Shown here: positions 1 to 64,000 of the stretch, piece by piece
Layout: each line of letters begins with the position of its first letter
Numbering within the stretch: position 1 is the stretch's first letter
DNA from: an uncultured Candidatus Saccharibacteria bacterium
GTDB lineage: Bacteria > Patescibacteriota > Saccharimonadia > Saccharimonadales > SZUA-47
Direction: 5' to 3'
NCBI GenBank assembly: GCA_964419675.1
Contig: CAYQPN010000004.1
Coordinates: 11,001 to 75,000 of the forward strand
Length of the DNA stretch: 64,000 nt
Notes under the pieces: generated by a model
Database searches by the model: none
The model's input: only the letters and a program-made list of their open reading frames with translations
Told to the model about the DNA's origin: nothing
Position numbers and translations under genes: made by a program

Positions 1-1
1 T

Positions 2-649
2 TTTGTTGCAGGTTTGAGAGCGCTTTTGCGCCAAGACCCAAACATTATTATGGTAGGAGAAATTCGTGACGCCGAGACAGCAGGTCTTGGTGTTCAGGCA
101 GCACTTACAGGTCACCTCGTGTTCTCGACCCTACACACCAACAATGCCGCCACTTGCCTGCCTCGTTTACTGGATATGAATATTGAACCGTTCCTGATTG
201 CCAGTGTTGTACGGGTTGTTATTGGCCAGCGTCTGGTGCGCAGACTTGTTCCTGAAGATTGTCTAGAATATGTACCCACTGATGCAGAACGCAAAGAGAT
301 TGAACGCGTATTTAACATAAAGACAAAGGCTGACTGGGATAATCTTCTTGCACTTGTAACTCAGGCTCAAGAGTCGTTTGATAAACCAAAGTCCACAAAA
401 CTAACATTTTGGCGCCCCAAACCTGATTTACCAGAAGAAAAAACTGGATATAAGGGACGGATGGGAATATACGAAGTACTCAAAAATTCAACTGATATCC
501 AAAATTTGATAGTTAGTAACGCAACCAGCGAAGAACTTCAGGCAAGAGCCGTAGCAAATGGTATGCTTACCATGCAACTTGATGGGCTAATAAAAGCCTT
601 GATGGGCATGACAACTATAGAAGAAATACTTAGGGTAACAAGAGAATAA
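2..649 (+). CDS. pilB: Type IV pilus assembly ATPase, GspE/PilB family (C-terminal part; 5' end outside window)
   Basis: The frame is open to the window edge, and the ORF-track start at 14 is an internal TTG. It carries the IIMVGEIRD and [12 protein letters not shown] motifs of GspE-type ATPases. The stop lies 1 nt before pilC. Confidence 0.9.
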
Positions 650-650
650 T

Positions 651-1862
651 ATGAGATTTGCATATACTGCACTAGATGAGGCTGGAAAGAAAAAAACTGG
701 GTTTGTTGAGGCCAACGATCAAGCCGGCGCCCGAAACGCACTTATACGGCTGAGCTTGAAACCTGTAACAATCAAAAAGGCCGGCAGCTCTGGTGGGTTC
801 ATGGAGTTTCTCTCTAAGGGTGGAAAAGTTAAGCCAAAAGACTTGGTTATATTCACTCGCCAGTTGGCTACCATGATAAACGCTGGTGTCCCACTAGTTC
901 GAAGCCTTGCAACCTTAAATGCCCAAACAGAAAATCCGGCATTTAAAAAAATACTAACTCAGGTCAGCAAAGATGTTGAAGGTGGTATGGCTTTTGCCGA
1001 TGCCTTGGAAAAACATAAGTCTTCGTTTAACTCGATTTTTATAAATATGATTAGAGCAGGAGAAGCCGGCGGTATCTTAGACGAAATCTTAAAGAAATTA
1101 GCTGTCCAGCAAGAAAAAGATGCCGCCATACGCGCCAAGTTCAAGGGAGCAATGGTCTATCCTACAGTTCTTATTGGCATCACAGTTATAGTTTTTATTG
1201 CCTTGATGACCCTTGTAGTTCCAAAAGTTGGCACTATTATTGCTGATTTATCCACAGACGGAGAACTGCCACAAATGACCAAAGTTATGTTAGGTATAAG
1301 TGATTTCTTAATTGGATTTTGGTATATACACCTTAGCGTGGTTGTAGGTGGTAGTTTTCTGTTACGCCGATACATTAAAACAGACAAAGGCCGAAATAAG
1401 AAAGATGGCTTGATGCTTAAACTACCTGCTGTTAAAGTGCTGGTTACTAAGATGGCTGTTGCTAGATTCGCACGCATATTCGCATCTCTCATGGGTGCAG
1501 GAGTAAGCGTAATAGAATCAATTGAAATAACAGCCAAAGCAATTGGCAACTCAGTTATTGAAAAAGAGCTGATGGATGCAGCCAAAGAAGTATCTAATGG
1601 AGAACAGTTCAGCACTCCACTGTCCAGAAGCAAGATATTCCCGCCCATCGTGTCTCAAATGATGGCAATCGGTGAAGAAACAGGTCAAACAGATGATGTG
1701 CTTGTTAAGGTCGCAGACTTTTATGAGGAAGAGGTGGATGCAGCAGTAGAAGGCATGAGTTCAATCTTGGAGCCAATTTTAATTGTTGTCATGGGTGGAA
1801 TGGTTGGAGTTATTGCTGCTAGTGTTATCGGGCCTATTAGCGGTCTTGCCAAGCAAATTTAA
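651..1862 (+). CDS. pilC: Type IV pilus inner-membrane platform protein PilC (GspF family)
   Basis: This 403-aa protein has the duplicated GspF-domain architecture, including FTRQLATMINAGVPL and MMAIGEETGQ motifs and TM segments. It sits between pilB and the pilin gene. Confidence 0.9.
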   Translation: MRFAYTALDEAGKKKTGFVEANDQAGARNALIRLSLKPVTIKKAGSSGGFMEFLSKGGKVKPKDLVIFTRQLATMINAGVPLVRSLATLNAQTENPAFKKILTQVSKDVEGGMAFADALEKHKSSFNSIFINMIRAGEAGGILDEILKKLAVQQEKDAAIRAKFKGAMVYPTVLIGITVIVFIALMTLVVPKVGTIIADLSTDGELPQMTKVMLGISDFLIGFWYIHLSVVVGGSFLLRRYIKTDKGRNKKDGLMLKLPAVKVLVTKMAVARFARIFASLMGAGVSVIESIEITAKAIGNSVIEKELMDAAKEVSNGEQFSTPLSRSKIFPPIVSQMMAIGEETGQTDDVLVKVADFYEEEVDAAVEGMSSILEPILIVVMGGMVGVIAASVIGPISGLAKQI

Positions 1863-1881
1863 TAAAGTTGTTTAAAATTGC

Positions 1882-1910
1882 TTGACACTGACACAATATT
1901 TATAGATACT
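1882..1910 (+). promoter_or_regulatory. Candidate sigma70-type promoter for the pilin gene
   Basis: TTGACA (1882-1887), a 17-nt spacer and GATACT (1905-1910) lie about 70 nt upstream of the pilin ATG. An AAGGAGG Shine-Dalgarno sits at about 1964-1970. Confidence 0.35.
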
Positions 1911-1979
1911 TGATAAACATAAGCCCTATGAAACCAAGTAGGCTTACCTATATAACAATTAATAAGGAGGTGGGCTCCA

Positions 1980-2450
1980 ATGCTCAAACTAAATAGAAAA
2001 CAAAGTGGTTTTACAATCATCGAACTTTTGATTGTAATTGCAATCATTGGTATCTTGGCAACGTTAGTACTAACGAACTTCCAGGGTGCACAAGCGAAAG
2101 GACGAGATACTGTTCGAAAGAGCGATATCAACAGTCTTTATCAGAAACTAGAAGAATACTACAACGAGAATGGTACATATCCAAACGTGGCAGTAACATC
2201 AGCTAATGCATCAACATTATTCCCAGGAATAGACGCAGAAGCTGTTAAGGATGCTGATGGCGACGACATAAGTACTACATTCACAAACAGTACTACAGCC
2301 CCAGTACCAAACCCAGATACAAATACAGAATACATTCTAGGTCTTTACGGAACTGGATGTGTATCAACTGGTACATGTGACAAATATGTACTATCTGGAT
2401 TCCAAGAAACAGATACAGCAAACGACTACAATAAGAATAGCTTGAACTAA
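1980..2450 (+). CDS. Type IV pilin (prepilin with N-terminal methylation/cleavage motif)
   Basis: The N-terminus MLKLNRKQSG/FTIIELLIVIAIIGILA is a class III signal with G-1, F+1 and E+5. A C-terminal Cys pair is present (GTGCVSTGTC). Confidence 0.9.
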   Translation: MLKLNRKQSGFTIIELLIVIAIIGILATLVLTNFQGAQAKGRDTVRKSDINSLYQKLEEYYNENGTYPNVAVTSANASTLFPGIDAEAVKDADGDDISTTFTNSTTAPVPNPDTNTEYILGLYGTGCVSTGTCDKYVLSGFQETDTANDYNKNSLN

Positions 2451-2474
2451 CTAAAGCTAACTAGTATTGAAATC

Positions 2475-2508
2475 AGAGCGCTCTTTAAAATAAAGAGCGC
2501 TCTTTTCA
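2475..2508 (+). terminator. Rho-independent terminator after the pilin gene
   Basis: A 13-bp perfect stem (AGAGCGCTCTTTA/TAAAGAGCGCTCT) is followed by TTTT. Confidence 0.8.
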
Positions 2509-2578
2509 AATAAAAGTATTGGATACAACCAAGCTCAAATAAGTTATACTTATATTAAAGAGCTAACGCTTAATAATT

Positions 2579-3640
2579 ATGGCTATATTCTACACAGACA
2601 AACCAGTATTTGGATTCGACATTGGACGAAGCTCCATTAAAGCTATTCAGATTGACCAAATTGGTAAAAAGGCCGTAGTCAGTGGCTACGGTACTGTTTC
2701 GTTTGACCCAAAAGCCGTCGACAAAGGAGTCATTGTTGATCATGAAGTTATTATCAAAGCCGCATACGAACTATTGACCAAACAAATTGTCGGAAGGATA
2801 ACAACTAGAGACGTCGCTGTATCGCTTCCTAATGCCCATAGTTTCAGCCGGGTAGTTACTCTACCTAAAATGGACGGCAAGGACCTAGACGAAGCTGTTA
2901 CTGCTGAAGTCGACCAGTCCATACCATTGCCTATTGACGAGCTGTATTACGACTACAGTGTTGCTAGAGAGCTTGAGGACGGAAATATTGAAGTCCAGCT
3001 TGTTGCCTCTCCTAAAACAATCATTGAGTCTTATATGAAGGTTTTTAATGCTCTTGGGCTTAACGTCGCCCTGATTGAGTCAAATATTACGGCAATGACT
3101 CGTATAGTTGTTCATGCTGAAGCTCACGATGTTAACACGCTTATTGTAGACGTTGGATCCACTTCTTGTGACATGTCAATTTACGACGGCACAGCTATCA
3201 GAGCAACTGGAACGGTTGACTGCTCAAGCGAACGAATTACCCAAAATATTGCCGATAAGCTGGGCGTCAGTTTGCAACAAGCACACAGTATCAAAACCCG
3301 TTACGGATTAGATTCTAGTAAAAAACAAGACGAGATTATCAAAGCCACAGAACCAGAGCTAAACAAACTAGTTAACGAGATACGTAAGGTTATGCGCTAT
3401 TTCACAGACAGAGATAATACCAGCGGGCCTATCGGTCAAATTATTATTTTAGGCGGTGGCGCCAACTTGCCTGGTCTTAGTGGTTATATAACAAATAGAA
3501 CCCGTGTTGCAGCCAGGTTATGCGCCCCATGGAACAATCTCGATTTCGGAAAACTTCAGCCACCTCATGAACTAGAATCTACGCTATACACTACCGCAAG
3601 CGGGCTTGGCCTAGTTACTCCGCAGGAGATAGCAAGATGA
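2579..3640 (+). CDS. pilM: Type IV pilus assembly protein PilM (actin-like ATPase fold)
   Basis: This 353-aa protein has an FGFDIGRSSIKA N-terminus and an ILGGGANLPGL motif typical of PilM/FtsA-like proteins. It is followed by pilN. Confidence 0.85.
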   Translation: MAIFYTDKPVFGFDIGRSSIKAIQIDQIGKKAVVSGYGTVSFDPKAVDKGVIVDHEVIIKAAYELLTKQIVGRITTRDVAVSLPNAHSFSRVVTLPKMDGKDLDEAVTAEVDQSIPLPIDELYYDYSVARELEDGNIEVQLVASPKTIIESYMKVFNALGLNVALIESNITAMTRIVVHAEAHDVNTLIVDVGSTSCDMSIYDGTAIRATGTVDCSSERITQNIADKLGVSLQQAHSIKTRYGLDSSKKQDEIIKATEPELNKLVNEIRKVMRYFTDRDNTSGPIGQIIILGGGANLPGLSGYITNRTRVAARLCAPWNNLDFGKLQPPHELESTLYTTASGLGLVTPQEIAR

Positions 3641-4266
3641 TTAATTTGCTCCCAACTGACGAACTCGTAGAACGAAAGTATGGTAGACGCAACAAGATTC
3701 TGGCAAGTTACGTAGCTTACTTGTTAGTAACTGCTGGACTTGTTGCGTCAATACTTGTTGGCAGTTTACGTTTTGTTGGTTCTAACGAGCCACTTCTCCG
3801 TAAACAGCTGGAAGAGAATGAAGCGCAGTCAGCTATATTGGAGTCAAAAGTAGCGGAGTTGGGCAAAGTCACGCAACGCCTAACAACCACAAACAAACTC
3901 TTCGATAGTGCTATATCTTTCTCAGAACTTATCCCAAAGATAGGAAGTTTGTTGCCTCAAGGATCTATTCTTAACGGTTTATCATTAAATGGAGGCAAGA
4001 CTGATCCTTTATCACTTGAAGTTGATTTATACAGTGCTGATCTAGCTCCAATATTGCAAAGTAATTTAATAAACTCTGACCTGTTTGAAGCAGCTGACAT
4101 CAACTCAATTACGAGCATTGCTGACGATACTAGCGTTTATAAGTTTTCAGCATCTGTTTCAGCTAGTTTTACTGGATCAGCCGATGCAAAAAAGAAAATA
4201 GCAGCAGCAGCCGCAGCAGCAGAAGCAGCGGCAAAAGCAAAAACAGATTCAGGGAGCACTAAGTAA
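3637..4266 (+). CDS. pilN: PilN-like pilus assembly protein
   Basis: It has the MINLLP N-terminus and a single TM followed by a coiled coil. The start overlaps the pilM stop. Confidence 0.7.
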   Translation: MINLLPTDELVERKYGRRNKILASYVAYLLVTAGLVASILVGSLRFVGSNEPLLRKQLEENEAQSAILESKVAELGKVTQRLTTTNKLFDSAISFSELIPKIGSLLPQGSILNGLSLNGGKTDPLSLEVDLYSADLAPILQSNLINSDLFEAADINSITSIADDTSVYKFSASVSASFTGSADAKKKIAAAAAAAEAAAKAKTDSGSTK

Positions 4267-4841
4267 TGCGCGCTAAACAATTCTTTTTCGTAATGATAGC
4301 CTTTATTGCGTTGTCTATTGCAGCAGTCGCAGGATCGTTTGTATGGGGCAAAAATCTACTTCAGACAAGAGCTGCATCTGTATCAGATCTTGAAGCCGAC
4401 AGAGACATAGCCCAGGAGAAGATATTGATGTTACAGAAAGCGCAAAACGACTCAAAAAATCTAGAAAACGTAAAACAACTCTTAGACCGCCTACTTCCAA
4501 CTGGTAAAGAACAGGACAAGCTTGTAGCAGATATTATATATACTGCAACTTCTCAAGCTGGCATACCGTTTTCTAAAGTAAAGTCATTTTCGTTTAGTGG
4601 GGGTACCGATCCGGACAGTTTGTCTGGGACAGTAATTTCAAAAGAGAACCCTGGTGTTTACGAATACCCTTTTTCTCTTCAAATTAACGATATTAGCTAT
4701 GAGACCTTGCTAAAACTATTAACCGAAATAGAAACTAATGGTAGGATAGTTCAAGTTGCTAATATACAGATTGCCCCGAGTGCAGAAGATCCAAATATAT
4801 TAGTAGTCAGCTTATCAATGAAAGCGTATTTACAACCATGA
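4266..4841 (+). CDS. pilO: PilO-like pilus assembly protein
   Basis: It has an N-terminal TM followed by a coiled coil. The call rests on its position after pilN and a start that overlaps the pilN stop. Confidence 0.55.
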   Translation: MRAKQFFFVMIAFIALSIAAVAGSFVWGKNLLQTRAASVSDLEADRDIAQEKILMLQKAQNDSKNLENVKQLLDRLLPTGKEQDKLVADIIYTATSQAGIPFSKVKSFSFSGGTDPDSLSGTVISKENPGVYEYPFSLQINDISYETLLKLLTEIETNGRIVQVANIQIAPSAEDPNILVVSLSMKAYLQP

Positions 4842-5155
4842 ACGATCAAATAAAAGAACTCACATCAAAAATTACTAAAAAAATTGGGCCCCTAAGCTCT
4901 TTTATGGCTAGACACAGATTTATATTAGTATTTTTAGTTGCTTGTGGGGTAATTCTAATAACCCTATTGCAAACCAGAATCTACACTAATCCGGAGAGAA
5001 ACGACGCTAGATTTGAAACTGGAAAGTCTGCGATAAATGTATTCACGATAGATCAAGATATTGTCGATAAACTTAGTAAAACTTCCGAAGATCAAAACAT
5101 TGAAGTTGATCAGAGCCTTGTTCCTAACCGCAATAACCCCTTCATTGAACAGTAG
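4838..5155 (+). CDS. Small membrane protein, last gene of the pilus operon (function unknown)
   Basis: This 105-aa protein has one TM. Its ATG overlaps the pilO stop (ATGA). I recognise no family. Confidence 0.5.
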   Translation: MNDQIKELTSKITKKIGPLSSFMARHRFILVFLVACGVILITLLQTRIYTNPERNDARFETGKSAINVFTIDQDIVDKLSKTSEDQNIEVDQSLVPNRNNPFIEQ

Positions 5156-5158
5156 GAG

Positions 5159-5734
5159 TTAGTCGGTAATATTGGGTTCAGGACGAAGTTCGTTGTCGTG
5201 TTGACCTAGCATTTTTTCTCGAGCTTCCAAAATTATTTTTGCATAATAGCCTGGTCTAGGACAGTTAGTAAAACTGAAGTTCACTTGCTCGCCAGCCGTT
5301 TCAACGTTTAAAGCTCCAAAGTCAAAAAGTGTTGATAATACACCGTCCTGTTTTGCCGTTACATCTTCAACGTTTGCCAGATTCAACTGAGAAACTTTTC
5401 GGCTAAAAAGTCCATACTGAAGGGTTTGTGTAATGTTTCTATCGGTTATTACAAATCTGTTTTGGCGATATATAATCGTCGCGATAATTAATATAATAAT
5501 AGCCACACCTACGACAGCAGATGCAAATATATTTGCAATCATGAATGCTGCGTCGGTATCACTCAAGACAGAAGGTATTAGAAAGTAAGATAACAACAAG
5601 CCTGCTATTAGCCCCACAGCGGTTTCTAAAAAAACTATGATAATCCCTATTGGGTGCTTTACGATTTCTGCCAGCTTAACTTCGTCTGCATCTACGCGGT
5701 TTATCGTAGATTTCATGTTGTATTGTGTTCTCAT
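5159..5734 (-). CDS. Membrane protein with bacterial PH (YdbS/YdbT-like) domain
   Basis: Two TM helices are followed by a RFVITDRNI...LNVETAG pattern typical of bPH_2 domains. Confidence 0.65.
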   Translation of the reverse strand: MRTQYNMKSTINRVDADEVKLAEIVKHPIGIIIVFLETAVGLIAGLLLSYFLIPSVLSDTDAAFMIANIFASAVVGVAIIILIIATIIYRQNRFVITDRNITQTLQYGLFSRKVSQLNLANVEDVTAKQDGVLSTLFDFGALNVETAGEQVNFSFTNCPRPGYYAKIILEAREKMLGQHDNELRPEPNITD

Positions 5735-5746
5735 ATTTAATTTAAA

Positions 5747-6787
5747 TTATAGCAGTTTTTCTTGAGAAGAGCTGTTAGATTTTGGCTTTATGTCCATGTG
5801 CTGATAGGCCCTACTTGTTACTTTTCTACCTCTCGGTGTCCGTTCTAAAAAGCCTATTTGCATCAAATACGGTTCATAGAAATCTTCAACCGTACTAATT
5901 TCATCACCCAAGACTGCAGCTAACGTGTTTAAACCCACAGGTCCACCAGCATGATTTTCAATAATCGCTCGAAGTAACATTCTGTCAGCAGGGTCTAATC
6001 CCATTTTATCTACTTCAAGTAACTCTAGTGCTTTATCCGTAACCACGTCATCAATTATTCCATCACCGTTTACGTCGGCATAATCCCGAACTCTCTTTAG
6101 TAGTCGGTTAGCAATTCTTGGCGTGAGTCGTGACCTTGTTGATAATACTTCTGCAGCATTCCCTTTTAGCTCAGAGCCAAGTATTTTGGATGACCGTTTA
6201 ATAATTGAAGCAATTTCTTCCGGTTTATAGTATTCAAGTCTGTGCAACATGCCAAAACGGTCCCGTAAAGGCGCTGCTAGCGCTCCAGTACGGGTTGTAG
6301 CCCCTATTAAAGTAAACTTAGGCACATCAAGCCGTAAACTCCGTGCACTAGGCCCTTTGCCAAGCATTATATCAATTGCGTAATCTTCCATTGCAGAATA
6401 AAGAACTTCTTCGACAGAACGGTTCAAGCGGTGAATTTCATCAATAAACAACACGTCACCTTCACCCAGGTTTGTAAGTATGCTAGCTAAGTCTGCGGCG
6501 CGATCAATTGCGGGCCCGCTCGTTACGCGTATTTGTGCGCCCATTTCGTTAGCAATAATACTGGCAAGGGTAGTTTTACCAAGTCCTGGTGGGCCGTAAA
6601 GCAAAATATGGTCTAGTGGTTCAGCGCGTTTTTTAGCAGCCTGAATCGCTAGCTGTATATTTTGTTTTATTCTCTCCTGACCAATCCAGTCGCCAAAACT
6701 TGTCGGCCTTAGAACATTCTCGATCCGTTTCTCTTCTTCGTCTGGAGCATCATCCTGCGCAGGATTAACAATTCTTTCAATCGCCAT
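5747..6787 (-). CDS. ruvB: Holliday junction branch migration ATPase RuvB
   Basis: It has Walker [10 protein letters not shown], the DEIHRL motif and overall RuvB colinearity. Confidence 0.97.
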
Positions 6788-7362
6788 TATTTTTTCACCC
6801 TCAGAGCTTCTTTCACGCGTTCGCTGGTTGAAAGTTTAGGGTCTACACCACGCAAAAGTTGGACGGCATCTTGGGCATTATGGCCTAGAGCAGTTAACGC
6901 CTCTACGGCTTCGTCAGTGACTGCAAAATCACCTAAGAAGTCTGTAGCGTTGTCACTGGCTTCTAGCCCAACCTTGTTTTTCAAATCGACGACAGCCCTC
7001 TCAGCCACCTTTTTACCGACGCCTTTGGCTGCTGATATAAACTTAGTGTCCCCGCTAGCAATAGCCGAACGAACTTGGCCCTCTGACCCGACATTCAAAA
7101 TTGCCATTGCTGCTTTTGGTCCAACCCCGTTAACACTTATCAGAAGTCCGAACAGTTGCCGGCGCGATTTTGCACTAAAACCAAATAGTTCATGTGCATC
7201 TTCTTTTATCTGCTCAGCGATATACAGATTACACTTTGTTCCAAGAGATAGCTTTTGTTGTTCATCAAAACAAACTTGCACACCGTAACCCACGCCTCCA
7301 CAATCCACAATAACCTGTGAACCCTCGTGCTCAATAACTTCTCCGGTTAATCTTGCAATCAT
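6787..7362 (-). CDS. ruvA: Holliday junction DNA helicase subunit RuvA
   Basis: It has the [10 protein letters not shown]-terminus and HhH motifs ([19 protein letters not shown]). It is adjacent to ruvB. Confidence 0.95.
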
Positions 7363-7392
7363 ACCTACAGTTTACAGTATAGTTGCGAGAGT

Positions 7393-7872
7393 TTATAGTT
7401 TAGCGCTAACCCCGTTAGCAAGATGTGTAAGTGCGCAGGCCAGAGCGTCGGCACAATCGTCTGGCTTTGGTTTAGTTTTAAGTCCTAATTGCACCCGTAC
7501 CATTTCTTGAATTTGCGCCTTTGTGGCTCGCCCGTAACCTGTCATTGCCATTTTAATTTGCAGGGGGGTGTATTCATAAATCGGTATGCCAGCCTCAGCA
7601 AGAGCCAGCAAAATTACTCCGCGGGCCTGTGATACCTTCATGGCAGTAGTCACGTTTTGAGCAAAAAACAGTTTCTCGACAGACGCTGCATCGGGTTTAA
7701 ATTCTTGAACCAGCTCTTTCATAGATTCATATAGATCAACCAAGCGACTTGCATCATCATCACCAATAATTGTCCTAATTACTCCTGCGTCGAGTAGTTT
7801 AGGATTAGATTTTTTCTCTATCAACCCAAAACCAATTATTCCTGAGCCTGGATCAATGCCTAGTATTTTCAT
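7393..7872 (-). CDS. ruvC: Crossover junction endodeoxyribonuclease RuvC
   Basis: It starts MKILGIDPG, has RNase H-like fold motifs and is the length of RuvC. Confidence 0.93.
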   Translation of the reverse strand: MKILGIDPGSGIIGFGLIEKKSNPKLLDAGVIRTIIGDDDASRLVDLYESMKELVQEFKPDAASVEKLFFAQNVTTAMKVSQARGVILLALAEAGIPIYEYTPLQIKMAMTGYGRATKAQIQEMVRVQLGLKTKPKPDDCADALACALTHLANGVSAKL

Positions 7873-8516
7873 TTGTGTAACCGTAAATCGTTCCCATTTA
7901 TAATTATCACTTGTCCGTCGTTTAGCTTTTTGTATTCCTGGTTATGGAGTTTAAAGTATGCCTCAGCTCTTTTAGCGGAATCCACGAACCAGTCCATATT
8001 ACAGTGGGGTATTACTATAAAGTCTACTAAGCCAAGCCCACTCCAGATTGTCTTTTTTATAGGATAGCTTGCGGGTACAATACTTGGCGAAGGTCGATCA
8101 CCATATTGAATACCTTTCAATGAATCTGCTACGATACAGGCTCCGGCACTCCAGCCACCATATGCTATTTTATCTTGATCCAACAATTCTTTAAGTATTT
8201 TATCTAGGCCGGAAGCATGCATCGCTCTGCGAAGTATGAATGTATTACCTCCTGCGCACCAAACTGAGCCAAATGATGCAATTTTAATTTTCAACTTGTT
8301 ACTTTTGCCAAAATAATTGCGTAAATCTATCTCTTCAAATTTAAAGCCGAAATTCTCAAACATCTGCTTTTTCGAAGCTGTACTGAAATTTCTCTCTTCT
8401 GAGGTTTTATCATCTTGAGCATTTTTTATAAATGCCGCATTATTATTTTCCCCAACTAGTTCACGTGCTAGCTTGCCATATTTTCCAAAATCTTGAGATG
8501 ACAAAAAAAGTCTCAT
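7869..8516 (-). CDS. Peptidase S51 family (dipeptidase E-like, class I glutamine amidotransferase-like fold)
   Basis: GGNTFILRRAM and GGWSAGACI motifs are typical of the S51 family. A paralogue lies at 39385-40041. Confidence 0.75.
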   Translation of the reverse strand: MRLFLSSQDFGKYGKLARELVGENNNAAFIKNAQDDKTSEERNFSTASKKQMFENFGFKFEEIDLRNYFGKSNKLKIKIASFGSVWCAGGNTFILRRAMHASGLDKILKELLDQDKIAYGGWSAGACIVADSLKGIQYGDRPSPSIVPASYPIKKTIWSGLGLVDFIVIPHCNMDWFVDSAKRAEAYFKLHNQEYKKLNDGQVIIINGNDLRLHK

Positions 8517-9217
8517 GCTAAGTTAGTATACGTATTAACTACATCGTCGAGTTCTTCGATTGCCTCCAGCAAATTCACAACTTTTTCTTGTTTTTCGACG
8601 TCAAGCTCTACGGTAGTATTTGGCTCATAAGTTAGCTCGGCGTCGAGAATTTCGAGTCCCGCCACCTTTATAGCATCTCTAACCTTCGCCAGTTCTTTTG
8701 CATCTGTAACGACTCGCATTTCTCCACCATCTTCATCTGTTGCATCTTCAGCTCCGGCGTCTAGAACTGAGAGTAGAGCATCTTCCCCGCTTGCTTTAAC
8801 TGTGATTATTCCTTTTCGGTCAAATTGAAATGCAACTGCCCCTTTTTCGGCAATCGAGCCACCTTTTTTATTGAAGGCATTCTTAACTTCTGGATAAGTA
8901 CGATTAATATTATCGGTGGCGCACTCGACAATAATTGCTACCCCACCTGGCCCGTATCCTTCATACATAACTTCATGAAGTTGCGCTGCACTTTTATCCG
9001 TAACTCTCGCTATTGAACGTTCTATATTAGCGTTAGGCATATTAGCAGCCTTGGCCTTTTCAATTGCTAAAGCTAGAGATGGATTCATAGCGGGGTCTCC
9101 TCCGCCGCGGGCAGCTAGAGCAATCATGTTACCAAGTTTAGTAAACACGGCTCCGCGCTGGGCGTCTTTAGCGCCCTTTTCGCGTTTGATTGTTGACCAC
9201 TTACTATGACCTGACAT
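8513..9217 (-). CDS. yebC: YebC/PmpR family DNA-binding regulator
   Basis: The MSGHSKWSTIKREKGAKDAQRG N-terminus is diagnostic of the family. Confidence 0.95.
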   Translation of the reverse strand: MSGHSKWSTIKREKGAKDAQRGAVFTKLGNMIALAARGGGDPAMNPSLALAIEKAKAANMPNANIERSIARVTDKSAAQLHEVMYEGYGPGGVAIIVECATDNINRTYPEVKNAFNKKGGSIAEKGAVAFQFDRKGIITVKASGEDALLSVLDAGAEDATDEDGGEMRVVTDAKELAKVRDAIKVAGLEILDAELTYEPNTTVELDVEKQEKVVNLLEAIEELDDVVNTYTNLA

Positions 9218-9323
9218 TTTCGCCTCTTTATATCTGTTATTGTATCACGAAGCCAGCAACCACTCACGCATACCTTATTTATGCTGTATACTCTGATTAT
9301 TAATTACTTTTAAGGAGATTTCT

Positions 9324-10061
9324 TTGCAAAGAATCAGTGAGTTTAAAAAGTATTTTCTATACACTATGATAGGTTGCTTAATTGCTGGGTCTTTAGTTGC
9401 TGTTACTTCTGTAATGATTGGTTCTTTCAATGAAACATCTTCTAGAATCGTCGGTACTCTAGTAATAATTGTGGCCCACGCTTTAGTGAGTTTCTTCATA
9501 CTCCCCGACAACAAAGACGACAATTTCTTAAACAGATTCAAGATGTTTTCTGACATTCTATTTTTCCTACTTATTGCTAGTTTGTTTACCGCCATTTTGG
9601 CCACCTGGCAAGCATTCAGCACTGATGTTACTGGGCAGCTCTATGGAATAATAGGAACTATAGGTGTAAGTGCGCTGCAAATTAATGCCTACAGGCTTTT
9701 GCAGATAAAAAACAAGGCTCTCAGCATGGCAACAAATGTTGGTTCGGCACTTGCTGTTCTCTTTGGCTCATTGTTAACCGTACTTATACTAGGCTACAGT
9801 TCATGGCTTGAGGGGTCTTTAGAGATATTCAATAGATTGCTTGCTTCGGTAGGCATCCTAGATAGCGCTACTTTAGTTATTGCTGCAGTACTTTATAAAC
9901 TATATCTTCAGAAACACCCGAATGAAAAGAACATCTTAAAATTTGGTGGTAATACAAGCGTATTAAGGATTATTGGAATTGCTGTTCTGGCGCTTATAGC
10001 ATTGAACGTCCTTGTCTCGCTGTTATTCTTTCTAATGTCCAGCGTGAATAACAGCTTCTAG
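9324..10061 (+). CDS. Polytopic membrane protein, unknown function
   Basis: It has about 7 hydrophobic segments. The TTG start lies 7 nt after an AAGGAG Shine-Dalgarno, and an alternative ATG is at 9366. The antisense ORF 9275-9622 is discounted. Confidence 0.6.
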   Translation: MQRISEFKKYFLYTMIGCLIAGSLVAVTSVMIGSFNETSSRIVGTLVIIVAHALVSFFILPDNKDDNFLNRFKMFSDILFFLLIASLFTAILATWQAFSTDVTGQLYGIIGTIGVSALQINAYRLLQIKNKALSMATNVGSALAVLFGSLLTVLILGYSSWLEGSLEIFNRLLASVGILDSATLVIAAVLYKLYLQKHPNEKNILKFGGNTSVLRIIGIAVLALIALNVLVSLLFFLMSSVNNSF

Positions 10062-10125
10062 AAGGAAAAACTCGAGCCTTCCTTATCTAATATATTCTTC
10101 TCAGTAGAAGCAAATCATATAAAAA

Positions 10126-10146
10126 GACTCATTCTTAAGATGAGTC
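10126..10146. terminator. Bidirectional hairpin terminator
   Basis: The stem GACTCAT/ATGAGTC is flanked by an A-run and a T-run. It can terminate the plus-strand gene 9324-10061 and the minus-strand tRNA-Lys/family A unit. Confidence 0.7.
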
Positions 10147-10154
10147 ATTTTATT

Positions 10155-10309
10155 TGGAGGGCCCGATGAGACTCGGTCACCTCTGGCGACCCCTAAACTA
10201 CATTTTTCAAAACAAGTTTTGAAGAGTAGGTTTCCTTGCGAAATGCCACCGGCATTTCTCACTCATGACACCGAATGTGTCGTGACTTGAATCTCATCTG
10301 GAGTCGACC
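10155..10309 (-). repeat. Family A element, copy 1: 5'-truncated tRNA-Lys copy with an 85-nt three-hairpin module in its T-loop
   Basis: Segment 10155-10175 equals the tRNA-Lys 3' 21 nt (21/21). Segment 10261-10272 equals the tRNA variable loop plus 5' T-stem (12/12). The module at 10176-10260 is shared with the copies at 31837, 38975 and 39228. Confidence 0.75.
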
Positions 10310-10337
10310 AAAAATAAAACCGTCCTTTTGGGACGGT
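10310..10337 (-). terminator. Rho-independent terminator directly after tRNA-Lys
   Basis: The stem ACCGTCC/GGACGGT is followed on the minus strand by TTTTATTTTT. Confidence 0.75.
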
Positions 10338-10345
10338 GCTATTTT

Positions 10346-18560: not shown

Positions 18561-18672
18561 ATTCAAAATAGTGTAGCAGTATTATTAATAGACAAAAATT
18601 GCTTGTGCTTGTGTAGCCAACCAACCCGAAAATGAGAAGCTGTCTCCAGCCTCTCTAAGCGGAAAGATGATC

Positions 18673-18822
18673 TTACTCAATAACTTGAGTTTGGGCTTCC
18701 GCAAGTTTTCGACCTATAGAATTAGGTCTTTGCACATTATTCTCTGTTACAGAATATGCAATTTCTCTCAGTAACTCTTTAATTTCTTTGAGCTCTTTAA
18801 GTAGGGCTTCGTTACCTTGCAT
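18673..18822 (-). CDS. Possible 49-aa coiled-coil peptide translationally coupled to dnaK
   Basis: Its ATG overlaps the dnaK TAA stop (TAATG). It translates to [49 protein letters not shown]. It falls below the ORF-track length cutoff and has no known family. Confidence 0.3.
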   Translation of the reverse strand: MQGNEALLKELKEIKELLREIAYSVTENNVQRPNSIGRKLAEAQTQVIE

Positions 18823-20744
18823 TATTTATCTTCCTTTTTTTCGTCGACAACTTCGCCTTCTACGGGTTCGTCTTTGTCTTTAGACTTTTTGTCGTCGCCA
18901 TCTTTACCCTTTTCGTCTGCTTCAGCTTTTGAGGCATCTTCGTACATTTTCGCACCAATCGGCATCATTTTCTCTGAGAGTTCTTTAGCCGCTGCTTCAA
19001 GTGAGTCTTTATCGGCTTTTTCATCCTTCAGCTTTTCTTTGGCTTCTTTTATAGCATCTTCAAGAGTCTTTTTGTCCTCATCGGAAAGCTTGTCTTTACT
19101 GTCACTCACAAATTTTTCAGTTTGGTAAACGCTATTTTCTAGCATGTTACGGGCTTCAATACCTTCACGCTTTTTCTTATCTTCTTCAGCGTGAGCCTCA
19201 GCATCTTTTGCCATTTTTTCAACTTCAGTTTTATCAAGATTACCGCTGTTTTGAATGGTTATTGACTGTTCTTTTCCAGAACCTTTATCTTTAGCTGAAA
19301 CATTCAAAATTCCGTTAGCATCTATATTAAACGTAACTTCAATTTGCGGAACACCACGGGGTGCTGGAGGGATACCGTCTAACACGAAACGTCCTAGCGA
19401 CTTATTGTCTGCGACCATGTCTCGCTCACCTTGAACAACATGAATCTCAACCTGTGGCTGGCTATCGGCTGCTGTAGAAAAAGTTTCACTCTTACTTGTA
19501 GGGACTGTGGTATTTCTCTCAATTAATTTAGTAGCAATTCCGCCCATAGTTTCAATACCAAGAGATAGCGGTGTTACATCAAGAAGAAGTACGTCTTTAA
19601 CATCACCTGCCAAAACTCCACCTTGAATTGCGGCACCTACGGCAACAACTTCGTCAGGGTTTACGCCTTGCATTGGGTCTTTACCGAAAATTTCTTTAAC
19701 TTTCTTAACCACCGCAGGCATTCTGGTCATACCACCAACTAAAACAATTGCATTAATATCTTTTGCGGTTAGCTTGGCGTCTTTTAGAGCCTTTTCACAT
19801 GGACCAGCTGTTTTATCAATTAAATCAGCAACCAAACTTTCAAGTTTTGAACGTGTAAGTTTGTGCTCAAAGTGTTTTGGACCGTCGGCATCTGCAGTCA
19901 AGAATGGAAGGTTTATATTCACCTCTTGTGCTGAAGATAGTTCAATCTTGGCTTTTTCTGCTTCGTCACGCAAACGTTGCATAGCAGCTTTGTCGTCTGA
20001 AATATCCATCCCGTGTTCTTTTTTGAATTCTTCAGCTAGGTAGTTAACGATTGTGCGGTCAAAATCTGCACCACCAAGGTGTGTATCACCGTTGGTAGAC
20101 TTTACTTCAAATACTCCATCGCCTAATTCCAAAATTGAAACATCAAACGTACCACCACCTAAGTCATAGACAGCAATTTTTTCGTCTTTTTTGGATTCTT
20201 TATCTAAGCCGTAAGCTAAAGCTGCGGCAGTTGGCTCGTTTATAATTCGCTTTACTTCAAGTCCAGCAATTTTACCAGCATCTTTGGTTGCCTGACGCTG
20301 AGAATCATCAAAATACGCCGGAACAGTAATTACCGCTTCAGTTACAGGTGCGCCCAAAAAGGCTTCTGCATCACTCTTGAGTTTACCAAGAACCATAGCA
20401 CTAATCTCTTCTGGGCTATATTCCTTGTCGCCCATTTTAACTTTTACGCTTGTGCCACTTTTAACCATTTCGTAGCCCATAAGTTTGATGTCTTTTTGAA
20501 CTTCTTTATCAGTCCAATTGCGACCAATAAGTCGTTTAACTTCATAAATTGTATTCTTGGAGTTCGTAACTTGTTGACGACGAGCCACCTGGCCAACCAA
20601 ACGTTCTCCGTTCTTATTAACTGCTACAACAGATGGCGTTGTACGGTTACCTTCACTATTTGCAATAATTTCTGGCTTACCAGACTGCATAACTGCCATT
20701 GCGCTGTTTGTAGTTCCTAGGTCGATTCCTATAATTTTTGACAT
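18822..20744 (-). CDS. dnaK: Molecular chaperone DnaK (Hsp70)
   Basis: It is colinear with Hsp70 over its full length ([18 protein letters not shown]). Confidence 0.98.
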
Positions 20745-20823
20745 TTAAATTTTCCCCTTCTTAAGATTTCTTGTAATTAGCACTCGTTGTGTGCTTCTGC
20801 TAATAATTGTAGCAAACCATAAA

Positions 20824-20850
20824 TTAGCAGTCAAGTACTTAGAGTGCTAG
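20824..20850. promoter_or_regulatory. CIRCE-like operator upstream of dnaK
   Basis: TTAGCAGTC-N9-GAGTGCTAG lies about 75 nt upstream of the dnaK ATG. A weaker half-conserved copy, TTAGCACTC-N9-TTCTGCTAA, is at 20777-20803. Confidence 0.7.
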
Positions 20851-21117
20851 TTCTTGATCTCTGCGTTGAAGAAATACCCTAACTCCATATTGATCAGAGC
20901 CTACTCGTGCATCTACTTCTTGTATAAACCCGTGTTCTACCGCTGAACACAGATAACCAATTGACTCAGTTATGTGATGCGCAAGTTCTCTGCCGGTTCT
21001 CTCGTCTAAACTAGTCTTTTCGGCGATGCTAGAATATACTGCTCCGCATAATCTGACATCAAACTCCGGTACTGAAAAGTGGGGATCAATAAGCGGTTCT
21101 GACTTCCGCCTTCTCAC
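20839..21117 (-). CDS. Hypothetical 92-aa ORF between grpE and dnaK
   Basis: Its GTG start overlaps the grpE TGA stop (GTGA), and it ends inside the CIRCE-like site. It has no known family and no internal Met. Confidence 0.3.
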   Translation of the reverse strand: MRRRKSEPLIDPHFSVPEFDVRLCGAVYSSIAEKTSLDERTGRELAHHITESIGYLCSAVEHGFIQEVDARVGSDQYGVRVFLQRRDQELAL

Positions 21118-21614
21118 TGTTGCTTTACTCTTACCATAGCGTGGCGGAGGACTTCTCCTTGAAGAGTGTAGCCACTTTGCAATTCTTCAGATACAATTTC
21201 GTGTTTTCCGTCACCCTCTTCCATTGTCACGGCATCGTGCAAATGCGGGTCAAAGTGCTCTCCAACAGTTTTTATGCGTTCTACTCCAAGTTTTTCAAGA
21301 GTCTGTAAGAATTGTTTGTGAACAGATTCGACGCCTTTTATCCAATCCTCTAGCTGCTTACTGTTTACTGTCGACTGTTTATTGTTAAAGGCTCGTTCAA
21401 AATTATCGATAACTGGTAACAGTTCTTTTACTATCAAAGCTTTATAAAATCCACCAAGCTTTTGCTTGTCTTCTTCTGCGCGTTTGCGAACATTTGTTGC
21501 ATCAGCCCGTTCACGCAGCAAAGCATCATTTAGTTGTGCATTTTCTTGCGCTAATTCTTCCGCTAGTTTCTGATAGTCAATGTTCTGGTTTATTTTCTTC
21601 ATATTATTCTGCAC
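21114..21614 (-). CDS. grpE: Nucleotide exchange factor GrpE
   Basis: It has the GrpE dimerisation helix and a C-terminal beta domain (HDPHLHDAV...G.VLRHAMV). The first codon is GTG. The ATG at 21602 is an equally good start. Confidence 0.93.
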   Translation of the reverse strand: MQNNMKKINQNIDYQKLAEELAQENAQLNDALLRERADATNVRKRAEEDKQKLGGFYKALIVKELLPVIDNFERAFNNKQSTVNSKQLEDWIKGVESVHKQFLQTLEKLGVERIKTVGEHFDPHLHDAVTMEEGDGKHEIVSEELQSGYTLQGEVLRHAMVRVKQQ

Positions 21615-21837
21615 CCAAACACATTAAATCTATATCTGCTTGTGCTTGTATAGCTCTCCAGGTGGCAAGTAGTGCTACAGCAGATCTTTTAGAAGCAGGT
21701 AATAATTCTAATATTTCACTTGATGCAATATTTCGAGCAGCTTGTTGGGGCGGAGTACCGTTAGATATCTCGTCTAAGACACATAAAACTGCATGACGAT
21801 TCAGCGGATCTTCTAAAAATGGATCGGCATCAGGCAT
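21604..21837 (-). CDS. Hypothetical 77-aa ORF wedged between hrcA and grpE
   Basis: Its ATG at 21837 overlaps the hrcA end by 8 nt. Its TAA stop lies 1 nt before the grpE ATG at 21602 (TAATATG). It has no known family. Confidence 0.4.
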   Translation of the reverse strand: MPDADPFLEDPLNRHAVLCVLDEISNGTPPQQAARNIASSEILELLPASKRSAVALLATWRAIQAQADIDLMCLGAE

Positions 21838-22534
21838 AAAGAGCACGCTCCAACATTTGTCCAGCGTTCTCTACTAGCCCCATAACTTCTTTGTAGCTCT
21901 GGCGTGTTGGGCCAAGAACTCCTATAAAACTCTTGTCTGAGTAGGGGCTACTAAATTTACTGATTATTAATGAACATCCGCTGTTACGGCCAATTGGGTT
22001 CTCACTTCCGATGTAGACGCTTAGGGGTTTGTTTGGAGCTGCTTCCCGTAGCCACGGCTCGAGATTATCAAGTAACCTAGCAACTTCTTGTACTTGAGCT
22101 GGATGTATGAATTCTGGTTGACCAAAAAGATTCGATAAACCGCTCATATAAAGTTGTTTGCCAATAGTAGCAAGACCAAGATTGTGCGTAAGTTCAACAA
22201 GCGTATCGACGGTATTTCTGATTGTGCGCTCTGGTACGCTACCCTCACCAATTCTCGCTGTCAGCGCTCGTTCACCTCTAGAAGAGGGCCCATTATTACC
22301 GGCCTCTGTTGTCTGATTCACGTAGTGTCTATAGCCTTGATCTGTTGGGATACGTCCAGCACTGGTGTGAGGTTGTTCAATGAAACCTAGCTTCTCCAAA
22401 ATCGCCATTTCTGAGCGGATTGTAGCACTTGAAACATTAAAAATCTTGGCGAGTAACTGCGACCCCACCGGGCTTGCCACCTCAGCGTACTCTTCCACTA
22501 TTGAGCGTAGAATTTTTTCCTGTCTATCGGTCAT
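21830..22534 (-). CDS. hrcA: Heat-inducible transcription repressor HrcA (short form)
   Basis: It has an N-terminal winged-helix region (RQEKILRSIVEEY...ATIRSEMAILEKLGFIEQPHTSAGRIPT). A CIRCE site lies upstream. At 234 aa it is shorter than typical HrcA. Confidence 0.88.
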   Translation of the reverse strand: MTDRQEKILRSIVEEYAEVASPVGSQLLAKIFNVSSATIRSEMAILEKLGFIEQPHTSAGRIPTDQGYRHYVNQTTEAGNNGPSSRGERALTARIGEGSVPERTIRNTVDTLVELTHNLGLATIGKQLYMSGLSNLFGQPEFIHPAQVQEVARLLDNLEPWLREAAPNKPLSVYIGSENPIGRNSGCSLIISKFSSPYSDKSFIGVLGPTRQSYKEVMGLVENAGQMLERALYA

Positions 22535-22554
22535 ATTGCCAATATTGTACCAAC

Positions 22555-22581
22555 TTAGCAGTCAATGCACAAGAGTGCTAA
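22555..22581. promoter_or_regulatory. CIRCE operator upstream of hrcA
   Basis: TTAGCAGTC-N9-GAGTGCTAA has one mismatch to the TTAGCACTC-N9-GAGTGCTAA consensus. It lies 21 nt upstream of the hrcA ATG. Confidence 0.85.
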
Positions 22582-22585
22582 GGAG

Positions 22586-23314
22586 TCATAGTTTTTCTAT
22601 CTCTTGTTCATATTCCGATAAGACTTCTGCTGCTTCTACTAACTGAGCAATGCTGAGGGGCTTCCCCTTAACTATCTCATCAACTGCTTCAGCTGCTTCG
22701 TGATACTCGTGGTTAATTACAACTTTTATTCTGGGGTCATTTTTAGCAAGCTTAATAACTTTCTTTGCCGTCTCTACTCGATTATTAAACTCTGTCCTTG
22801 ATATTTCTTCGCGTCTGCTGAAACGATCAAGCCAAATTTTAAACGTTGACGGAAGTATAGCAATAACAACTGCTTCAGGATTTGCTCCAAGTATATTTAG
22901 TGCCCCACCAAACTCTACTTCATTAATACCAATTTTATTTTCAGCCGCAACTTTCTCAAGCTCTCTAATGCTAGTGCCGCTAACCTGTTGGCCGTGTATT
23001 AGTTCTGCCTCTAAAAACTCTCCTCGCTCTAAATCTGATAAAAAGTCTTCTTCCTTCCTGAAGTAGTAGTTACTGCCATGGGTTTCCATTAATCCGTCTC
23101 TTAGCTTAGGGGGTCTAGTTGTATCTGACACAACCTGTATATAGCCTTTATTTTTTACTAAAAAGTTTATTATTGTGTTTCGTCCTGCGGCTGCGGGCCC
23201 AATTAGAACAACATATTTTACGTTTCTTAAGACTTTTTTGGCATGCTCAGAAATTTTGTATGATGCTAGAGTTGCTTCAAATTTTTGTTTATTTCTTAGT
23301 ATTACTTCGTTCAT
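22586..23314 (-). CDS. Guanylate kinase-like P-loop protein (divergent)
   Basis: It has P-loop GPAAAGRNT and an SDTTRPP...YYF motif resembling the Gmk S.TTR...Y.F pattern. It also has extra N- and C-terminal extensions. Confidence 0.6.
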   Translation of the reverse strand: MNEVILRNKQKFEATLASYKISEHAKKVLRNVKYVVLIGPAAAGRNTIINFLVKNKGYIQVVSDTTRPPKLRDGLMETHGSNYYFRKEEDFLSDLERGEFLEAELIHGQQVSGTSIRELEKVAAENKIGINEVEFGGALNILGANPEAVVIAILPSTFKIWLDRFSRREEISRTEFNNRVETAKKVIKLAKNDPRIKVVINHEYHEAAEAVDEIVKGKPLSIAQLVEAAEVLSEYEQEIEKL

Positions 23315-23355
23315 AGTAATATTATAAACACCTCTAACAGATATGCAAACTGATT

Positions 23356-24048
23356 CTAGACAGACTCATCACCGATACGTTCTAGGATAATGTCGGCTGT
23401 GTCTCTGGCCAGTTGGGCGCGGTGCTGATCAACCGGCTGATTATTCATAATTGCTTTTACTTCGTTCACGGCCAGTTCTAGCGTGTCATTTAATACAAAA
23501 TAATAGCTATCATCTTGAAGTGAAAGTAGTATTGACTGGCGAGCTTCATCGATGCGCGCAAGCAAATCGCGAGACCTAACACCGCTAATTCTTCGCATCC
23601 ATTCAATATAACTTGGGGGCATTAAATAAATATTTTTAACTGACCTAAACCCAAGACTTTTGAATTTAGGGATAACACCTGCAAGGATTGCCATTACGCA
23701 TAAACCTGACTCAGGATAGGCAGAAAGCCTGGTCCCGTAAAATTCGCCTGTTGGGGCCTGCAAGAATTGGACATATTCACCATTTTTAACTTCATCAATT
23801 ATTTTAAGATAGTCGTTTCTGAAATGATAAGTAATGCTACTGTGTAGCTCGTCTGGTCTCTGTTCCCTTGTAACATCGCTCATAACGTAAGGTATCCCTA
23901 GCTCAGTAATTACAGTAGATTTACCAACCCCGGTTGGCCCAACAAGAGCAACAAGGTCAATGTTTGCAAGTTGATTAAGGGTCGCTTCAGACGGTACGTA
24001 TGAGTCTTGTAGCTTCTCAACCCATTCAATAAAATCTTTTTTGTCCAC
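23356..24048 (-). CDS. Guanylate kinase-like P-loop protein (divergent paralogue)
   Basis: It has P-loop GPTGVGKST and an SDVTRE...YHF motif. It has a GTG start and sits in tandem with 22586-23314. Confidence 0.6.
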   Translation of the reverse strand: MDKKDFIEWVEKLQDSYVPSEATLNQLANIDLVALVGPTGVGKSTVITELGIPYVMSDVTREQRPDELHSSITYHFRNDYLKIIDEVKNGEYVQFLQAPTGEFYGTRLSAYPESGLCVMAILAGVIPKFKSLGFRSVKNIYLMPPSYIEWMRRISGVRSRDLLARIDEARQSILLSLQDDSYYFVLNDTLELAVNEVKAIMNNQPVDQHRAQLARDTADIILERIGDESV

Positions 24049-24080
24049 TAAACTTATTGTACCAGTAAAATATCTGTAAG

Positions 24081-24131
24081 TTAGTCACGTTTTAGTAAAA
24101 CGGTGAAGGCCTCGGCCGGTAGGTCTACTTT
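24081..24131 (-). repeat. Displaced duplicate of the lepA 3' end (last 16 codons plus stop)
   Basis: It matches 24218-24268 at 50 of 51 positions. The single difference is a synonymous Thr codon change (ACC versus ACA). Confidence 0.9.
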
Positions 24132-24217
24132 ATCAGAGTATAAGACACCCCTTCGGGGTTTCTCATCACGCAGGCCACGGAATAAATCCGATGGTCTGGC
24201 TGCTCTTCCCGAAGCAG
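24132..24217 (-). repeat. Family B element, minus orientation, between the two lepA 3'-end copies
   Basis: The minus strand reads GGGAAGAGCAGCCAGACCATCGGATTTATTCCGTGGCCTGCGTGATGAGAAACCCCGAAGGGGTGTC. Confidence 0.75.
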
Positions 24218-25999
24218 TTAGTCACGTTTTAGTAAAACTGTGAAGGCCTCGGCCGGTAGGTCTACTTTGCCGAACTTTTTAAGGCGTTCTTTACCTTTTT
24301 TCTGCTTGGCTAGAACTTTCTTTTTTCTAGATACATCACCACCGTATAACCCAGTTGTTACGTCTTTTCTGAAGGCGCTAATGTCCTCTCGTGCAATAAA
24401 TTTACCGCCCAATGCGGCCTGAACCGCCACTTGAAAGTTTTGACGCGGTATAACGTCTTTCAGCTTCTTGACAACGTCTCGTCCAACGCTGTTGGCTTCA
24501 CTTCTATGAACCATAATACTTAGAGCATCAACTCTGTCGCCCGCAACGTAAAAATCAAGCTTTACCAAATCTTCTACTCTATAGTTATCTAGCTCGTAAT
24601 TAAAACTGCCATATCCGCTTGTTAGACTTTTTAATTGGTCATAAAAATCTGTTAACAGGTTGGCAAGCGGTGCCTCAAAAGTAACAAGCGCCAATTGTGC
24701 ATCTACATAGCCTAGATTTTTTTGTAAACCTCGTTTACTAACAATCAACTGAATAATAGCCCCAACATATTCTTTGGGACAAACCACTTCACCTTTAATC
24801 CATGGTTCACGAATCTCGGTAATTTTACTTACGTCCGGCAAACTACTGGCTGATTTAACATCAATTTCTTCTCCGCTACTCAGTAAAACTTCATAGTCCG
24901 TGCTGGGATTTGTTACTACTAAATCAAGGTTATACTCTCGCTCTAAACGCTCTTTAATAATGTCCATGTGGAGCAACCCTAAGAAACCAATGCGAATCCC
25001 GAAGCCTAAAACTGGTGAATTTTCTGGCTCGTATTGCAAAGCAGAATCACTCAAACTTAATCTGTCAATCGCCTCTTTAAGGGCGATGTAATTTTCGTTA
25101 CTATCTGGGAAAAACCCGGCATACACAAAAGGCTTAACGATTTTATAGCCGGCAAGAGCTTCAACAGCAGGAGCGTTGGTTAGAGTTACGGTGTCACCAA
25201 CTCGAGCTTCGCGGGTGCTTTTCAAGTTAGTTACAATATATCCAATCTCCCCTGTTTTTAAGTCTGTATTGGCCTTCATATCTGGGCGTAATGCACCCAC
25301 TTCTAGCGCAAGTCCATTAGTGTTGGAGCTAATCATATGAATTCCGGCGCCTTTTTGGACATGACCGTCAATGATACGCACGTAGAGAATAACTCCACGG
25401 TAATCGTCATAGTAGCTATCAAAAATTAGACCTCTGGTTGGCTTGTCACTAGTACCTTTTGGCTCTGGTACAAGTGCAATTACACTGTCCAGAACTGATT
25501 CAATACCAATCCCGGTTTTTGCACTTATCAGCAATATATCTTCTTTTTTGCATCCAAGCAGGGAAATAACTTCTGAACTTACACGCTCTACGTCAGCGGC
25601 CGGCAAATCGATTTTATTTAGAACAGGAATAATCGTTAAGTCGGCTGCAATTGCTAGATAAACATTGGCTAGAGTCTGCGCCTGAATGCCTTGAGAAGCA
25701 TCAACAACTAAAATTGCGCCCTCGCAAGCCTCAAGGCTTCGCGATACTTCATAGCTGAAATCCACATGACCTGGAGTATCAATCAAGTTCAGCTCGTAGC
25801 CTTTATAGTCCATTCTTACCGGCGCTAGTTTAATGGTAATTCCCTTTTCGCGCTCCAAATCCATTTTGTCTAGCATCTGTGCTTTCATATCGCGCTTTTG
25901 CACAGTTCCGGTAATTTCCAATAGCCGGTCAGCCAAAGTAGACTTACCATGATCGATATGCGCAATAATGCAGAAATTTCTAATTTTTTCTTGACTCAT
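24218..25999 (-). CDS. lepA: Translation elongation factor 4 (LepA)
   Basis: It has the GTPase motifs IIAHIDHGKST and DTPGHVDF and the LepA-specific C-terminal domain. Confidence 0.97.
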   Translation of the reverse strand: MSQEKIRNFCIIAHIDHGKSTLADRLLEITGTVQKRDMKAQMLDKMDLEREKGITIKLAPVRMDYKGYELNLIDTPGHVDFSYEVSRSLEACEGAILVVDASQGIQAQTLANVYLAIAADLTIIPVLNKIDLPAADVERVSSEVISLLGCKKEDILLISAKTGIGIESVLDSVIALVPEPKGTSDKPTRGLIFDSYYDDYRGVILYVRIIDGHVQKGAGIHMISSNTNGLALEVGALRPDMKANTDLKTGEIGYIVTNLKSTREARVGDTVTLTNAPAVEALAGYKIVKPFVYAGFFPDSNENYIALKEAIDRLSLSDSALQYEPENSPVLGFGIRIGFLGLLHMDIIKERLEREYNLDLVVTNPSTDYEVLLSSGEEIDVKSASSLPDVSKITEIREPWIKGEVVCPKEYVGAIIQLIVSKRGLQKNLGYVDAQLALVTFEAPLANLLTDFYDQLKSLTSGYGSFNYELDNYRVEDLVKLDFYVAGDRVDALSIMVHRSEANSVGRDVVKKLKDVIPRQNFQVAVQAALGGKFIAREDISAFRKDVTTGLYGGDVSRKKKVLAKQKKGKERLKKFGKVDLPAEAFTVLLKRD

Positions 26000-26085
26000 T
26001 GACCTAATTCTAGCATAAATATCACAAATTTAACAGAGGTAGATTATTTAATTTATGATTTGTTCTAATATAATATTTTGTATTT

Positions 26086-26172
26086 GCAGATGTCCTAAGG
26101 GAAAAGAGCAGCCCAAGCGTCGGATTCATTCCGCGCGTGGCTTTGGCGAGAAAAACCGCAGGTTTGTCTCAG
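26086..26172 (+). repeat. Family B element, plus orientation, 17 nt from the murJ stop
   Basis: It reads GGGAAAAGAGCAGCCCAAGCGTCGGATTCATTCCGCGCGTGGCTTTGGCGAGAAAAACCGCAGGTTTGTC. Confidence 0.7.
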
Positions 26173-26188
26173 TTGTGTATCACAGAGG

Positions 26189-27784
26189 TCATTCTTCTAT
26201 TCGTACCGGACGATAAATAAATCTGCGAATCCGCGCCACAACCTTATAAGCTTCTTCAAACCCATAAAGGTATGAGACTCCAACATGAGTAGCCAGAGTA
26301 ACGACGCTAATAGTGCCTAGTTTTGTGCCAAGAAGGAAGAAGCCTTTATCATTAATATTTAGTGGCAATATTTTAACCATTGCGTAGGCTGCAATTATCG
26401 TAAACCCGGTAACCGAAATAAGTTTGGTAGTAGATTGCCAAAACTCTTTATCAAATAACTTGCTATCTCTAAGCATTAACACCGAGAATAGAATAACAAC
26501 TTCCGCCGCCGACACGATAGATTGAGCCATCGCTAACCCCGCCGCACCGAAACCGTGTGGGCTAGGGCGCGCCAATGTAAACACCAAAATAATGTTTAAA
26601 CCAATGGCAAATACCGAAACAATTAATGGTGTTACTGTGTCTTTGTGAGCATAGAAATATCGTGACAATAGCGTATACATAACTCTGAAAAATATCGCTA
26701 TAGCCAAGAAGCCCAATATTAAAGCAATTTCGGGCGAGCCACGTTTAAAGATTAGGCGAGCCAAGTAACCTCTGCTGAAATAAACCAGAACAGAAGCAGG
26801 TAGCGCCAACCACATCAGTAGCCGAAATACACTTAGGAAATCTTTCTTGAAAAGATCTTTCCTGCCTTGGGCTAATCTTTGCGCTAAACGCGGGAAAACG
26901 GCAGTGGATATTGATGAACCGATTAATAATATTGGCGCAGTGTGCAAAGTAAAAGCATTTTCATAAGCCGACACATACCCTTCGCCCAGGGCCCTAGCCC
27001 TGTTGGTCTCGACTATTGAGTTTACCGAGTCAATTCCCTGGTCAAGTGCTCTTGAGGGTAGTTGGCGTAATATTCGTCTAAAATCTGCATGTTTTAGGTC
27101 AATACTTGGATGGTAGTGAAAGTTCAAGCCACGAAGCCCTAGCAGAACAACAAGAAACTGCAGGATAGCTCCAATAAAAGCACCAATTCCTAGACCGATA
27201 AGACCAAACTCAGCCTTAAATAGATATATGCTTGCAATAATGCTAAGGTTGTAAACTATCGGAGAAACCGCAAAAAAGAAAAAGCGCCCGAATACTTGCT
27301 GTGTGCTAGTTATAATTCCGGACAAAGTGAACAATAGCGGGTTGAATGCAACCCAGCGCATGATTGTAGATGCGTTATGAAGCTGTTCTGGGCTTAAGTT
27401 TGGAGCAACAAGATGCATTAACGGTTGAGCGGCAACTAAAATTACCAGACCAACAATAAACATTATTATGGCCATAACGTTCATCAAGCTGTTTGACAAA
27501 GCCCACACACCTCGCCTATCACTCTTTTCCATGTGCTCACTAAGAATTGGTATGAAGGCTACTCCAAGCGCACCTGCTGCTAATACATAGAAGAAGAAGT
27601 CTGGAATTTTAAACGCCGCAAAGTAGGCATCGGTACTGCCAGGACCAACAATTGGGAAGTTGCCGTTGACCATCATGGTACGCAAAAAACCTAATAGCTG
27701 ACCTATCAAAGTTGCTGTAATCAATAAAGTTGCAGCTCCGGGCAGAGTAATCTTTTTTGGCTTAAACGTAAAAAAGCGTTTCAT
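26189..27784 (-). CDS. murJ: Lipid II flippase MurJ (MviN family)
   Basis: This 531-aa protein has about 14 TM segments and MurJ-like N-terminal motifs (GFLRTMMV...AYFAAFKIPDFF). Confidence 0.85.
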   Translation of the reverse strand: MKRFFTFKPKKITLPGAATLLITATLIGQLLGFLRTMMVNGNFPIVGPGSTDAYFAAFKIPDFFFYVLAAGALGVAFIPILSEHMEKSDRRGVWALSNSLMNVMAIIMFIVGLVILVAAQPLMHLVAPNLSPEQLHNASTIMRWVAFNPLLFTLSGIITSTQQVFGRFFFFAVSPIVYNLSIIASIYLFKAEFGLIGLGIGAFIGAILQFLVVLLGLRGLNFHYHPSIDLKHADFRRILRQLPSRALDQGIDSVNSIVETNRARALGEGYVSAYENAFTLHTAPILLIGSSISTAVFPRLAQRLAQGRKDLFKKDFLSVFRLLMWLALPASVLVYFSRGYLARLIFKRGSPEIALILGFLAIAIFFRVMYTLLSRYFYAHKDTVTPLIVSVFAIGLNIILVFTLARPSPHGFGAAGLAMAQSIVSAAEVVILFSVLMLRDSKLFDKEFWQSTTKLISVTGFTIIAAYAMVKILPLNINDKGFFLLGTKLGTISVVTLATHVGVSYLYGFEEAYKVVARIRRFIYRPVRIEE

Positions 27785-27859
27785 ACTCCCACAAGTATAA
27801 GCTTTTGAGTTCCTTATGAGAACCCAAAAACTAACAATTTTTATCAGTTTTGCTTATTT

Positions 27860-29719
27860 TTAGTACAGAGTTGCGGACTTAGGCATGTGTGTACCGGTAA
27901 GCAACTTTATTACTTCTTCGGCTTCAACGGTTTCTTTTTCAAGTAGTGCATCTTTTAATTCCGTCAGCTGTTTCTTATTTGCAACAATTACCTCTCTTGC
28001 TCGAACTGCCGCCTCGGATATTAGTGCTTCAACTTCATCGTCGATTGTTTTAGCTGTTTCGTCAGAATATTGACGCTCATGCACCAATCTATCCATCATC
28101 ATGCCGTCTTCAATGTGAAACACTTGATTGCGCAGTTTCTTACCCATACCTTGATTGATGATCATTTCTCTAGCAAGTTCAGCCGCTTTTTGAAGGTCAT
28201 TTCCTGCACCAGTTGTAACCCTGTCAGCTCCGTACATAACTTCTTCCGCAATTCGTCCGCCAAGCATTCGAGCCAGAATATCCTTGTACTCTACAATGCT
28301 GTGATAACTTTTATCTTCCGGTGGTATAAACCAGGTTACGCCGCCAGTTCCTCCGCGCGGAATTATAGTAACTTTGTGCACCATGTCGCTGTCAGGAAGT
28401 ACGTGTCCGACTACAGCGTGCCCTGCCTCATGATAAGCCGTAAGCTCTTTCTCTTTTTCGCTCATGACTTTGCTTTTTCGTTCTGGACCAATTGCAACTT
28501 TTTCAAACGCAGCAGTAACGTCATCTTGAGTAATAGTCTTTCGGCTATATTTTGCCGCAACTATTGCAGATTCATTAGCAATATTTGCAAGATCTGCTCC
28601 GGACGTTCCGGCGGTTTTTGCAGCTAGTGAATCAAGGTCTACATTTTTCTCAAGCGGTTTTTTAGCAAAATGAACTTTTAATATTGCTTCACGGTCTTTT
28701 CGGTCTGGAAGCGAAATATTAACTCTACGGTCAAAACGACCAGGTCGTAATAATGCAGGGTCTAGAACATCTGAGCGATTTGTGGCAGCCAATACAATCA
28801 CATTTACACCCTGTTCGAAACCGTCCATCTCTACCAAAATCTGGTTAAGGGTTTGCTCACGCTCATCATGACCACCACCCATACCAGAACCACGGCGACG
28901 TCCAACAGCATCTATTTCATCAACAAAAATGATACATGGTGCATTTTTCTTAGCTTTACTGAATAAATCACGTACTCTTGACGCACCAACGCCTACAAAC
29001 ATTTCAACAAATTCTGAACCAGATATGCTAAAGAATGGCACGTTTGCCTCTCCCGCAACCGCGCGGGCCAACATAGTCTTACCTGTTCCCGGCGGGCCAA
29101 CTAACAACATTCCTTTAGGTATTCGGGCGCCGACGCTCTCAAATTTCTTGGGGTGCTTTAGAAAATCTACAATTTCTTCTAGATCTTCTTTGGCTTCATT
29201 GCTTCCTGCAATATCTTTAAAGGTAATCTTTTCCTTTTCATTTCCATATAACCGCGCTTTACTTCGGCCAAAACTCATTGCTTGGTTACCTTGCCCTTGA
29301 GCACTACGCATCATCCAAAATAGCAAAAGCCCAATTAATAACACTGGCGCCAGGTTTAGAAGTAGACTTCCCCACACTTTCCCTGACTCGTCTGGTTTAC
29401 TTACATCAACCGTTACGTCACGGTTTGTGAGTCCCTGTTCGTACAGAGTTGATCCTGATTCCTTAAGAGACACTTGGCTAGCCTTTTCTTCTCCCTTTTT
29501 GGTGATTTTCAAATCATCAGTTGTAACTTCAATTTTACTGATTTCTCCGTCGTTAGCACGTCTAATGACATCTGATAGAGGTACTGAATCTAACTTTGCT
29601 GGTTCTTTATAACTAGTCGCGGCGACAAGACCAAAAAAGGCAAGCAAAATTACAAATATTAGAGTCTTATAATTACGTTTAGCACCGGCTGGCAACTTTT
29701 TCTTTGGTTTCTTATCCAT
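27860..29719 (-). CDS. ftsH: ATP-dependent zinc metalloprotease FtsH
   Basis: It has the AAA motif GPPGTGKT, the SRH region and the HEAGHA zinc site. Confidence 0.98.
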
Positions 29720-29738
29720 ATAACAAGATTATACATGG

Positions 29739-30644
29739 CTAGCTGATGCTTTTTAGAGTAACCTTAGATTTTTCTGAAATTAGTACCCACTGCCCGTTAA
29801 CGTCTGTTTGTTTACCCGGCAACATAGTTTTAATAGCCAAAGTTAATCGCTCGACCATTTTTTTATCAATATCTTTGACTCCGTTTTCAAATAGATAGCT
29901 GTAAGTAATCTGTTTTTGAACAATATAGGGCATAATCACAAATGGGTAACGGTTCAAACTTAGTCCAGTAAAATTTTGCATTAAGAAAAGTTTAGTCAGA
30001 TAATCTAGCTCTGAGTTCACTTTTACAGCTGCCCTGTGAATTGCCAACAATTTTGACCTTGAAGTTACAAGTTTGGGCATAATATTATGTCGCACGTGGT
30101 TACGTAAATATGCGTCATCGCTATTAGTACTGTCTTCTCGCCATTCAAGCTGATTGTCTTTTGCATACTTTTCAAGCTCTGGTTTTGTCTTATTAATAAG
30201 TGGCCTTAGTATGTTTGGGCGCTGAAATGGTACCAAACCCTTAATTCCCGTCCCCCGCATCAAATTTATAACCATTGTTTCAAGCAAATCGTCCTGATGG
30301 TGTGCGGTAATAATTTTTTCGGCTTTGTGTTTAATCCTTTGTCGCTCCAAAAAATCATATCTGGCGTCGCGGGCATTTGCCTCACTTACGTCTTTGCCTA
30401 ATCTTCCTGATTCCGTTTCAAATTTTAGTCCGTATTTTTTGGCAAGACTTTTGACAAGCTTTGCATCTTCAGCTGAATCTTCTCTTATACCGTGATCAAA
30501 ATGGGCAACTACGTAGATCGGCGACTTAAGATTGAGGGTTGAGGATGTTCTAGCTTCTTCAAGCCGTGAAACTAATTTGTGGAGCAAAACAACAGAATCC
30601 ACCCCTCCGCTTACAGCTACAATATATGTCTGTTCCGTTTTCAT
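29739..30644 (-). CDS. tilS: tRNA(Ile)-lysidine synthase TilS
   Basis: It has the PP-loop SGGVDS and overall TilS N-terminal domain colinearity. It sits upstream of ftsH, as in many bacteria. Confidence 0.88.
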   Translation of the reverse strand: MKTEQTYIVAVSGGVDSVVLLHKLVSRLEEARTSSTLNLKSPIYVVAHFDHGIREDSAEDAKLVKSLAKKYGLKFETESGRLGKDVSEANARDARYDFLERQRIKHKAEKIITAHHQDDLLETMVINLMRGTGIKGLVPFQRPNILRPLINKTKPELEKYAKDNQLEWREDSTNSDDAYLRNHVRHNIMPKLVTSRSKLLAIHRAAVKVNSELDYLTKLFLMQNFTGLSLNRYPFVIMPYIVQKQITYSYLFENGVKDIDKKMVERLTLAIKTMLPGKQTDVNGQWVLISEKSKVTLKSIS

Positions 30645-30659
30645 GTAATAATAATAGCA

Positions 30660-31274
30660 ATGAATGAGATAGAAAATACCTCTAAGCGATTACTAGACCT
30701 TCAGAAGTTACTATACAATTTTTCTCAGATTAAACGAATGATTTATTTTCCTGAATCGGTCGGTAAAGGTAGAAAAGAGACAGATACTGAGCATAGTTTT
30801 CATCTAGCTATTCTGGCATGGTATGCAAGCACTCACGTACCAGGTTTAGACACCAACAAGATAGTAAAGTACTCTTTAATACATGACTTAGTAGAAATTT
30901 ATGCTGGTGATGTCATGGCAATTGGGCGAACCAAGGAAGAACAAATACAAAAATCGCTGAAAGAAAAACTGGCGTTAGAAAAATTCGGCAAACAATGGAA
31001 AGACTTCCCCGAACTTATTAGTTCTATGGAGGCTTACGAAAACCAGATTGACGAAGAGTCTAAATTCGTAAAAGCCCTAGATAAACTCACACCGATGCTA
31101 CATAACATTCTGGGGGAAGGTAATTCATGGAAAAGGCTCGATTTAGAGCGCAGTACTATTCTCTCTAACAAAGACAAGTCCACAAAAATATCAAAAGATG
31201 TTGCAAAATTATGGGCAGAGTATAAAAAACTTATCTCGAATCACCCTGATTGGTTTAATAAAGGAAAAGCATGA
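30660..31274 (+). CDS. HD-domain phosphohydrolase (YfbR-like 5'-nucleotidase family)
   Basis: It has H...HD motifs (TEHSFH, IHDLVEIYAGD). The ATG at 30660 is preferred over the ORF-track start, which overlaps tilS. Confidence 0.75.
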   Translation: MNEIENTSKRLLDLQKLLYNFSQIKRMIYFPESVGKGRKETDTEHSFHLAILAWYASTHVPGLDTNKIVKYSLIHDLVEIYAGDVMAIGRTKEEQIQKSLKEKLALEKFGKQWKDFPELISSMEAYENQIDEESKFVKALDKLTPMLHNILGEGNSWKRLDLERSTILSNKDKSTKISKDVAKLWAEYKKLISNHPDWFNKGKA

Positions 31275-31825
31275 AACACTTATACTTCGTTAGGCATGGT
31301 GAGAGCGTATTTAACGTAAAGGGTGTGGCCGCGGGGACATCTAACACACCACTTACCCCCAATGGAAAGGCCCAGGCAACTGCCCTTGGTAAAAAATTAC
31401 GCGACCAAGGAATTGTTTTTGACGTCGTATTAAGTTCACCGCTTGAAAGAGCCCACCATACTGCTTTGGAAATAGCTATGCACACAAATTATCCTACCCA
31501 CTTGATAGAACTAAATAATGACTTAGTGGAACGAAATTTCGGAGACATGGAGGCTAAAAGTCTTACTGCTGACTTTGGAATAACTGGTGAAGAATACCAA
31601 ACTAACCCCTTTTCAATCGACCATATCCCAAATGTTGAGAAAATAACCGATCTTCAATACCGAGCAAATAAAGTTTTAGAATACCTGCGCTCGCGTCCAG
31701 AAGACACGATATTGGTTGTTGGGCACGGTGCGTTTGCCCGTTCTTTGCAAAGAGCAATTATAAACGCCCCACTTACTGAGCCTGTGAGGACGCTTAATAA
31801 CGCCGAACTAGTGAAGCTGATTTAG
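31271..31825 (+). CDS. Histidine phosphatase family protein (phosphoglycerate mutase-like)
   Basis: It has the RHGES motif (LYFVRHGES) and a later VVGHGA motif. Confidence 0.85.
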   Translation: MKHLYFVRHGESVFNVKGVAAGTSNTPLTPNGKAQATALGKKLRDQGIVFDVVLSSPLERAHHTALEIAMHTNYPTHLIELNNDLVERNFGDMEAKSLTADFGITGEEYQTNPFSIDHIPNVEKITDLQYRANKVLEYLRSRPEDTILVVGHGAFARSLQRAIINAPLTEPVRTLNNAELVKLI

Positions 31826-31962
31826 GGTGAGATTTGCCCACGTTCCGCGGGCCCAGAATTTTCATGCGTCGAACAAGTTCGACCCTGAAAAGTTCTCTTG
31901 CGAAATGCCACTGGCATTTCTCACTCGCGACTTTTCGGCGTTCAAATTTACTACTAGTTACC
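31825..31962 (-). repeat. Family A element, copy 2 (downstream of tRNA-Met; 3' tRNA-like end truncated at a CDS stop)
   Basis: The module is at 31837-31922. ACTCGCGAC (31923-31931) equals the tRNA 5' T-stem region at 32019-32027. GTGAGATTTG (31827-31836) equals tRNA positions 32008-32017. Confidence 0.7.
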
Positions 31963-31996
31963 AAAATAAAATCACCCTAGAAGGGTGACCTTATTT

Positions 31997-32073
31997 TGGT
32001 AGCGGGAGTGAGATTTGAACTCGCGACCTCAGGCTTATGAGTCCTGCGCTCTAACCAACTGAGCTATCCCGCC
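31997..32073 (-). tRNA. tRNA-Met (anticodon CAU, elongator-like), CCA encoded
   Basis: It forms a cloverleaf with the CTCATAA anticodon loop, and its D-arm is identical to typical elongator Met. It has a G1-U72 pair and single mismatches in the anticodon and T stems. A hairpin terminator lies at 31963-31988. Confidence 0.8.
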
Positions 32074-32207
32074 TCGTCGAAATTACTCTTACAACAGAGA
32101 AGATTGTAACAGAATTACGTATATCTTACCAGTTAGCTTAGCCATGGAATTTGTTTCTAATTCGGTTAGCTGTAAGATTAAGATTGAATAAGGAGTCACA
32201 ATAATCT

Positions 32208-32762
32208 ATGAAAAGAGCTGTTATCGTACATTGCTGGGGAGGAAGCGCAAATTACGCCTGGTATCCTTGGGCTAAGGCTGAGCTAGAAAAATTAGGATAT
32301 CAAGTGTCAGTTCCTAATATGCCCGATCCCGATCCTCCGAAATTAAAGACCTGGTTACCACACTTGCAACAAGTTATAGGTGAGCCAGATGAAGACTTGT
32401 TGTTGATTGGCCACAGTATAGGTAATGCCGCAATAATGCGATACCTGGAATCGCTGCCCGAGGGCATGCAGGTTGGCAAAGTTATCTTGGTAGCAGGCTT
32501 TACTGACCAGCTTGGTTTTGAAGAGCTTGAAAATTTCTTTGAAACGCGTCTGGATTATATAAAGATTAAACCAAAATCAAAGAATGGCTTTGTAGCTATA
32601 CAGTCTGACAACGATCCCTTCGTATCTAAACAATACGGCGAACGTCTTAAAAACGAGCTGGGTGCAAAGCTTGTCATTAAACATAATGCCCAACACATGT
32701 CTGGTGCAGTTGACGGCGAAGAATCATGCCTTGAGCTACCAGAAATTATCGAAGAACTATAA
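32208..32762 (+). CDS. Alpha/beta serine hydrolase, YdeN/RBBP9-like
   Basis: It is about 184 aa and has a GHSIG nucleophile elbow and an SDNDPFV motif. Confidence 0.75.
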   Translation: MKRAVIVHCWGGSANYAWYPWAKAELEKLGYQVSVPNMPDPDPPKLKTWLPHLQQVIGEPDEDLLLIGHSIGNAAIMRYLESLPEGMQVGKVILVAGFTDQLGFEELENFFETRLDYIKIKPKSKNGFVAIQSDNDPFVSKQYGERLKNELGAKLVIKHNAQHMSGAVDGEESCLELPEIIEEL

Positions 32763-32822
32763 GAATTTTGACTCTGGCTTGGTTAACTGTAAGATTAATC
32801 TAACTAAAGGAGTAAATAAGTA

Positions 32823-33668
32823 ATGAGTAAAGAAGCTGTGCAAAATACAGAAAAACCAGAATACGATTCTAACCCGTTTTCGCTATCATTTAGGGGGCTT
32901 GGATACTTTATTGACTATGCCAAAGGAGTGTTTATAGCTCTGCTGGTGCTTGGTTTCTTTAGCTTTGTTTTCAATTTTATTCCAAGCCCCTCAACTGAAG
33001 AAAATCGTCAAGATTCCATAAATTCTGTGAATGTGGACAATGATTCACACCCTGAAGATATTTGGAGAGTTAACGGCAGTCCGCTTCAAAGCTTGTTAGT
33101 GCTAGTAGCTATTGTAGCTGGAGTTCTGGTTGTTGCGGTGGCATTTGGTTCTCTGTTTGGAGCTCTGATAATGGGGACGATTGCAGCAGCGGCTAATTCT
33201 GCAATAAAGCAAAAAACTATTACTCTTGGTGAATCGTTTAGGGCTATGAGCAGTAAATTTAGCGTCCTATATGCCGGAATATTTTATTCATCCTGCAGAA
33301 TTATTGGTGGTTACTTTTTGCTAATTGTTCCTGGTATTAGAGCTCAACTACGATACTCAGCACTGCCGTTTATAATCATGAACGAAGATATTTCGGCCTC
33401 AGACGCAATGGAAAAAAGCAAAATGCTATACAACAATCACCTAATGGAAGTCTTTGGTATTAGTACTGTAGGCTCTATCATCCCAGTTATTGGCCAAGCC
33501 GTATCCGCAAGCGGACTGGCACTAAGCTATCAGCAAATTTCCGCCTACCATAGTGCAAAACTTGAAACCCCAAAAACACATTGGCTTAATTACATAGGTC
33601 TACTATTTATTCTGCTGATATTTTTCTTAGCAGTTACTGCCGGTGTAATTCTAGCAAACACCCTTTAA
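32823..33668 (+). CDS. Polytopic membrane protein, unknown function
   Basis: This 281-aa protein has several TM helices. I am not confident of any family assignment. Confidence 0.55.
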   Translation: MSKEAVQNTEKPEYDSNPFSLSFRGLGYFIDYAKGVFIALLVLGFFSFVFNFIPSPSTEENRQDSINSVNVDNDSHPEDIWRVNGSPLQSLLVLVAIVAGVLVVAVAFGSLFGALIMGTIAAAANSAIKQKTITLGESFRAMSSKFSVLYAGIFYSSCRIIGGYFLLIVPGIRAQLRYSALPFIIMNEDISASDAMEKSKMLYNNHLMEVFGISTVGSIIPVIGQAVSASGLALSYQQISAYHSAKLETPKTHWLNYIGLLFILLIFFLAVTAGVILANTL

Positions 33669-33677
33669 TACAATTAA

Positions 33678-33752
33678 AAAACTTCTTCGATGGTGACTGA
33701 CCCGCTTTTTTTTTAAGCGACTTTGTTCATCGAAGAAGTTTTAATTTTTTTT
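33678..33752 (+). terminator. Long inverted repeat plus T-run after 32823-33668
   Basis: A 15-bp stem AAAACTTCTTCGATG/CATCGAAGAAGTTTT encloses an inner GC hairpin and is followed by a T-run. Confidence 0.6.
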
Positions 33753-33845
33753 AGTGTTATCTAGACTTCGAAAAATCTATCAAACAACCTTACTAATCGG
33801 CTTTTTGAACGTATCTGTTCGTAGCTCATCTTTGAAACTGCTTAA

Positions 33846-33929
33846 CTGCGATCAAGACAAAACCCGAAGGTTATATCTATGATGCGCGGGACAGTGAAAT
33901 AAATTCCCTGTTCCGGCTGTTCTTTTTCC
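33846..33929 (-). repeat. Family B element, minus orientation, inside a ~700-bp AT-rich spacer
   Basis: The minus strand reads GGAAAAAGAACAGCCGGAACAGGGAATTTATTTCACTGTCCCGCGCATCATAGATATAACCTTCGGGTTTTGTC. Confidence 0.7.
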
Positions 33930-34370
33930 TTTTCAGGAATAGAACAACTCAAGCATTCTCCTTTCTTATTGTTTTTTTGTTTTTTAATTTTAGTTGTGTA
34001 CTTGACTAGTATTACACAACTTTTGATGGGTTGCGAGCAGTTTTTTGTTTTTATTTTTGTAATATTTACAATAAACTACTCGTCCCCTTCAAAACTTTTA
34101 TTTTTTTGTTGATTTTTGTTTCTTGTCCCGTAATTGAGATTTCTCATTTTTCGGGGTATCAACTGAACATTATTATAGCTTATGCTTTTTATTTTGTCAA
34201 TACTATTTTAAATTATGCTATAGCTTTTGTATTTCATTTGTGTTTTAATTAACAGTGCAAGAGTATTTAAAGAGTGAGTAGTATCATAGAACAACAAATC
34301 GAAGTTACACACCCCTTTTTTAAGCTGGTCGAATTGCCTAAAGAAATTAAAAAAGAGGAAGTCTAACAAT

Positions 34371-34628
34371 ATGGCATTTAAGCTTTTTGTAGGTGGTTTA
34401 CCATTTACTACAACTGATGACGAACTTAAGGATGCATTTTCTGAGTTCGGTACAGTCGCTAGCGCTAAAGTTATCACTGATCGAGAATCTGGCCGCAGCC
34501 GCGGTTTCGGATTTGTAGAATTCGACAGCGATGATGAAGGTAAAGCAGCAATTGCTGGTCTTGATGGCAAAGAACTTGGTGGCCGCACCATTCACGTGTC
34601 AGAAGCCCGCGAACGCGAAGCACGATAA
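34371..34628 (+). CDS. RNA-binding protein with a single RRM (RNP-1/RNP-2) domain
   Basis: It has RNP-2 LFVGGL and RNP-1 RGFGFVEF. It is 85 aa long. Confidence 0.92.
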   Translation: MAFKLFVGGLPFTTTDDELKDAFSEFGTVASAKVITDRESGRSRGFGFVEFDSDDEGKAAIAGLDGKELGGRTIHVSEAREREAR

Positions 34629-34650
34629 TTCTATCTTAGAATAATCATAA

Positions 34651-34682
34651 AAACGCCCTGAGAAATCAGGGCGTTTTTATTT
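34651..34682 (+). terminator. Rho-independent terminator after the RRM gene
   Basis: The stem AAACGCCCTG/CAGGGCGTTT is followed by TTTATTT. Confidence 0.8.
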
Positions 34683-34811
34683 GTAGCCAAACCAGCATAA
34701 AGGCGAAAAGCCTCTAGTGTTTGTGTCCACCCAAGGCGGATCGAGTATGCACCGACTGCGCATCTCAAGATTTCTCAAGAATTTCTCAGCTTCCCGACTA
34801 TAATAAGTACT

Positions 34812-35492
34812 ATGCGCATATTAGTAGTAGAAGATGACATAAAAATAGCCAACGCCCTCAAACGTGGACTGGAGCGTCAAAGCTATGCAGTTGATGTATC
34901 AAATCACGGCGATGATGGGCTAGCTATGGCAACAACTGAGCCTTATGATTTAGCCATTCTTGACCGAATGTTACCCGGAACGGACGGTATGCAAATTTTG
35001 AAGGCAATGCGAGAATCTTCAATTCATACCCCTGTTTTGCTACTTACAGCCAAGGATAAGGTGCTTGACCGTGCAGAGGGTCTCAATGCGGGCGCGGACG
35101 ACTATCTGGTCAAGCCTTTTGCCTTTGTAGAACTTATAGCACGAGTTCGGGCCCTGCTACGCCGTCCTCAAGAAACTTTAGAGACAGTTGTAAGTGTACA
35201 CGGCGTTGAGCTTGACCGCGATACGTTTACCGCCGAACGTAATAACAAAACTGTTGAACTGACAGCTAAAGAGTTCGCATTACTTGATTATCTAATGAGT
35301 CAACCCGGCAGGATAGTTACAAAAGATCAAATAATGCAACACGTCTGGGATTATGATTCAGATATTCTCCCAAACACTGTTGAGGTATACATTGGCTATT
35401 TACGCACAAAAATAGATAAACCGCATGACAAACTGCCAAAACTGATAAACACAAGACGAGGTTTTGGCTACTACTTTGGAGCCAAAAAATGA
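34812..35492 (+). CDS. OmpR-family response regulator
   Basis: It has a receiver domain (the D of ILDRMLPG) plus a winged-helix trans_reg_C domain. Confidence 0.93.
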   Translation: MRILVVEDDIKIANALKRGLERQSYAVDVSNHGDDGLAMATTEPYDLAILDRMLPGTDGMQILKAMRESSIHTPVLLLTAKDKVLDRAEGLNAGADDYLVKPFAFVELIARVRALLRRPQETLETVVSVHGVELDRDTFTAERNNKTVELTAKEFALLDYLMSQPGRIVTKDQIMQHVWDYDSDILPNTVEVYIGYLRTKIDKPHDKLPKLINTRRGFGYYFGAKK

Positions 35493-36502
35493 CAAAGAAT
35501 ATATTTCACGACGCATCAGTAAAACTTGCCGGACTCTATTTGCTAGTTATTATTTTTATCAGTATCGTGTTCAGTTTTTGGCTTTATAACGTTTCAATTA
35601 GCGAAATTCGGCAAAGCATTCTAAGGGTTCCTGGCCCCATTCAACGAGTGTTATTGGATGACAACCCAAATTTTGCTAGAGAACTTCGTTTGTCACAAGA
35701 TCAAGCAGTTGAAGATGCTCGCGACACTTTAATTTACCAACTCGTTCTGCTTAATATATTCATTGCTGTTGCCGGCGCAACAATAAGCTATTTACTGGCC
35801 AGACGAACACTCCGCCCAATTGAAGAAGCACATGATGCACAGAGTCGTTTTACGGCTGATGCCTCGCACGAACTGCGTACACCAATTACAGCCTTGCGGG
35901 CAGAGACTGAATTAACACTAACAGAACCAAAATTAACGCTTGATATAGCTAAAGAACAATTGGTCAGCAATATAGAAGAACTCGATAAATTAACTTCGTT
36001 ATCTGAAGGGCTTCTTCAGCTAGCTCGGTTAGACGATAGTGGGTTAGAGATGCAGGAACTTAATCTCAAACCCTTAGTGGAACAGGCTATTGCTAGGGTG
36101 ATACCTCTTGCAGAGAAAAATCATCAGATTATTAAACCTAAACTATCAAAGATAACTCTCAAGGCAAATGAGCAAGCCTTACTTGAAACAGTCGTGGTAC
36201 TACTTGATAATGCAGTTAAATATAGCCCTGAAAAGACCGAGATTAGTATATCTATAGTTAAGCAGAAGAACTCTGTTTTAATTCAAGTCAGCGACAAAGG
36301 TATTGGTATTAACGCAACTGACCTTGAGCATATCTTTGAAAGGTTCTACCGTTCAGACACTTCAAGAGACAAGAATAAAACGTCAGGTTTCGGCATAGGA
36401 TTATCAATAGCCAAAGCAACCATTGATGCCCACGGCGGAAAAATATCAGTAAAAAGCGCCCCTTCCAAAGGCTCCACCTTCACCATATCCTTGCCTTCGT
36501 AA
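35489..36502 (+). CDS. Sensor histidine kinase (HisKA + HATPase_c)
   Basis: It has two TM segments, the H-box FTADASHELRTP, and N and G boxes (DNAVKY, GFGIGLS). It overlaps the response regulator stop. Confidence 0.92.
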   Translation: MTKNIFHDASVKLAGLYLLVIIFISIVFSFWLYNVSISEIRQSILRVPGPIQRVLLDDNPNFARELRLSQDQAVEDARDTLIYQLVLLNIFIAVAGATISYLLARRTLRPIEEAHDAQSRFTADASHELRTPITALRAETELTLTEPKLTLDIAKEQLVSNIEELDKLTSLSEGLLQLARLDDSGLEMQELNLKPLVEQAIARVIPLAEKNHQIIKPKLSKITLKANEQALLETVVVLLDNAVKYSPEKTEISISIVKQKNSVLIQVSDKGIGINATDLEHIFERFYRSDTSRDKNKTSGFGIGLSIAKATIDAHGGKISVKSAPSKGSTFTISLPS

Positions 36503-36702
36503 TACTAAGTAAGGGTGTAGCCAAACTAGCCACCAAATCAGCTGTTTCAGCTTCTCCTCAGCGAGCTCAAAGTATCATCTAAGCAAGAACAAATATTATG
36601 TAGTTGTTCTTTAGACAATAAGGATTTAGACCAAGCCAAAAATAGCGGCGGGCAAAAATCACTTAGTTTCTAACGAGCAACAATAGTTAAATAATAGAAG
36701 GA

Positions 36703-37209
36703 ATGAGAAAAATGAATATAAGTAAAACAATATCAACAGTAGGTATAGGGGCAGGAATAATTGTAGGATCGATGCTTGCAGTTAACGCAGCAAGTGCACA
36801 CAACGCTGGCGGAACAGACGAAAAGCAAGCTGAGCGAGTTAGCGAGCTAGCTGAGCGATTCAACCTAGACGAAAATGAATTAAAAACGTACTTCGAGGAG
36901 CAAAAAGCAGAACACGAGGCAGAACACCAACAAAAGCAAGAAGAACGCTTGGCATCGTTAGTAGCCGAAGGAAAACTAACACAAGCACAAGCAGATGCGC
37001 TAAAGGCTAAAAGAGAAGAAATGAAAGCTTCTTTTGAAGCGGCGAAAGACCAAAACCTAACGCGAGAGGAACGTCGTACTCAAATGAAGCAAAATAGAGA
37101 CGACTTCAAAACATGGGCAGATTCTCAAGGAATTGACCTTGAAGTCATTCACCCAGAAGATGGACCTGGCGAAGGCAAAATGGGACCACGAGACGGAATG
37201 CTTAGATAA
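36703..37209 (+). CDS. Secreted helical, charge-rich protein, unknown function
   Basis: It has a signal peptide or anchor followed by E/K/Q-rich helices. It lies downstream of the two-component pair. Confidence 0.55.
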   Translation: MRKMNISKTISTVGIGAGIIVGSMLAVNAASAHNAGGTDEKQAERVSELAERFNLDENELKTYFEEQKAEHEAEHQQKQEERLASLVAEGKLTQAQADALKAKREEMKASFEAAKDQNLTREERRTQMKQNRDDFKTWADSQGIDLEVIHPEDGPGEGKMGPRDGMLR

Positions 37210-37232
37210 ACGCTAATAACCCAGATAAAGAC

Positions 37233-37262
37233 AAGGAGCCTGCTTTAAGTAGGCTCCTTTTA
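37233..37262 (+). terminator. Rho-independent terminator
   Basis: The stem AAGGAGCCT/AGGCTCCTT is followed by TTT. Confidence 0.7.
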
Positions 37263-37316
37263 GTTGTAAAGACAGCTGGCAGAGAGGATAATATAACAAT
37301 ACGGGAGATATAGCTG

Positions 37317-38228
37317 ATGAATAAAGAGAATAGAGAAAAGCGATCTAGAGTCTACAAAGAACTTAGCGCTGCTGGTATGACGTCTTATGGTTTTATAAAA
37401 ATGGAAACCCTCTATCTGCCCAAGATTATCCATGACAATGAACAAATCCATGGTGTTGTATATGGTAAAACAGTAAAAGATAAGATTGGTTCAGCAATGT
37501 TAGTAGCAACAAACCGCAGGATAATTTTTTTAGACTGTAAGCCTCTCTATACAACCTCTGATGAGGTTTCCTATGACGTAGTTTCCGGCGTAAAAATGAA
37601 CGTCGCCGGGCTTTTTGCTGGAGTAACCCTACATACCCGTGTACGAGATTACGGTCTAAGGTTTGTAAATATGAAGTGTGCCCGTAACTTCGTAGAATAT
37701 ATTGAACAGCACATAGAAATGGGTGGTAACGGAGAAGGGAGTAAAAAAACAACAAACGAAGTTTGGAAATCTACTATCCGAGAAGCAAAGCATGAAGAAA
37801 AAACTCAAATCATTGATAACTCCACTTCCCTTTTACGTAGCCAAGACACGGCTGTTCTGTCTACGGTAGACTCCCGCGGTAACCCACATGGTTCGATAAT
37901 TCATTACGTAGTTGGCAAAGACGACATAATATATTTTGTCACCCAGAAAGACACTAATAAATCCCAGAATATTGCATCACACGGTCAAGTCGCCCTGACA
38001 GTTCATAAACCAGGGAGCCTAAAAACTCTGCAAATTTCAGGAATCGCCACTGAAGAAGATGACAACGCCATAGCGAGTACAGTTTTTAATCAGGTAGTTT
38101 CAGTTAAAAAATATGCCGAAGGCAAAAAACTTCCACCTGTTGCAGGTATGAAAAAGGGTGAATATATAGTCATAAAAATTACGCCAACCAACATGCGATA
38201 CCAAGACTTCAACGCCACAAGTTGGTAG
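37317..38228 (+). CDS. Fusion protein: bacterial PH-like (YokE-type) domain plus pyridoxamine 5'-phosphate oxidase-like FMN-binding split barrel
   Basis: The N-terminal half has the GVVYG...LVATNRRIIFLD pattern. The C-terminal half has the AVLSTVDSRGNPHGS...YFVT pattern of the PNPOx-like/general stress 26 family. Confidence 0.6.
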   Translation: MNKENREKRSRVYKELSAAGMTSYGFIKMETLYLPKIIHDNEQIHGVVYGKTVKDKIGSAMLVATNRRIIFLDCKPLYTTSDEVSYDVVSGVKMNVAGLFAGVTLHTRVRDYGLRFVNMKCARNFVEYIEQHIEMGGNGEGSKKTTNEVWKSTIREAKHEEKTQIIDNSTSLLRSQDTAVLSTVDSRGNPHGSIIHYVVGKDDIIYFVTQKDTNKSQNIASHGQVALTVHKPGSLKTLQISGIATEEDDNAIASTVFNQVVSVKKYAEGKKLPPVAGMKKGEYIVIKITPTNMRYQDFNATSW

Positions 38229-38233
38229 TGTGG

Positions 38234-38671
38234 CTATTTATTCTTAGCTTTGATTGCAATTTTTTTAGGCTGAGGAAGTTCTTTAAACGGTACAACTACC
38301 TTCAAGACGCCGTCCTTCATGTCTGCTTCGATTTTGTCCTGGTTGGCGTGCTTTGGTAGCATGACGCTTCTGTAAAAACTTGAGCTCGATTCGCGAACTA
38401 CGTATTTTTTCTTCTTGTCCTCTTCCTTCTCGTGCTTCTCTGCCCTAATTACTAAATAGCCATTGTCAACATGCACATCTATGTCTTTTTCTTCAAAATT
38501 CGGCATGTGAGCCTCAACTACTAACTCTTTGTCGTTGTTGGTATAGACATCCGTAGTAGGCAAGCTAAGGGTGCTGGCTAGTGATCCGCCAATTAGGTCG
38601 TCTTTAAAAAGTTGTTTTTGTAGGGCTCTCATTTCTGCAAATGGATCCCATCGTGTTAACATTGAGTTCAT
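38234..38671 (-). CDS. Hsp20/alpha-crystallin small heat-shock protein
   Basis: It has an alpha-crystallin domain (DVYTNNDKELVVEAHMPNF...GVLKVVVP). Confidence 0.92.
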   Translation of the reverse strand: MNSMLTRWDPFAEMRALQKQLFKDDLIGGSLASTLSLPTTDVYTNNDKELVVEAHMPNFEEKDIDVHVDNGYLVIRAEKHEKEEDKKKKYVVRESSSSFYRSVMLPKHANQDKIEADMKDGVLKVVVPFKELPQPKKIAIKAKNK

Positions 38672-38732
38672 TTTGAAATCCTCCTATTATTTAGTTTTAC
38701 TGTGGTCATCCCACAATTTCATTGTAATATTC

Positions 38733-38757
38733 TGGCACTCACATGTCAAGAGTGCCA
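38733..38757. promoter_or_regulatory. CIRCE-like inverted repeat upstream of hsp20
   Basis: TGGCACTC-N9-GAGTGCCA lies about 60-85 nt upstream of the hsp20 ATG. It is a variant of the CIRCE half-sites (GCACTC/GAGTGC). Confidence 0.55.
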
Positions 38758-38779
38758 ATTTCATAAATACCTACCCCTG

Positions 38780-38808
38780 TTGACTACAGCGATACTGCCT
38801 GATATAAT
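38780..38808 (+). promoter_or_regulatory. Near-consensus sigma70 promoter for tRNA-fMet
   Basis: TTGACT (38780-38785), a 17-nt spacer and TATAAT (38803-38808) end 13 nt before the tRNA 5' end. Confidence 0.7.
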
Positions 38809-38821
38809 CATCAGGCTGTAT

Positions 38822-38896
38822 CGCGGGATGGAGCAGCGGCAGCTCGCTTGGCTCATAACCAAGAGGTCCCAGGTTCGAGTCCTGGTCCCGCTACCA
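38822..38896 (+). tRNA. Initiator tRNA-fMet (anticodon CAU), CCA encoded
   Basis: CGCGGGATGGAGCAGC...CTCATAA closely parallels E. coli tRNA-fMet. It has the C1-U72 mismatch characteristic of bacterial initiators. A hairpin terminator lies at 38905-38930. Confidence 0.9.
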
Positions 38897-38930
38897 AGAA
38901 TAAAGTCTCACATTTATGTGGGGCTTTTTT

Positions 38931-39083
38931 CTTGGTAATGTGCCAAGGCTAGAGCCTGGCCTAAGGTCACAGGTGAAAAGTGCCATTCGGCACTTTGCAA
39001 GAGAATCTTTCAGTATACAAACTTGTTTGTAACTTGAAAGTTCTGGGCCCGCGGCACGTGGGCGAGTCCTGGTCCCGCTACCA
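38931..39083 (+). repeat. Family A element, copy 3: 5'-truncated tRNA-fMet-like copy with an 88-nt module in its T-loop
   Basis: Segment 39063-39083 equals the tRNA 3' 21 nt (21/21). Segment 38964-38974 equals the tRNA variable loop plus 5' T-stem (10/11). The module is at 38975-39062. A pseudo-anticodon arm, AGGCT-AGAGCCT-GGCCT, is at 38946-38962, and its own terminator is at 39094-39121. Confidence 0.75.
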
Positions 39084-39206
39084 AAATAAATAACTCACCC
39101 TCGCGGTGGGTTTTTTATTTTAATATCGAGAGTCATGACTCGAACCTGACAGCCCGCTCTAGGCGGGCAGGTTCGCTAATTCCCCGTCCACCAATGGTGG
39201 ACAAAC

Positions 39207-39326
39207 TGGCGAATTACCATCTTTCCTGGCCACATTCTGCGGCCCCGAAACTTCATGACAGAAAACTAGTTTTCTTCAGAAGATTTCCTTGCAATGAGCC
39301 ACTGGCTCATTTCACCCGCTACCAAG
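39207..39326 (-). repeat. Family A module, copy 4 (inverted relative to copy 3), flanked by a third partial copy of the tRNA-fMet 3' end
   Basis: The module at 39228-39314 aligns over its full length with the other copies and has covarying stems. CCCGCTACCAAG (39315-39326) equals tRNA-fMet 38887-38898. Confidence 0.65.
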
Positions 39327-39384
39327 CATAAGAAATACAGCTTCCGAAAGGAAGTCATTTCTATTTGTTTGATATGATGAGGGT

Positions 39385-40041
39385 ATGAAATTGCTGCTTT
39401 GCTCAGAAGGTTTTCACACACCGAATACCATCCAAGCTTGTGTAGATCTGGTTGGTAAGCCAAAAGACAAGATTGCAATTGCCGTCATTAATGAAGCATT
39501 TGCTCCTGAAGAAAATGATAAGCGCTGGGTGTTGCATAATTTAAACTGTGTGGCAGATAATTTTCCTGGTCCATTCGACATTGTTGATTTACTTGCATTA
39601 CCGATTGACAAAGTCGAAACTCGCATAGAAAAGTGCGATGTGATTTTTGTGGTTGGAGGAAATACAGATTATCTAATGCATGTTTACAAGAAGACTGGTT
39701 TTGATAATTTACTGTTAAAGCTACTTGAAACAAAAGTATATGTTGGTAGTAGTGCGGGATCAGTAGTCATGGGGAAAAGACCTTCTAGTAAGAAATACTT
39801 GGAAGCCTTCGGTAAGGAAAAAGATTTCGGAATAACTAGCTACATGGAACTAGTAGATTTAGCTATTCGTCCACACATGGACTCAACGGAACAGCCAAAA
39901 AGACGAGAACATGTCCTCCGAGAATCATCACAGGGTCTAGATTTTCCTGTGTATGGTTTGCGAGATGACTCAGCAATCATCGTTAATGACGATAAACTAG
40001 ATCTTATAGGTAGCGAACCCTACATCATTAATCCTATCTAA
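39385..40041 (+). CDS. Peptidase S51 family (dipeptidase E-like), second paralogue
   Basis: It has GGNTDYLMHV and GSSAGSVVMG motifs and a GAGGG Shine-Dalgarno before the ATG. Confidence 0.75.
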   Translation: MKLLLCSEGFHTPNTIQACVDLVGKPKDKIAIAVINEAFAPEENDKRWVLHNLNCVADNFPGPFDIVDLLALPIDKVETRIEKCDVIFVVGGNTDYLMHVYKKTGFDNLLLKLLETKVYVGSSAGSVVMGKRPSSKKYLEAFGKEKDFGITSYMELVDLAIRPHMDSTEQPKRREHVLRESSQGLDFPVYGLRDDSAIIVNDDKLDLIGSEPYIINPI

Positions 40042-40218
40042 CTTCTTCCTCTACTCGTCTCCTCTAGGAAATTATTCCATGCACCCCCGCCAGTCGGGGA
40101 CTCAGACGAAGCCAAGTGGGCAGATAAGAACAGTTATAGTATAAAAAATACCTAAACCTGTTAACTTTTAATGCTTGACTACCAGGATTATAATATAAGT
40201 ATAAATAGGGAGGTTACC

Positions 40219-41325
40219 ATGAGTAATGAGAATACCAACCAAGATACTGCAGCGAGCACAGGGAGTAATAAGCCTGTAAAACAAAAATGGAGTCTAAAAA
40301 AGAAAGTTACAGTTGCTTTAGGCGTAGTTGTGGCGGTTATTGCCGGTCTAGTGCTTGTTGCCAACGCGGCAACGCGCGAACCGGTTAAAGTGAGTAACCA
40401 GCTTGTCTCTTATATACAAGCTAAAAACGCGACTGCCGCCTACGATCTACTCTCTAGGGATGCAAAAGATGTCACTGATGTACAAGATTTCTCTGCGACG
40501 GTTAATCAGATAGGGCCGATTTTGACGGGTAAGCCTAACATGCAAAGTAAAGAAGTTAGCGCCCAAACAGGCAGAGCATCTACGGCAAAAGTAGTTTACG
40601 AAATAAGTGGTAGCGATAGCTTAGTGTATGTTTTAACAGTCAATCTAGTAAAAGAAGATGACCTTTGGAAGGTGCAAAATTTTGAAAGTGTCAAAAAGTC
40701 CAATAGCGCGTCCGATTCTATTTCAGCATCACTAAATATAAACAAAGAAGTCCAGAGCAAATGTATGACCGAGGTAAGCGATGATACTTTTTGTAAGTTT
40801 GTTGGCGTCTTTGCTAATGTAGCTGAATATACCGTCGTCATGAACACTGTTAGTGGTGGCCAGACTAGCGTTGCAAATATCTCGTTTGACTCAAACGGCG
40901 ACGGATCTATGGTTATGGAACAAGACGGGACAACAATAGCAAATATCGTTTATTATAGTGGTGCAACTTATGTACAGAATCCGGAAAGTCTTGGTTGGAT
41001 AAAATATGACTCTACAAACACAGACGCTCCTTCTATACCGGACATAAGGAGCGAACTAGTTAAATCTGATTTTAAAAATGATAACGGTAAAAAAGATCAA
41101 TACTTTAATAAAGGTAGGGAGACCATAAACGGCGTGGAGTGCATAAAATACCAAGTCGTAGATGCCGATAAACCCAATGACCAGGGCTTCATGTGGTTTG
41201 ATTCTGACACCTATTTGTTGAGACAACTATCTAACAAAGACTCTTCTTCGGAGTTTACAATGACATTTAGCTACGGCAAAGTTACAATAGCCAAACCCTC
41301 ACCTGTAGAAGACGCAAGCCTGTAG
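40219..41325 (+). CDS. Membrane-anchored extracytoplasmic protein, unknown function (LolA-like/DUF4367-like C-terminal half possible)
   Basis: The ATG at 40219 is preceded by GGGAGG, so the ORF-track start at 40171 is discounted. It has one N-terminal TM. Confidence 0.55.
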   Translation: MSNENTNQDTAASTGSNKPVKQKWSLKKKVTVALGVVVAVIAGLVLVANAATREPVKVSNQLVSYIQAKNATAAYDLLSRDAKDVTDVQDFSATVNQIGPILTGKPNMQSKEVSAQTGRASTAKVVYEISGSDSLVYVLTVNLVKEDDLWKVQNFESVKKSNSASDSISASLNINKEVQSKCMTEVSDDTFCKFVGVFANVAEYTVVMNTVSGGQTSVANISFDSNGDGSMVMEQDGTTIANIVYYSGATYVQNPESLGWIKYDSTNTDAPSIPDIRSELVKSDFKNDNGKKDQYFNKGRETINGVECIKYQVVDADKPNDQGFMWFDSDTYLLRQLSNKDSSSEFTMTFSYGKVTIAKPSPVEDASL

Positions 41326-41428
41326 AATAATTGTTTATCTTCCCTATCCCCACGTCTTAGGTTCAAGCAGTACTATATATTCTTTGTCATCTTACTTGCG
41401 ATGAATGAAACTGGATGGAAATAATACG

Positions 41429-42400
41429 CTAGTTATTGTGTACTGTGTCCTTGATGTGGTCTTCTACAAATTTTTGCCACAAAGTTACCATTCTTTCTTG
41501 AGATTCACCAATGTGAATTAAGCGTGCTTTTGCGTGTGCCACCATCAGAATTGCTCTGGCTCGTAGTCCTTCTGATGCTGTGCCCATGAACCCTTCATGC
41601 TCTAGTAAGTCACTAAGCCTATAAGGTACTACCTGTAAATATGAGCCAACCTGTAGTGTGCTCGGATTACGTTTTGGTTCACGTAATGTGTGTAACACTC
41701 GTGCCAAGTCGAGTGTAGGCCTACCTGGCCCGTCATATATCCACTCCCGTACCTCCGGAAAGCGATGCAGAATATTCTCTGCTATTTGCTCAACTTTATC
41801 AGCATCTTTTGGCCTTTCGCCAGATATTGATCTTGTTAGATAGTTTAAAATCGTAGCTCCAGGGTGCGAAGTCGGTATCGGAGTTCTACCAGGGCTAGAC
41901 AACATAAATGTAGTTAGTGTCTCCGAAGTAATAGGAGTTTTGAATGGGTATAAAGCTTTATACCCTTCAACGACCTGTAGTCTCCCATCGGCTTCAGCGA
42001 GTTCAACATAGCGATCACTCACATAAACCTTAGCCGTGCTCTTCACGGGTGATTGTTGCTGAGCTTGCAAATCAGCAGTTGTTTTAAGCCCAAAGATGCT
42101 TTTTTTCAATCTATCGCCCACTGTTTGCTCACAAAGTTCTTCCACGCTGCTAATCTGATCAACGTCAGTGCTTAAGACAAGTACATCAACATCTCTAAGC
42201 GTTCCGTCCTTTCTGCGCGTTGGCAGATCACAGCTTGCTGGTGCATACACTAAGCCAGACACCATGTCTATCATAGTTCGCTCATTAATCAATGCTGCCG
42301 AGCCATTCCCGCCAATAATATGAACTCTGGGAAGAGCGGGATCATCTAGTTGTTGAATAAAGGGTTCGATTATCTCGCCACATGTCATTAAATCTGCCAT
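41429..42400 (-). CDS. Hypothetical protein with possible minimal nucleotidyltransferase-fold motifs
   Basis: GGNGSAAL followed by RDVDVLVLS resembles the GS...DxD signature of Pol-beta-type nucleotidyltransferases. The rest of the protein is unassignable. Confidence 0.4.
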   Translation of the reverse strand: MADLMTCGEIIEPFIQQLDDPALPRVHIIGGNGSAALINERTMIDMVSGLVYAPASCDLPTRRKDGTLRDVDVLVLSTDVDQISSVEELCEQTVGDRLKKSIFGLKTTADLQAQQQSPVKSTAKVYVSDRYVELAEADGRLQVVEGYKALYPFKTPITSETLTTFMLSSPGRTPIPTSHPGATILNYLTRSISGERPKDADKVEQIAENILHRFPEVREWIYDGPGRPTLDLARVLHTLREPKRNPSTLQVGSYLQVVPYRLSDLLEHEGFMGTASEGLRARAILMVAHAKARLIHIGESQERMVTLWQKFVEDHIKDTVHNN

Positions 42401-42798
42401 AAGGAAAGCCTATATTGAGGTCTGTTTTTATGCAAGCATGAGCAAAACGAATTATATATTTACTAAAAAGTAATATTAATTAGTTTGGGCCGATAGCCTT
42501 TCACAAAGCTACTCTAGATGTTCATTCTTTTGCGGATAATGGTTATACGAGGAGCTGAACAGTAACGCCCAGAGGTGTAGTACAATTAACTGGTGAAAAT
42601 AACCAGCAAAAAACATTTGAAAAACTCTAAATCACCTCATCAAGTTGCTTCTTTGCGGGCTGGTTTTGGGGCTCATCAACGAACCCGATTTAACCCTAAT
42701 GATATTAAAACCTACAAACCTTCAAAAACTAGAACCAAGAAAAAGTAAGCTCAACTTTCTGATATTATTAAGCTGAACTTAACTGAGGGGATTTAAAA

Positions 42799-43203
42799 AT
42801 GAATAAGAGTATTTTAGTAGCAGTAGTTGTTGTATTGGTTCTTGGGGGAGGGTTTTTTATTATGAATAGTAGTTCTGACGACACTAAAAGCACAAGTAGC
42901 TCTACACCTACTACAAAGGAGGCGAGCAAGCCAGCATCCGCCACTATTACTTACGGCTCAGACGGCTTTAGCCCTAGTGAGCTTACGGTGAACGTTGGTG
43001 ATGTTATAGAAATAAAAAACGAAAGCTCAAGCACTCTACAGTTTGAATCTAACCCACACCCTGCACATACAGATGATAAAGACTTAAATGTTGGCTCAGT
43101 CAGTTCTGGTAAAACAAAAACGTTTACCGTTACAAAAACCGGCACATTCGGATATCACAATCACCTTAAAACCAGCGACACCGGAACCGTTACTGTAAGA
43201 TGA
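42799..43203 (+). CDS. Secreted cupredoxin-fold protein
   Basis: It has an N-terminal anchor, an S/T-rich linker and then the ELTVNVGDVIEIKN...H.AH...GTFGYHNH pattern of cupredoxin_1-type domains. Confidence 0.7.
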   Translation: MNKSILVAVVVVLVLGGGFFIMNSSSDDTKSTSSSTPTTKEASKPASATITYGSDGFSPSELTVNVGDVIEIKNESSSTLQFESNPHPAHTDDKDLNVGSVSSGKTKTFTVTKTGTFGYHNHLKTSDTGTVTVR

Positions 43204-43273
43204 GTACTGATAATACCTAATCTATACCTAAATTAGACCTGGTAATAATGAAGTTAGTATAATAATTTCTTGC

Positions 43274-43720
43274 TTAGTTTCCGAAATAGATGTTAAACCA
43301 GGCTTCTAGATTTTGTTGGTATTGGGGCTTCGATACCGTTTCATTTTCCTCACTTGGGGCTACTTCTGGTGTGCTTAGCGCGTTCAGCGCAACCTCTTTG
43401 GGTACAATATATACTTTCTCGCCTGGAGACGCTTTACCAAACACCCTTCTTGCTGTTAATTCGGCAAATTCATTGGTCTTTAAGTATTCGTTTTGCAATT
43501 CTTTATTACGGTTTTCAAGTTCCAATATTTTATTTTCTTCTTCAATCTTGGCAACTTTTTGAGCCAATTCATAATTCTGTTGAACAATTTTTGAACCGTT
43601 CCAAAACACGCTTAATGCTACAAAACCAACCAAGCCTAAAGCCAACAGTCTAGCGTCATATAGCCCTTTGTCTGTAAGCCTTTTTCTGAGACTGTAAAAT
43701 TTTTGTTGGAAAAAATCCAT
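43274..43720 (-). CDS. Septum formation initiator family protein (FtsB/DivIC-like)
   Basis: It has a single TM followed by a coiled coil (QNYELAQKVAKIEEENKILELENRNKELQNE). Confidence 0.7.
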   Translation of the reverse strand: MDFFQQKFYSLRKRLTDKGLYDARLLALGLVGFVALSVFWNGSKIVQQNYELAQKVAKIEEENKILELENRNKELQNEYLKTNEFAELTARRVFGKASPGEKVYIVPKEVALNALSTPEVAPSEENETVSKPQYQQNLEAWFNIYFGN

Positions 43721-43768
43721 ATCTCTATAATTTTACACTAAAAAACCGACATTAGGTCGGTTCTTAAA

Positions 43769-43896
43769 TGGTGGGGGTACCTGGACTTGTCATAATTTGC
43801 TCGCTCGAGAGCGCAAGCGCATCTCGCTCAGCCAAGCACAGAAAACTCATCCGCCTTGGGCGGATTCGACCCAAGGGTTCAAATCTTCTACAACCT
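43769..43896 (-). repeat. Divergent family A-like element downstream of tRNA-Ile2, ending in a duplicate of the tRNA 3' 21 nt
   Basis: Segment 43769-43789 equals 43934-43954 (21/21, C56 to CCA). The interior has a GAGA-GCG-CTTG-CGC-TCTC hairpin and a T-arm-like CCTTGGG-TCGAATCCG-CCCAAGG. Its own terminator is at 43739-43762. Confidence 0.6.
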
Positions 43897-43933
43897 CAAA
43901 TAAAAACAAACTCCAGTGGAGCTTGTTTTTATT

Positions 43934-44628
43934 TGGTGGGGGTACCTGGACTTGAACCAGGGACCAATCGGTTATGCGTACCACTACAGCTTTTGCTGCC
44001 TCTTTCGTGTTTGTGGTCTGGACTGTCTCTTTATCCGCGTATTTGCGGATACTTGCCATACAGTCTCTACACCTTACCAGCTTTTTTATAAACTGGGCTT
44101 GGCTCGGGATTACCACTCAGCCAGTTGGCGGATAGAGGCTTCCCCGAATTTGACAAGATATACTTACTGGTTACCCATGTAAGCAGCCCTTTAACTTTTT
44201 GACTTATCTATAGTATACTTCGGTTATGAAGAACAGGTCTAACTGTGCCGTGTGTAATAAAATTCTATCCGGCAAACAAACATTGTTCTGCTCCGTGAAA
44301 TGTAAAAATACACAGCACCAATCATACCCTGCTCAAAAAAAGCGCGGATTAAATCGAAAACTCTATTTTATAAGAGAGTTAGGAGGAAAATGTTCTATCT
44401 GCGGATATGCAAAAAATATTTCTGCACTGGCATTTCACCACATACACGGTAAAGAATTTCAACTAGATGTTCGTGCACTATCAAACCGTAAAATTGAACC
44501 TATACTTGAAGAGGTCGCAAAATGTAAGTTATTGTGCAATAACTGCCACGCTGAAATTCATAACCCAAATCTAGACTTAGCCAAATTGTTAATTGAGCCG
44601 ACTGCTCTAACCACTGAGCTATACCCCC
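43934..44628 (-). tRNA. tRNA-Ile2-like (anticodon CAU) interrupted by a group I intron in the anticodon loop
   Basis: Exon 1 (44628-44596) reads GGGGGTATAGCTCAGTGGTTAGAGCAGTCGGCT. Exon 2 (43976-43934) reads CATAACCGATTGGTCCCTGGTTCAAGTCCAGGTACCCCCACCA. Joined, they form a perfect cloverleaf closely resembling E. coli tRNA-Ile2. Confidence 0.88.
43977..44595 (-). mobile_element. Group I intron (IC3-like core) in the tRNA anticodon loop
   Basis: The minus strand contains GTCAAATTCGGGGAAGCC, CCCGAGCCAAGCCC and AAGGTGTAGAGACTGTATGGCA. These match P3/P7-region strings of the Azoarcus tRNA-Ile intron as I recall it. The 5' exon ends in U and the intron ends in G. Confidence 0.8.
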
Positions 44629-44642
44629 GTGATATTTCATAG
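44226..44642 (+). CDS. HNH endonuclease (putative homing endonuclease) encoded antisense to the intron
   Basis: It has CAVC...C..C and CSICG...AFHHIHG...N...LLCNNCHAEIHN (HNH with two CxxC pairs). The last ~15 codons run antisense through tRNA exon 1. A possible leaderless promoter is TTAACT-17-TATACT at 44191-44219. Confidence 0.85.
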   Translation: MKNRSNCAVCNKILSGKQTLFCSVKCKNTQHQSYPAQKKRGLNRKLYFIRELGGKCSICGYAKNISALAFHHIHGKEFQLDVRALSNRKIEPILEEVAKCKLLCNNCHAEIHNPNLDLAKLLIEPTALTTELYPRDIS

Positions 44643-44722
44643 CTCTCAAATGAGTATGAACAGATACAGTATACCAGAATGTGCTGTTTTCAACAGAGTG
44701 AATTGCATGAGATAATTAATTC

Positions 44723-45043
44723 ATGTCCAGCAGAATTGAAGTACATCGACCTCCAGAATCGGAGAAGTCAGGTGTTGAGATACTTAAAAAACGTGATGCT
44801 AAACTTGTAAAGTATGCTATTGGTAGACTTGCGACTGATTCCGTGAAAGCGAAAGCTGTTAAAGAGGCCCTTGCCCACCAAAATGTAAAACACGGAGTTG
44901 AAATTGAAAAACAACAACTTGAAACAGTCCAAAAAGCACTGGGCAAACTAGCAACTGAAAAAGGAATTACTAAATTACCTCAAAGATTCCGCTCTCGTCG
45001 CCTTTCCAGAAAATTGAACCTCGCCAAACAAGAGCTCGGCTAA
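44723..45043 (+). CDS. Hypothetical Lys-rich helical protein
   Basis: This 106-aa ORF has an ATG start and no recognisable family. Confidence 0.45.
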   Translation: MSSRIEVHRPPESEKSGVEILKKRDAKLVKYAIGRLATDSVKAKAVKEALAHQNVKHGVEIEKQQLETVQKALGKLATEKGITKLPQRFRSRRLSRKLNLAKQELG

Positions 45044-45993
45044 TTACGAAGTATCGCGAGTGCGTCTTCTGGGGTTGAGCAGTGCATTATTTTATCGCGC
45101 AGATCTGAAGCGCCATCAAAACCATTGATGTAGACTTTGGCAAATTTCTTGAGCGGGTCGAACTTTCTTATCCCTTCAGGATATGTCTTCTGAAACAGCA
45201 CGATGTGGTTTATTAACAAGTTAACTTTCTGCTCTTTTGACATGTTCCCCCACGGGCTTACTTTAGCGAAACAGAATGGGTCGTGAAAGATACCCCGACC
45301 AATCATAATCCCGTCGACATTGTGCTTTTTAGCCAGTTCTTCGCCTTGTTGGCGATTCATAACGTCGCCGTTTAGCACAATCTTAGTTTTTGGTGATATT
45401 TTGTCGCGCATTCTTACAACTTCATCAATCGCATCCCAATGGGCTGGGACTTTGCTCATTTCTCTGGTTGTTCGAACATGAACCGTTAGCATGTCTAGAT
45501 TTTGTTCTAGAAGTAGTTTGTGCCAAGAATAGTCTATTTTATCAAAACCTAGCCTTGTTTTAACACTAACCGGAAACTTTCCGGCTCCTTTTTGCGTTGC
45601 TTTAATAATAGCTATTGCTTTATCTCTAAGTTCTGGTTGTGCAAGAGCACTGCAACATTCGTTTTTGACTACGCTTTTTTCAGGACAACCAAAATTTAGA
45701 TCAATCCCAACAAAGCCTGGAATTTCACCACTAGCTATCTCGTCTGCTATCTTTTCAAAGTTCTCCGGAGTTTTACCCCATAATTGAGCTATAACCTTGC
45801 CTTTGTCGTTCACTGTGCTAAGCCTAGGCATGAGTTTTGGCCTGCCTGGGCTAGATAGACCATCTACATTCACAAACTCCGTCATAGACAAGTCCGGTGG
45901 CGCACAATCATGAATAGCCCTGCGCATAACCGTATCAGAAACATCATCCAGAGGTGCCAAAACAAAAAAAGGTTTAGTGTAGCTCTTAGACAT
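45040..45993 (-). CDS. dus: tRNA-dihydrouridine synthase (Dus family)
   Basis: It has TIM-barrel FMN enzyme motifs (LAPLDDVSD, IDLNFGCP, VHVRT, NGDV). Confidence 0.88.
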   Translation of the reverse strand: MSKSYTKPFFVLAPLDDVSDTVMRRAIHDCAPPDLSMTEFVNVDGLSSPGRPKLMPRLSTVNDKGKVIAQLWGKTPENFEKIADEIASGEIPGFVGIDLNFGCPEKSVVKNECCSALAQPELRDKAIAIIKATQKGAGKFPVSVKTRLGFDKIDYSWHKLLLEQNLDMLTVHVRTTREMSKVPAHWDAIDEVVRMRDKISPKTKIVLNGDVMNRQQGEELAKKHNVDGIMIGRGIFHDPFCFAKVSPWGNMSKEQKVNLLINHIVLFQKTYPEGIRKFDPLKKFAKVYINGFDGASDLRDKIMHCSTPEDALAILRN

Positions 45994-46019
45994 TCGTTGA
46001 ATTATATTGAAGAAAGATA

Positions 46020-46634
46020 TTATTTCCTAGCCTGATGTCTACCCGGACCGTATTTCGCACGACTATAACCTCCCCCACTTTCTAATGTACTTCGTGCTTG
46101 ATTGACTCTGTTTGCATGCGTACGTTCATCACCATCATTTACGAAAATTACTTTGCTACCTTTTGCAAGCCAAACACCTGTGTGGCTTCTACCGCCAAAA
46201 AACCGATGCCCTCGAGTTTCGACAATGTTATCTTCTATTATCCCCGGCAAACGTTCCTCTACGGCATTCACTTGTTCCCCGACGCTTAAATCATGCTGAG
46301 TACCGACACCAAAGTCTTTTCCTGCCTTCAGTGCTTTTTCTTGAGCTGCTCTAGCTCTGGCAACAGACTCCGGAAGATCTTGTAGTATATCATCATCGCT
46401 TAACGGTTCAGGCTCAGAGACCACTACCTCTGCTACCGCAGAATGACCCATCCCCTCATCTCTTTCTCGTGCTTTGGCCGCCATTTCAAACGCCATTTGT
46501 TCCAATGTACTTAGTGGGGTTGTTGCGTGATCGGGCGAAGGTTGCTCTGTTTCTAGGACTAACGAGGCTACGTGTTCATCAAACTCGCGAATTGTTTGTA
46601 TAGGCTGTCCAGTGTATAAATTACGTACTGCCAT
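46020..46634 (-). CDS. Hypothetical protein
   Basis: This 204-aa ORF has an ATG start. It has an acidic middle, a basic C-terminus and no recognisable family. Confidence 0.5.
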   Translation of the reverse strand: MAVRNLYTGQPIQTIREFDEHVASLVLETEQPSPDHATTPLSTLEQMAFEMAAKARERDEGMGHSAVAEVVVSEPEPLSDDDILQDLPESVARARAAQEKALKAGKDFGVGTQHDLSVGEQVNAVEERLPGIIEDNIVETRGHRFFGGRSHTGVWLAKGSKVIFVNDGDERTHANRVNQARSTLESGGGYSRAKYGPGRHQARK

Positions 46635-46780
46635 GTGGAATATTATATCACACTAATGCTTAAAAGGCAATGGATTACGCTCGGCTAGTGAACGAAGATA
46701 CTTGGTTTTGGTTACTAAAGGCAAAGTGAGGTCTGCCCTGGACTAGCGAAACGGTATCATAAATCAGTAACCGAACGAAC

Positions 46781-47881
46781 CTACTCCCAGCGGAAAACTC
46801 GGAACGCAATCAAATATATAACTGCTGTCCAGCCGACAATAAGACCAACTTGAGGCATTATTTCACTCAGATGCTTACCTTCTGTTGCTATCAAGCGAAT
46901 ACCGTCAATTACTGGAGTAAGTGGCAAGTAATTTGATACATTTTGGAGCCATTCTGGCATTGCATAGCGCGGAAAGAACGTTCCAGACAAGAACATCATT
47001 GGAAAGACAATAATATTACCAAGCGGTGCCGCCTGACGCTCGTTTTTTGACCAGCCCCCAACAGCTAACCCTATACCGTAAATACAGGTAATTCCGAGCA
47101 CAATGAACATAGCGAGCTCGAACCAGTTGCCAACAACGTTCAAATCAAATAGCGTGATTGAAACGGCAAAGAAAATACTAAGCGTAATTATCCCTATAAC
47201 AGCAAGGGAAACGACGTTTGACACAAAATACTGCCAAACTTTTAAAGGAGTAGTGTGCAAACGGCGCAAAATACCCTGTTTTTTAAGTTCGGGAAAAACA
47301 TTGATTGGGCCGAAAATACCCAGACCAATAATTGCAAACCCTAGTAAACCTGAGAAGGTGTAATCAAAGCGAGATAGACTCTTTTCATTGCTCTGCTCGG
47401 TTTTGACGGTAAATGGCTCACTTGCAGGTGAAATCTGATCATTAATAGCTTTAAACTGCCCTTCAAGAACTGATATTAGCGCTCTGGCTGACTGTTCACT
47501 ATTGGCGGTATATAAAACAGTTGCTTCCCCGGCAGGATTGCCCGCTTGTTGGTCGCCAAAATTTTCGGGTAGGATGATAGTCGCGTCAATTTCACTGCGC
47601 TTCATTTTCTCTTTTGCAGCCTCTAAAGACGTAATCTTCTCGTCTACTTTTAAAAGGGCGGATTTTTTTGTATCTTCCACGAATTGGCCTGCAAACTGAC
47701 TACTGGACTGATTAATAACAGCTACTTTGAAAGACAGACTGCCACCCTTACTTAAGCTTCCAAATATAAATAGGAAAATTAGCGGGAAAATAACTGTAAA
47801 AAACAGCGCCAAACGATCTCTAAAGAAGCGTTTTGTTCCAATTTTAGCGAAAGTTAATACTGTGTAGAGCGATTTGTTCAT
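46781..47881 (-). CDS. ABC-2 type transporter permease
   Basis: It has a 6-TM ABC-2 topology with a large first extracytoplasmic loop. It is adjacent to an ATPase. Confidence 0.85.
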   Translation of the reverse strand: MNKSLYTVLTFAKIGTKRFFRDRLALFFTVIFPLIFLFIFGSLSKGGSLSFKVAVINQSSSQFAGQFVEDTKKSALLKVDEKITSLEAAKEKMKRSEIDATIILPENFGDQQAGNPAGEATVLYTANSEQSARALISVLEGQFKAINDQISPASEPFTVKTEQSNEKSLSRFDYTFSGLLGFAIIGLGIFGPINVFPELKKQGILRRLHTTPLKVWQYFVSNVVSLAVIGIITLSIFFAVSITLFDLNVVGNWFELAMFIVLGITCIYGIGLAVGGWSKNERQAAPLGNIIVFPMMFLSGTFFPRYAMPEWLQNVSNYLPLTPVIDGIRLIATEGKHLSEIMPQVGLIVGWTAVIYLIAFRVFRWE

Positions 47882-47882
47882 C

Positions 47883-48647
47883 TTAATCCCTTAGATGCTT
47901 TCCTGTTAAATCAATGAATACGTCTTCAAGATTTGCCTGTTCAACGTGTTGGGCCTTTGTAAAACCTCTTCCAAGAAGTTGTTTTACTAGGTTCTTTGGA
48001 GTATCAATATCTACTATTTTACCGTTATCCATAATTGCCACGCGATCACAGAGCATTTCAGCTTCTTCCATATAATGAGTGGTCATAACTATTGTAATAC
48101 CGCGCTTTTGTATCTGTTTTACAAGCTCCCATAAGTTACGCCGAGCTTGCGGGTCTAACCCCGTTGTTGGTTCGTCCATAAAAAAAACTTTGGGGTTGTG
48201 CACTAACGCTGCCGCAATGCTAAAACGCTGTTTTTGGCCACCTGATAATTGTTCAATAAAACTATTCGCTTTTTCTTCCAGCCCAACTTCAGCTAAGAAT
48301 TTTGAAGCGTCTACCTTTTCCCCGTACGCAGCCGCAAACAGTTCTAATAGCTCAGTTAACTTGGTTTTGTCTTGAAAGGCCGGTGACTGCGGCTGGACGC
48401 CGATTATTTGCCGTATTTTAGTTGGATTTTCTGCAACATTCAGACCATTAAGGGTAACACTACCGCCATCAATTTCGCGAATTGCTTCAATCATCTCAAG
48501 TGTTGTAGTTTTGCCAGCACCATTAGGACCCAAGATGCCAAACACCTCACCTTTTTTAACCTCAAAGCTGATGTTATCGACTACTGCTTTGTCGTCATAA
48601 CGCTTAGTTAGACCTTCAACAATAATACTAATTCCCGATTTACTCAT
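47883..48647 (-). CDS. ABC transporter ATP-binding protein (DrrA/CcmA-like)
   Basis: It has Walker A GPNGAGKTT, signature LSGGQKQR and Walker B FFMDEP. Confidence 0.95.
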   Translation of the reverse strand: MSKSGISIIVEGLTKRYDDKAVVDNISFEVKKGEVFGILGPNGAGKTTTLEMIEAIREIDGGSVTLNGLNVAENPTKIRQIIGVQPQSPAFQDKTKLTELLELFAAAYGEKVDASKFLAEVGLEEKANSFIEQLSGGQKQRFSIAAALVHNPKVFFMDEPTTGLDPQARRNLWELVKQIQKRGITIVMTTHYMEEAEMLCDRVAIMDNGKIVDIDTPKNLVKQLLGRGFTKAQHVEQANLEDVFIDLTGKHLRD

Positions 48648-48746
48648 TACCCATATTGTACAAAATTTTGCCCATCCAAGACAAATAAAAACAGCTCTGA
48701 TCTTTAGGGATTGCAGAGCTGTCTTAAATTGTCTTTTTAGATCTTT

Positions 48747-48947
48747 TTACTTCTTGCGGCTAACAGTCAAGAAACCGTTTCGTGGGTTTTCGTTGACTTG
48801 CATGCCAGCTGGAACTGCGTCGATTGTTTCTTTTCGCTCGTCCTTGCTGAAGTAGTAGATTGTTTGTAGTTTTCCACCGCGGAGTGTTACATCCTTTGAG
48901 TTTAGATAGTATGTTACACCCTTTGAGTTTGTGTGCTTATAAGCCAT
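48747..48947 (-). CDS. Small conserved-looking protein, unknown function
   Basis: This 66-aa ORF has an ATG start and a beta-rich KG.TYYL...YYFSK pattern. Confidence 0.5.
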   Translation of the reverse strand: MAYKHTNSKGVTYYLNSKDVTLRGGKLQTIYYFSKDERKETIDAVPAGMQVNENPRNGFLTVSRKK

Positions 48948-49111
48948 TGCTTACACCTTTCCCCTCTTAACGTTAGTTAGTACATTCACCATACCCCCCT
49001 GTTAGCAACCTTGTCAACACTTTTTGTAAATTTCAGTTGCGGAAGATAGCGCTTATGCATTACACTTAGCTCTGTAGAAAATACTTATTAAGGGACGAAA
49101 GGTAAGGTGGA

Positions 49112-49750
49112 ATGGATTTTTCCAACAGGGGCGAACGCCCGGTACAAACACAGCAACAGCCTGCAAGAGCATTCGAGAACTCAATGCCTCAACAAGCAGC
49201 AAAACCAGAGAAAAGCAAGAAAATGGGAGGAATGAGTTTTAGCAAGATAGGCTCAATATTTCTATTATTGGGAACTGGGGTGATCTTGCTTGCAGTAATA
49301 TTCGCACTAACTTTTGGTGGCAATAGTGGCAAGAAAGAGGCTGATCTAGTTGCAGCAGATAAGTATCAGGCAGTTTTCTTAAATAGCCAAGATGGCCAAG
49401 TATACTTTGGAAAATTGGGCGTATACAACAAAGATCTATACGTGCTAACTGACATTTACTACGTTCGCGTAGAAACCCCAATACAGCCAGAGGGCACTAA
49501 CCAAGCAGCATCTCAGCAAAAAATAAGTCTAGCTAAGCTAGGAAACGAGTTGCATGGTCCTGAGGACATAATGTATGTCTCTAGAGATAAAGTTCTTTAT
49601 TGGGAGAATCTAAAAGACGATGGTCAAGTTGTTAAGGCTATCACCGAATACAAGAAAAACGGTAGCACAACTACTACGCCAACAACGGGTAGCAGTACAC
49701 CAGCAAGCACAACAACAGACACAACAACAGACACAACAACGAATCCATAA
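49112..49750 (+). CDS. Membrane-anchored protein with Thr-rich C-terminal tail
   Basis: It has one TM after a Q/P-rich N-terminus and a (TTD)n-like tail. A terminator lies at 49772-49805. Confidence 0.55.
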   Translation: MDFSNRGERPVQTQQQPARAFENSMPQQAAKPEKSKKMGGMSFSKIGSIFLLLGTGVILLAVIFALTFGGNSGKKEADLVAADKYQAVFLNSQDGQVYFGKLGVYNKDLYVLTDIYYVRVETPIQPEGTNQAASQQKISLAKLGNELHGPEDIMYVSRDKVLYWENLKDDGQVVKAITEYKKNGSTTTTPTTGSSTPASTTTDTTTDTTTNP

Positions 49751-49810
49751 AACATCTAGGATTTTTTAGTGTAGCCCCCTAAAAATATAGGGGGCTATTT
49801 ATTTCTGACT

Positions 49811-50413
49811 CTATTTAGATAAGCGTAACATGTTACGAGTTTTTAAATAAAGAAGTAGGTCTATCAAAAATATAAGACCAAAAATTATAAGCAATACTAT
49901 GCTGAAGCCTGCAAGGTCTGGTGACCACCTTGGAGGGACAAAATCAAACTTGTACTTTGATTCTTCTATCTGTTTTGGCGTGGCTTTTGGGTGGGCATCA
50001 ATGTAGGCTTCGATACAATCCAAACGATTTCTACCAGAAAAGCCTGTGGGCTGACGAAGTTCGCAATCAGCTTGTGCTTCAGCGTAGAGTGCATCTGAGC
50101 TTGCTACTCTTGCCTCTTCTTCAGCGACTAGCCTGTCGTAGGTACCTTTAAGCTGAATTGGTGGCCGAATACCGTTATCACTCCCAATTTGGGTATTCAT
50201 GTGGTTAAAAATATATATCCGTAAATCGTCTAGGGCTACAGCCACGTCCCCACCAGCCTGATCGACAGCTATTAGTGTATCGTAGCGCTGTTTAGCACCT
50301 TGGCTATTAGCTGCAAGAGAGACGATGCTGAGCGTGCCAAAGATTGCCGTAAATAGTCCAAATATCAATACTCTTATAAGCGCCTTGGTATGATGCTGCA
50401 TTTTCAGTGCCAT
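49811..50413 (-). CDS. Bitopic membrane protein, unknown function
   Basis: This 200-aa protein has N- and C-terminal TM helices flanking a soluble domain. Confidence 0.5.
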   Translation of the reverse strand: MALKMQHHTKALIRVLIFGLFTAIFGTLSIVSLAANSQGAKQRYDTLIAVDQAGGDVAVALDDLRIYIFNHMNTQIGSDNGIRPPIQLKGTYDRLVAEEEARVASSDALYAEAQADCELRQPTGFSGRNRLDCIEAYIDAHPKATPKQIEESKYKFDFVPPRWSPDLAGFSIVLLIIFGLIFLIDLLLYLKTRNMLRLSK

Positions 50414-50421
50414 ATGCTAGA

Positions 50422-51630
50422 TTATACCTTCTTTAGTGCTGGGAATCTTTGGAATAACATTCCCAGACTTATTACCCCAACAATAATAAAGCTGTACCTT
50501 AGCACTGAGATTGGATCAAAAAAGTAACATGCCATGAAGAGGCCTAGATAATAAATTGCTTTAGCAACACCATTAATAATTTCTGTAACCGTTAAGTACA
50601 CTATCCTATAGCCGGGCTCGCTGTCTGCCTCATCGTAAAAGCCCTTTAGTAGTGGCATGTGATAGGTAAGAGTTGTAGGTTCGTTAATGGTGCTGATTGC
50701 AATTGCCCCTGTTGCAGTCGATGTGAAAGACCGCAAAATATGAATTGTTGCGTTAATATATGTACCGTACTGCAGCAACTTTAACCCCTTTCTGTTATCA
50801 ATCACCTCTCCGATCATTCTTGCTGAAACAATTGATACTGCTGTGGCAATACCTACTATGACGCCAAGTTTAGCGTATGTGTTTTCGGCAAAAATTACGA
50901 TTGCTATATATAGTGGCCACATGACTTGGCTAGCAACATTCTCTACATTATGAGCGCTTAGTGATACAAAGTCTCTTTTATGCCGGTGCCAATTAAAGCC
51001 TTTGAACTGAATGTGTTGATGCACTTTTACCGGTTCGTTAGTCAAAAACAATGGTATTAGTGAGCCAAGAAGAACCATAATTGCAAAAACAATCGTAAAT
51101 TCAGGTGAAATTAATGTAGCCATTAGGCCTCCGATTACGGGGCCGACTGCACTACCTACTCTCTCAAAGATATTCAACCACCCTAATTCTTTACCGCCGT
51201 TTTTGCTATCCTTAATCTTAGAAAAGTCAGTATGATAAGCAAGAAAGAAAAGGGTGTTAGCAATTGAAAAGAAGAACGACAACAAGTATAGAGGCCATAC
51301 AACTGTATTGAAACTTAATAGCATTAACAAAAAGGTAATTATAAGTACAGTACTTACCGCAATTGAGTGTTTTGGACCTATCCGACCAATTATGTAAGCC
51401 GATAAATAAGCAGCCGGAAGCCTAATGACAAAAAACAATAGGTAGAATAAATATATATCCTGCAATCTCACGCCGCTTTTATAAAGAAAGATGGGTACAA
51501 ATATCCCTATTACACCAAACCCAAAGCTCCGCAGACTCATACTTGTATATATTTCCGCCAGTTCGCTAAAAGTTATATCGCGCCAATAGTGACGTTTTCT
51601 AACGAATATATTTAAGAATTTATTGAACAT
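50422..51630 (-). CDS. Major facilitator superfamily transporter
   Basis: This 402-aa protein has about 12 TM segments with MFS-like spacing. Confidence 0.7.
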   Translation of the reverse strand: MFNKFLNIFVRKRHYWRDITFSELAEIYTSMSLRSFGFGVIGIFVPIFLYKSGVRLQDIYLFYLLFFVIRLPAAYLSAYIIGRIGPKHSIAVSTVLIITFLLMLLSFNTVVWPLYLLSFFFSIANTLFFLAYHTDFSKIKDSKNGGKELGWLNIFERVGSAVGPVIGGLMATLISPEFTIVFAIMVLLGSLIPLFLTNEPVKVHQHIQFKGFNWHRHKRDFVSLSAHNVENVASQVMWPLYIAIVIFAENTYAKLGVIVGIATAVSIVSARMIGEVIDNRKGLKLLQYGTYINATIHILRSFTSTATGAIAISTINEPTTLTYHMPLLKGFYDEADSEPGYRIVYLTVTEIINGVAKAIYYLGLFMACYFFDPISVLRYSFIIVGVISLGMLFQRFPALKKV

Positions 51631-51708
51631 TTTTTAGTTTTTTATCCTACGCTTAAAGTATAGATAAGAATCTGTTAAGTGTAAACTGTTTACTGTAAAC
51701 TGTTAAGT

Positions 51709-52971
51709 ATGCATATCTACTTTTCTGGAATAGGCGGTACAGGGATTGGGCCACTGTCTTTAATTGCCAAGCAAGCAGGCTTTGATGTGTCTGGTTCTGA
51801 CAAGCTAGACAGTGAATACGTTAAATATTTAAAAACAAAGGGAATCAGTGATATTACTATCGGCCAAACAACAGACAATATTGAGAACTTGCACAATCAA
51901 AAACCAATAGACTGGCTGGTGTACTCTTCTGCCGTAGAAAAAGAGAATACAAAACATCCCGAAATTGAGTTTGCCAAAGTTAGCAATATTAAATTTACAA
52001 AACGTGATGAATTTATAAAGTTTTTATTAGATGAAAAAAAGTTGAAAATGGTTGCAATTGCTGGCACTCACGGAAAAACCACAACCACAGCAATGGTTAT
52101 CTGGTTATTTAAGGAACTAGGGTTGCCTGTTAGTTATTCTGTCGGCGCAAAACTTTCATATGGTGACATGGGGCATTATGACTCTAATTCTGGGTATTTC
52201 GTTTACGAGGCCGACGAATACGACAGAAACTTTTTAAGTTTTGAGCCTGAGGTAGCAATAATTCCCGGTATCAGCTATGACCATCCTGATACATACCCAA
52301 CACGTGAATCATATAATCAAGCATTTATGGAGTTTGTTTGTCAAAGTAATGATGTTTTTGCTCATCCAGAAGATCTGGATTTAATCGGGATGGCTGGAGA
52401 ACCGGAAACAGTAGATATAAACAGTTTTACTCTTGCCGGAGAAGTAAACCGTAAAAATGCTCAATTGGTCGTTGAGGCAGTTTCCAAAATTACTGGTGTA
52501 TCCTTTGACAAGTTAATACCACTTTTGAACAAGTTTCCGGGTGTTTCAAGAAGGTTTGAGCGAATTGTAGAAAACATCTACAGTGATTATGCTCATACTC
52601 CGGAGAAGATTTTGGGGGCGCTACAGATGGCTCGCGAAGTTGCAGGTAGTAATGTTGTTGTGGTGTATGAAGGGTTGCACAATACTCGACAGCACTTCAT
52701 ACGTAGCGCGTTAAGTAATCTATTTGAAGGTACAAAATGTCTCTATGTCGTACCGAGCTACCTTGCCAGAGAAGATGAAAGTCTAGAAATACTTACTCCG
52801 GAAAAACTTTGTGAGATTATTCAAAATCCGTCAGATCGTAAACCTGTTAAGTTAGATGAGGACTTAAAAAAAATCATTGCTGAACACGCTAAGCAAGGCG
52901 ACTTAGTTCTCTGCCTCACCGCTGGAGGTGGTGGCAGTTTAGACGAATGGCTACGAGGGCAATTTAAATAA
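51709..52971 (+). CDS. Mur ligase family protein (MurC/Mpl-like)
   Basis: It has the N-terminal Rossmann motif HIYFSGIGGTGIG and the ATP site AGTHGKTTTTAM. At 420 aa it is shorter than canonical MurC. Confidence 0.8.
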   Translation: MHIYFSGIGGTGIGPLSLIAKQAGFDVSGSDKLDSEYVKYLKTKGISDITIGQTTDNIENLHNQKPIDWLVYSSAVEKENTKHPEIEFAKVSNIKFTKRDEFIKFLLDEKKLKMVAIAGTHGKTTTTAMVIWLFKELGLPVSYSVGAKLSYGDMGHYDSNSGYFVYEADEYDRNFLSFEPEVAIIPGISYDHPDTYPTRESYNQAFMEFVCQSNDVFAHPEDLDLIGMAGEPETVDINSFTLAGEVNRKNAQLVVEAVSKITGVSFDKLIPLLNKFPGVSRRFERIVENIYSDYAHTPEKILGALQMAREVAGSNVVVVYEGLHNTRQHFIRSALSNLFEGTKCLYVVPSYLAREDESLEILTPEKLCEIIQNPSDRKPVKLDEDLKKIIAEHAKQGDLVLCLTAGGGGSLDEWLRGQFK

Positions 52972-53052
52972 TAATCCTCAGTCGGCATATCACTAGAAAG
53001 TAAAGTGATACAATACTACTTATGTATACTACATCTTAAATAATGGTGGCTA

Positions 53053-53739
53053 ATGGCTATGATAGTTGCGACAAAAATCTCAAAAATATATCGACTCGGT
53101 AAAATTAAAGTGTTGGCAATTGACGAAGTCTCGGTAGATATATCTGAATCAAAAATATACTGCATTACGGGGCGTAGTGGCTCAGGAAAATCCACTCTAC
53201 TAAGACAACTCGGGCTACTGGATAAGCCAGATAGTGGGAATATTATAATAAATGATCAAAACTCGATTAATCTATCTGAGAAAGAGAGAACTCACGTAAG
53301 ATTAAGCCAATTTGGATTTGTGTTTCAGAATTATGCACTAATACCTGAGTTAACTGCTCTGGAGAACGTATTACTCCCAAAGCTACAGCTATCAGGAGGT
53401 AGTTATAAGGAACTAAAGAGTAATGCTAAGGAGCTCCTATCGATTGTTGGCCTGGGAGAAAGAATTAACCACCGCCCTTCCGAGCTTTCCGGAGGGGAAC
53501 AACAAAGAGTTGCGTTTGCCCGTGCAATGGCTAATAACCCTAAGGTTATTTTCGCTGATGAACCGACAGCTAATCTTGATACAGTAGCGACTGCAACAAT
53601 CATGTACACACTAACTAAGCTAAATCGTGAAACAGGTGTCACTATCGTGTTCGTGTCTCATGATCCTTCAGATTATCCTTATGCCCATGAGGTTATTGAA
53701 TTAAGCGATGGAAAAGTGATAAAAAGGACAGTCAAGTAA
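53053..53739 (+). CDS. ABC transporter ATP-binding protein (MacB/LolD-like)
   Basis: It has Walker A GRSGSGKST, signature LSGGEQQR and Walker B IFADEP. Confidence 0.93.
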   Translation: MAMIVATKISKIYRLGKIKVLAIDEVSVDISESKIYCITGRSGSGKSTLLRQLGLLDKPDSGNIIINDQNSINLSEKERTHVRLSQFGFVFQNYALIPELTALENVLLPKLQLSGGSYKELKSNAKELLSIVGLGERINHRPSELSGGEQQRVAFARAMANNPKVIFADEPTANLDTVATATIMYTLTKLNRETGVTIVFVSHDPSDYPYAHEVIELSDGKVIKRTVK

Positions 53740-54938
53740 TGGCTTTTCGTACTCTGAGAGTATCTTATTTCTTATCAACTCGTTTTTTTACACGTGGCAA
53801 TAAAGGCGTCATAGTTGCTCCTATCGTCATGATAGCTCTGATATATATTAATGTGTTATTCATTCCTTCTCTGATACAGGGTGCCATTTACCGGCTTGAC
53901 TCAACTGTTACACACTCTATTACAGGAGATCTAGTGATAAGCCCTCTTTCAAATAATCCACTGATAGCAAATACCGATTCGACACTAATTGAACTCCGTG
54001 GTATTAACGGCATAGAGGCGATAACCCCTATTTACAGTGTCAACGCGAGTATCGTACACAAAAACTCAAATGGCGTATGGCAGATTCTTGCAATTGACCC
54101 AGGTTCTTATAGCTCTGTTTTTGATAATCATATTACTATTGGTCAAATGCCTGAAAGCAATTCAGACATACTACTGGGACAAGGAATTGCGGGCAATGGG
54201 CTAGAGAAAGGATTTCTCTACACTGACAGTCTTAAGGGGGTAGAGTTGAAAGATACTGCAGACGTCTCTATACCGAATTTTCAGAGTAAAACGTTCCATA
54301 TCTCAGGAGTTTTTTCAAATGATCTATCACTCTCAGATGAACGCGCAATTATTACTCAGAGCGCACTTCAACAAATGAACCCTAGCCTCGCCAACAAATC
54401 TACATCAATTCACATAAAACTTTCGCCGAAGGCTAACGTAGAAAATATAATTTCTCAGATAGAGTATATTATCCCAAATATCAAAGTTAAAAAATCTACT
54501 GAATTTGCATCCACGGTCAGAGAACAAGTGCTGACGACAAGAAAAATAAGTACAATTTTGAGCTTTTTCTCTTTTATAGTAGCGTCCATAACTTTATTTA
54601 TAGTTACTTATGTAGATCTTGTTAACCGCAGAAAGCAGATCGGCATAGAGCGTGCCATCGGAATATCGAACTCATCTATCGTGATTACTTATATAATAAG
54701 AGCTTTGATATCTACAGTCATAGGAATTATTATTGGAGCACTTATATATTTATACTTGATGGTTCCTTACTACAATAGTCATCCCTTTGGTTTTCCAGTC
54801 GGCCCTGTTTCTCTACTCGTTGACTACTCAACTATGTATAGCTACGCCGCTATCTTATCCGTAATAGCAATAGCAGGTGCAGTTGCGCCTACACTTCGTG
54901 CTGTCAAACTATCAATCTTAGATGCAATTTGGTCTTAA
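53739..54938 (+). CDS. ABC transporter permease, FtsX/MacB-like
   Basis: It has an N-terminal TM, a large periplasmic-type domain and a C-terminal 3-TM FtsX domain. It overlaps the ATPase stop. Confidence 0.85.
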   Translation: MAFRTLRVSYFLSTRFFTRGNKGVIVAPIVMIALIYINVLFIPSLIQGAIYRLDSTVTHSITGDLVISPLSNNPLIANTDSTLIELRGINGIEAITPIYSVNASIVHKNSNGVWQILAIDPGSYSSVFDNHITIGQMPESNSDILLGQGIAGNGLEKGFLYTDSLKGVELKDTADVSIPNFQSKTFHISGVFSNDLSLSDERAIITQSALQQMNPSLANKSTSIHIKLSPKANVENIISQIEYIIPNIKVKKSTEFASTVREQVLTTRKISTILSFFSFIVASITLFIVTYVDLVNRRKQIGIERAIGISNSSIVITYIIRALISTVIGIIIGALIYLYLMVPYYNSHPFGFPVGPVSLLVDYSTMYSYAAILSVIAIAGAVAPTLRAVKLSILDAIWS

Positions 54939-54946
54939 CCGAATAA

Positions 54947-55213
54947 TCAAACTGCTACCGAATCGATCTCTCTTGCCATAACCAGGTCTTTGTCTGTAAT
55001 TCTATGTTCAGAGTGTGTTGTTAGCCAAATCCTGACAAAGCCCCAGCCTAGATTTATGTCGGGATGATGTTGATGTTTTTCTGCCAATTCTCCAACTTTA
55101 TTCACAAAAACAAGAGCATCAGTAAAATCCTTAAATACAAAATCCTTTCGAAGAGCCTTCTGTTTTCTTCCATCAGGAAAGTAGTCGACTTCTTCCCATT
55201 TTTTACCAACCAT
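54947..55213 (-). CDS. Pterin-4-alpha-carbinolamine dehydratase (PCD/DCoH family)
   Basis: It has the F.DF..A..F...V...AE...HHPD motif. The ORF-track start at 55240 is TTG, so the ATG at 55213 is preferred. Confidence 0.85.
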   Translation of the reverse strand: MVGKKWEEVDYFPDGRKQKALRKDFVFKDFTDALVFVNKVGELAEKHQHHPDINLGWGFVRIWLTTHSEHRITDKDLVMAREIDSVAV

Positions 55214-55667
55214 ATTCGCTGTAATATTTCCCCTCTGCAATTTTTAACAAAGCTTCTTTTTGTGGAGGAACAATATTTTTAGGTAAGTTTTTTAAATCAA
55301 GCCAGTCTAGACTTTCACTTTTTTTCTTTTCGGCATTATATGGCTCACCTTGCCATTTTTTAGCCTCAAAATACACATCTACCCACTCCATTATTTCTGA
55401 ATCATCTTCTCCATGCCTATGTGCGATATGGACAAAATCTAAATCTGCTATTTCAATATCAACACCAGCCTCCTCTTTTGCTTCTCTAGCAGCGCCCAAT
55501 GAGTATGGTTCGCCGTATTCGACTTTCCCCGCTGGCAAACCATAATAACCGTCCATCCACCCGGTATTTTTTCGACGAACCATAGCAATTTTGTCTTCTC
55601 TCCGCAAAATCACAAAACAAGCTATATAGGGACGGGCGGAATCATATTTCTCTGAATGTTTTTTCAT
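55203..55667 (-). CDS. NUDIX hydrolase
   Basis: It has a Nudix box, G.PAGKVEYGE....AAREAKEEAG. Confidence 0.9.
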   Translation of the reverse strand: MKKHSEKYDSARPYIACFVILRREDKIAMVRRKNTGWMDGYYGLPAGKVEYGEPYSLGAAREAKEEAGVDIEIADLDFVHIAHRHGEDDSEIMEWVDVYFEAKKWQGEPYNAEKKKSESLDWLDLKNLPKNIVPPQKEALLKIAEGKYYSEYGW

Positions 55668-55996
55668 CTATTGTCGCCTGCACCTTTTTGGACACCTCGC
55701 GCTTTTCGACTTGCAAGTTTTTCTACGTTTAATTTCATAACTTCATCAAACGACAAGCCCAGGCTATGAGCCATTAACGCTATATACCAGACTACGTCGC
55801 CAAGCTCTTTTTTGATTTCTGCTTTATCATCATCAGAGATAACACCATCTTTATAAGCAACGATTTTTTTCCACTTTTCTAAAACTTCACCAGCTTCACC
55901 TGAAATACCCATAGCCCAGATTGTTTTATCCATCAATGGGTCTTTATTAAATATAGCAGTGGTCAAAGCTTTTTCTTGATACTCATCAAAAGTCAT
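55664..55996 (-). CDS. MazG-like nucleotide pyrophosphohydrolase
   Basis: It has the small all-helical MazG pattern (GISGEAGEV...ELGDVVWY). Confidence 0.8.
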   Translation of the reverse strand: MTFDEYQEKALTTAIFNKDPLMDKTIWAMGISGEAGEVLEKWKKIVAYKDGVISDDDKAEIKKELGDVVWYIALMAHSLGLSFDEVMKLNVEKLASRKARGVQKGAGDNR

Positions 55997-56025
55997 TTTT
56001 TATTATTCCCTCAACTTAATAATAC

Positions 56026-56065
56026 TATACACATATTATACGCTATAGCGTATAATATGTGTATA
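56026..56065. repeat. Perfect 40-bp palindrome (copy 2 of 4), overlapping the divergent promoter region
   Basis: It reads TATACACATATTATACGCTA|TAGCGTATAATATGTGTATA. TATAAT at 56051-56056 lies 33 nt upstream of the 56090 ATG, and a mirrored TATAAT on the minus strand faces the mazG-like operon. Confidence 0.95.
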
Positions 56066-56089
56066 TGAAGAGTAGGAGCTAATTATCTT

Positions 56090-56686
56090 ATGAAAAACGT
56101 CAATAAACTAAAGCTAAGAAAAGTTAAATCTGTAACCAACCCTTTAATGAAGGGCTTACTAAAAACCGCTCTCGCAACCGGACTTATCGGCGTAGTTATA
56201 ACTGCTCCAAATTCATTGCAAGCGTTGGATTTACTAGTAAAGAAATTGGACAAAACAAAAAAGCGCGGTAAAAGATTTAACGAGTATGCCCGGCGCAGTG
56301 GCTATTTTGAAGTAGAGTCCTGCGGTAAAGACCGATACGCGATAAAGCTCAGTTCTAAAGGGCAAAAAGCCGCTCAAAACGTGTTATTTGATGATTTTAC
56401 GCTGACAAAAGCTCAAAAATGGGATGGTAGTTGGCACATTTTAATGTTCGATATTGGGGAAAAGCACAAATATTTAAGAGATATGTTAAGCAACAAAGTT
56501 ACTGATCTTGGAATGCTACCTCTACAAAACAGCGTCTACGTTTATCCTTACGCATTCGACGATTTTATTGAGAATTTGCATATTGTCTACCCTCAAGCAA
56601 TGCAGTATGTTATGTCTGCCAGGGCAACACAAATTGACGGCGAGAAACAGCTGATAGAAAAATTTAGGCTTGCCAAAGTAATCTAA
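56090..56686 (+). CDS. PaaX-like / Cas2-fold (VapD-like) domain protein with N-terminal hydrophobic segment
   Basis: WDGSWHILMFDIGEKHKYLRDMLSNKVTDLGMLPLQNSVYVYPY matches the W.G.W.h..FDI.E..R..R..L...L...G...LQ.SV.V.P motif of PaaX middle and Cas2-like domains. Confidence 0.6.
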   Translation: MKNVNKLKLRKVKSVTNPLMKGLLKTALATGLIGVVITAPNSLQALDLLVKKLDKTKKRGKRFNEYARRSGYFEVESCGKDRYAIKLSSKGQKAAQNVLFDDFTLTKAQKWDGSWHILMFDIGEKHKYLRDMLSNKVTDLGMLPLQNSVYVYPYAFDDFIENLHIVYPQAMQYVMSARATQIDGEKQLIEKFRLAKVI

Positions 56687-56710
56687 AGCTCTTTCTTAAC
56701 GATCCACTAA

Positions 56711-56746
56711 TACACATATTATACGCTATAGCGTATAATATGTGTA
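56711..56746. repeat. Perfect 36-bp palindrome (copy 3 of 4) between convergent genes
   Basis: It reads TACACATATTATACGCTA|TAGCGTATAATATGTGTA, starting 25 nt after the stop of 56090-56686. Confidence 0.95.
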
Positions 56747-56777
56747 GCATAGTAAAATCCTATAAAATTCGGTCTAT

Positions 56778-57578
56778 CTATAGCCCTAGTGCACTATCCG
56801 ACAAAGCTGCATCGCTAAAATCTGTGGTGTCATCCAATGAATTTATGGCTTCATCCATTGATTGAGACGAGCTGTCGATTTCAGATACAGTTGCAGGTTC
56901 AACTAACTTTTTCTCGGCGACTGTTGATTGTGAATTACTAGAGCTACTTTTTTCTGATGCGTTATCTTGGGCTGACAAATAAACATAAGTTGCTGCACCG
57001 GCTAATATTAAAGCGACGACTACGGTCACTACTAATGCTAGCTTCTTATTGTTTCTGTTTTCATGAGGTACAGGAGATGAATCCGAGTTGGTATTCTGAT
57101 CTGTAGCCATAGCCATATTAGGAGAACTCTGAACAGTCTGAGAAGGCTCTGCAGTCGCAGATTCTACAGAATCTGATGGCATGCTTGCCACGGTTGATTG
57201 GTCGGATGTAGCTGACTTTTCTGACTCCACAGTAGGACTATTACCACTTACTTGCTCTGTAGAATTTTCAGCAAGTTTAGCCTCTTCAGTTGGCTCAGCT
57301 ACCATGGATTTAACTTCCTCTTCCATCACACGTACTTCTTCATCTGTAGACTTTGCTGTCTCATTTACAGAGTCTTCCGTTTTTTCCGCGGCTATGATAT
57401 CTTCAGCTTTTTCAACGTCTCCTGGCTTAACTGATTCTGTATTTTCAACTGCTGGAGGGGGCATAGCGAGGTCTACTGTCGCTTGGCTTTGATCTGGAGC
57501 TGAAGTCACAGGAACCGTGCTATCGTCATCACTCTTTACTACTATGGTTTGGGGTGTTTTTTGCTCTTCTTTGTCCAT
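56778..57578 (-). CDS. Acidic S/T/E-rich membrane-anchored protein, unknown function
   Basis: This 266-aa protein has a low-complexity acidic N-terminal part and a single TM near residue 190. Confidence 0.5.
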   Translation of the reverse strand: MDKEEQKTPQTIVVKSDDDSTVPVTSAPDQSQATVDLAMPPPAVENTESVKPGDVEKAEDIIAAEKTEDSVNETAKSTDEEVRVMEEEVKSMVAEPTEEAKLAENSTEQVSGNSPTVESEKSATSDQSTVASMPSDSVESATAEPSQTVQSSPNMAMATDQNTNSDSSPVPHENRNNKKLALVVTVVVALILAGAATYVYLSAQDNASEKSSSSNSQSTVAEKKLVEPATVSEIDSSSQSMDEAINSLDDTTDFSDAALSDSALGL

Positions 57579-57580
57579 TC

Positions 57581-58228
57581 TTATTGCTCGCTTTCTGTTT
57601 GCGCTTCTTTAGCCGCTAAGTTTTCTCTGATTGTCTTTAGTATGGGTTTAAGGTTATCTGTCACATACTGTCTAAGTGACTGAGAAGCGGCAACTATTGC
57701 TTTCCTGTCATCGCGAGCTGATGACAACGCTGCTTTAAATCCGGCTGGATCAGTAGCACAATCCATAGATGAAAGGTCTGAGAGCGTTGTCTGATGGGTC
57801 TGTATCAACGCAATTACTTGAGCTGATTGAGCATCAACAGAGGCTACGGCAGCCTCTAGCTCGGCAGTATCAGCACCCGCCACTTTGAGCTTTGCGACAA
57901 GTTCTGCAAGCCTGTCTGAAATCCTTTGATAAGTAGTCTGTCTATTTTCAAGAGCCTTATCTAGCTTTGTTTGCATGTTTGTAACAACTGTCTGTGCACC
58001 CTTGCATAGTCCAGCGACTCTATTTTCTTCAGATTGAGAAATTTTTTCGGCTACTTTGTCTTTATATTCTTGAATCCTGGTCGCTTTTTTAGTTTTTTCC
58101 TCCGTATCTGCTGTTGATTGTTCGGCCGTGTCAGTTTGAACACTTTGATCCGTCTCAGCAAATACTGCTATAGGCACAACTGTCGACATAACAATAATCG
58201 TCAATAATCCCAACAACTTTTTCTTCAT
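57581..58228 (-). CDS. Secreted coiled-coil protein, unknown function
   Basis: It has the signal peptide MKKKLLGLLTIIVMSTVVPIAVFA followed by helical A/E/Q-rich repeats. Confidence 0.55.
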   Translation of the reverse strand: MKKKLLGLLTIIVMSTVVPIAVFAETDQSVQTDTAEQSTADTEEKTKKATRIQEYKDKVAEKISQSEENRVAGLCKGAQTVVTNMQTKLDKALENRQTTYQRISDRLAELVAKLKVAGADTAELEAAVASVDAQSAQVIALIQTHQTTLSDLSSMDCATDPAGFKAALSSARDDRKAIVAASQSLRQYVTDNLKPILKTIRENLAAKEAQTESEQ

Positions 58229-58300
58229 CCTACCCTCACTTCTTAATAGCGTAATTGTAACATAAGCACTTCAATCGTTTAAATCGGTAACATTAGCCAT

Positions 58301-60322
58301 CTAGAAATAGACGTTTTTAGACGCTGTAACATCCGTTATTTTGACTGGGTCTTTAACGTCTAAGTTAATAAAGTAGTCCGCTGTTTCGCTATTCTTAATA
58401 ACTCTAAAAACTATATTGTCTTCACCGTTCCAGTATTCAACGCTACTCAGCCCCGGCAGTGTCAATAACACCTCTTCCTTAAAGTCTTTTGTGCCAGAAA
58501 TTAATAGCACGCCCTTACCGTCCCGAATATCAACCCAGGCTGTCTTAGACGCACTAGGGGAGTCTACGAATTGTCGCTGGCTTGTGATATTCTGCTGGTC
58601 AACCTCAGTAGCGACGCTATCGCCCTTCTTTTCATACCACTTTTGATTTTCGGCGCTAAATTCTAAGACCGCATATTCAGTTCTAAAAATTGTCCAGACC
58701 TGTGAATTTACAACAGTTTCTTTCAAGCTACCATCAACTTTTACCGAATATAACTTTGCTTGACTTGCTGGCACTGCGTAACTAGAAACTGCATAATATA
58801 CAACGTCGCCGACTAATCTTACGCTGTTAAAGTAATTCGCTGCAGCTAAATCTTTACGCTCTCCAGTTTTATAGTTATATGCGAACAGCTTGCTTCGCTC
58901 AGGGTTGCCCGCACTCGTTCCCTCTACAACTTGCCAATACACAATGCTTTGGCCAGACCAGCCCAAGAGCTGAAGCTGTTCAGACCTAGTTACCTTTTCC
59001 GATTCTCCAGTTATAGAATCAACGATGTATAGACCGTCCAAGATGAACCCGCCAGAATTTTTATCCCCGTCTCTTGATGACACAAATGCAACTACATCCT
59101 CGTTGGGCTTTGGAAGTACGGTTGGTACTTCTCGTTCTTTGCCCGTAGCTTTCAGAAGAAGTTCTTCATTTTTACCGTCTACATCAATTTTATATAAGTC
59201 ATATTCGCCACCCCGATTACTAACAAAAACGTGTTTGCGCGCTGGAACCATTTTTAACTCAACTTCACTTGGCTGACCTTCCCCAAATACAACCGTCTCG
59301 GTTCTATAACCTTCTGCCGACACCAAAACCTCTACATCACCGCCTGTGTCGTCCCCTATGGTCAATACAATTTTGCCTTGTTCGTCAGCCGTTGCGCTAC
59401 TTTCACCACTAACAGCTTCCGCGCCCAATACTGCCTTGCCGCTTTGCCAATCTGACAAATTGAACGTAAACTGTGCACCGGTTGCAACAAGTTCTTGATC
59501 TCCAATAGGATTGCTTCCCCAACCCAACACAATTGCCCGGGAATTATCTGCGTAACCCCGTTTTATTATGTCTAACTGGCTTTTTCCCAGCTTAAGACCT
59601 TGGAAAGATACGTGTCCGTCGCTATCTGTAATACTACTCTTCCCCTGTAATTTAACGGCTATATTCTTTAATGGTAGCCTAGTTTGACTATCAATGACGT
59701 TCATACTTGAACTCACCCTTACTCCAACGAGGTTTAAAATTCCATACCTACTCGCTGGTAGCAGTAATGTGCCAATTAACAGCAGCCCCAGCCCAACAAA
59801 AGAACCATATCTAACAGGCTTGTTATCCCACCATACAGCTAACAACTCTTTTATCTTGGTTTTGAACGATTTCTTTGGTACATCTAACTTTTTTTTGTCG
59901 TCATCGTCTAGTAATTTGTCGCTTTCAGCCCGAACTATTTCGTCAACAGCAGCATCAACATCTGAATCGGGTTTAAATGCGTCACTTTTAGTTTCTTCAT
60001 CGTATTTTTCTTCAGCTTCTTCAACCGTAATGTTCAAATCCGGCTCATCTGGGATCTCCTCCGTTTTTTCTGATGTTTCTTCTTTGCCTTCTTCCGTTAC
60101 TTCATCATCAGTATCTTCGTTCAACTGGTCTAAATATTCATCCTCTTTTTCTGTAACAGTTTCATCTTTATTATCAGACAAATCGATCACTTCTTCATTT
60201 GCACTGTCATCAACTACTTCGACTTTCTTTTTTACGCTTGGCTTAGGCTCTTGAGCACTACTATCAGGCGCAATATCACCATAAGGTATCTCAGAATCGT
60301 CTCTACTTATGTCCACTTTCAT
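58301..60322 (-). CDS. Large surface protein: acidic N-terminus, TM, carboxypeptidase-regulatory-like Ig domain, TolB-like beta-propeller region
   Basis: VIDSQTRLPLKNIAVKLQG...SDGHVSF resembles a CarboxypepD_reg-like domain. Repeated F.S.R.G....LY..D..G strings resemble PD40/TolB blades. Confidence 0.6.
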   Translation of the reverse strand: MKVDISRDDSEIPYGDIAPDSSAQEPKPSVKKKVEVVDDSANEEVIDLSDNKDETVTEKEDEYLDQLNEDTDDEVTEEGKEETSEKTEEIPDEPDLNITVEEAEEKYDEETKSDAFKPDSDVDAAVDEIVRAESDKLLDDDDKKKLDVPKKSFKTKIKELLAVWWDNKPVRYGSFVGLGLLLIGTLLLPASRYGILNLVGVRVSSSMNVIDSQTRLPLKNIAVKLQGKSSITDSDGHVSFQGLKLGKSQLDIIKRGYADNSRAIVLGWGSNPIGDQELVATGAQFTFNLSDWQSGKAVLGAEAVSGESSATADEQGKIVLTIGDDTGGDVEVLVSAEGYRTETVVFGEGQPSEVELKMVPARKHVFVSNRGGEYDLYKIDVDGKNEELLLKATGKEREVPTVLPKPNEDVVAFVSSRDGDKNSGGFILDGLYIVDSITGESEKVTRSEQLQLLGWSGQSIVYWQVVEGTSAGNPERSKLFAYNYKTGERKDLAAANYFNSVRLVGDVVYYAVSSYAVPASQAKLYSVKVDGSLKETVVNSQVWTIFRTEYAVLEFSAENQKWYEKKGDSVATEVDQQNITSQRQFVDSPSASKTAWVDIRDGKGVLLISGTKDFKEEVLLTLPGLSSVEYWNGEDNIVFRVIKNSETADYFINLDVKDPVKITDVTASKNVYF

Positions 60323-60389
60323 ACTTATGCTTATTGTAGCACTGAGCCACCTCAGATTGAAATTATCCCGCCTACCCGCTGTATAACAA

Positions 60390-61703
60390 CTACGGTGTTA
60401 GACGATTGATATCACGCGGGAATAGCGTGGCTTCTTTAACATTGTTCAGACCTATGATGCGCTGAGTAAGACGCTCTAACCCAAGCCCAAAGCCTCCGTG
60501 TGGTGGTAAGCCGTGCTTGAATGCTAGTAGGTAGTTCTTGAACCCTGGATCATCTGGGTCAGCACCTATCATATCTTTCAATTGCTTTACTAGAACTTCG
60601 TATCTATGTTCACGCATCGGACAGGTCATAATTTCAATACCGCGGAAGAGAAAATCGCTTCGTTCAGCAAGCTCAGGGTTGGAATCCATTCGCTTGTGGT
60701 AAAACTTCATGTTGCTGGCCGGCCACTCTGTAACAAATATGGCTTCTGTGCCTAGATTTTTCTTGGCGTATTCGCAAATCCATTTTTCTTCAGCTGGTGT
60801 TAAATCTTTCCTGTCTTCAACTTTTTCTTTTGTGTTCTTTTCAAATAATTCATGAACTTCTGCCAATGTAATTGAAACTGCATGTTCGCTAAGTAGTGGT
60901 TTCTGAGTATTCCAACGCTTTAGTTCCGGCTCGTAGCTTTCCCAGACCCTGTCTACTACGTGTCTCAACAATTGATGCGCAAACTCTCTAAGTTCTTCAA
61001 AGGTTATAAACCCTAGTTCTGCATCAATTGTGATGTATTCACTCATGTGACGAGTAGTTGCGCTTAATTCTGCTCTGTATGTAGGGTTTGTTTCAAAAAC
61101 TCTTTCAAATACCCCGACCATCATTTGCTTATAGAACTGGGCGCTTTGGGCAAGAGTAGCTTCTTTGCCAAAATAATCTAACTTGAATACTTCCGCGCCA
61201 CCCTCTGTCGCTTCAGCTAAAAGTTTTGGGGTGTTCATCTCTGTAAAACCACTTTCTATGAAGTACTCTCTGACTGCTTCTAAAACCTTTGCTTGAATCT
61301 TGAATATTGCAGTTTCTTGTAAGTTTCTAAGTCCTATAACACGGTTATCTAGTAGTGTGTCTAAATGTTCAGATTTATGTGAAAGTGGTTTGTCGATTTC
61401 TACCGGCGATTCATCAGTTACTGGTACTAAAACGTTAATTTCTGGTTCGTGTAGTTCGGCGCCACCTGGTGCTCTTTCTTCTTCTAATACTCTTCCTGTA
61501 ATTTCTAAAACTGTGCCGGTTTGCATACCACGCAACTTTTCTACTTCTTTTTTATCTTCAATTAAAACTTGTGTAAGTCCGCTTCTATCGCGCACATTTA
61601 TAAATGTTAGACCGCCAAGAAGTCTTTTTTTGTGTAACCAACCTTTGATTGATACTTGTTTTCCAATATGTTTTTGTACATCGCTTGCTAGTGTTCGTTC
61701 CAT
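60390..61703 (-). CDS. aspS: Aspartyl-tRNA synthetase, archaeal/eukaryal type (class IIb)
   Basis: It has an OB-fold N-terminus, the LDTLLDNRVIGLRN motif, and class II motifs including GLPPHGGFGLGLERL. The ATG at 61703, with a GAGGA Shine-Dalgarno, is preferred over the TTG at 61781. Confidence 0.9.
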   Translation of the reverse strand: MERTLASDVQKHIGKQVSIKGWLHKKRLLGGLTFINVRDRSGLTQVLIEDKKEVEKLRGMQTGTVLEITGRVLEEERAPGGAELHEPEINVLVPVTDESPVEIDKPLSHKSEHLDTLLDNRVIGLRNLQETAIFKIQAKVLEAVREYFIESGFTEMNTPKLLAEATEGGAEVFKLDYFGKEATLAQSAQFYKQMMVGVFERVFETNPTYRAELSATTRHMSEYITIDAELGFITFEELREFAHQLLRHVVDRVWESYEPELKRWNTQKPLLSEHAVSITLAEVHELFEKNTKEKVEDRKDLTPAEEKWICEYAKKNLGTEAIFVTEWPASNMKFYHKRMDSNPELAERSDFLFRGIEIMTCPMREHRYEVLVKQLKDMIGADPDDPGFKNYLLAFKHGLPPHGGFGLGLERLTQRIIGLNNVKEATLFPRDINRLTP

Positions 61704-61902
61704 GATTCTATCCTCAAATTTAGTTTGTAATTGTTCGGCTTTTTCGACGGGTCTTTTGCCAAGTAAGAAGTAGCTCGCCAAAAACTACCGGCGGACCCGA
61801 CTATTCATATTATTTTGCACGACAATTGTTTTCACTCCTGTTATTGTACCATCAACCGGATATAACTAGTGCAAATTTCAGCATTCTAGCATAAGAACTA
61901 CC

Positions 61903-61938
61903 TACACATATTATACGCTATAGCGTATAATATGTGTA
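61903..61938. repeat. Perfect 36-bp palindrome (copy 4 of 4) between the CNNM-family gene stop and aspS
   Basis: It reads TACACATATTATACGCTA|TAGCGTATAATATGTGTA. Confidence 0.95.
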
Positions 61939-61946
61939 TTAAAGAA

Positions 61947-62984
61947 TTAATTGCTGGTTTTTAACTGTCTGTCCTTAGAGTCCGCTTCAGCTAAACTTTT
62001 TGCTACAGCTCGCAAATCTCTGTGTTGATCAAACTCATCAACAATTTGCTTGCCTAAAATTTCTTCAACTACATCCTCTAGGCTGACCACGCCAACGAAT
62101 TCTTCAAATGTATTTACGACGATTAGTAAATGGTGATTGGTGCGCAAGAAAACCCGCAACGCGAAATCAAGGGGCTTTTCTTCATGTACAAAATAGACAT
62201 CTTTCCGCATAAAGTCCCTCACACTACCCCTGATATCAGTTCCCACTAAATCATGGATGTACAATGTCCCCACAAACTCCTGTCCATTTTTGTTTGCCAG
62301 CACCGGGAAACGAGAATACCCTGATTTGTGTAACTCATCAAGTAAAATTGGCCCTATCAAATCGTCTACAAGCACAGACTTTACTACTCTTCGAGGAGTC
62401 ATAATTTCTCGGACTAGTTTGTCACCAAAACTTAGTGCGTGCCGGATAATATTTACCTCTTGAGTACTTATATCGCTTTCTTTTGAAAGCTCACGACCTT
62501 CAAAAATTTTATAAAGTTCTTCTTTGCTATATATTGTTGGGTGTTCACGGCCAAGCCATTTGTCCAGAGTTCGTCCCATAGGTTTAGCTATTGGCGACAA
62601 CAACAATATAAGTTTCTTCAATACTGGTGCTATCCTAGCTGTTACCTCTAAGCTGTGTTTACCAAGGTAAGCCATTGGTAGAATTTCGCCAAAAATTACT
62701 ACTATTACTGTGGTAATAATGACTGCTAATAACCCGTTAGTTCGAGTGTCCAGGATTGCGGTAATGCCGGCATTTACAGTAACGTTGCCAATTAGCAGCG
62801 TAACCATTAACTGGTTTCCTAGTGATCGTATCGGGTAAACAACTTTAGCAGACTTGCTACCTAGCTGAGCCTTACGTTTAAGCTCATAATGGTTAAGCGA
62901 CAATATGCCGATAGTAAGACCCGAAAACAGGGCTGAACAGAGCAAAAGAAACACGATTGCTAAGAAGAAAATAATGTCACCCAT
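61947..62984 (-). CDS. CNNM/DUF21 transmembrane domain plus CBS-pair protein (hemolysin C/CorB-like)
   Basis: It has an N-terminal 4-TM DUF21 domain followed by two CBS motifs (REIMTPR...). Confidence 0.85.
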   Translation of the reverse strand: MGDIIFFLAIVFLLLCSALFSGLTIGILSLNHYELKRKAQLGSKSAKVVYPIRSLGNQLMVTLLIGNVTVNAGITAILDTRTNGLLAVIITTVIVVIFGEILPMAYLGKHSLEVTARIAPVLKKLILLLSPIAKPMGRTLDKWLGREHPTIYSKEELYKIFEGRELSKESDISTQEVNIIRHALSFGDKLVREIMTPRRVVKSVLVDDLIGPILLDELHKSGYSRFPVLANKNGQEFVGTLYIHDLVGTDIRGSVRDFMRKDVYFVHEEKPLDFALRVFLRTNHHLLIVVNTFEEFVGVVSLEDVVEEILGKQIVDEFDQHRDLRAVAKSLAEADSKDRQLKTSN

Positions 62985-63069
62985 CAGATATGCATATTGT
63001 AGCAGACAATTGATGCTGAAGTGCCCCCTAAGTGCGCTAGAATGTATATAGAAATCAATTGGAGGTTAC

Positions 63070-63732
63070 ATGAAACAAGCAATAATAGGAATTTTAGTTG
63101 TAGTTGGAATAATTGCTGGCGCAACTATGCTCAGTAACAAAAACGAACCAGCGACAACGGCTTCTCAGTCAAATAACATATCTGGTAAAGTAGACGCAAA
63201 AGTAACCCTAACAGAATATGGGGATTTTCAGTGCCCAGCTTGTGGGGCATTTGAACCAATTGTAGCTCAGGTTAAAGAAGAGTTTAAGGACCAGTTAAAG
63301 TTTGAATTCAAACATTTTCCTTTGGTACAAATTCACCCAAACGCAACTGCAGCACATAGAGCAGCACAAGCTGCCGCCAATCAAGGAAAATTCTGGGAAA
63401 TGCACGACGCCATTTATGCAAACCAACAAAGTTGGTCAAACGCCTCCGGAGTACAGAGTATTTTTGAGCAGTATGCTCGAAGTCTAGAACTTGATATGGA
63501 TAAATACTTAAGTGACGCAAACTCAAGTGAAACATTAGCTGTTATTAATGCTGACGTTACCGGTGGCAAAGCGCTAGGGATTAGCTCAACACCAACATTT
63601 CTAATTAACGGTAAAATAATCGAGGACCCTACTTCAATCAACACGATAGAAGGTTTTAGATCTGTAATTCAACAAGCAGTCGATTCTAATAATCCAGCAT
63701 CTAACGATACAAAAGACCCAGCCCTAGAATAG
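63070..63732 (+). CDS. DsbA-family thiol:disulfide oxidoreductase (membrane-anchored)
   Basis: It has an N-terminal TM and a thioredoxin fold with a CPAC active site (YGDFQCPAC). Confidence 0.88.
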   Translation: MKQAIIGILVVVGIIAGATMLSNKNEPATTASQSNNISGKVDAKVTLTEYGDFQCPACGAFEPIVAQVKEEFKDQLKFEFKHFPLVQIHPNATAAHRAAQAAANQGKFWEMHDAIYANQQSWSNASGVQSIFEQYARSLELDMDKYLSDANSSETLAVINADVTGGKALGISSTPTFLINGKIIEDPTSINTIEGFRSVIQQAVDSNNPASNDTKDPALE

Positions 63733-63831
63733 TTAGTAGAACTAAAAAAAGAGCTCTCGCAAGGGCTCTCTTTCCCTATTCCCAGTGTATTGCCTGGGAA
63801 GAGTAGCCGGAACTAAAGTCTTGTACCGCCT

Positions 63832-63910
63832 GCAGCCAAGGAAAAAGAGCAGTCCGAGCGACGGATTTATTCCGCACCCGGCACGCCTTGAGGAAAACCG
63901 TCGGTTGTCC
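63832..63910 (+). repeat. Family B element, plus orientation, near window end
   Basis: It reads GGAAAAAGAGCAGTCCGAGCGACGGATTTATTCCGCACCCGGCACGCCTTGAGGAAAACCGTCGGTTGTCC. A partial 5' motif, GGGAAGAGTAGCC, lies at 63796-63808. Confidence 0.7.
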
Positions 63911-64000
63911 TAAAAAGCGTAGTACTTAGTACGTTATAAACGTTTGCCACTTAGGGCGCCTTACAGTAACGGCCACCTTTTGGGACCTTCCACGAGCAAC

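Follow-up and report, generated by a model that had tools for sequence, protein, structure and literature searches.

The lepA locus

The window, by which we mean the whole 64-kb stretch of DNA that was analysed, contains an intact lepA gene for elongation factor 4 on the minus strand (24218–25999; 593 aa in the ORF list), the product of which matches the Pfam families GTP_EFTU (1.2e-57), LepA_C (4.3e-42) and EFG_C. A guanylate-kinase-like gene lies downstream on the same strand (23356–24048; Pfam Guanylate_kin). The last 16 codons of lepA (KVDLPAEAFTVLLKRD), together with the TAA stop codon and two further nucleotides, form one arm of a direct repeat (24216–24268, minus strand) that is contiguous with the lepA body and is referred to here as the working copy. 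The other arm, the relic (24079–24131, minus strand), still reads KVDLPAEAFTVLLKRD* and is joined to no gene body. The two arms are 53 nt long, identical at 52 positions and spaced 137 nt from start to start. The preliminary description of this DNA had reported this duplication as 51 nt long with a single ACA/ACC difference; it is real and slightly longer, and the difference is indeed synonymous. Between the arms lies an inserted segment of 84 nt (24132–24215, minus strand) composed of a 5-nt linker (GCTTC), a core and an 8-nt linker. The length of 86 nt given previously holds with the 51-nt definition of the repeat and becomes 84 nt with the 53-nt definition. This segment is a copy of the element family called family B, with a match of 82.2 bits (E 3.8e-18) to a covariance model built for its detection (R1, which can be rebuilt from alignment A1). 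A repeat search of positions 23800–24500 returned no inverted repeat pairs.

The locus was compared with related loci, numbered with the prefix L, which like all data used here come from metagenome-assembled contigs with crude gene calls. In L121 and L123, where LepA is 86–87% identical and the downstream gene is the same as in the window, the lepA stop codon lies 8–10 nt before the start of the guanylate-kinase-like gene, with neither element nor duplication. L119, with a LepA 92% identical to that of the window, and L180 carry the element and the duplication at the same lepA position. The clean empty sites bear out the earlier proposal that the element was inserted into the 3' end of lepA. 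None of the 47 lepA loci that could be scored has the duplication without the element, and a generic scan of all 80 loci for repeats found no such case either; apparent 'extended' lepA matches in L120, L122, L161, L174 and L183 proved not to be duplications. None of 81 lepA loci has an allele of donor type, in which the element would adjoin lepA without a repeat.

Architecture of the element

Family B elements are approximately 75–85 nt long. A purine tract is followed by a three-tier hairpin, the loop of which reads GGATTYATTCC, and by a second hairpin; some copies also have a GC mini-hairpin. In the lepA copy, the 5' purine tract GGGAAGAG occupies 24203–24210 (minus strand) and is followed by a CAG that belongs to the invariant columns of alignment A1; the invariant motif of the family consensus is GAGCAG. 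Folding and covariation define the two hairpins on the same strand: H1 (24170–24200), the three-tier helix of which is capped by the conserved loop GGATTTATTCC, and H2 (24140–24166), with a lower stem ATGAGA/TCTTAT, an A·G mismatch and a variable upper stem ACCCC/GGGGT. A GTC previously taken for a separate motif after the 3' hairpin is actually part of the conserved lower stem of H2 (GAUGAGA...UCUCAU with the A·G mismatch). One weak promoter-like match occurs in the lepA copy only.

The stem covariation noted in the preliminary description is strongly supported for both helices. Over 102 sequences, 92.7% of the cells are paired, compared with 36–55% in slid controls, and there are 216 compensatory cells, compared with 48 ± 5.5 in shuffles. 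Double changes occur at 15 of the 22 pairs: in H1, helices 1 and 2 are 91–97% paired with double changes in 8/12 pairs, and in H2 (helix 3) the corresponding values are 91.5% and 7/10. The length of the 5' A-run varies together with that of the T-run in the 3' strand of H2 (73 of 91 copies, rho 0.79), and this coupling of the purine tract to H2 implies a defined fold; the two coupled parts may adopt a triple-helical or alternative helical form that belongs to the mechanism. Optional extra domains are located at fixed points. Mismatches in the helices comprise 45 G·T and 41 A·C, so that wobble pairs, as a test of the strand, are uninformative or point away from a typical RNA.

The element encodes no protein, and the 84-nt lepA insert contains no ORF. 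Its ends, GGGAAAAGAG... and ...GTCTCATTAC, are not reverse complements, and hence there are no terminal inverted repeats. Family B copies have no 3' tail, the 12 nt that precede them share no conserved motif, and all 114 matches to the model are full length, without 5' truncation. A stop codon as part of the 5' end of the element was considered and rejected, as T-AA/AG/GA occurs 42 times versus 36 times for C-AA/AG/GA. Inside the copies there is no consistent signal of a sigma-70-like antisense promoter or of an intrinsic terminator.

The earlier statement that the element could not be recognised agrees with our searches: Rfam 15 has no match at the five copies in the window at gathering thresholds or in the whole window at E ≤ 0.5. 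At E ≤ 10, the only matches on 24000–24350 were to C/D-box snoRNAs (12–18 bits), and these reflect chance UGAUGA/CUGA motifs in one copy. Compared by eye, the motifs of the hammerhead, HDV-like, twister and pistol ribozymes, group II domain 5, retrons and SRP do not fit either, in agreement with Rfam. Viral contigs gave no family B match, and no description of such an element was found in the literature on Saccharibacteria or Patescibacteria. Family B is apparently an undescribed family of small structured DNA elements.

Copies in the window and across the phylum

With filters off, the covariance model matches the window exactly five times, at 53–82 bits; the next best match scores 15.6 bits, and 0.02 chance occurrences of the core pattern are expected. 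The four other copies listed in the preliminary description are thus all real. The second copy is an 88-nt insert antisense to dnaJ (13344–13431, plus strand, 63.9 bits). The dnaJ gene itself lies at 13432–14538 on the minus strand (Pfam DnaJ and DnaJ_C, CXXCXGXG), and the insert is bracketed by a duplication of its last six codons and stop, which had been missed before: the working end (KKGWFK*, 13432–13452, minus strand) and the relic (KKDWFK*, 13323–13343, minus strand) form a 21-nt repeat with a spacing of 109 nt and 20/21 identities, the one difference being non-synonymous. The third copy lies between murJ and lepA, antisense to both (26099–26174, plus strand, 74.5 bits), and in L192 a copy is placed and oriented in the same way with respect to lepA. 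The fourth, which is the most divergent, lies between convergent genes (33850–33931, minus strand, 53.1 bits), and the fifth approximately 100 nt downstream of a DsbA-like gene (63840–63913, plus strand, 74.9 bits). No flanking repeats were found at these last three copies. Among the approximately 68 ORFs of the window, none encodes a transposase, reverse transcriptase, integrase or HUH nuclease/RAYT-like protein; genes for a type IV pilus and RuvABC are present.

The window holds about one copy per 13 kb (five in 64 kb), whereas related lepA loci have only five in 473 kb. Over 100 copies were collected, almost all in Candidatus Saccharibacteria genomes and spread across the whole phylum, where they occupy very tight gene junctions of compact genomes. 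Relative to the flanking genes, approximately 35 are in sense and 21 in antisense orientation, the latter even inside operons, for example at dnaJ. Recurrent sites lie directly upstream of tRNA genes (15 co-oriented versus three opposed), 16S rRNA and ribosomal-protein genes. Copies within one genome are as divergent as those from different genomes, which speaks against a recent burst.

Flanking repeats

The repeat at lepA reflects a trait of the family. Direct repeats flank 20 of 108 copies (approximately 19%) compared with 0/108 in the control, and measure 14–56 nt, or up to 68–72 nt with a softer extension penalty; approximately 80% of the copies have no detectable repeat. Close direct repeats are otherwise rare, with nine in 542 kb of sequence chosen regardless of the element. 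Because the repeats are a family trait and the duplication was never seen without the element, neither of the two objections raised in the preliminary description, a simple tandem duplication and a lack of flanking repeats at other copies, applies to the insertion.

The flanked genes are highly conserved housekeeping genes, namely lepA, dnaJ, dnaX, truB, rfb genes and tRNA genes. At L053, perfect repeats of 22–38 nt (38/38 being the longest) lie inside coding sequence and restore no gene end, and at L074 a perfect repeat lies at a gene 5' end. Between the left repeat and the element there are often 5–35 nt of unrelated or diverged sequence. Microhomology was not seen at the junctions of perfect-repeat sites, and no target motif is evident at the repeat boundaries. 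These boundaries are common to the window and L119 and to L025 and L054, and differ by 3 nt at truB (L039/L102); the repeat at L098 is far shorter than the one at L043. The intact gene lies on the 5' side of the element in 18 of 23 cases, which reduces to 13 of 18 independent sites (p ~0.1) when orthologous sites are counted once, so that this polarity is treated only as suggestive. Where gene 3' ends are duplicated, the element is in sense orientation in ten of 12 cases.

Differences between the repeat copies

The repeat copies at gene 3' ends differ by 26 synonymous changes and one non-synonymous change, a ratio with P ~3e-5 under target duplication followed by a neutral relic, even with half of the changes on the relic. 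L043 alone has ten synonymous differences in 19 codons, with all 19 residues identical. The relics also track the working copies of their own genomes. At lepA, where only 37% of fourfold sites are identical between the window and L119 and neutral sites are saturated, relic and working copy agree at 50/51 and 45/51 positions within a genome versus 37–41/51 between genomes, and the same tracking is seen at the rfbB/C, truB and L043/L098 sites. In L119 and L180, all differences between the repeat copies fall in the last codons, adjoining the element; both working copies end in GAC TAG TTTT and both relics in GAT TAA, as at the empty sites. This clustering, together with the shared patch, is the pattern left by a crossover within the repeat.

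The preliminary description had offered two origins for the second gene end. A 51-bp target duplication is by itself insufficient in view of the 26:1 ratio and the patch in L119 and L180, whereas delivery of the gene end by the element is favoured, at least in part, by the same two observations. Where gene 5' ends are duplicated, the relic retains the original ATG, and the start and ribosome-binding region of the working copy differ from it at approximately 65% similarity, which would be the level of orthologous non-coding DNA. The element itself is approximately 80% identical, with compensatory changes, at the orthologous site of genomes in which fourfold sites are saturated; this conservation argues for selection on the element itself.

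In-frame and tRNA-linked copies

A MutY-like HhH-GPD protein contains a 25-aa in-frame insert encoded by the element (GKEQPETRIHSAPGAMRKTVGLSHY) in L020, L033, L056 and L070. Homologues fall into two length classes of ~272 and ~297 aa, and comparison of filled, remnant and empty sites at the DNA level revealed decay by in-frame deletions. An old family B copy is thus translated in frame within this gene. The site has no flanking duplication and is the only in-frame site among the 108 copies. When the element-encoded peptide was used in a profile search against 5.8 billion proteins, only spurious ORFs of 33–83 aa were returned, so the search gives no picture of host-protein diversity.

A second element family ('family T') duplicates tRNA 3' ends in a similar manner. 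Four tRNA genes in the window have this architecture and the relic begins in the T-loop every time, the repeats being 21–23 nt long. For five different tRNAs, the copy is an exact match to the intact tRNA. In L004, a compensatory T-stem change distinguishes the second tRNA-Pro 3' end from the first, from which it follows that this second end came from another functional allele.

Proposed mechanism

We favour, tentatively and with slightly less than even confidence, a non-autonomous structured element, filled alleles of which are spread and refreshed by homology-anchored recombination rather than by classical transposition. The insertion, the empty sites, the association of the family with repeats, the conserved structure and the synonymous, within-genome pattern of the repeats are observed; the recombination route, its polarity and a part played by transformation are our interpretation of them. 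Entry of the element at the lepA stop codon, 8–10 nt from the next gene, would have left the last 53 nt in duplicate, with the upstream copy completing lepA and the downstream copy, the resident gene end, remaining as the relic. We infer a route in which a donor segment, comprising the element and the adjacent conserved gene end, pairs with the homologous gene in a naturally competent recipient. Natural competence, with integration of DNA through homologous recombination, is documented for Saccharibacteria (PMC10633639). Integration would occur by a crossover within the gene end, on the 5' side of the element, whereas the junction at the element's 3' end would be non-homologous or fall within the repeat itself. 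Such an event could be a single crossover of the Campbell type or a homology-facilitated illegitimate one, the latter being a route well established in transformable bacteria and reportedly described by de Vries & Wackernagel (2002). Filled alleles would then pass among relatives by ordinary homologous recombination, and both repeat copies would be overwritten from working gene ends and so remain coding-like and genome-specific; recombination between the repeats could also remove the element again.

The 26:1 ratio, the within-genome tracking and the L119/L180 patch, all of which count against a plain target duplication, favour this recombination route, as do the high conservation of the flanked housekeeping genes, the shared boundaries at orthologous sites, the diverged start regions of working copies at duplicated gene 5' ends and the L004 tRNA-Pro end from another functional allele. 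It also accords with the lack of junction microhomology, terminal inverted repeats and, in the window, any mobility enzyme, and with the presence of the pilus and RuvABC genes. Nevertheless, several observations sit poorly with it. No donor-type allele was found among the 81 lepA loci; the perfect 22–38-nt coding repeats of L053, which restore no gene end, look like mechanical target duplications; and the polarity holds at only 13 of 18 independent sites (p ~0.1). The usual outcome of homology-facilitated illegitimate recombination is the replacement or deletion of recipient DNA, not its duplication, and the single-crossover variant requires a very small circular or looped intermediate, which has never been observed. 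Moreover, anchoring in one gene cannot account for arrival at new genes, and a purely selfish element does not predict the selection suggested by its ~80% conservation and compensatory changes.

Transposition or retroposition by an enzyme encoded elsewhere, with long and variable staggered cuts that leave 14–72-bp target-site duplications as in the target-primed reverse transcription of SINEs, is unlikely, although it would explain why the repeats vary in length and abut the element, why perfect 38/38 repeats occur in coding sequence (L053) and at a gene 5' end (L074) and why the junctions lack microhomology. The identical architecture at four window tRNA genes, where every relic begins in the T-loop, also fits, and covarying helices are expected of a single-stranded DNA or RNA intermediate. 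On this reading, only insertions that restore a gene end would survive in compact genomes, and the synonymous pattern would arise later through allelic recombination or gene conversion; the 26:1 ratio and the GAC-TAG-TTTT patch in two genomes therefore require extra assumptions. Orthologous sites share repeat boundaries, so that the insertions are not recurrent events with random stagger. The 64 kb contain no reverse transcriptase, transposase or integrase, viral contigs gave no matches, and terminal inverted repeats, an A-tail, 5'-truncated copies and a recent burst (divergence within and between genomes being equal) are all lacking; the MutY in-frame insertion has no duplication and ~80% of copies have no detectable repeat. 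A functional cis-acting module, such as an RNA processing or stability signal, a cistron insulator or a DNA structural site, would instead be kept by selection with mobility secondary, and the duplications would be what selection retains to keep both the upstream gene end and the signals of the downstream gene intact. The ~80% identity with compensatory changes despite saturated fourfold sites, the phylum-wide conservation, the tract–H2 coupling, the optional domains at fixed points, the recurrent sites upstream of tRNA (15 versus three), 16S rRNA and ribosomal-protein genes and the sense orientation in ten of 12 gene 3'-end duplications all suit such a module. We nevertheless find it distinctly doubtful: orientation is mixed overall (~35 sense, 21 antisense), with antisense copies within operons; G·T and A·C mismatches are equally frequent (45 versus 41), unlike in typical functional RNAs; one copy is merely translated in a protein and decays by in-frame deletions; close relatives lack the element at the same junction; and there is neither a consistent promoter or terminator signal nor an Rfam match.

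Gene 3'-end duplication is typical of integrase-mediated integration, and the 21–23-nt tRNA repeats from the T-loop resemble those of tRNA-integrating islands, as reportedly described by Williams (2002); the repeats could then be attL and attR, and the 84 nt the remainder of an integrative element after interior deletion. This is very improbable, since the same 75–85-nt element lies by many genes with a repeat derived from each, which one attP cannot produce; most copies have no repeat, the window has no integrase, and five tRNAs identical to their copies are not expected from a crossover in the shared T-loop core. Although hairpins can stall replication and promote slippage, a simple tandem duplication or assembly artefact unrelated to the element is effectively refuted, as no element-free duplication occurs in the 47 scorable lepA loci or the 80-locus scan, the architecture recurs in independent assemblies (L119, L180 and ~20 other loci), close repeats are otherwise rare (nine in 542 kb) and the element itself is not duplicated. 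A diversity-generating retroelement was also rejected: at lepA the gene has A and the downstream copy C, not a template adenine, the repeats at other sites show differences at all bases, lepA is a housekeeping gene and the window has no reverse transcriptase. More broadly, the ultra-small, naturally competent Saccharibacteria might host a class of protein-less mini-elements (family B at protein genes and a related family T at tRNAs) that use conserved gene ends as anchors, bring a replacement end and leave the native one in place, or that are moved by a hitherto unrecognised enzyme with 20–70-bp staggered cuts, either mode being undescribed in bacteria; taken as a whole, we consider this general proposition rather unlikely.

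Comparison with known systems

Rickettsia palindromic elements (RPEs) are small hairpin repeats found lineage-wide between genes and in frame within conserved genes (reviewed in PMC10969869). Family B resembles them as a hairpin repeat without transposase or inverted terminal repeats that can become a tolerated in-frame peptide, here of ~25 residues in the MutY-like glycosylase. However, RPEs are ~100–150 bp long and nearly half lie inside ORFs, compared with one in-frame site among 108 copies here, and their host phylum is unrelated; the likeness is one of features. No long flanking duplications of gene ends are known for RPEs. REP/BIME (REPIN) sequences are likewise extragenic multi-copy structured palindromes with covarying stems, in both orientations and often within operons or at gene 3' ends, and REPs are thought to move as single strands. 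REPs are ~20–40 nt long with GTAG 5' of a single hairpin, are species- or genus-specific and are not known to cause target duplication, whereas family B has two or three hairpins and a purine tract, GAGCAG instead of GTAG, a phylum-wide range and long repeats. Classical MITEs (Correia, ERIC, RUP and others) are also non-autonomous small intergenic repeats that may contain open frames and become fused to genes. They have terminal inverted repeats and short duplications, typically 2–10 bp, of a fixed length set by the parent IS; in contrast, family B has no terminal inverted repeats, and its repeats (14–72 bp) are variable and absent at most copies. Elements derived from IS200/IS605 insert 3' of a fixed tetra- or pentanucleotide without duplication, whereas family B has no upstream motif and has repeats at ~19% of copies.

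In fungal and algal organelle genomes, mobile cassettes provide a replacement C-terminus for the gene that they enter, an example being the endonuclease insertion in Allomyces atp6 reportedly described by Paquin, Laforest & Lang (1994). Such cassettes insert at the 3' end of an essential gene, bring their own gene end and leave the native end as a downstream relic. The two ends stem from different genomes, and for this reason most of their differences are synonymous, which matches the L119/L180 patch and the 26:1 ratio. The cassettes are driven by a homing endonuclease, whereas family B is bacterial, has 84 nt and no ORF, and occurs at many genes, including their 5' ends. Tyrosine-integrase elements share direct repeats of the target gene 3' end and regeneration of the intact gene on one side, but have one attachment site, an integrase and kilobases of cargo; family B has many targets and no integrase in the window. 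The variable repeats of tens of base pairs around a small structured non-coding element are reminiscent of the target duplications of SINEs and LINEs, but 5–35 nt of unrelated or diverged sequence often lies between the left repeat and the element, and the repeat differences are not neutral. Family B further differs in having no A-rich tail, 5' truncation or reverse transcriptase in the window. Elements of the SINE/LINE type are not known in bacteria.

Significance

A large part of the uncultivated diversity of bacteria belongs to the Patescibacteria, Saccharibacteria among them, whose genomes are commonly regarded as streamlined, with little mobile DNA. A conserved structured repeat family runs across the Saccharibacteria, sitting in the tightest junctions, alongside duplicated ends of essential genes and tRNAs and once as part of a DNA-repair protein. 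Natural transformation is generally seen as a process that clears genomes of mobile elements; should the recombination-anchored model hold, selfish DNA would here persist by exploiting it, without a transposase and in a genome with next to no spare room. The elements are natural markers for recombination and strain typing in Saccharibacteria. They also give rise to spurious gene calls of 38–42 aa and to misleading 'extended' homology matches at gene ends.

Duplication of the lepA end

The 593-residue open reading frame at 24218–25999 on the minus strand is lepA (Pfam GTP_EFTU, EFG_C and LepA_C), and its end forms the upstream arm of a 53-nt direct repeat with one mismatch (24079–24131 versus 24216–24268, at a spacing of 137 nt). 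Both arms encode KVDLPAEAFTVLLKRD followed by a stop codon, the sole difference being a synonymous ACA/ACC change, and the 84 nt between them are predicted to fold into two hairpins (z = −3.9). The end of lepA is thus duplicated around a structured insert, as the preliminary description had proposed. The insert belongs to the element family termed family B; we refer to 24216–24268 as the working copy of the gene end and to 24079–24131 as the relic.

All comparative data are metagenome-assembled contigs with genes taken from simple ORF calls, and the orthology of sites was inferred from flanking genes; the compared contigs and loci carry L-numbers. Eighty lepA loci from metagenomes were searched with the family B covariance model. 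In the closest relative (L119, LepA 92% identical) the element lies just after lepA with a 54-nt duplicated gene end, and the same arrangement with 68–69 nt is found in the distant L180 (LepA 75% identical). Element and duplication are both absent from L121 (87%) and L123 (86%), in which the downstream gene is the same as in the window and starts 8–10 nt after the lepA stop codon. A duplication without the element, which would have pointed to simple tandem duplication, was found in none of the 47 loci with a placeable gene end, nor in a generic repeat scan of all 80 loci and the window. Family B therefore sits as an insertion after lepA, and the duplication accompanies it.

The gene lepA is followed immediately by two neighbouring guanylate-kinase-like paralogues (22586–23314 and 23356–24048, both on the minus strand). 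The second, beside the relic, has a weak Pfam match (26.8 bits) and a GTG start, which is located about 30 nt past the relic stop codon, as against 8–10 nt past the lepA stop in the relatives with an empty site.

Distribution and fold of family B

A covariance model built from 102 members gave exactly five matches in the window (53–82 bits), with everything else at or below 16 bits even with filters off; the four further copies named in the preliminary description are thus real. For the 29-nt core pattern, 0.02 chance occurrences are expected. Around one of these copies (13344–13431, antisense to dnaJ) the final six dnaJ codons with the stop are themselves doubled (20 of 21 positions identical), a duplication that had been overlooked. 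No Rfam family fits family B at any threshold tried, and the element is absent from the 2.9 million viral contigs searched. When a single genome of each species was scanned with an exact pattern, more than 118 places matched. About 104 of the matches listed are full elements, nearly all of them in Candidatus Saccharibacteria/Saccharimonadales or unclassified Patescibacteria MAGs. Fourteen listed matches in other phyla were rejected as chance, the rest of the element being absent. Given this distribution, the window very probably derives from a Saccharibacteria genome.

The consensus is GGGAAAAGAGCAG-CCCGAGCGNCGGATTYATTCCGCGCCCGGCG-CGATGAGAAAAACCGTAGGTTTGTCTCAT(TAC), comprising a purine tract and two hairpins, and about one third of the copies continue with a GGCGAAGCC-type mini-hairpin. 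Covariation strongly backs both helices: 92.7% of the cells in helix columns are paired, compared with 36–55% when the partners are slid, compensatory cells number 216 against 48 ± 5.5 in shuffles, and double changes occur in 15 of the 22 helix pairs. In 73 of 91 scorable copies the purine tract has exactly one A more than there are T's in the 3' strand of hairpin 2 (rho 0.79). It therefore forms either an alternative helix with that strand, G.U pairs included, or a third, purine strand on the hairpin. Copies with a GGGG tract carry GAGAGGGG/CCCCTCTC hairpins. Helix mismatches are about equally G.T (45) and A.C (41), unlike most functional RNAs; this equality is compatible with a structure at the DNA level or with constraint on both strands.

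Several copies are enlarged. In L045 (~1849–2060) and L071 (~6729–6930) a structured domain of about 85 nt, with the shared motif TATATGCnGAACC...GCGTGAAGCyATAGA, lies between GATGA and hairpin 2, and in L023, L113 and L117 the hairpin 2 loop is enlarged by a GGGTCCCC...GGGG insert. These extra modules sit at fixed points and are either nested mini-elements or optional domains. A GCAG or AAGAGCAGCC fragment stands a few nucleotides upstream of the purine tract in L095 (~5960–6000, reading AAGAGCAGCCctGCAGCCAAGGGAAAAGAGCAGCC), in L091 and in the window at 63830–63850 and 13344–13361; such fragments may have been left by copies that occupied these sites before.

Flanking repeats and their divergence

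The association with flanking repeats, on which the insertion reading of the preliminary description depended, extends beyond lepA. Direct repeats scoring at least 11 (14–56 nt) flank 20 of 108 family B copies, whereas none of the 108 reaches this score when the right flank is reversed; with a softer extension penalty, repeats of up to 72 nt are found. Nearly all of the repeat-flanked copies lie in very tight junctions, where the gene end carries the ribosome-binding site of the next gene or overlaps its start, and others are at the first 10–20 codons of a gene. Among the genes hit are lepA, dnaJ, dnaX, truB, a GTPase gene and an rfbB/rfbC junction. The intact gene is on the 5' side of the element in 18 of 23 cases (13 of 18 independent sites).

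The two arms of these repeats have diverged in a particular manner. Within gene 3'-end repeats, 26 of the 27 differing positions are synonymous in the gene frame, stop-codon changes included, where random change would give about 22% (P = 3e-5 even with half of the changes placed on the constrained copy). L043 has ten synonymous differences over 19 codons with identical peptides. Although fourfold-degenerate lepA sites are only 37% identical between the window and L119, which amounts to saturation, each relic tracks the working copy of its own genome even in its amino-acid replacements (50/51 and 45/51 positions within a genome versus 37–41/51 between genomes), and the same within-genome resemblance was observed at three more shared sites. 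Repeat boundaries are identical at the window/L119 and L025/L054 sites and 3 nt apart at the truB site (L039/L102), while L098 has a much shorter repeat than L043. As the boundaries mostly match, sites common to several genomes would largely represent one event each rather than recurrent insertion with a random stagger.

In L119 and L180 every difference falls within the last five or six codons, beside the element. Both working copies end in GAC TAG TTTT, and both relics in GAT TAA, the same as the empty sites. The pattern resembles the outcome of a crossover within the repeat by which a foreign gene end plus element became linked to the resident gene. In 5'-end duplications the relic keeps the original start codon, and in the working copy the start and the ribosome-binding region are different and only loosely similar, as would be expected of orthologous non-coding DNA from another genome.

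Family T and further doubled tRNA ends

Nine close direct repeats were present in 542 kb of Saccharibacteria sequence chosen regardless of the element, and six of them are gene 3' ends doubled around a small structured insert (three tRNA genes of the window and the three lepA cases). In the window one tRNA-Lys and two tRNA-Met genes are followed by a distinct three-hairpin element of about 125 nt, termed family T, which is absent from Rfam. The order is tRNA, its own terminator, element, a copy of the tRNA 3' end from the T-loop onwards and a second terminator (10153–10343, 31826–31996 and 38897–39083, with a further stretch at 39283–39327). The core reads ...GAGTGAGAAATGCCnGTGGCATTTCGCAAGrrAAC...AACTTGTT...GGGCCCGCGGnACGTGGG, and the copied ends match over 23/23 nt for tRNA-Lys and 21–22 nt for tRNA-Met.

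Family T also occurs on other contigs. A tRNA-Ala 3' end is copied in L035 (5030–5136; 23/23 nt), and the 5' half of tRNA-Ala (28–31 nt) in L112 (3073–3162) and L022 (3034–3126), with the intact tRNA downstream. In L004 (4401–4491) a compensatory T-stem change distinguishes the second tRNA-Pro 3' end from the first, so that the second derives from another functional allele. In L085 (3523–3635) an H1-like GGATTTATTCC hairpin, resembling hairpin 1 of family B, is fused to the T element, and the two families thus have modules in common. The same layout with another insert is seen at a minus-strand tRNA gene that ARAGORN did not detect and that contains a group I intron (44004–44211; Rfam, 76 bits). 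The 3' end of this tRNA (CAAGTCCAGGTACCCCCACCA) recurs 165 nt downstream (arms at 43769–43789 and 43934–43954), and the two arms bracket a terminator and a 144-nt structured insert.

An in-frame copy in a MutY-like gene

A MutY-like HhH-GPD glycosylase reads through family B in frame in four genomes (L020:785–1678, L033:5799–6668, L056:3277–4188 and L070:6538–7410), gaining about 25 residues, GKEQPETRIHSAPGAMRKTVGLSHY, between ...TLP... and ...R(E/L)WYWALMDYG. In many Saccharibacteria this protein carries the insert. Homologues fall into classes of about 272 and 297 residues, with the insert at one fixed position in the alignment; at the DNA level it is exactly GGAAAAGAGCAG...CTCATTAC, about 75 nt, and lacks a duplication. 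L199 and L200 retain in-frame remnants of both element ends and L201 has none, which therefore points to an old insertion decaying through in-frame deletions. This gene is the sole clear in-frame site among the 108 copies, and when the encoded peptide was used for a profile search, the matches were confined to tiny spurious ORFs on intergenic copies. Public gene callers place 'hypothetical proteins' of 33–83 residues on intergenic copies because in 87 of 111 copies no stop interrupts the first 24 codons of the GAG-CAG register; such calls are probably not real genes.

Relation to known elements and possible mode of spread

The closest likeness is to the Rickettsia palindromic elements, hairpin repeats without a transposase that are sometimes translated in frame. 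Family B also resembles REP-type extragenic palindromes, but it lacks GTAG and has more than one hairpin and so falls outside their definition. Unlike classical MITEs, it has neither terminal inverted repeats nor a short fixed duplication, and it fits neither integrase-type elements nor SINE-like retroposons. Organelle homing cassettes carry a replacement C-terminus, and the behaviour of family B at gene ends is similar. The papers searched gave no account of such elements from Saccharibacteria or Patescibacteria. We place family B in a known kind, the small non-autonomous structured repeats; that its way of spreading is new we hold at appreciably less than even probability.

The preliminary description had offered two origins for the second gene end, a target duplication or an end carried by the element. 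Plain target-site duplication does not suffice for differences of which all but one are synonymous, nor for relics that follow the working copy of their own genome, and the L119/L180 patch fits the arrival of a foreign gene end together with the element. The mostly shared repeat boundaries, the altered starts in 5'-end duplications and the absence of microhomology from the junctions examined also speak against it. One-sided, homology-anchored integration is known in other transformable bacteria. Our tentative preference, which we place a little short of an even chance, is that filled alleles of a protein-less structured element pass between related genomes by recombination that uses the conserved gene end beside the element as its anchor. 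The crossover would fall on the 5' side of the element, inside the gene end, and the resident gene end would stay as a relic on the 3' side. Through later exchange with working alleles both copies would keep a coding-like sequence specific to their genome, and the element could be deleted again when the repeats recombine with each other. Saccharibacteria show natural competence and incorporate DNA through homologous recombination (PMC10633639). Among the ~68 ORFs of the window, Pfam identified genes for a type IV pilus, for RuvABC and for a PIF1-like helicase, but no transposase, reverse transcriptase, integrase or HUH nuclease; the pilus and ruv genes agree with DNA uptake and recombination in the host. 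Within 14–5155 and 5747–7872, a PilB-like ATPase fragment, PilC, a pilin with an N-methylation motif, PilM and PilO lie beside ruvA, ruvB and ruvC.

True transposition or retroposition with long staggered cuts is a serious rival, if in our judgement an unlikely one. It would account for the perfect repeats of L053, which lie inside coding sequence and restore nothing, and for the uniform T-loop junctions of family T; the synonymous divergence of the gene-end repeats is more than a staggered cut would by itself leave. At an orthologous site where neutral divergence is saturated, the element is still roughly 80% conserved and shows compensatory changes. This suggests a host function, in RNA processing or stability or as a structural site in DNA, which is compatible with either mechanism.

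Genomic setting and another repeat

The orientation of family B relative to neighbouring genes is mixed (about 35 co-directional, 21 antisense and 20 convergent or divergent), and no consistent promoter or terminator signal was detected within the copies. As a rule no more than 15 nt separate the 3' end of the element from the next feature, compared with about 80 nt between its 5' end and the previous one. Where a tRNA gene follows directly, 15 copies are co-oriented with it and three opposed. One copy (L061:303–433) directly precedes a 16S rRNA gene, with AGAGTTTGATCCTGGCTCAG beginning about 25 nt later, and others lie just upstream of rplK- and rplJ-like genes. The window further contains a 37-nt near-perfect palindrome, ATACACATATTATACGCTATAGCGTATAATATGTGTA, in four intergenic copies that are 95–100% identical (11215–11251, 56027–56063, 56710–56746 and 61902–61938), possibly an operator or another repeat family.

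Follow-up and report, generated by a model that had tools for sequence, protein, structure and literature searches.

The 64-kb stretch of DNA analysed here (the window) contains, downstream of a tRNA-Met(CAU) gene, the two parts of a tRNA T-arm separated by 86 nt, and beyond them the end of a convergent phosphatase gene. The question raised by this locus is what the intervening sequence is and why it lies in the loop of an incomplete tRNA. The locus, which we refer to as copy 2, comprises the following features.

31997-32073, minus strand: intact tRNA-Met(CAU) gene with encoded CCA (ARAGORN; Rfam RF00005, 64.6 bits)
31961-31996, strand not given: terminator hairpin with a T-run on each side (from the sequence; terminator scan match at 31972-31988, plus strand)
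31932-31960, minus strand: spacer in which the tRNA T-arm recurs as a weak, diverged antisense copy (AAATTTGAAC...; local alignment)
31923-31931, minus strand: GTCGCGAGT, equal to tRNA nt 46-54 (end of the variable loop, 5' T-stem, and T54; exact match to 32019-32027)
31837-31922, minus strand: copy 2 of module M, 86 nt (nhmmer, fold, and family covariation)
31827-31836, minus strand: CAAATCTCAC, equal to tRNA nt 56-65 (remaining T-loop and 3' T-stem; exact match to 32008-32017)
31271-31825, plus strand: convergent His_Phos_1 gene, 184 aa (ORF list; Pfam His_Phos_1, 2.6e-35; homologues of the same length)

A partial copy of tRNA-Met interrupted in its T-loop

The coordinates given in a preliminary description of this locus for the tRNA, the terminator, the flanks, the module, and the stop codon were all exact. 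T55 is the sole base missing between GTCGCGAGT and CAAATCTCAC, and the exact flanks (nt 46-54 and nt 56-65) bear out the view that only this base was replaced. Upstream of M, copy 2 contains just 9 nt of tRNA sequence, which form the 5' strand of the closing helix P0, and C56 in the downstream flank is at the same time the final base of P3. Neither an acceptor strand nor CCA is present. The envelope of the HMM match extends from 31836 to 31924, and the TAG stop codon of the phosphatase gene (31823-31825) abuts the element.

The preliminary description had asked whether the similarity to the T-arm exceeds that expected by chance. The 9 + 10 nt that match exactly at fixed positions correspond to p ~4^-19 (by arithmetic), and the identical insertion point, with C56 as the last base of P3 and T55 absent, was found in 48 of 54 independent downstream units in other genomes. 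These two results show that the flank match of copy 2 is not due to chance. On sequence identity, the donor of the flanks is the tRNA-Met(CAU) gene at 31997-32073. The arrangement had been called an insertion. Its position in the T-loop stands; however, the locus is neither an insertion into a tRNA nor a tRNA mimic, but an incomplete, redundant duplicate of the 3' end of the tRNA gene.

Fold, covariation, and distribution of module M

M is a discrete module of ~88 nt that consists of three hairpins and is closed by a tRNA stem. In copy 2 the layout comprises P1 (8-11 bp), the junction GCAAG, a long P2, and P3 (7 bp, GAA loop). All three hairpins of copy 2 are intact, as had been proposed: the fold, closed by the T-stem halves, has -43.4 kcal/mol (z = -2.6), and the match to the family HMM (E = 7e-17) is on a par with those of the other copies.

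Across the family, 98.2% of the M pairs were canonical, compared to 25-44% when the partners were shifted, and double (compensatory) changes were observed at 19 of 29 pairs. Compensation was seen even between close copies at the same locus (L005 and L013). On the opposite strand 93.1% of the pairs were canonical, and pair 82/91 was G.U in 90 of 110 sequences on the tRNA-sense strand. The base pairs of M are thus kept by compensatory substitution on one strand, a test that covers folded single-stranded DNA and RNA alike. The conservation of M was 0.90 versus 0.66 for the adjacent spacer, a comparison that is biased because the pairs of sequences were selected at an M identity of >= 0.85.

The family comprises at least 119 loci and at least 151 HMM matches, nearly all of them in Saccharibacteria MAGs (~100 MAGs), and is spread through the whole class. 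M sequences did not cluster by tRNA type (nearest neighbour with the same anticodon in 10 of 84 cases, 3.5 expected) or by genome (closest relative in the same genome in 3 of 38 cases).

The window itself contains three further copies and a module of a second family.

10155-10272, minus strand: copy 1 unit downstream of tRNA-Lys(UUU) (10346-10422), with a 12-nt 5' flank and M at 10175-10262
38961-39083, plus strand: copy 3 unit downstream of the initiator tRNA-Met (38822-38896), with a T-stem flank and M at 38973-39063
39145-39227, plus strand: module N of a second family (GGTTCGCTAATTCCCCG plus hairpin), motif and position common to L109
39228-39315, minus strand: copy 4 of M, inverted relative to the sense of the tRNA-fMet gene

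A 32-nt pattern of the module matched the window four times (0.00 matches expected). The four copies are 58-78% identical to one another, and three of the four tRNA genes in the window carry a unit. Copies 1 and 3 possess the full 21-nt tail including CCA, followed by a terminator (copy 1's own at 10126-10146; 39092-39112 after copy 3). Copy 4 was inserted between a T-stem remnant and CCCGCTACCA with the terminator of a further tail unit, an arrangement also present in L023 and L034, and module N fills the T-loop slot of the further tail unit beside it. Besides M, sibling module families (N and O) fill the same loop slot.

Association of M with tRNA genes

M was found at >30 different tRNA species and was always preceded by G. 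Of 110 interior copies, 82 lie within 150 nt of a tRNA; the orientation was the same as that of the adjacent tRNA in 88 cases and opposite in one. The host of M is a partial end copy of an adjacent, intact, co-oriented tRNA gene, and the flanks match the local tRNA sequence. The host site was the T-loop in 64 cases, the D-arm in 12, and the anticodon loop in ~6, the canonical 37/38 site included; D-arm and anticodon-loop copies occur in 5' partial copies located upstream of tRNAs. Such upstream units join the 5' portion of a tRNA (nt 1-54), which brings its own promoter, to a conserved body of non-tRNA sequence, in some cases in arrays. Comparison of related genomes demonstrated, at the level of their sequences, that the M locus varies by presence and absence. 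Based on these data, M is best explained as a structured non-coding element that is specific to Saccharibacteria and resides in the loops of redundant tRNA-end copies.

The tail from C56 to A76 was perfect in 33 of the 54 downstream units, truncated in 18, and mutated in 3, so that part or all of it was lost in 21 units (39%) in which M was intact. Together with the strong helix covariation, this supports the earlier suggestion that the module rather than the CCA end is the conserved unit. As the tail is perfect or truncated and rarely mutated, selection or repeated homogenisation is suggested, and a function useful to the host is possible.

The units follow the order tRNA in sense orientation, terminator, antisense copy, and sense copy with M. 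In copy 2 the spacer at 31932-31960 represents the inverted middle leg of this sense-antisense-sense zig-zag. Local alignment of the antisense arm with its own tRNA gave a family mean of 18.2 versus 12.3 for other tRNAs (54 loci), and the arm was clearly self-matching in 27 of the 54 loci. The arm comes directly after the terminator. It is clear in copies 1 and 3 (copy 1: 25 versus 12.5 for other tRNAs) and weak in copy 2 (16 versus a mean of 11.6). M units thus contain three copies of which the middle one is inverted, with junctions at hairpins, as in a tandem inversion duplication. Tandem units measure 182-194 nt, terminators were duplicated identically in L005 and L059, and both M nested within M and inverted M were observed. 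The tandem array of L119 coincides with an assembly gap filled with Ns.

Searches for known relatives

A scan of the window with Rfam 15 at the gathering thresholds returned three tRNAs and one intron, with no match to M, and permissive scans (E <= 10) of 31700-32150 and 38700-39500 revealed no match to M, no ribozyme, and no Intron_gpI; the families covered include self-cleaving ribozymes, tmRNA, and Y-RNA-like RNAs. The pattern of the module was absent from 2.9 million viral contigs, blastn of phage and plasmid collections gave no match, and no description of the element was found in the literature. A hammerhead or hairpin ribozyme, suggested by CUGAUGA in P2, was rejected because the bases concerned are variable and lie in pairs. 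No 5' acceptor partner for the CCA tail was seen in the flanks, which speaks against a minihelix or a tmRNA-like fold, and a derivation of P3 from the local tRNA appeared unlikely, as inspection by eye gave no consistent match.

No enzyme linked to M emerged when 772 ORFs from 118 loci were clustered, as no family occurred in more than 14 loci; the representative sequences of ten clusters, inspected by eye, suggested housekeeping-like proteins. Pfam scans of ~50 ORFs of the window identified no transposase, integrase, reverse transcriptase, or HUH protein, and no Y1/RAYT transposase was found in the 64-kb window or near M loci. Guide-RNA elements (IS110 bridge RNA, TnpB/IscB omega RNA, and TIGR-Tas) were rejected since no neighbouring recombinase or nuclease family emerged as common to the 118 loci. 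TIGR arrays, which consist of 36-nt units beside a tas gene (PMC12045711), were likewise rejected as the identity of M. The hallmarks of MITEs were absent from M: its ends show no inverted repeat and no target-site duplication, and its copies within a genome are not near-identical. The copies within one genome are old and diverged, which argues against a recent MITE burst.

A possible self-propagating element and the alternatives

We tentatively favour the explanation that M is a new, self-propagating structured element of tRNA loci, to which we assign a probability slightly short of even. Signs of mobility are the tandem, nested, and inverted copies, the lack of clustering by tRNA type or genome, and a locus without M in the related genome L120. 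Between near-identical genomes no gain of M was caught, so that its movement is inferred rather than observed. Against self-propagation speak the failure to find a transposase, terminal inverted repeats, or a target-site duplication, the helix compensation between same-locus copies, and the higher conservation of M than of the spacer (in the pairs biased by selection).

According to this explanation, M would be non-autonomous, and copies of it would pass from one tRNA locus to another through recombination or replicative template switching at universally conserved loops and hairpins, or by means of an enzyme acting in trans. The interruption of a single-copy tRNA gene would presumably be lethal, which may be why M is seen in partial 3' or 5' duplicates only. 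The succession of tRNA 3' end, terminator hairpin, antisense copy, and M-bearing sense copy in these duplicates appears to be a trace of snap-back template switching. Read-through probably yields transcripts of M in the tRNA sense, and the predicted RNA would fold as a four-way junction.

The template-switch component has known parallels. Tandem inversion duplications (TID) occur in Salmonella. The principle of short-range template-switch mutation at quasi-palindromes has also been described (PMC8794818, PMC4689423). M units share with TID and template-switch mutations the sense-antisense-sense order and the junctions at natural hairpins, in this case the terminator and the T-arm. However, those events are sporadic replication errors, whereas the architecture of M units recurs at dozens of tRNA loci and the module always resides in the third copy.

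A wider reading, which we consider conceivable but less likely than not, is that M and its siblings N and O form an unrecognised class of elements, either structured RNA or folded single-stranded DNA, that colonises the loops of tRNA genes. Within this reading, a redundant copy of the gene end would be built or maintained as a safe harbour, and the tRNA-identical sense and antisense flanks might direct homing, act as guides, or imitate the tRNA end in a way that affects tRNA metabolism. If so, an uncatalogued element would shape the majority of tRNA loci in an entire bacterial class.

The strongest alternative, although on balance unlikely, is that M represents small RNA genes serving the host, which are linked to tRNA genes and read through from the tRNA promoter. 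The tRNA stem would then be the closing helix and the CCA tail a mimic or handle, for example for a protein that processes, modifies, or targets tRNAs. A host function would account for the strong, strand-specific covariation, for the compensatory changes that distinguish same-locus copies and the conservation of M above that of the spacer (with the caveat on selection), for the strict co-orientation with the tRNA (88:1), and for the presence of M throughout the class and at three of four tRNA genes in the window. It would also fit the 33 of 54 units in which the tail is perfect although the neighbouring antisense arm has diverged. It does not agree well with the 39% of units without a full tail, copy 2 among them, or with the nested, inverted, and tandem copies at three loop positions, and the close relative L120 lacks the unit at the same locus. 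Furthermore, no sigma-70-like site was found between terminator and M in copies 1-3 (the downstream units of the window), and unrelated module families occupy the same slot.

An origin as integrase-less miniature integrative elements, or scars of such elements, is improbable. In this scenario a tyrosine integrase would recombine within the T-loop of the tRNA; the repeats of the tRNA end would correspond to the attL and attR cores and M to the arm region of attP. The tRNA 3' end, T-arm through CCA, does form the direct repeat that typifies integration into tRNA genes (21/21 positions in copy 1, in copy 3, and in 33 of the 54 units; 10 nt + 9 nt are kept in copy 2), the intact tRNA is restored by the proximal copy and has a terminator of its own, units accrete in tandem, and the tails are bimodal, being either perfect or truncated. 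Yet the repeats are only 64-98 nt apart and enclose a terminator and a spacer, without integrase or cargo, and neither the window nor the neighbourhood of M loci yielded an integrase. M splits the distal repeat, the supposed crossover region, and upstream of tRNAs it also occupies copies of the D-arm and the anticodon loop. Duplex arms that bind protein would not be expected to covary like RNA and to conserve a G.U pair, and a single integrase would have to serve >30 tRNA species.

With tRNA-targeting integrative elements and their integrase-less, cis-mobilisable derivatives, and with an archaeal tRNA-Thr gene disrupted by a mobile element (PMC3293823), M units share the partial direct repeat beside an intact, restored tRNA, breakpoints in loops, tandem accretion, and a leftover tRNA fragment. 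In contrast to tRNA-targeting integrative elements, the M unit has ~190 nt and carries neither recombinase nor cargo, M lies within the repeated T-loop and, in 5' copies, also at D-arm and anticodon sites, and the units contain an antisense copy between the repeats and RNA-type covariation.

It is very improbable that M is a hairpin-ended single-stranded DNA element, of the IS200/IS605 PATE type or REP-like, that is moved by an HUH (Y1) transposase encoded elsewhere and inserts 3' of a short target in the loops of folded lagging-strand tRNA DNA. Hairpins P1 and P3 at the ends of M, the invariant preceding G, edges without target duplication, strict orientation, and a conserved structure without strictly conserved sequence would all suit such an element. 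The sense strand of co-directional genes is the lagging-strand template, which would suit it as well. However, no Y1 transposase was detected in the window or in the neighbourhood of the loci, insertion sites are defined by position (loops of three arms) without a shared tetranucleotide, the copies are strongly diverged, and the partial tRNA duplications and antisense arms would be left unexplained.

Like REP/BIME, Rickettsia palindromic elements, Correia elements, and PATEs, M is short, non-coding, rich in hairpins, and present in multiple copies; further common traits are a non-autonomous nature or the lack of a known enzyme, and small genomes. M differs from all of these in being tied to tRNA loops and end duplicates in tRNA co-orientation, in being deeply diverged yet conserved in structure with a G.U pair, and in lacking terminal inverted repeats and target duplication. 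With eukaryotic tRNA-derived SINEs, the upstream units of M share the fusion of a tRNA 5' part to a conserved body, whereas M shows no sign of reverse transcription, of a poly-A or LINE tail, or of dispersal from a parent tRNA gene.

That M is an intron of a tRNA gene, whether group I or protein-spliced, or that the flanking pieces make up a split tRNA, can practically be dismissed. M does lie in tRNA loops, the canonical 37/38 site included, and group I introns are abundant in the tRNAs of Patescibacteria (PMC13011429), with one present in the window (44004-44211, 76 bits, Rfam), but computational excision of M over 35 boundary combinations yielded a tRNA in 0 of 121 copies (ARAGORN), the other half of the gene is missing from the interrupted copies, the same tRNA is always encoded intact next to them, and neither Intron_gpI nor a ribozyme matched at E <= 10. 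In Thermoproteales, related short intron sequences occur in the D-, anticodon-, and T-loops of many tRNAs, non-canonical positions included, which implies movement between tRNA loops ('intron transposition'; PMC4090602, PMC4033280). M resembles these families in the presence of related sequences at several loop positions within one lineage. Archaeal introns, however, lie within functional genes, and EndA excises them at bulge-helix-bulge motifs (PMC4090602, PMC4033280), whereas M is found only in truncated pseudo-copies in a bacterial host and its computational removal yields no tRNA.

Should self-propagation of M be correct, the tRNA loci of Saccharibacteria, whose genomes are reduced and deletion-prone, would routinely contain ~190 nt of additional structured, maintained sequence that is invisible to annotation pipelines. 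M would represent a large new family of structured RNAs, suitable for submission to Rfam and accompanied by at least two sibling families. It would also provide a bacterial parallel to the archaeal question of tRNA gene interruption and fragmentation, and a natural system to study how elements target the most conserved genomic hairpins without death of the host. The partial tRNA copies may mislead tRNA prediction, callers of att sites and genomic islands, and assembly.

Loss of the tRNA-like end from copy 2

In copy 2 the resemblance to acceptor strand and CCA ends after C65, as initially described: its tail matches at 12 of 21 positions, compared to 21 of 21 in copies 1 and 3. It had been left open whether the end of the phosphatase gene is older or younger than the element and whether this copy is decaying. 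The phosphatase homologues likewise have 184 aa and end with K-L-I-stop. The closest one, with 76% identity, is that of L120, which shows the same convergent arrangement of phosphatase and tRNA-Met genes with 84 nt from the stop codon to the tRNA, another terminator, and no M. The shared length and terminus of the homologues and the L120 locus without M indicate that the end of the phosphatase gene is older than the M unit and that copy 2 has lost its tail through a deletion reaching the stop codon. The comparison thus supports the view that copy 2 is decayed, its tRNA-like end being cut at the coding sequence. This later deletion would have taken the acceptor/CCA tail together with the old terminator, up to the pre-existing stop. 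The terminator at 31961-31996, whose stem can be extended by pairing of the tRNA-Met CCA with a TGG downstream, probably also ends the mRNA of the convergent phosphatase gene.

Copy 2 lies in a partial duplicate of its tRNA gene

The copy of the three-hairpin module M located beside tRNA-Met(CAU) (copy 2) is embedded in the following arrangement:

31997-32073, minus strand, tRNA-Met(CAU) gene (ARAGORN; Rfam, 64.6 bits)
31961-31996, read on the minus strand, long terminator hairpin with T-runs
29-nt spacer, minus strand, between the terminator hairpin and the 5′ flank of copy 2
31923-31931, minus strand, GTCGCGAGT, exactly tRNA nt 46-54
31837-31922, minus strand, 86-nt module of copy 2, unrelated sequence
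31827-31836, minus strand, CAAATCTCAC, exactly tRNA nt 56-65
One base beyond CAAATCTCAC, TAG stop codon of a convergent histidine-phosphatase gene (184 aa)

The coordinates in the preliminary description of copy 2 were all exact, and T55, which it held to be the only base replaced by the insertion, is the sole tRNA base missing. The 86 nt are predicted to fold into three hairpins closed by both T-stem halves (-43.4 kcal/mol, z = -2.6); every helix and invariant base of M is kept, as described for the three hairpins. Chance matching of the flanks to the T-arm, which had been named as a possible objection, was excluded. Neither a promoter-like site nor an own terminator was found for copy 2. In antisense, it probably lies inside the 3′ UTR of the phosphatase mRNA, whose end would be at the shared hairpin.

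M is a structured family found in Saccharibacteria

A search of the window with nhmmer and a 32-nt degenerate pattern yielded exactly four copies of M, with 0 expected by chance, each detected by both methods:

10175-10262, minus strand, copy 1, after tRNA-Lys(UUU)
31836-31924, minus strand, copy 2
38973-39063, plus strand, copy 3, after initiator tRNA-Met
39228-39315, minus strand, copy 4, inverted

Copies 1 and 3 have their module at the same T54/C56 point as copy 2; behind it come the last 21 nt of the tRNA sequence unchanged, CCA included, and a terminator. In contigs representing one genome per species, the pattern matched at least 119 stretches, and an HMM found at least 151 copies in loci among the matches listed. 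Nearly all of the listed matches are MAGs labelled Saccharibacteria, Saccharimonadales or Patescibacteria, and units of the typical, Saccharibacteria-like kind are also present in the few labelled otherwise. M was absent from the viral contigs, phage records and plasmid records searched, matched no family of Rfam 15 even with the threshold relaxed to E <= 10, and is described neither in the literature searched nor in a survey of tRNA introns in Patescibacteria (PMC13011429).

An alignment of 110 distinct copies from the matches listed revealed a P1 of 8-11 bp with an invariant GUGA...GCAAG frame, a long hairpin P2, and a P3 of 7 bp with a GAA loop in most copies. Canonical pairs made up 98.2%, compared to 25-44% when the 3′ partners were shifted by 1-3 columns. 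Changes on both sides occurred in 19 of 29 pairs; at pair 79/94, for instance, C-G and G-C are found in 53 sequences each. Since pair 82/91 is G.U in 90 of the 110 sequences and only 93.1% of pairs are canonical when the same helices are read on the opposite strand, sequence comparison assigns the structure to the tRNA-sense strand, as RNA or as folded single-strand DNA, between which covariation does not distinguish.

Units carrying M are partial copies of tRNA genes

An intact tRNA gene always adjoins M, at a distance of 150 nt or less for 82 of the 110 interior copies in loci among the matches listed. Within these matches more than 30 isoacceptors are represented, and M has the same orientation as the tRNA in 88 cases and the opposite one in 1. 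In type A units (52 to 61 by tally among the matches listed), the intact tRNA is followed by a terminator, a spacer, the end of the variable loop with the 5′ T-stem and T54, M, the tail from C56 through the 3′ T-stem and acceptor strand to CCA, and a second terminator; in L005 and L059 both terminators are identical over 42 nt. In type B units (about 30-35 among the matches listed), a promoter and the tRNA 5′ part up to a loop precede M, and after it come some further tRNA bases, a short stretch with a -10 box and the intact tRNA. M interrupts the T-loop in 16 units, the D-arm in 12 and anticodon position 37/38 in 5-6. The last group includes 5′ pseudo-copies of tRNA-Pro upstream of intact tRNA-Pro (L044, L058, L099, L110, L009); 37/38 is the canonical archaeal and eukaryotic intron position, but M does not interrupt a complete gene there. 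Several type B units (L043 7677-7720, L114, L119, L057, L015) have GATTYGAACC, a generic antisense T-loop, between M and the intact tRNA, with TATAAT 8-13 nt further on; judged from these sequences, the unit seems to have brought the promoter driving the intact tRNA.

Type B units also occur as tandem repeats of two or three with a period of 182-194 nt (L043 7450-7990, L078 1-450, L119 4500-5300, and L099), each consisting of tRNA nt 1-54 or a tail, M, and a promoter or terminator segment. A run of N inside the L119 array suggests that such repeats break assemblies. One pseudo-copy (L081) holds two modules, M is nested at the P3 position of another M in L056, L090 and L109, and it is inserted backwards in window copy 4, L023 and L034. 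The inverted copies (window 39228-39330, minus strand; L023 ~6145; L034 ~7802) share the P1 hairpin GATGAGCC and belong to the same subfamily as the nested ones. Their 5′ flank TTGGTAGCGGG is the antisense of the initiator tRNA's final 10 nt and looks like a primer-binding site.

The T-loop slot is also filled by other modules, unrelated or partly related to M. In the window, family N (GGTTCGCTAATYCCCCG, a hairpin, ...TCTTCC) fills this slot in a further tRNA-tail unit at ~39145-39227 (plus strand), between the copy 3 terminator and inverted copy 4, and it recurs in L109 at ~6489-6545. Family O has only P1 in common with M (GAGAACNGCCAGTGGCNGTT, then TGAGTTTTCCTTGCTTGGCC...). Tail duplicates with other modules of 100-120 nt in place of M, family O among them, were found in L059, L064, L078 and L093, and also in L025, L027, L039 and L103; the tail-unit layout therefore extends beyond M.

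The type A spacer is an antisense copy of the tRNA end

Directly after the terminator, the type A spacer is a diverged antisense copy of the tRNA 3′ part, beginning with TGG opposite CCA and running back to the variable loop, where it turns into the sense copy carrying M. Its mean local score was 18.2 against the own tRNA and 12.3 against other tRNAs, with clear self-matching in 27 of 54 units among the matches listed; copy 1 scored 25 versus 12.5 and copy 2 weakly, 16 versus 11.6. In type B, an antisense T-arm directly follows the T-loop remnant (in L043, TCGAATC and then GGATTCGAACCCCGC). This order of sense, hairpin, antisense and sense, with junctions at natural hairpins, is by analogy the layout of a snap-back template-switch product. 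Tandem inversion duplications form a class that matches the zig-zag layout. The template-switch principle has been described (PMC8794818, PMC4689423).

Copy 2 is probably younger than the phosphatase stop codon

The preliminary description had asked whether the gene end is older or younger than the element, and related genomes indicate that it is older. Phosphatase homologues likewise have 184 aa, and the closest one (76% identity, contig L120) shares the K-L-I-stop end. L120 has the same convergent layout and a tRNA-Met 3′ part identical to that of the window, with a different terminator, only 84 nt from stop to tRNA, and no M; because of this layout and the kept length and end, the stop codon predates the unit. 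In more distant relatives tRNA-Met has the opposite orientation, also without M. The window lineage would thus have gained a type A unit beside tRNA-Met after the stop codon existed, and the acceptor/CCA tail of copy 2 and the ancestral terminator would have been deleted later, as far as the first base that is under selection. The reverse order, an earlier unit lost in L120, is formally conceivable.

M is probably a mobile repeat

The window copies are mutually 58-78% identical, and for each of them another genome contains a relative of 84-90% identity, often beside a different tRNA. Only 10 of 84 nearest neighbours among the matches listed agreed in anticodon, against an expectation of 3.5, and only 3 of 38 shared a genome. 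A few intragenomic pairs at different tRNAs show 91-93% identity over P1 and P2, with P3 differing with compensation, suggesting patchy gene conversion. In near-identical copies at different tRNAs of one genome (L067/L106, L025/L096, L080/L089), P1 and P2 are 97-100% identical and P3 differs on both strands in a compensated manner; either gene-conversion tracts end before P3 or P3 evolves much faster.

M is a structured, non-coding repeat that is probably mobile. Our tentative preference, held with slightly less than even confidence, is a non-autonomous, self-propagating element of tRNA loci. It would spread by recombination or template switching at conserved loops or hairpins of tRNA genes, or via an as yet unnamed enzyme, and its survival would be confined to partial, redundant duplicates of gene ends. 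A serious rival, though a less likely one, is a host-useful small RNA exploiting tRNA-end mimicry. It would account for a structure conserved in place and for perfect tails: in same-tRNA pairs with related modules, a comparison biased by pair choice, identity was 0.90 for M versus 0.66 for the spacer, and P2 of L005 and L013 differs by a compensated pair. However, copies are also truncated, nested, inverted and arrayed, and other modules can occupy the same slot. Tails are bimodal among the matches listed: of 54 units, 33 have the whole tail with no more than one mismatch, 18 break off at the T-stem end or before it, and 3 are intermediate. That the units are integrase att remnants is improbable, and an HUH-type hairpin element slightly more so; no recombinase was found among the about 50 window ORFs, which are ordinary housekeeping genes (pili, RuvABC, DnaK/J, FtsH, TilS and others), and no protein family accompanies M in the ORFs of the loci compared. 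An intron or split tRNA is hardly credible; M is no intron of a complete gene, as excision of M at 35 boundary combinations gave a tRNA in 0 of 121 cases.

The nearest analogues are integrative elements targeting tRNA genes, along with derivatives of them that lack an integrase. In archaea they comprise intron families of tRNA loops and the Caldiarchaeum model of how tRNA genes are disrupted (PMC3293823). Template-switch duplications and structured intergenic repeats, for example REP and the Rickettsia palindromic elements, are also among them. In none of these does a covarying four-way-junction module, inserted into loops of all three arms in partial copies of tRNA genes, occur together with strict co-orientation and an antisense middle leg. 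Whether M represents a new category of element is doubtful, with about one chance in three in our estimate.

Other features of the window

A third tRNA(CAU) gene (43934-44628, minus strand), missed by ARAGORN and without an M unit downstream, has its anticodon loop split by a ~619-nt group I intron (Rfam RF00028, 76 bits at 44004-44211; exon junction ...GGCTCA / TAACCGA...). The intron resembles those at the 35/36 site reported from tRNA-Asn and tRNA-Asp of Patescibacteria (PMC13011429), but its host tRNA is CAU. Genes lie mostly on the minus strand at 5-30 kb and mostly on the plus strand at 30.6-41 kb, the changeover being at ~30.6 kb between the TilS-like and HD-domain genes. Windowed GC skew rises there from negative values to about zero; the switch may be a replication landmark.

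Follow-up and report, generated by a model that had tools for sequence, protein, structure and literature searches.

A tRNA-fMet locus of Saccharibacteria carries a candidate small, structured and non-autonomous insertion element within a partial tRNA copy

Introduction

REP/BIME, Correia and RUP sequences, MITEs and IS200/IS605-derived palindromic elements are short, multi-copy, intergenic and hairpin-rich sequences without genes. Related short inserts also occur within tRNA genes: in Thermoproteales archaea, transposed tRNA introns occupy several tRNA positions (T-loop, D-arm) in many tRNA species. We know of no archaeal splicing endonuclease in Bacteria. CTX phage attP(+) and integron attC represent recombination sites that are made of folded single-stranded DNA. 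Saccharibacteria have genomes of about 1 Mb, which are expected to shed useless DNA.

tRNA genes are moreover targets of integrative elements and islands, such as the tycheposons of Prochlorococcus (bioRxiv 10.1101/2020.12.28.424599) and phage Ms6, which integrates in the T-loop (PMC1762012). In Patescibacteria, group I introns are found in tRNA genes (PMC13011429). Finally, tRNA-like non-coding RNAs comprise viral tRNA-like structures (PMC8127992) and YrlA/Y RNA-like molecules.

Here we describe a locus behind the initiator tRNA gene of an uncultured Candidatus Saccharibacteria bacterium, located on contig CAYQPN010000004.1; the whole stretch of 64,000 nt that was analysed is referred to as the window. 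We give about an even chance to the reading that the region at 38931-39121 represents one unit of a family of insertion elements that are small, structured and non-autonomous, occur at tRNA genes and are specific to Saccharibacteria. No RNA family or mobile element described so far corresponds to this family, and a full-text literature search returned no description of such an element.

Results

The tRNA gene of the locus is an intact initiator-type tRNA-Met(CAT) with encoded CCA (38822-38896, plus strand; ARAGORN; Rfam RF00005, 60.8 bits). Its sigma-70-type promoter (TTGACT, 17 nt, TATAAT; 38780-38808, plus strand, 11/12 matches) is the sole promoter-like site upstream of the unit on the plus strand, and no such site was found between terminator 1 and the module unit. 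Terminator 1 (38902-38934, plus strand; stem 38902-38927, then T-tract) has a hairpin lengthened by its A-tract/T-tract, and CCA pairs with the TGG just after. It is followed by a degenerate inverted copy of tRNA-fMet positions 76 to 44 (38933-38962, no strand assigned; TGGTAATGTGCCAAGGCTAGAGCCTGGCCT versus TGGTAGCGGGACCAGGACTCGAACCTGGGACCT), with a local alignment score of 11 to the cognate tRNA versus a maximum of 8 for non-cognate tRNAs. This segment contains AGGCT-AGAGCCT-GGCCT, for which the original prediction had proposed a pseudo-anticodon arm; the sequence is present as described, but it is part of the decayed inverted copy of the tRNA 3' half, which pairs with the direct copy in predicted folds.

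The direct copy is split in two. Its first piece, AGGTCACAGGT (38964-38974, plus strand), covers the variable loop, the 5' T-stem and T54, and is identical at 10/11 positions to AGGTCCCAGGT (38864-38874), at a spacing of exactly 100 nt. The final T of this piece may belong to the module rather than to the tRNA copy, because a T is retained there even in non-T-loop contexts. The 88-nt module, which we designate family A, follows at 38975-39062 on the plus strand (covariance model 88.1 bits, E = 2e-21). The second piece, CGAGTCCTGGTCCCGCTACCA (39063-39083, plus strand), corresponds to tRNA positions 56-76 (rest of the T-loop, 3' T-stem, 3' acceptor strand and CCA) and is identical to 38876-38896 at 21/21 positions. 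Terminator 2 (39092-39121, plus strand; stem 39092-39112, then T-tract) closes the unit. Order and coordinates of tRNA, terminators, tRNA pieces and module are thus as originally predicted, as is the absence of a 5' acceptor strand and a D-arm. Three public contigs assembled independently (ERZ3430527, SRR7369924, SRR7369912) reproduce the locus at 100% identity, which excludes an assembly artefact.

Decayed T-arm fragments, one inverted (GACTCGAACCTG, 39137-39148) and one direct (CAGGTTCG, 39168-39175), were read from the sequence at 39137-39175 with no strand assigned, and look like the remains of a further rearranged unit. They are followed by a fourth family-A module on the minus strand, antisense to the tRNA (39224-39324, core about 39230-39314; covariance model 89.8 bits, E = 7e-22; also detected by nhmmer). 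The covariance model match spans 39212-39319, 130 nt downstream of the fMet copy. The tRNA-fMet 3' end is partially copied here for a third time, again in direct orientation, and this copy encloses the module; it consists of TCCTGG (39224-39229) and CCCGCTACCA (39315-39324). The rule that modules always share the orientation of the neighbouring tRNA, proposed for the fMet, Lys and Met loci, is correct for these three and breaks down at the fourth copy. A bidirectional terminator hairpin (terminator 3, 39340-39355, no strand assigned) lies beyond it.

Within the window, the covariance model identified four family-A copies (E-values between 1e-21 and 1e-25). When a degenerate pattern representing the module's 5' half was searched, it matched all three co-oriented loci (fMet, Lys, Met) and was absent from all of 100 shuffles; given both results, the recurrence of the module is not due to chance. 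The Lys locus (10119-10422, minus strand; covariance model 104.3 bits) has the same architecture as the fMet locus: tRNA-Lys (10346-10422) and its terminator are followed by an inverted copy (~10310-10277), the direct piece TGTCATGAGT (10270-10261), the module (10260-10176), a 21-nt copy of the tRNA 3' end (10175-10155) and a second terminator. At the Met locus (31820-32073, minus strand; 100.6 bits), tRNA-Met (31997-32073) and its terminator precede the direct piece AGTCGCGAGT (31932-31923) and the module (31922-31836), after which only AAATCTCAC (31835-31827) is left of the tRNA, with a degenerate acceptor piece; a convergent gene (31271-31825) ends directly next to the unit.

Other insert families with the architecture of family A exist. 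Downstream of an intron-containing tRNA(CAT), a unit designated family B (43769-43933, minus strand) displays the order terminator, inverted T-arm-like segment, insert, 21-nt direct copy (CAAGTCCAGGTACCCCCACCA, 43789-43769) and second terminator. Its insert is unrelated (only a weak match of 16 bits to the family-A covariance model), and the insert motif recurs at other loci. A further 22 tRNA repeats adjoin inserts other than family A.

The module folds into hairpin P1, a GCAAG junction, a long P2/P3 hairpin with a CUUG loop, a GGG junction and hairpin P4, and is closed by the T-stem to form a four-way junction. For the fMet module, the minimum-free-energy fold is the consensus structure (-41 kcal/mol, z = -3.9). 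RNAalifold analysis of 98 copies predicted 35 pairs, 23 of them with compensatory changes, and compensatory evolution was evident in three helices. Paired cells amounted to 95.5% in the module alignment versus 79.9% in shuffles, and both-side changes to 508 versus 138 cells; none of 500 shuffles equalled the module on either measure, and slid controls gave 29-49% pairing. Module pairs comprised 163 G.U/U.G versus 20 A.C/C.A, indicating that the tRNA-sense strand is the folding one. The module is thus covariation-supported, strand-specific and conserved across species, as is generic for structured RNA. A pseudoknot of the CUUG loop with the GCAAG junction was rejected, as the variants CUAG, CUGG and GGAAAC show no covariation. 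A search of Rfam 15, at gathering score and at E up to 10, revealed nothing over 38975-39062 except a 24-nt chance snoRNA fragment. The Rfam models for hairpin, twister-sister and hatchet ribozymes did not match the module, and the hammerhead was rejected by eye as its core does not fit the junction.

The module pattern matched 104 genome stretches, all of them from Saccharibacteria or Patescibacteria metagenome-assembled genomes. These contain about 130 copies beyond those of the window (126 covariance model matches, 134 nhmmer matches); among the nhmmer matches beside a tRNA, 103 are co-oriented with it and 4 opposite. A copy is found within 250 nt of 94 of the 128 tRNAs in the loci, with at least 28 isoacceptor types involved. 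Each copy resides in a non-functional partial duplicate of its target, with the intact gene adjacent, and lies either downstream or upstream of the intact tRNA (41 copies upstream). The pattern matched no viral contig and no phage or plasmid sequence.

Copies within a genome have diverged to 74% similarity, compared with 72-73% between species; as both values are about equal, there is no sign of recent transposition, and by sequence comparison the divergence may be compatible with vertical inheritance and saturation. Gly(tcc) and Arg(tct) genes lie 6-17 nt apart in two loci (L096, L056) and are split by a pseudo-Arg, a module and a linker in two others (L055, L061), so that presence of the unit at one locus differs between species. 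Same-species contigs obtained via an HSP20 protein lookup were all 100% identical, and among them no strain-level insertion polymorphism was seen. A lookup with the peptidase S51 protein gave no record, and the 3' half of tRNA-fMet yielded no exact match in a metagenome scan.

The flanks are derived from the target. Alignment scores to the cognate versus other tRNAs were 16.5 versus 7.0 for the 3' piece, 8.4 versus 4.8 for the 5' piece and 10.4 versus 6.9 for the inverted copy (p = 2e-13). The inverted copy is weakly specific to the cognate tRNA and weakly constrained (G.U 101, A.C 62); its position-by-position conservation was uninformative, as non-cognate tRNAs align almost equally well. The 21-nt-type repeat is perfect in 28 of 50 downstream units. 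The acceptor/CCA piece scores below 15 against the cognate 3' end in 15 of the 50 downstream copies (decayed, absent or mis-assigned), and is missing from all 41 copies upstream of tRNAs.

Modules enter a hairpin loop straight after its G-rich 5' stem, such that the 5' flank always reads RRG(T). The usual insertion point is the T-loop, after G53 or T54. Rarely, insertions are found after the D-stem (several loci), in the anticodon loop (L048), in the antisense acceptor strand or in a terminator loop, the latter represented by a duplicated terminator hairpin (L054). Non-tRNA and non-T-loop targets show equivalent target duplication, and duplicated segments vary in length from 11 to about 60 nt. 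At homologous loci, tRNA 3'-end repeats also bracket other insert families and kilobase gene cassettes, and two loci (L004, L067) contain arrays of units with kilobase cassettes between them; the ORFs of these cassettes include an S24 peptidase and a kinase, the remaining ones having no Pfam/NCBIfam match. That the repeats may flank unrelated DNA at homologous loci had been named beforehand as an observation pointing to att sites, and it does favour an insertion or att-like origin of the flanks.

No recombinase was detected near the window copies or in the 104 loci by neighbour clustering and by Pfam/NCBIfam searches of neighbours and cassette genes, in which Pfam was applied to the most frequent neighbour clusters and to a small number of cassette genes. 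Likewise, XerD and lambda Int probes (approximate sequences) revealed no integrase in 742 kb around more than 130 copies. A linked protein partner was rejected: when the 1,418 ORFs of the 104 loci were clustered all against all, no family occurred in more than 14 loci, and the ten largest neighbour clusters were housekeeping genes by Pfam.

The module ends (TGAGAAATGCC... and ...GGTAGGTC) are no inverted repeats. With regard to IS200/IS605-type palindromic elements and REP/RAYT, hairpins do lie near both ends of the module, but these, P1 and P4, are dissimilar to each other. Without terminal inverted repeats, a short target-site duplication or a pair of similar subterminal hairpins, the module matches no known transposition chemistry. 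A MITE derived from a DDE transposon was discarded for want of terminal inverted repeats and because the target duplication is neither short nor of fixed length. A rolling-circle nick site in AACTTG was rejected because the loop varies in some copies, and an IS91-type GTTC target because non-tRNA targets lack GTTC.

Discussion

We propose that the flanks of the unit would be target DNA duplicated upon arrival of an element, whose conserved and selected part would be the module of about 88 nt, folding into a four-way junction on the tRNA-sense strand. The module would most likely be an RNA transcribed together with the tRNA, forming a trailer or, in the upstream arrangement, a leader; it may also act as folded single-stranded DNA. 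As disruption of a single-copy tRNA gene would be lethal, insertions would be seen only where the target is partly duplicated and an intact gene stands beside it. At the fMet locus, the intact tRNA would thus be retained upstream with terminator 1, and the interrupted copy (44-54, module, 56-76) would precede the putative original terminator; where the unit is upstream, the intact gene would be preceded by an interrupted pseudo-tRNA of almost full length.

The order of copies at the fMet locus is direct, inverted, direct: the tRNA 3' half with its terminator, the decaying inverted copy, and then the module-bearing direct copy. This order suggests one of two origins. Either a fold-back or template switch would have occurred at the palindromes of terminator and T-arm, or a small circle would have integrated, its inverted and direct copies rebuilding the duplex tRNA 3' half. 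With each further event, another unit, at times together with gene cassettes, would be added behind the tRNA.

The maintained structure of the module suggests a function at the level of the host and fits a purely selfish element poorly. More tentatively, we envisage that the module is the active part of a mobile element of a kind not described so far, a catalytic or guide RNA or a structured single-stranded DNA, which would target the exposed hairpin loops of Saccharibacteria tRNA genes, copy part of its target upon insertion and build arrays of units and cassettes without an element-encoded recombinase; or, alternatively, that it is a domesticated class of structured RNA tied to tRNA expression in reduced genomes.

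A related explanation dispenses with mobility altogether: the module would be a host cis-acting RNA of tRNA operons, i.e. a structured leader or trailer under selection for processing, stability, termination or sensing, with flanks arising from local duplication and gene conversion. In agreement with this, the structure is kept where the adjoining pseudo-tRNA sequence or flanks decay, including at the Met locus of the window, and copies missed by the pattern also retain the AACUUGUU loop and the junction nucleotides UGAGA, GCAAG and GGG. Furthermore, orientation is nearly always that of the tRNA, the arrangement is partly consistent per tRNA species across genomes (upstream for Pro and Trp; downstream for Lys, Val and His), and copies within a genome are old. 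However, the fMet module of the window lies beyond a strong terminator, and antisense copies as well as a copy in a non-tRNA terminator exist. Subfamilies of the module, e.g. one with a long P2, turn up in unrelated genomes and at unrelated tRNA types, species differ in its presence at one locus, and several unrelated inserts are found at the equivalent position. Nor does this explanation account for the location of a regulatory RNA inside a T-loop copy; we regard it as unlikely.

Still less probable, in our judgement, is that the units are classical att scars (attR and adjacent arm) left by tRNA-integrating islands or prophages whose integrase crosses over in the T-loop, with the module serving as a binding arm for the integrase or an accessory protein. 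Direct repeats of the tRNA 3' end do bracket the insert and succeed one another behind the tRNA (38887-96, 39074-83, 39315-24), cassettes of kilobase size lie between units in the two array loci, unrelated inserts share the architecture, and tRNA-targeting integrases with T-loop crossover are known, e.g. from mycobacteriophage Ms6 (PMC1762012). Against this stand the lack of an integrase in the 742 kb searched and of viral matches, and the size of most units (only about 190 bp). Moreover, a contiguous core is absent: the T-loop of the repeat is split after G53/T54 and the module sits inside it, at the would-be overlap region, rather than beside an intact core. Nor does a single att core accommodate the duplicated terminator, the insertions at D-arm and anticodon sites or the upstream arrangement. 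Protein-binding arms in double-stranded DNA would show neither compensatory changes nor the 163-to-20 asymmetry of G.U over A.C, so that a pure att-site explanation, which the original prediction had kept in reserve, fails to account for a module with compensatory evolution in three helices.

Very unlikely, finally, is the idea that the unit encodes a tRNA-like RNA, i.e. a tRNA without its first ~26 nt and with an expanded T-loop, whose T-arm/acceptor mimic is recognised by tRNA-processing enzymes such as RNase P and RNase Z or by CCA-adding enzymes: it draws on the 21/21 3' end including CCA, the 10/11 5' T-stem piece, a T-stem that closes the module in the consensus fold (87% pairing), a terminator of its own and a structure specific to the tRNA-sense strand, but an acceptor helix is impossible without the 5' acceptor strand, the T-loop motif is destroyed by the interrupting module, the supposed anticodon arm is inverted T-arm copy, the acceptor/CCA piece is not conserved in the family, the module also occurs in D-arm, anticodon-loop and non-tRNA contexts, no promoter was found, and neither ARAGORN nor Rfam calls a tRNA there. 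The flanks are thus no functional tRNA mimic. Of the nearly complete tRNA-like body put forward in the original prediction, the derivation of the flanks from the neighbouring tRNA, the position of the module in the T-loop of a partial copy and its folding on the tRNA-sense strand have held, whereas the body itself has not: when the module is taken out, the predicted fold of the flanks is a single long hairpin (-26.8 kcal/mol) and no cloverleaf. T-arm and 3' acceptor/CCA sequences are shared with known tRNA-like RNAs; in family A, unlike in these, neither acceptor helix nor T-loop can form, and the tRNA parts are copied from the neighbour and dispensable family-wide.

Returning to the proposed insertion element, it has parallels in tRNA-targeting islands. 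As in these, a partial copy of the tRNA 3' end lies at the far side of the insert, the tRNA remains intact with the replaced part supplied by the insert, insertions stack behind one tRNA, and cassettes are possible between repeats. Family A differs in having no integrase or hallmark gene, in the small size of most units, in the interruption of the repeat's T-loop by a conserved folded module, in the decaying inverted copy of the 3' half, in the mirror arrangement upstream with a pseudo-5' part, and in the use of nearly every tRNA species instead of a few. A tycheposon or "PRE1"-type element was rejected, as the preprint (10.1101/2020.12.28.424599) mentions no such element and no integrase is present here.

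The folded recombination sites attP(+) of CTX and attC of integrons resemble the units in that an inverted and a direct target copy can fold into a duplex site, in strand specificity and in arrays of cassettes plus structured elements, an array-like layout seen in L004 and L067. In family A, the inverted copy is decaying and the conserved part is a branched module, not a hairpin stem. With small non-autonomous repeats, the units share that they are short, multi-copy, intergenic, hairpin-rich, gene-free and presumably moved in trans, if at all. They differ from such repeats by the module ends and dissimilar P1 and P4 described above, and by a four-way junction with conserved junction bases, strict tRNA association and duplication of tens of target bases. 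As with the tRNA introns of Thermoproteales, related short inserts occupy several tRNA positions in many tRNA species; in family A, however, it is not a spliced gene that carries the insert but a truncated pseudo-copy, with an intact gene next to it.

Small as Saccharibacteria genomes are, most of their tRNA genes carry at least one unit of 150-200 bp, and compensatory mutations have preserved the fold of its core. Should the units be mobile, they would provide a route by which DNA, gene cassettes included, is inserted at essential single-copy genes that stay intact, with no integrase in the element; this would be relevant to how islands arise where ordinary mobile elements are missing from a lineage. 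As a host RNA, the module would represent a new, abundant class of structured RNA associated with the tRNA genes of a major uncultured phylum. In either case, both the annotation of tRNAs and the delimitation of islands in Saccharibacteria genomes will be confounded by pseudo-tRNAs and partial tRNA copies.

Two further candidates were dismissed. A riboswitch or cis-regulatory leader was rejected, as the downstream genes are unrelated housekeeping genes and the module follows a terminator at this locus and precedes tRNAs at others. For a group I intron, no RF00028 match was obtained in 38800-39140 at E up to 10, and the host copies are truncated. The group I introns of Patescibacteria have the lineage and the insertion into a tRNA loop in common with the module (after U, if the T belongs to the exon); the module, at 88 nt, is far too small, its terminal G is not conserved, and its removal from the host copy yields no tRNA. 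A true group I intron is present elsewhere in the window, at 44004-44211 (Rfam, 76 bits).

Structure of the tRNA-fMet locus

The tRNA-fMet gene (38822-38896, plus strand; ARAGORN, Rfam 60.8 bits) is preceded by a near-consensus promoter (38780-38808, plus strand) and followed by terminator 1 (38902-38927). Downstream lies a unit consisting of AGGTCACAGGT (38964-38974), a copy of the tRNA variable loop, 5' T-stem and T54 (10/11 match) situated exactly 100 nt downstream of the matching tRNA positions, the 88-nt family-A module (38975-39062, plus strand) and CGAGTCCTGGTCCCGCTACCA (39063-39083), a 21/21 copy of the tRNA 3' end, after which comes terminator 2 (39092-39112). The original prediction had described the sequence of this unit accurately; the arrangement is genuine and lies far outside chance expectation. 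On the minus strand, an identical layout is displayed at the Lys and Met loci, and a degenerate pattern of the module 5' half matched the window exactly at the fMet, Lys and Met loci (0 of 100 shuffles). The tRNA-fMet locus was reproduced at 100% identity in three independently assembled public contigs and is thus not an assembly artefact. A promoter scan revealed no promoter between terminator 1 and the unit, so that RNA of the unit could arise here by read-through only.

A covariance model made from family-A copies (R1) detected a fourth module at 39212-39319 on the minus strand (89.8 bits). It is antisense to tRNA-fMet, so the proposed constant co-orientation of module and neighbouring tRNA does not strictly hold; it has a variant P1, AAUGAGCC/GGCUCAUU, and a CUAG loop. 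The module interrupts a third partial tRNA 3'-end copy (TCCTGG at 39224-39229, module, CCCGCTACCA at 39315-39324), which is followed by terminator 3, and the tRNA-fMet locus is thus an array of three 3'-end copies. Just 3' of the array, two proteins of 384 and 323 aa (40171-41325, plus strand; 41429-42400, minus strand) gave no Pfam and no significant NCBIfam match.

Fold and covariation of the module

The consensus derived from an alignment of 98 module copies comprises four helices and is closed by the T-stem. P1 is GAAAUGCC/GGCAUUUC, P2/P3 a long hairpin with a CUUG loop and P4 a short hairpin; conserved single-stranded UGAGA, GCAAG and GGG connect the helices. Support for this fold from covariation is strong: compensatory double changes were found in 23 of the 35 predicted pairs, 95.5% of the paired cells were complementary compared with 79.9% in shuffles, and 508 cells had changed on both sides compared with 138. 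None of 500 shuffles attained the observed pairing or double-change value, and sliding the partners lowered pairing to 29-49%. G.U/U.G combinations outnumbered A.C/C.A combinations in the module helices by 163 to 20, a bias that places the fold on the tRNA-sense strand, be it RNA or single-stranded DNA. The tRNA-fMet module alone folds into exactly the consensus junction (-41 kcal/mol, z = -3.9). Part of the invariance in the alignment is accounted for by the search pattern itself, but in 19 copies found only by nhmmer with the module-alignment profile, UGAGA, GCAAG and GGG were still kept, and AACUUGUU mostly. Composite modules occur in L024, L025, L026, L043, L045 and L064 (L numbers denote genome stretches matched by the module pattern), where P4 is replaced by a second, divergent module (GAGAUGAGCC...GGCUCAUYGCAAG...) beginning after the GGG of the first (P1-P3).

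The module fold persists where adjacent sequence decays, which speaks for selection on the module. The 5' parts of pseudo-tRNAs retain 72% to 100% identity to the real gene; across this range the modules remain 84-97% paired, and the two values are not significantly correlated (rho = 0.30, p = 0.08). Two Arg-locus units differ in 14 of 89 module columns, eight of which form four fully compensated pairs. Copies within a genome (74%) are as diverged as copies between species (72-73%), with no sign of a recent burst.

Distribution and genomic context

In a pattern search covering a single genome of each species, 104 stretches matched, every one of them in metagenome-assembled genomes of Saccharibacteria/Patescibacteria. 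Neither the module pattern in viral contigs nor the unit in phage and plasmid collections gave a match. The covariance model yielded 126 matches in 678 kb of loci and nhmmer 134, window included; of the latter, 62 lie downstream of a tRNA on the same strand, as in the window, 41 upstream on the same strand, 4 on the strand opposite to the tRNA, and 27 close to the edge of a locus or distant from tRNAs. A copy was present within 250 nt of 94 of 128 tRNAs, in loci selected for module presence, and at least 28 isoacceptor species are involved. All four window tRNA genes, counting an intron-containing tRNA(CAT) at 43934-44628, carry a unit; three of these units belong to family A, and the fourth (43769-43933) shares their architecture with an insert unrelated to it.

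Where the unit lies upstream, the module is in the T-loop of a near-full-length pseudo-tRNA and the intact tRNA comes last. Ahead of the module, the pseudo-copy runs from the 5' acceptor strand through D-arm and anticodon arm to the 5' T-stem, and after it only a few bases of T-loop/3' T-stem remain; an inverted T-arm piece and an AT-rich linker separate it from the intact tRNA. Two upstream pseudo-tRNAs (L003, 89-310; L013, about 5900-6150, minus strand) carry a module in the T-loop as well as one after the D-stem.

Duplicated targets at the flanks

The underlying find is better than was supposed, although the reading of the unit as a tRNA-like body with an expanded T-loop is largely wrong: the flanks represent duplicated target sequence and do not mimic a tRNA. 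Once the module is removed, pairing between inverted and direct copy folds the fMet flanks into a single long, imperfect hairpin (-26.8 kcal/mol, z = -2.6), and with the module the same long-range pairing surrounds the four-way junction; neither fold resembles a tRNA. Flanks follow the adjacent gene, with scores for cognate and non-cognate tRNAs of 16.5 and 7.0 for the 3' piece and 8.4 and 4.8 for the 5' piece. Among 50 downstream units the 3' piece was essentially perfect in 28, slightly decayed in 7 and below a score of 15 in 15, some of which may be mis-assigned neighbours, while all upstream units lack the acceptor/CCA piece. Further sites of the module are the position after the D-stem of pseudo-tRNAs (L001, L003, L018, L034, L086, L090, L097), the anticodon loop in a pseudo-tRNA-Leu (L048), the antisense acceptor strand (fourth window copy) and, in L054 (about 5000-5250), a non-tRNA terminator hairpin that has been duplicated and carries the module in its loop. 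At every site the 5' flank has RRG as its last bases before the T with which the module opens, and the target is partly duplicated, with an intact copy beside the interrupted one. The tandem duplication in L054 spans ~50 bp (layout L, module, R, AA, L, R), and two target bases, GG, are missing at its junction, as in L048.

The presumed pseudo-anticodon arm falls within 38933-38962 (TGGTAATGTGCCAAGGCTAGAGCCTGGCCT), a degenerate reverse complement of tRNA positions 76 to 44 (TGGTAGCGGGACCAGGACTCGAACCTGGGACCT). Most downstream units contain such a decayed, tRNA-specific inverted copy after terminator 1, with a mean local alignment score of 10.4 for the cognate tRNA compared with 6.9 for the others (Wilcoxon p = 2e-13). 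In the window, the scores of the three co-oriented units are 15, 12 and 11, and the highest values for non-cognate tRNAs are 11, 9 and 8. The inverted copy is weakly constrained (Watson-Crick 939, G.U 101, A.C 62, other 170). At many loci, including window 38887-38935, the terminator 1 hairpin is lengthened by an A-tract/T-tract and by pairing of the tRNA CCA with the TGG opening the inverted copy; the tRNA 3' half, terminator and inverted copy form one long palindrome centred at the terminator loop.

Related loci give evidence of insertion. In L096 and L056, 6-17 nt separate Gly(tcc) from the adjacent Arg(tct) gene. In L055 and L061 the space between the two genes is taken up by pseudo-Arg(1-53), then a module with positions 56-62, then an inverted T-arm and finally a linker; this duplication takes in 8 nt upstream of the tRNA. 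Module subfamilies, such as a long P2 variant, are spread over unrelated tRNA species and genomes.

Proposed mechanism and relation to known systems

The mechanism as a whole, like the function of the module, is inferred. The module would be a structured, non-autonomous insertion whose targets are the exposed loops of hairpins, mostly the T-loop, where it enters after a G-rich stem, and insertions would be tolerated only with partial target duplication and a regenerated intact gene. The direct-inverted-direct order, with putative turning points at the terminator loop and the variable-loop/T-arm palindrome, may be the signature of either fold-back/template-switch synthesis or small-circle integration. 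Such a circle would contain positions 56-76, then the terminator and the inverted copy, then positions 44-54 and the module, with crossover at the module boundary; terminator 2 would then be the original host terminator and terminator 1 would have arrived with the element. The module may act as RNA co-transcribed as a tRNA leader or trailer, or as a folded DNA recombination substrate.

No recombinase was found among the neighbours, which speaks against a classical integrase scar: on clustering of 1,418 ORFs no family extended beyond 14 loci, the ten largest clusters sent to Pfam proved to be housekeeping genes, Pfam and NCBIfam searches of window neighbours and cassette genes revealed none, and XerD and lambda Int probes had no match in 742 kb. 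Candidate identities were rejected for a group I intron (no group I core in the module), a described RNA family (no Rfam 15 family over the module, even at E = 10) and a tRNA-like RNA (no tRNA-like fold in the unit). In appearance the element comes closest to REP/MITE-type repeats, which are likewise short, multi-copy and hairpin-rich, but the module has neither terminal inverted repeats nor a short target-site duplication. In the way it works it comes closest to tRNA-site integrative elements, in that the target repeat preserves the tRNA and units stack; however, no integrase was found with family-A units and they have no contiguous core site. Full-text literature searches returned no description of the element. 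The family-A module is thus a widespread, undescribed, covariation-supported structured element that marks partial tRNA gene duplications throughout Saccharibacteria.

Cassettes and other inserts

According to the original prediction, 21-nt repeats flanking unrelated DNA at homologous loci would favour a pure att-site explanation; such DNA was found, as other inserts and as cassettes, and on that reasoning an att-like origin is favoured for the flanks. Another 22 partial tRNA 3'-end copies, each exact over at least 14 nt, lie downstream beside other inserts, among which at least two recurrent types are visible. L004 contains tRNA-Lys, unit, 2.6 kb and unit, and L067 the same series followed by 1 kb and a third unit. 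These cassettes of 1-2.6 kb behind tRNA-Lys(ctt), with family-A units at both sides (L004, 2972-5789; L067, 781-4693), encode an S24 LexA-like peptidase and a uridine-kinase-like protein; several of their proteins, one of 501 aa, had no Pfam or NCBIfam match.

A third recurrent insert, C, comprises CACGCRCAG, a short hairpin and CGAGCATG, in this order; it directly precedes partial copies of tRNA 3' ends in L009, L032, L051 (two copies) and L101, and also occurs after family-A units in L036 and L079. The family B insert (window 43769-43933, minus strand; also L009, L025, L052, L085, L088 and L098), with the motif ..CTTGGC.GAGCGAGAT..CTCGAGCGAGCAA.., is preceded by an inverted T-arm-like segment and followed by a 21-nt direct tRNA 3'-end copy with its own terminator. 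The adjoining tRNA(CAT) (43934-44628, minus strand) was missed by ARAGORN; its 5' exon GGGGGTATAGCTCAGTGGTTAGAGCAGTCGGCT starts at 44628 and its 3' exon CATAACCGATTGG...CCCCCACCA ends at 43934. It carries a group I intron of ~610 nt, with an Rfam match restricted to 44004-44211. This intron appears to lie between positions 33 and 34, not at 35/36, the site reported for Asn and Asp tRNAs (PMC13011429).

Follow-up and report, generated by a model that had tools for sequence, protein, structure and literature searches.

The T-loop and anticodon-loop positions of tRNA genes are the classic crossover sites of tRNA-targeting integrases. In the arrays formed by integrative elements (with attL and attR ends and accretion of cis-mobilizable elements), the proximal tRNA is regenerated and the displaced end is found distally, each block is enclosed by direct repeats of the tRNA 3' segment, and the number and order of the blocks differ between relatives. 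Archaeal introns occupy noncanonical D- and T-loop positions of tRNA genes, and mobile introns use guide pairing, through the internal guide sequence in group I and the EBS/IBS pairs in group II. MITEs and the REP/REPIN sequences are small structured intergenic repeats of bacteria. Group I introns are known from tRNA genes of Patescibacteria (PMC13011429), and tRNA gene fragments arising from the integration of elements are well documented (PMC9897764).

The locus described here, at the tRNA-fMet gene of a Saccharibacteria chromosome, is like the integrative-element arrays in that bounding tRNA repeats, a distal ancestral tRNA end with its trailer, and variable block content and order were found. 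It is unlike them in several other respects. No integrase was found in the window (the whole stretch of 64,000 nucleotides, or 64 kb, that was analyzed), and most of the blocks are only 140 to 190 nt long and without genes. There is also a regular mirror class of units that holds the tRNA 5' part with a promoter, and a structured module lies inside a tRNA loop, often with an antisense arm.

The window is part of the core chromosome, with type IV pilus genes, ruvABC, dnaK/dnaJ/grpE/hrcA, lepA, ftsH, tilS, and genes for two-component systems. Both its proteins and the module have their nearest relatives in Saccharibacteria/Patescibacteria assemblies; Saccharibacteria genomes are among the smallest and most streamlined of bacteria. 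ARAGORN and Rfam detected tRNA-Lys (10346-10422, minus strand), tRNA-Met (31997-32073, minus), and an initiator-like tRNA-Met (38822-38896, plus), and Rfam detected one group I intron. A 37-nt near-perfect palindrome, ACACATATTATACGCTATAGCGTATAATATGTGT, is present in four copies (11215-11251, 56027-56063, 56710-56746, and 61902-61938). Two of them flank a gene for a PaaX-like regulator (56090-56686), and the palindrome may therefore be an operator. A 53-nt direct repeat with 98% identity (24079-24131 and 24216-24268, 137 nt apart) lies beside lepA.

An initial annotation, made by a model that saw only the DNA letters and their open reading frames, had described the region 39122-39384 as a mosaic of tRNA debris downstream of tRNA-fMet, produced by repeated, nested insertions at one tRNA 3' end. 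All of the features that it listed were found in place, and several of them are read differently below.

Architecture of the array at tRNA-fMet

The array is composed of the following features, given in window coordinates; L numbers denote loci from other genomes.

38780-38808, plus: promoter-like site of the tRNA gene, TTGACT-17-TATAAT, TG-extended, matching 11 of 12 consensus positions
38822-38896, plus: tRNA-Met (CAT), intact and initiator-like, with a 1-72 acceptor mismatch (60.8 bits); it anchors the array
38902-38927, plus: terminator T1, which arrived with block 1
38930-39084, plus: block 1 (copy 3 of the initial annotation), a partial copy of tRNA-fMet that starts at the anticodon arm
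38974-39063, plus: forward family A module in the T-loop of block 1 (92.4 bits), then a 21/21 copy of tRNA positions 56-76
39092-39112, plus: terminator T2
39128-39148, plus: antisense copy of the fMet T arm (14/15), which is the leader arm of block 2; an arm common to most downstream units
39152-39168, plus: inner hairpin GCCCGC-TCTAG-GCGGGC within the loop of an outer stem, CGAACCTG/CAGGTTCG
39168-39175, plus: 5' strand of the sense T-stem and start of the T-loop of block 2, CAGGTTCG
39176-39220, plus: module C, a small hairpin inserted behind GGTTCG, CTAATTCCCC...GGCGAATTACCAT; its tip (39186-39202) is variable
39221-39227, plus: CTTTCCT, a remnant of tRNA positions ~58-63 (..GTCCT), T-stem 3' strand, abutting the reverse module (ATATTTCCTGCCCCCGC in L126 and GATGTCCT in L059)
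39228-39314, minus: intact, reversed family A module, an 87-nt insertion that separates the T-stem 3' strand of block 2 from its acceptor strand (108.4 bits)
39315-39340, plus: ancestral tRNA 3' end (positions 67-76) and original trailer, AAGCATAAGAAATACAG; the trailer is homologous to the post-tRNA trailer of L131 and to the last trailer of L126
39340-39355, plus: weak terminator-like hairpin T3 (CTTCC-GAAA-GGAAG at 39341-39354)

The fMet 3' end, CCCGCTACCA(A), occurs three times in the window, each time followed by a terminator-like hairpin. The last copy had been described as resembling the tRNA end and its downstream sequence. This proved correct, since CCCGCTACCAAGCATAA (39315-39331) matches the tRNA-fMet end and trailer (38887-38903) at 16 of 17 positions. 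The hairpin CTTCC-GAAA-GGAAG that had been said to follow it was read at 39341-39354, and the arm reported as GCCCGC-CTAGA-GCGGGC is present at 39152-39168. The inverted module, this 3' end, and the T-loop remnant are well beyond chance. The region also folds far better than shuffled sequence: folding of 39121-39227 on the plus strand gave a z score of -4.2, and folding of 39121-39350 on the minus strand gave likewise -4.2.

Two short sequences had been taken for CCA-terminated tRNA ends. One is TGGCGAATTACC (39207-39218), read on the minus strand, and the other is the palindrome GTCCACCA-A-TGGTGGAC (39186-39202). Both are present, the latter as a perfect 8+1+8 palindrome; by estimate, about one palindrome with 8-bp arms is expected per 64 kb for a given loop length (64000/4^8). 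The flanks of module C are identical in the window and L126 (17/17 and 13/13), and module C of L131 has minor differences. The tip, which is GTCCACCA-A-TGGTGGAC in the window, reads GTCAGC-TTT-GCTGAC in L126 and GTCAGC-CCA-GCTGAC in L131. Because the tip varies among these homologues, the two sequences are not tRNA ends; they are the stem and the variable tip of module C. The T-loop motif on the minus strand (CAGGTTCGAGTCaTG, 39134-39148) does share 14 of 15 positions with the fMet T arm, but it does not mark a separate inverted tRNA. It is the antisense arm found in most downstream units.

Blocks at orthologous tRNA-fMet loci vary in presence and order

The initial annotation had proposed comparing the locus with related strains. 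We ran this comparison on a handful of orthologous loci with hsp20 and tRNA-fMet (L126, L127, L131, L059, and the window), of which L126, L127, and L131 were obtained with Hsp20 homologues as the synteny anchor. Peptidase S51 was dropped as an anchor because its neighbors differ in every genome examined. The window holds two peptidase S51 paralogues, at 7869-8516 (minus) and 39385-40041 (plus); the differing neighbors are those of the second.

All five differed in block content or order, and the reverse module was present at some loci and absent from others. The tRNA of L126 is followed by one 141-nt block between two ..CCCGCTACCA copies, without a family A module, and after this block come a second ..CCTGCCCCCGCTACCA, the trailer AGTAAGAATTATAGATAGAG.., and a pilin-like gene. 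At L131, the trailer AGTAAGAATTATAGATAGAG.. and the pilin-like gene come directly after the tRNA, followed by a degenerate tRNA end and T1; farther on come the small block known from L126, which here contains a family A module in reverse, and one more tRNA end. Therefore, the gene block and the small block stand in opposite orders in L126 and L131. L127 has two small blocks, a different pair. The window and L059 also have two small blocks each, and the order in L059 is that of the window: tRNA-fMet, the block with the forward module, the second block, and the reverse module beside TTCTTGGTAGCGGG. The last trailer of L126 equals the trailer directly after the tRNA in L131, and the last trailer of the window is homologous. 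The layouts of L126, L131, and L127 thus show tRNA 3' end copies at the borders of complete blocks, with the original trailer in a distal position. Blocks stack at the tRNA 3' part, and their presence and order vary between relatives. This difference in block content and order among orthologous loci supports the earlier proposal of repeated, nested insertions at one tRNA 3' end.

The pilin-like gene of L126 and L131 encodes about 235 amino acids, with an N-terminal KGFTLVE motif. It acts like a cassette, with copies of the tRNA-fMet end as its borders, and its position relative to the small unit is reversed between the two loci.

The alignment of filled and empty sites shows the reverse family A module as an apparently separate, discrete insertion. 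The site reads TTTCCT[87 nt]CCCGC when filled and TTTCCT[GCC]CCCGC when empty, in L126. With longer flanks, ..ACCATCTTTCCT[87 nt]CCCGCTACC in the window corresponds to ..ACCATATTTCCT[GCC]CCCGCTACC in L126; at another extent, the pair is ..GGCGAATTACCATCTTTCCT[87 nt]CCCGCTACCAAG and ..GGCGAATTACCATATTTCCT[GCC]CCCGCTACCAAG. No target duplication accompanies the insertion, and 3 nt are replaced. Orthologous copies of the reverse module were found in L059 and L131, where its junction with the tRNA-fMet-like 3' end recurs. The initial annotation had suggested that one tRNA-like unit of the window lacks the module and may be an empty form. The empty form is not in the window, and the module-less state is found instead in the L126 genome, where it could be a secondary loss by gene conversion from the tRNA gene, as the arms track the tRNA. 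A scan of metagenomes for the reverse-module junction, TGGTAGCGGGTGA..GCAAG, gave an unrelated high-GC chance match as its sole match.

Conservation between the window and L059 is uneven. Identity is 93% for the tRNA and 95% for the arm beside the forward module, which follows a T/C change in the tRNA. The reverse module is 79% identical without gaps and has four compensatory pair changes in P1. Identity falls to 34% for 39121-39227 and to 25 to 63% in the spacers. L059 has kept the outer stem of the window's block 2 around a different inner hairpin.

The stacking pattern recalls the scars of classical integration. According to this explanation, the tRNA-end copies would be attL/attR scars of a tyrosine integrase, the interior a decayed element, and the module a passenger. 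Direct repeats of the tRNA 3' end do bound the blocks, one block of L131 and of L126 contains a real gene, the T-loop and anticodon-loop positions fit the classic integrase crossover sites, and tRNA fragments are a documented product of element integration, as cited above. However, a search of 61 window ORFs against Pfam gave no integrase, recombinase, transposase, or reverse transcriptase within the 64 kb, so a site-specific recombinase was found neither in the element nor nearby. Most blocks also have a fixed architecture at their small size, and the mirror units, which hold a promoter and the 5' part of the tRNA, show the same regularity as the 3' units. The position of the module is within a loop of the tRNA fragment and not between att copies, its fold is under selection (see below), and its pattern had 0 matches in 2.9 million viral contigs. 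For the last reason, a phage origin of the module was dropped as well. We regard the att-scar explanation as very unlikely. As no mobility gene was found in the window, the likeness to tandem accretion of cis-mobilizable elements, which had been suggested earlier, holds for the stacking pattern and is otherwise an analogy.

The family A module and its residence in tRNA copies

Family A is an element of about 87 nt with three hairpins. We built an alignment and a covariance model from 123 distinct copies. The covariance search of the window gave exactly four matches, the best of which was the reversed copy at 39228-39314 (E value of 1.2e-30), and the three hairpins that the initial annotation had noted in this copy are P1, P2, and P3 of the family. 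The three other copies each lie just downstream of one of the three tRNAs. In addition to the forward module of block 1, these are the following.

10175-10261, minus: family A module in the tRNA-Lys downstream unit (unit ~10155-10312), 102.8 bits
31836-31923, minus: family A module in the downstream unit of the elongator tRNA-Met, 98.4 bits

A conserved-core pattern matched the window 4 times, and 100 shuffles gave 0 matches. The pattern made from the four window copies was found at 119 loci at least (one genome per species), and the taxa among the matches listed were nearly all Saccharibacteria or other Patescibacteria. Family A is thus a phylum-wide structured family, beyond what the initial annotation could see. 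Copies were also seen in bins labeled Burkholderiaceae, Woesebacteria, and Parcubacteria (L042, L020, and L024), which reflects either a wider distribution or binning contamination.

The alignment has 32 predicted pairs in three hairpins, 24 of which show compensatory changes. The proportion of cells paired was 96.6%, compared with 77.9% in shuffles and 25 to 46% with slid partners, and the covariation was 0.508, compared with 0.158 in the control. Double-change cells numbered 693, versus 181 in shuffles, and the observed value was reached in 0 of 500 shuffles. The top mutual-information pairs were helix pairs; a pseudoknot was sought in family A by the same measure, and only the known helices were recovered. 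About 220 G-U pairs are present in the pair table, one of them invariant, whereas the A-C and C-A entries are single counts. Therefore, the sense strand is the folded strand. The fold of family A is under selection.

A search of Rfam 15 gave no family near its gathering threshold and no match to the module at E values up to 10; seven further loci gave no module match at E values up to 0.1. Full-text literature, mostly without subscription journals, contained no description of the module or of the architecture. We rate family A as lying outside the described kinds, with incomplete coverage of the literature. MITEs and REP/REPIN sequences are similar to it in being about 100 nt long, noncoding, hairpin-rich, and multicopy and in needing a mobilizing function from elsewhere. 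In contrast to them, the module has no terminal inverted repeats and no target duplication, its target is tRNA sequence, and its covariation is of the RNA type with G-U pairs. Its ends, GGTGAR.. and ..GTGRYC, are direct and not inverted, and together with the missing target-site duplication they rule out a MITE-type element. The four window copies have pairwise identities of only 58 to 80%, and each is nearer to copies in other genomes. These identities do not point to any recent copying of family A in this genome, in which it differs from an active repeat family.

We then considered where the modules lie. Among the matches listed, 88 of the 114 modules with enough flank were within 150 nt of a same-strand tRNA. 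Conversely, 89 of 140 tRNAs had a module within 150 nt and 51 had none, in a sample biased by its selection, as module matches had been used to choose the loci. The host of a module is always a truncated tRNA copy that misses one tRNA half, and an intact copy of the same tRNA adjoins it. This residence in truncated copies is strict.

The units form two mirror-image classes, with long and short tRNA arms. A downstream unit begins with the intact tRNA, a terminator, a leader, 5 to 15 nt of variable loop/T-stem 5' strand, and the module; 3' of the module are tRNA positions ~56-76 with CCA and then a second terminator. An upstream unit consists of a promoter, the tRNA from position 1 to x, the module, 7 to 12 nt of tRNA, a TATAAT box, and the intact tRNA, where x is in the D-loop, the D-stem, the anticodon loop, or the T-loop. 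Some arrangements are more complex. One pseudo-tRNA-Pro in L009 (80-299) has two family A modules, in the D arm and the T-loop. Tandem units occur in L031 (7576-7863), L072, and L080, with further copies in L073 and L096, and some tandem units are identical or nearly so. Reversed modules were found in the window, L059, L131, and L112, and one arrangement has a module on each side of a single tRNA.

Unrelated module types fill the same slot as family A in other units. We observed a module family B, with the core ..AAGG.C.CGCAG-hairpin-CGAGCATG.., after GGTTCG in downstream units of L079, L110, L085, L111, and L059 (~3690-3775). The minus strand of the window has a duplicate tRNA 3' end, AAGTCCAGGTACCCCCACCA, at 43760-43789 and 43925-43954. 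Between its copies (43760-43954) are a terminator, a piece of T-loop in antisense, and an insert of ~95 nt that does not belong to family A; here another module type occupies the slot. The parent tRNA-like gene of these copies abuts the Rfam group I intron (44004-44211 region), and ARAGORN made no tRNA call for it, even after trial excision. The sequence CATAACCGA is present on both sides of the intron.

The module is a structured insert in tRNA loops (the D-loop, the T-loop, and, in a tRNA-Pro copy, position 37/38), which is also what tRNA introns look like, and group I introns in tRNA genes are known from the phylum, with one group I intron in this window. The module could accordingly have been an intron spliced from transcripts of working tRNA genes. 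However, trial excision with 240 boundary variants per copy restored a full tRNA in only 1 of 129 cases, which rules out an intron of a working gene. The host copies are truncated pseudogenes that lack one tRNA half and give no tRNA, an intact copy of the same tRNA always adjoins, and the module, at ~87 nt, has no group I core. No module matched any Rfam intron or ribozyme model, while the group I intron of the window scores 76 bits. An intron origin is therefore extremely improbable.

Most units also have, on the short-arm side, an uninterrupted antisense copy of the tRNA segment around the insertion point. When folded to minimum free energy, the tRNA-Lys unit in the window forms a five-way junction (z = -3.3), in which both sense arms are paired to the antisense arm and from which the three hairpins of the module project. 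Changes are almost never seen in the first 7 nt of the arm beside the module. Only 7 to 10 nt of the long sense arm, beside the module, are constrained, and its distal part is either perfect (28/54) or lost. Wobble-preserving changes in the antisense arms were in weak, nonsignificant excess (55/684 versus 27/471; p = 0.16), and RNA-level selection on these arms was set aside as there was no significant enrichment. An antisense segment that pairs with both flanks across an insertion point is reminiscent of the guides of mobile introns; unlike those guides, the arm is outside the module, and no ribozyme core is recognizable. The arm may be a by-product of a fold-back duplication.

Possible origin of the units and their meaning

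We consider it reasonably probable that 39121-39355 is the older, distal block in a tandem array of gene-less miniature insertions in the 3' part of tRNA-fMet, taken together with the following mechanism. A complete block would bring a replacement tRNA 3' end, a new trailer, and a terminator, as well as a partial, often folded-back, copy of the tRNA 3' half with a structured module inside. Each new insertion would enter the working gene and displace the earlier blocks and the original 3' end downstream. The order in the window would then be the tRNA, block 1 with the forward family A module, block 2 with module C, and the ancestral 3' end with its trailer. As a later event, the 87-nt family A module would have been inserted, reversed, into block 2 between TCCT and CCCGC.

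A block may enter when the chromosome and a small DNA, circular or linear, cross over within a tRNA segment that they share; besides a tRNA fragment, this DNA would carry a module and either a terminator or a promoter. Such a crossover could be made by a recombinase acting in trans or by RecA after natural transformation or DNA uptake. The module may be the insertion agent; it would enter tRNA loops and stems on the 3' side of G-rich positions and survive only in dispensable tRNA copies. The antisense arm beside most units is left unexplained by a simple crossover model.

The main rival explanation is that family A and its siblings are vertically inherited structured RNAs with a tRNA-related function and that the flanks are their historical scaffold. 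Such RNAs would be cotranscribed with the tRNA by terminator read-through and presented on, or released from, the stalk formed by the sense and antisense arms, like the RNase III stalks of rRNA. The forward copies in the window lie between terminators and downstream of tRNA promoters. The age of the copies, evident from their 58 to 80% identity in the window and their closer relatives in other genomes, agrees with this explanation, as do the many compensatory changes that keep the fold and the reverse module being the best-conserved part of the locus between the window and one other genome. The frequency of modules near tRNAs (89 of 140 in the biased sample), the near-invariance of the 7 nt of arm beside the module, the five-way junction with paired arms, and the arm that follows the T/C change of its tRNA between the window and L059 also fit. 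However, presence and block order vary at orthologous sites, 51 of the 140 tRNAs have no module, and unrelated module types occupy the same slot. Copies are reversed in the four loci named above, and a promoter was looked for but not found for the minus-strand copy in the window locus. The modules can be nested (L009) or in tandem units, the insertion points range over the D-loop, D-stem, anticodon loop, and T-loop, and the antisense arms show no significant enrichment of wobble-preserving changes. We consider a host-function RNA possible but rather unlikely.

Beyond the stacking of miniature insertions that we favor, family A, and perhaps its siblings, might itself be a small mobile RNA-type element. 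The antisense arm would guide it to a tRNA loop; the three-hairpin domain would insert, either by a self-catalyzed, reverse-splicing-like reaction or through a lineage-specific protein; and recombination would fix the chimera beside the tRNA gene. This is a speculative possibility, and we think it distinctly unlikely.

Many tRNA genes of Saccharibacteria are flanked by conserved structured noncoding units that no annotation tool reports. They account for many of the tRNA fragments by which tRNA annotation of these genomes could be misled. Mobile modules, if that is what they are, would represent a new, gene-less route to colonize tRNA genes without killing them and would provide a record of tRNA loci as landing pads. 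If they are functional, they would constitute a large, previously undescribed RNA family with a link to tRNA expression in a phylum that is major and uncultured. Either way, the units offer a testable system, in which the 87-nt fold is defined, sites exist in both the filled and the empty state, and there are relatives in culture.
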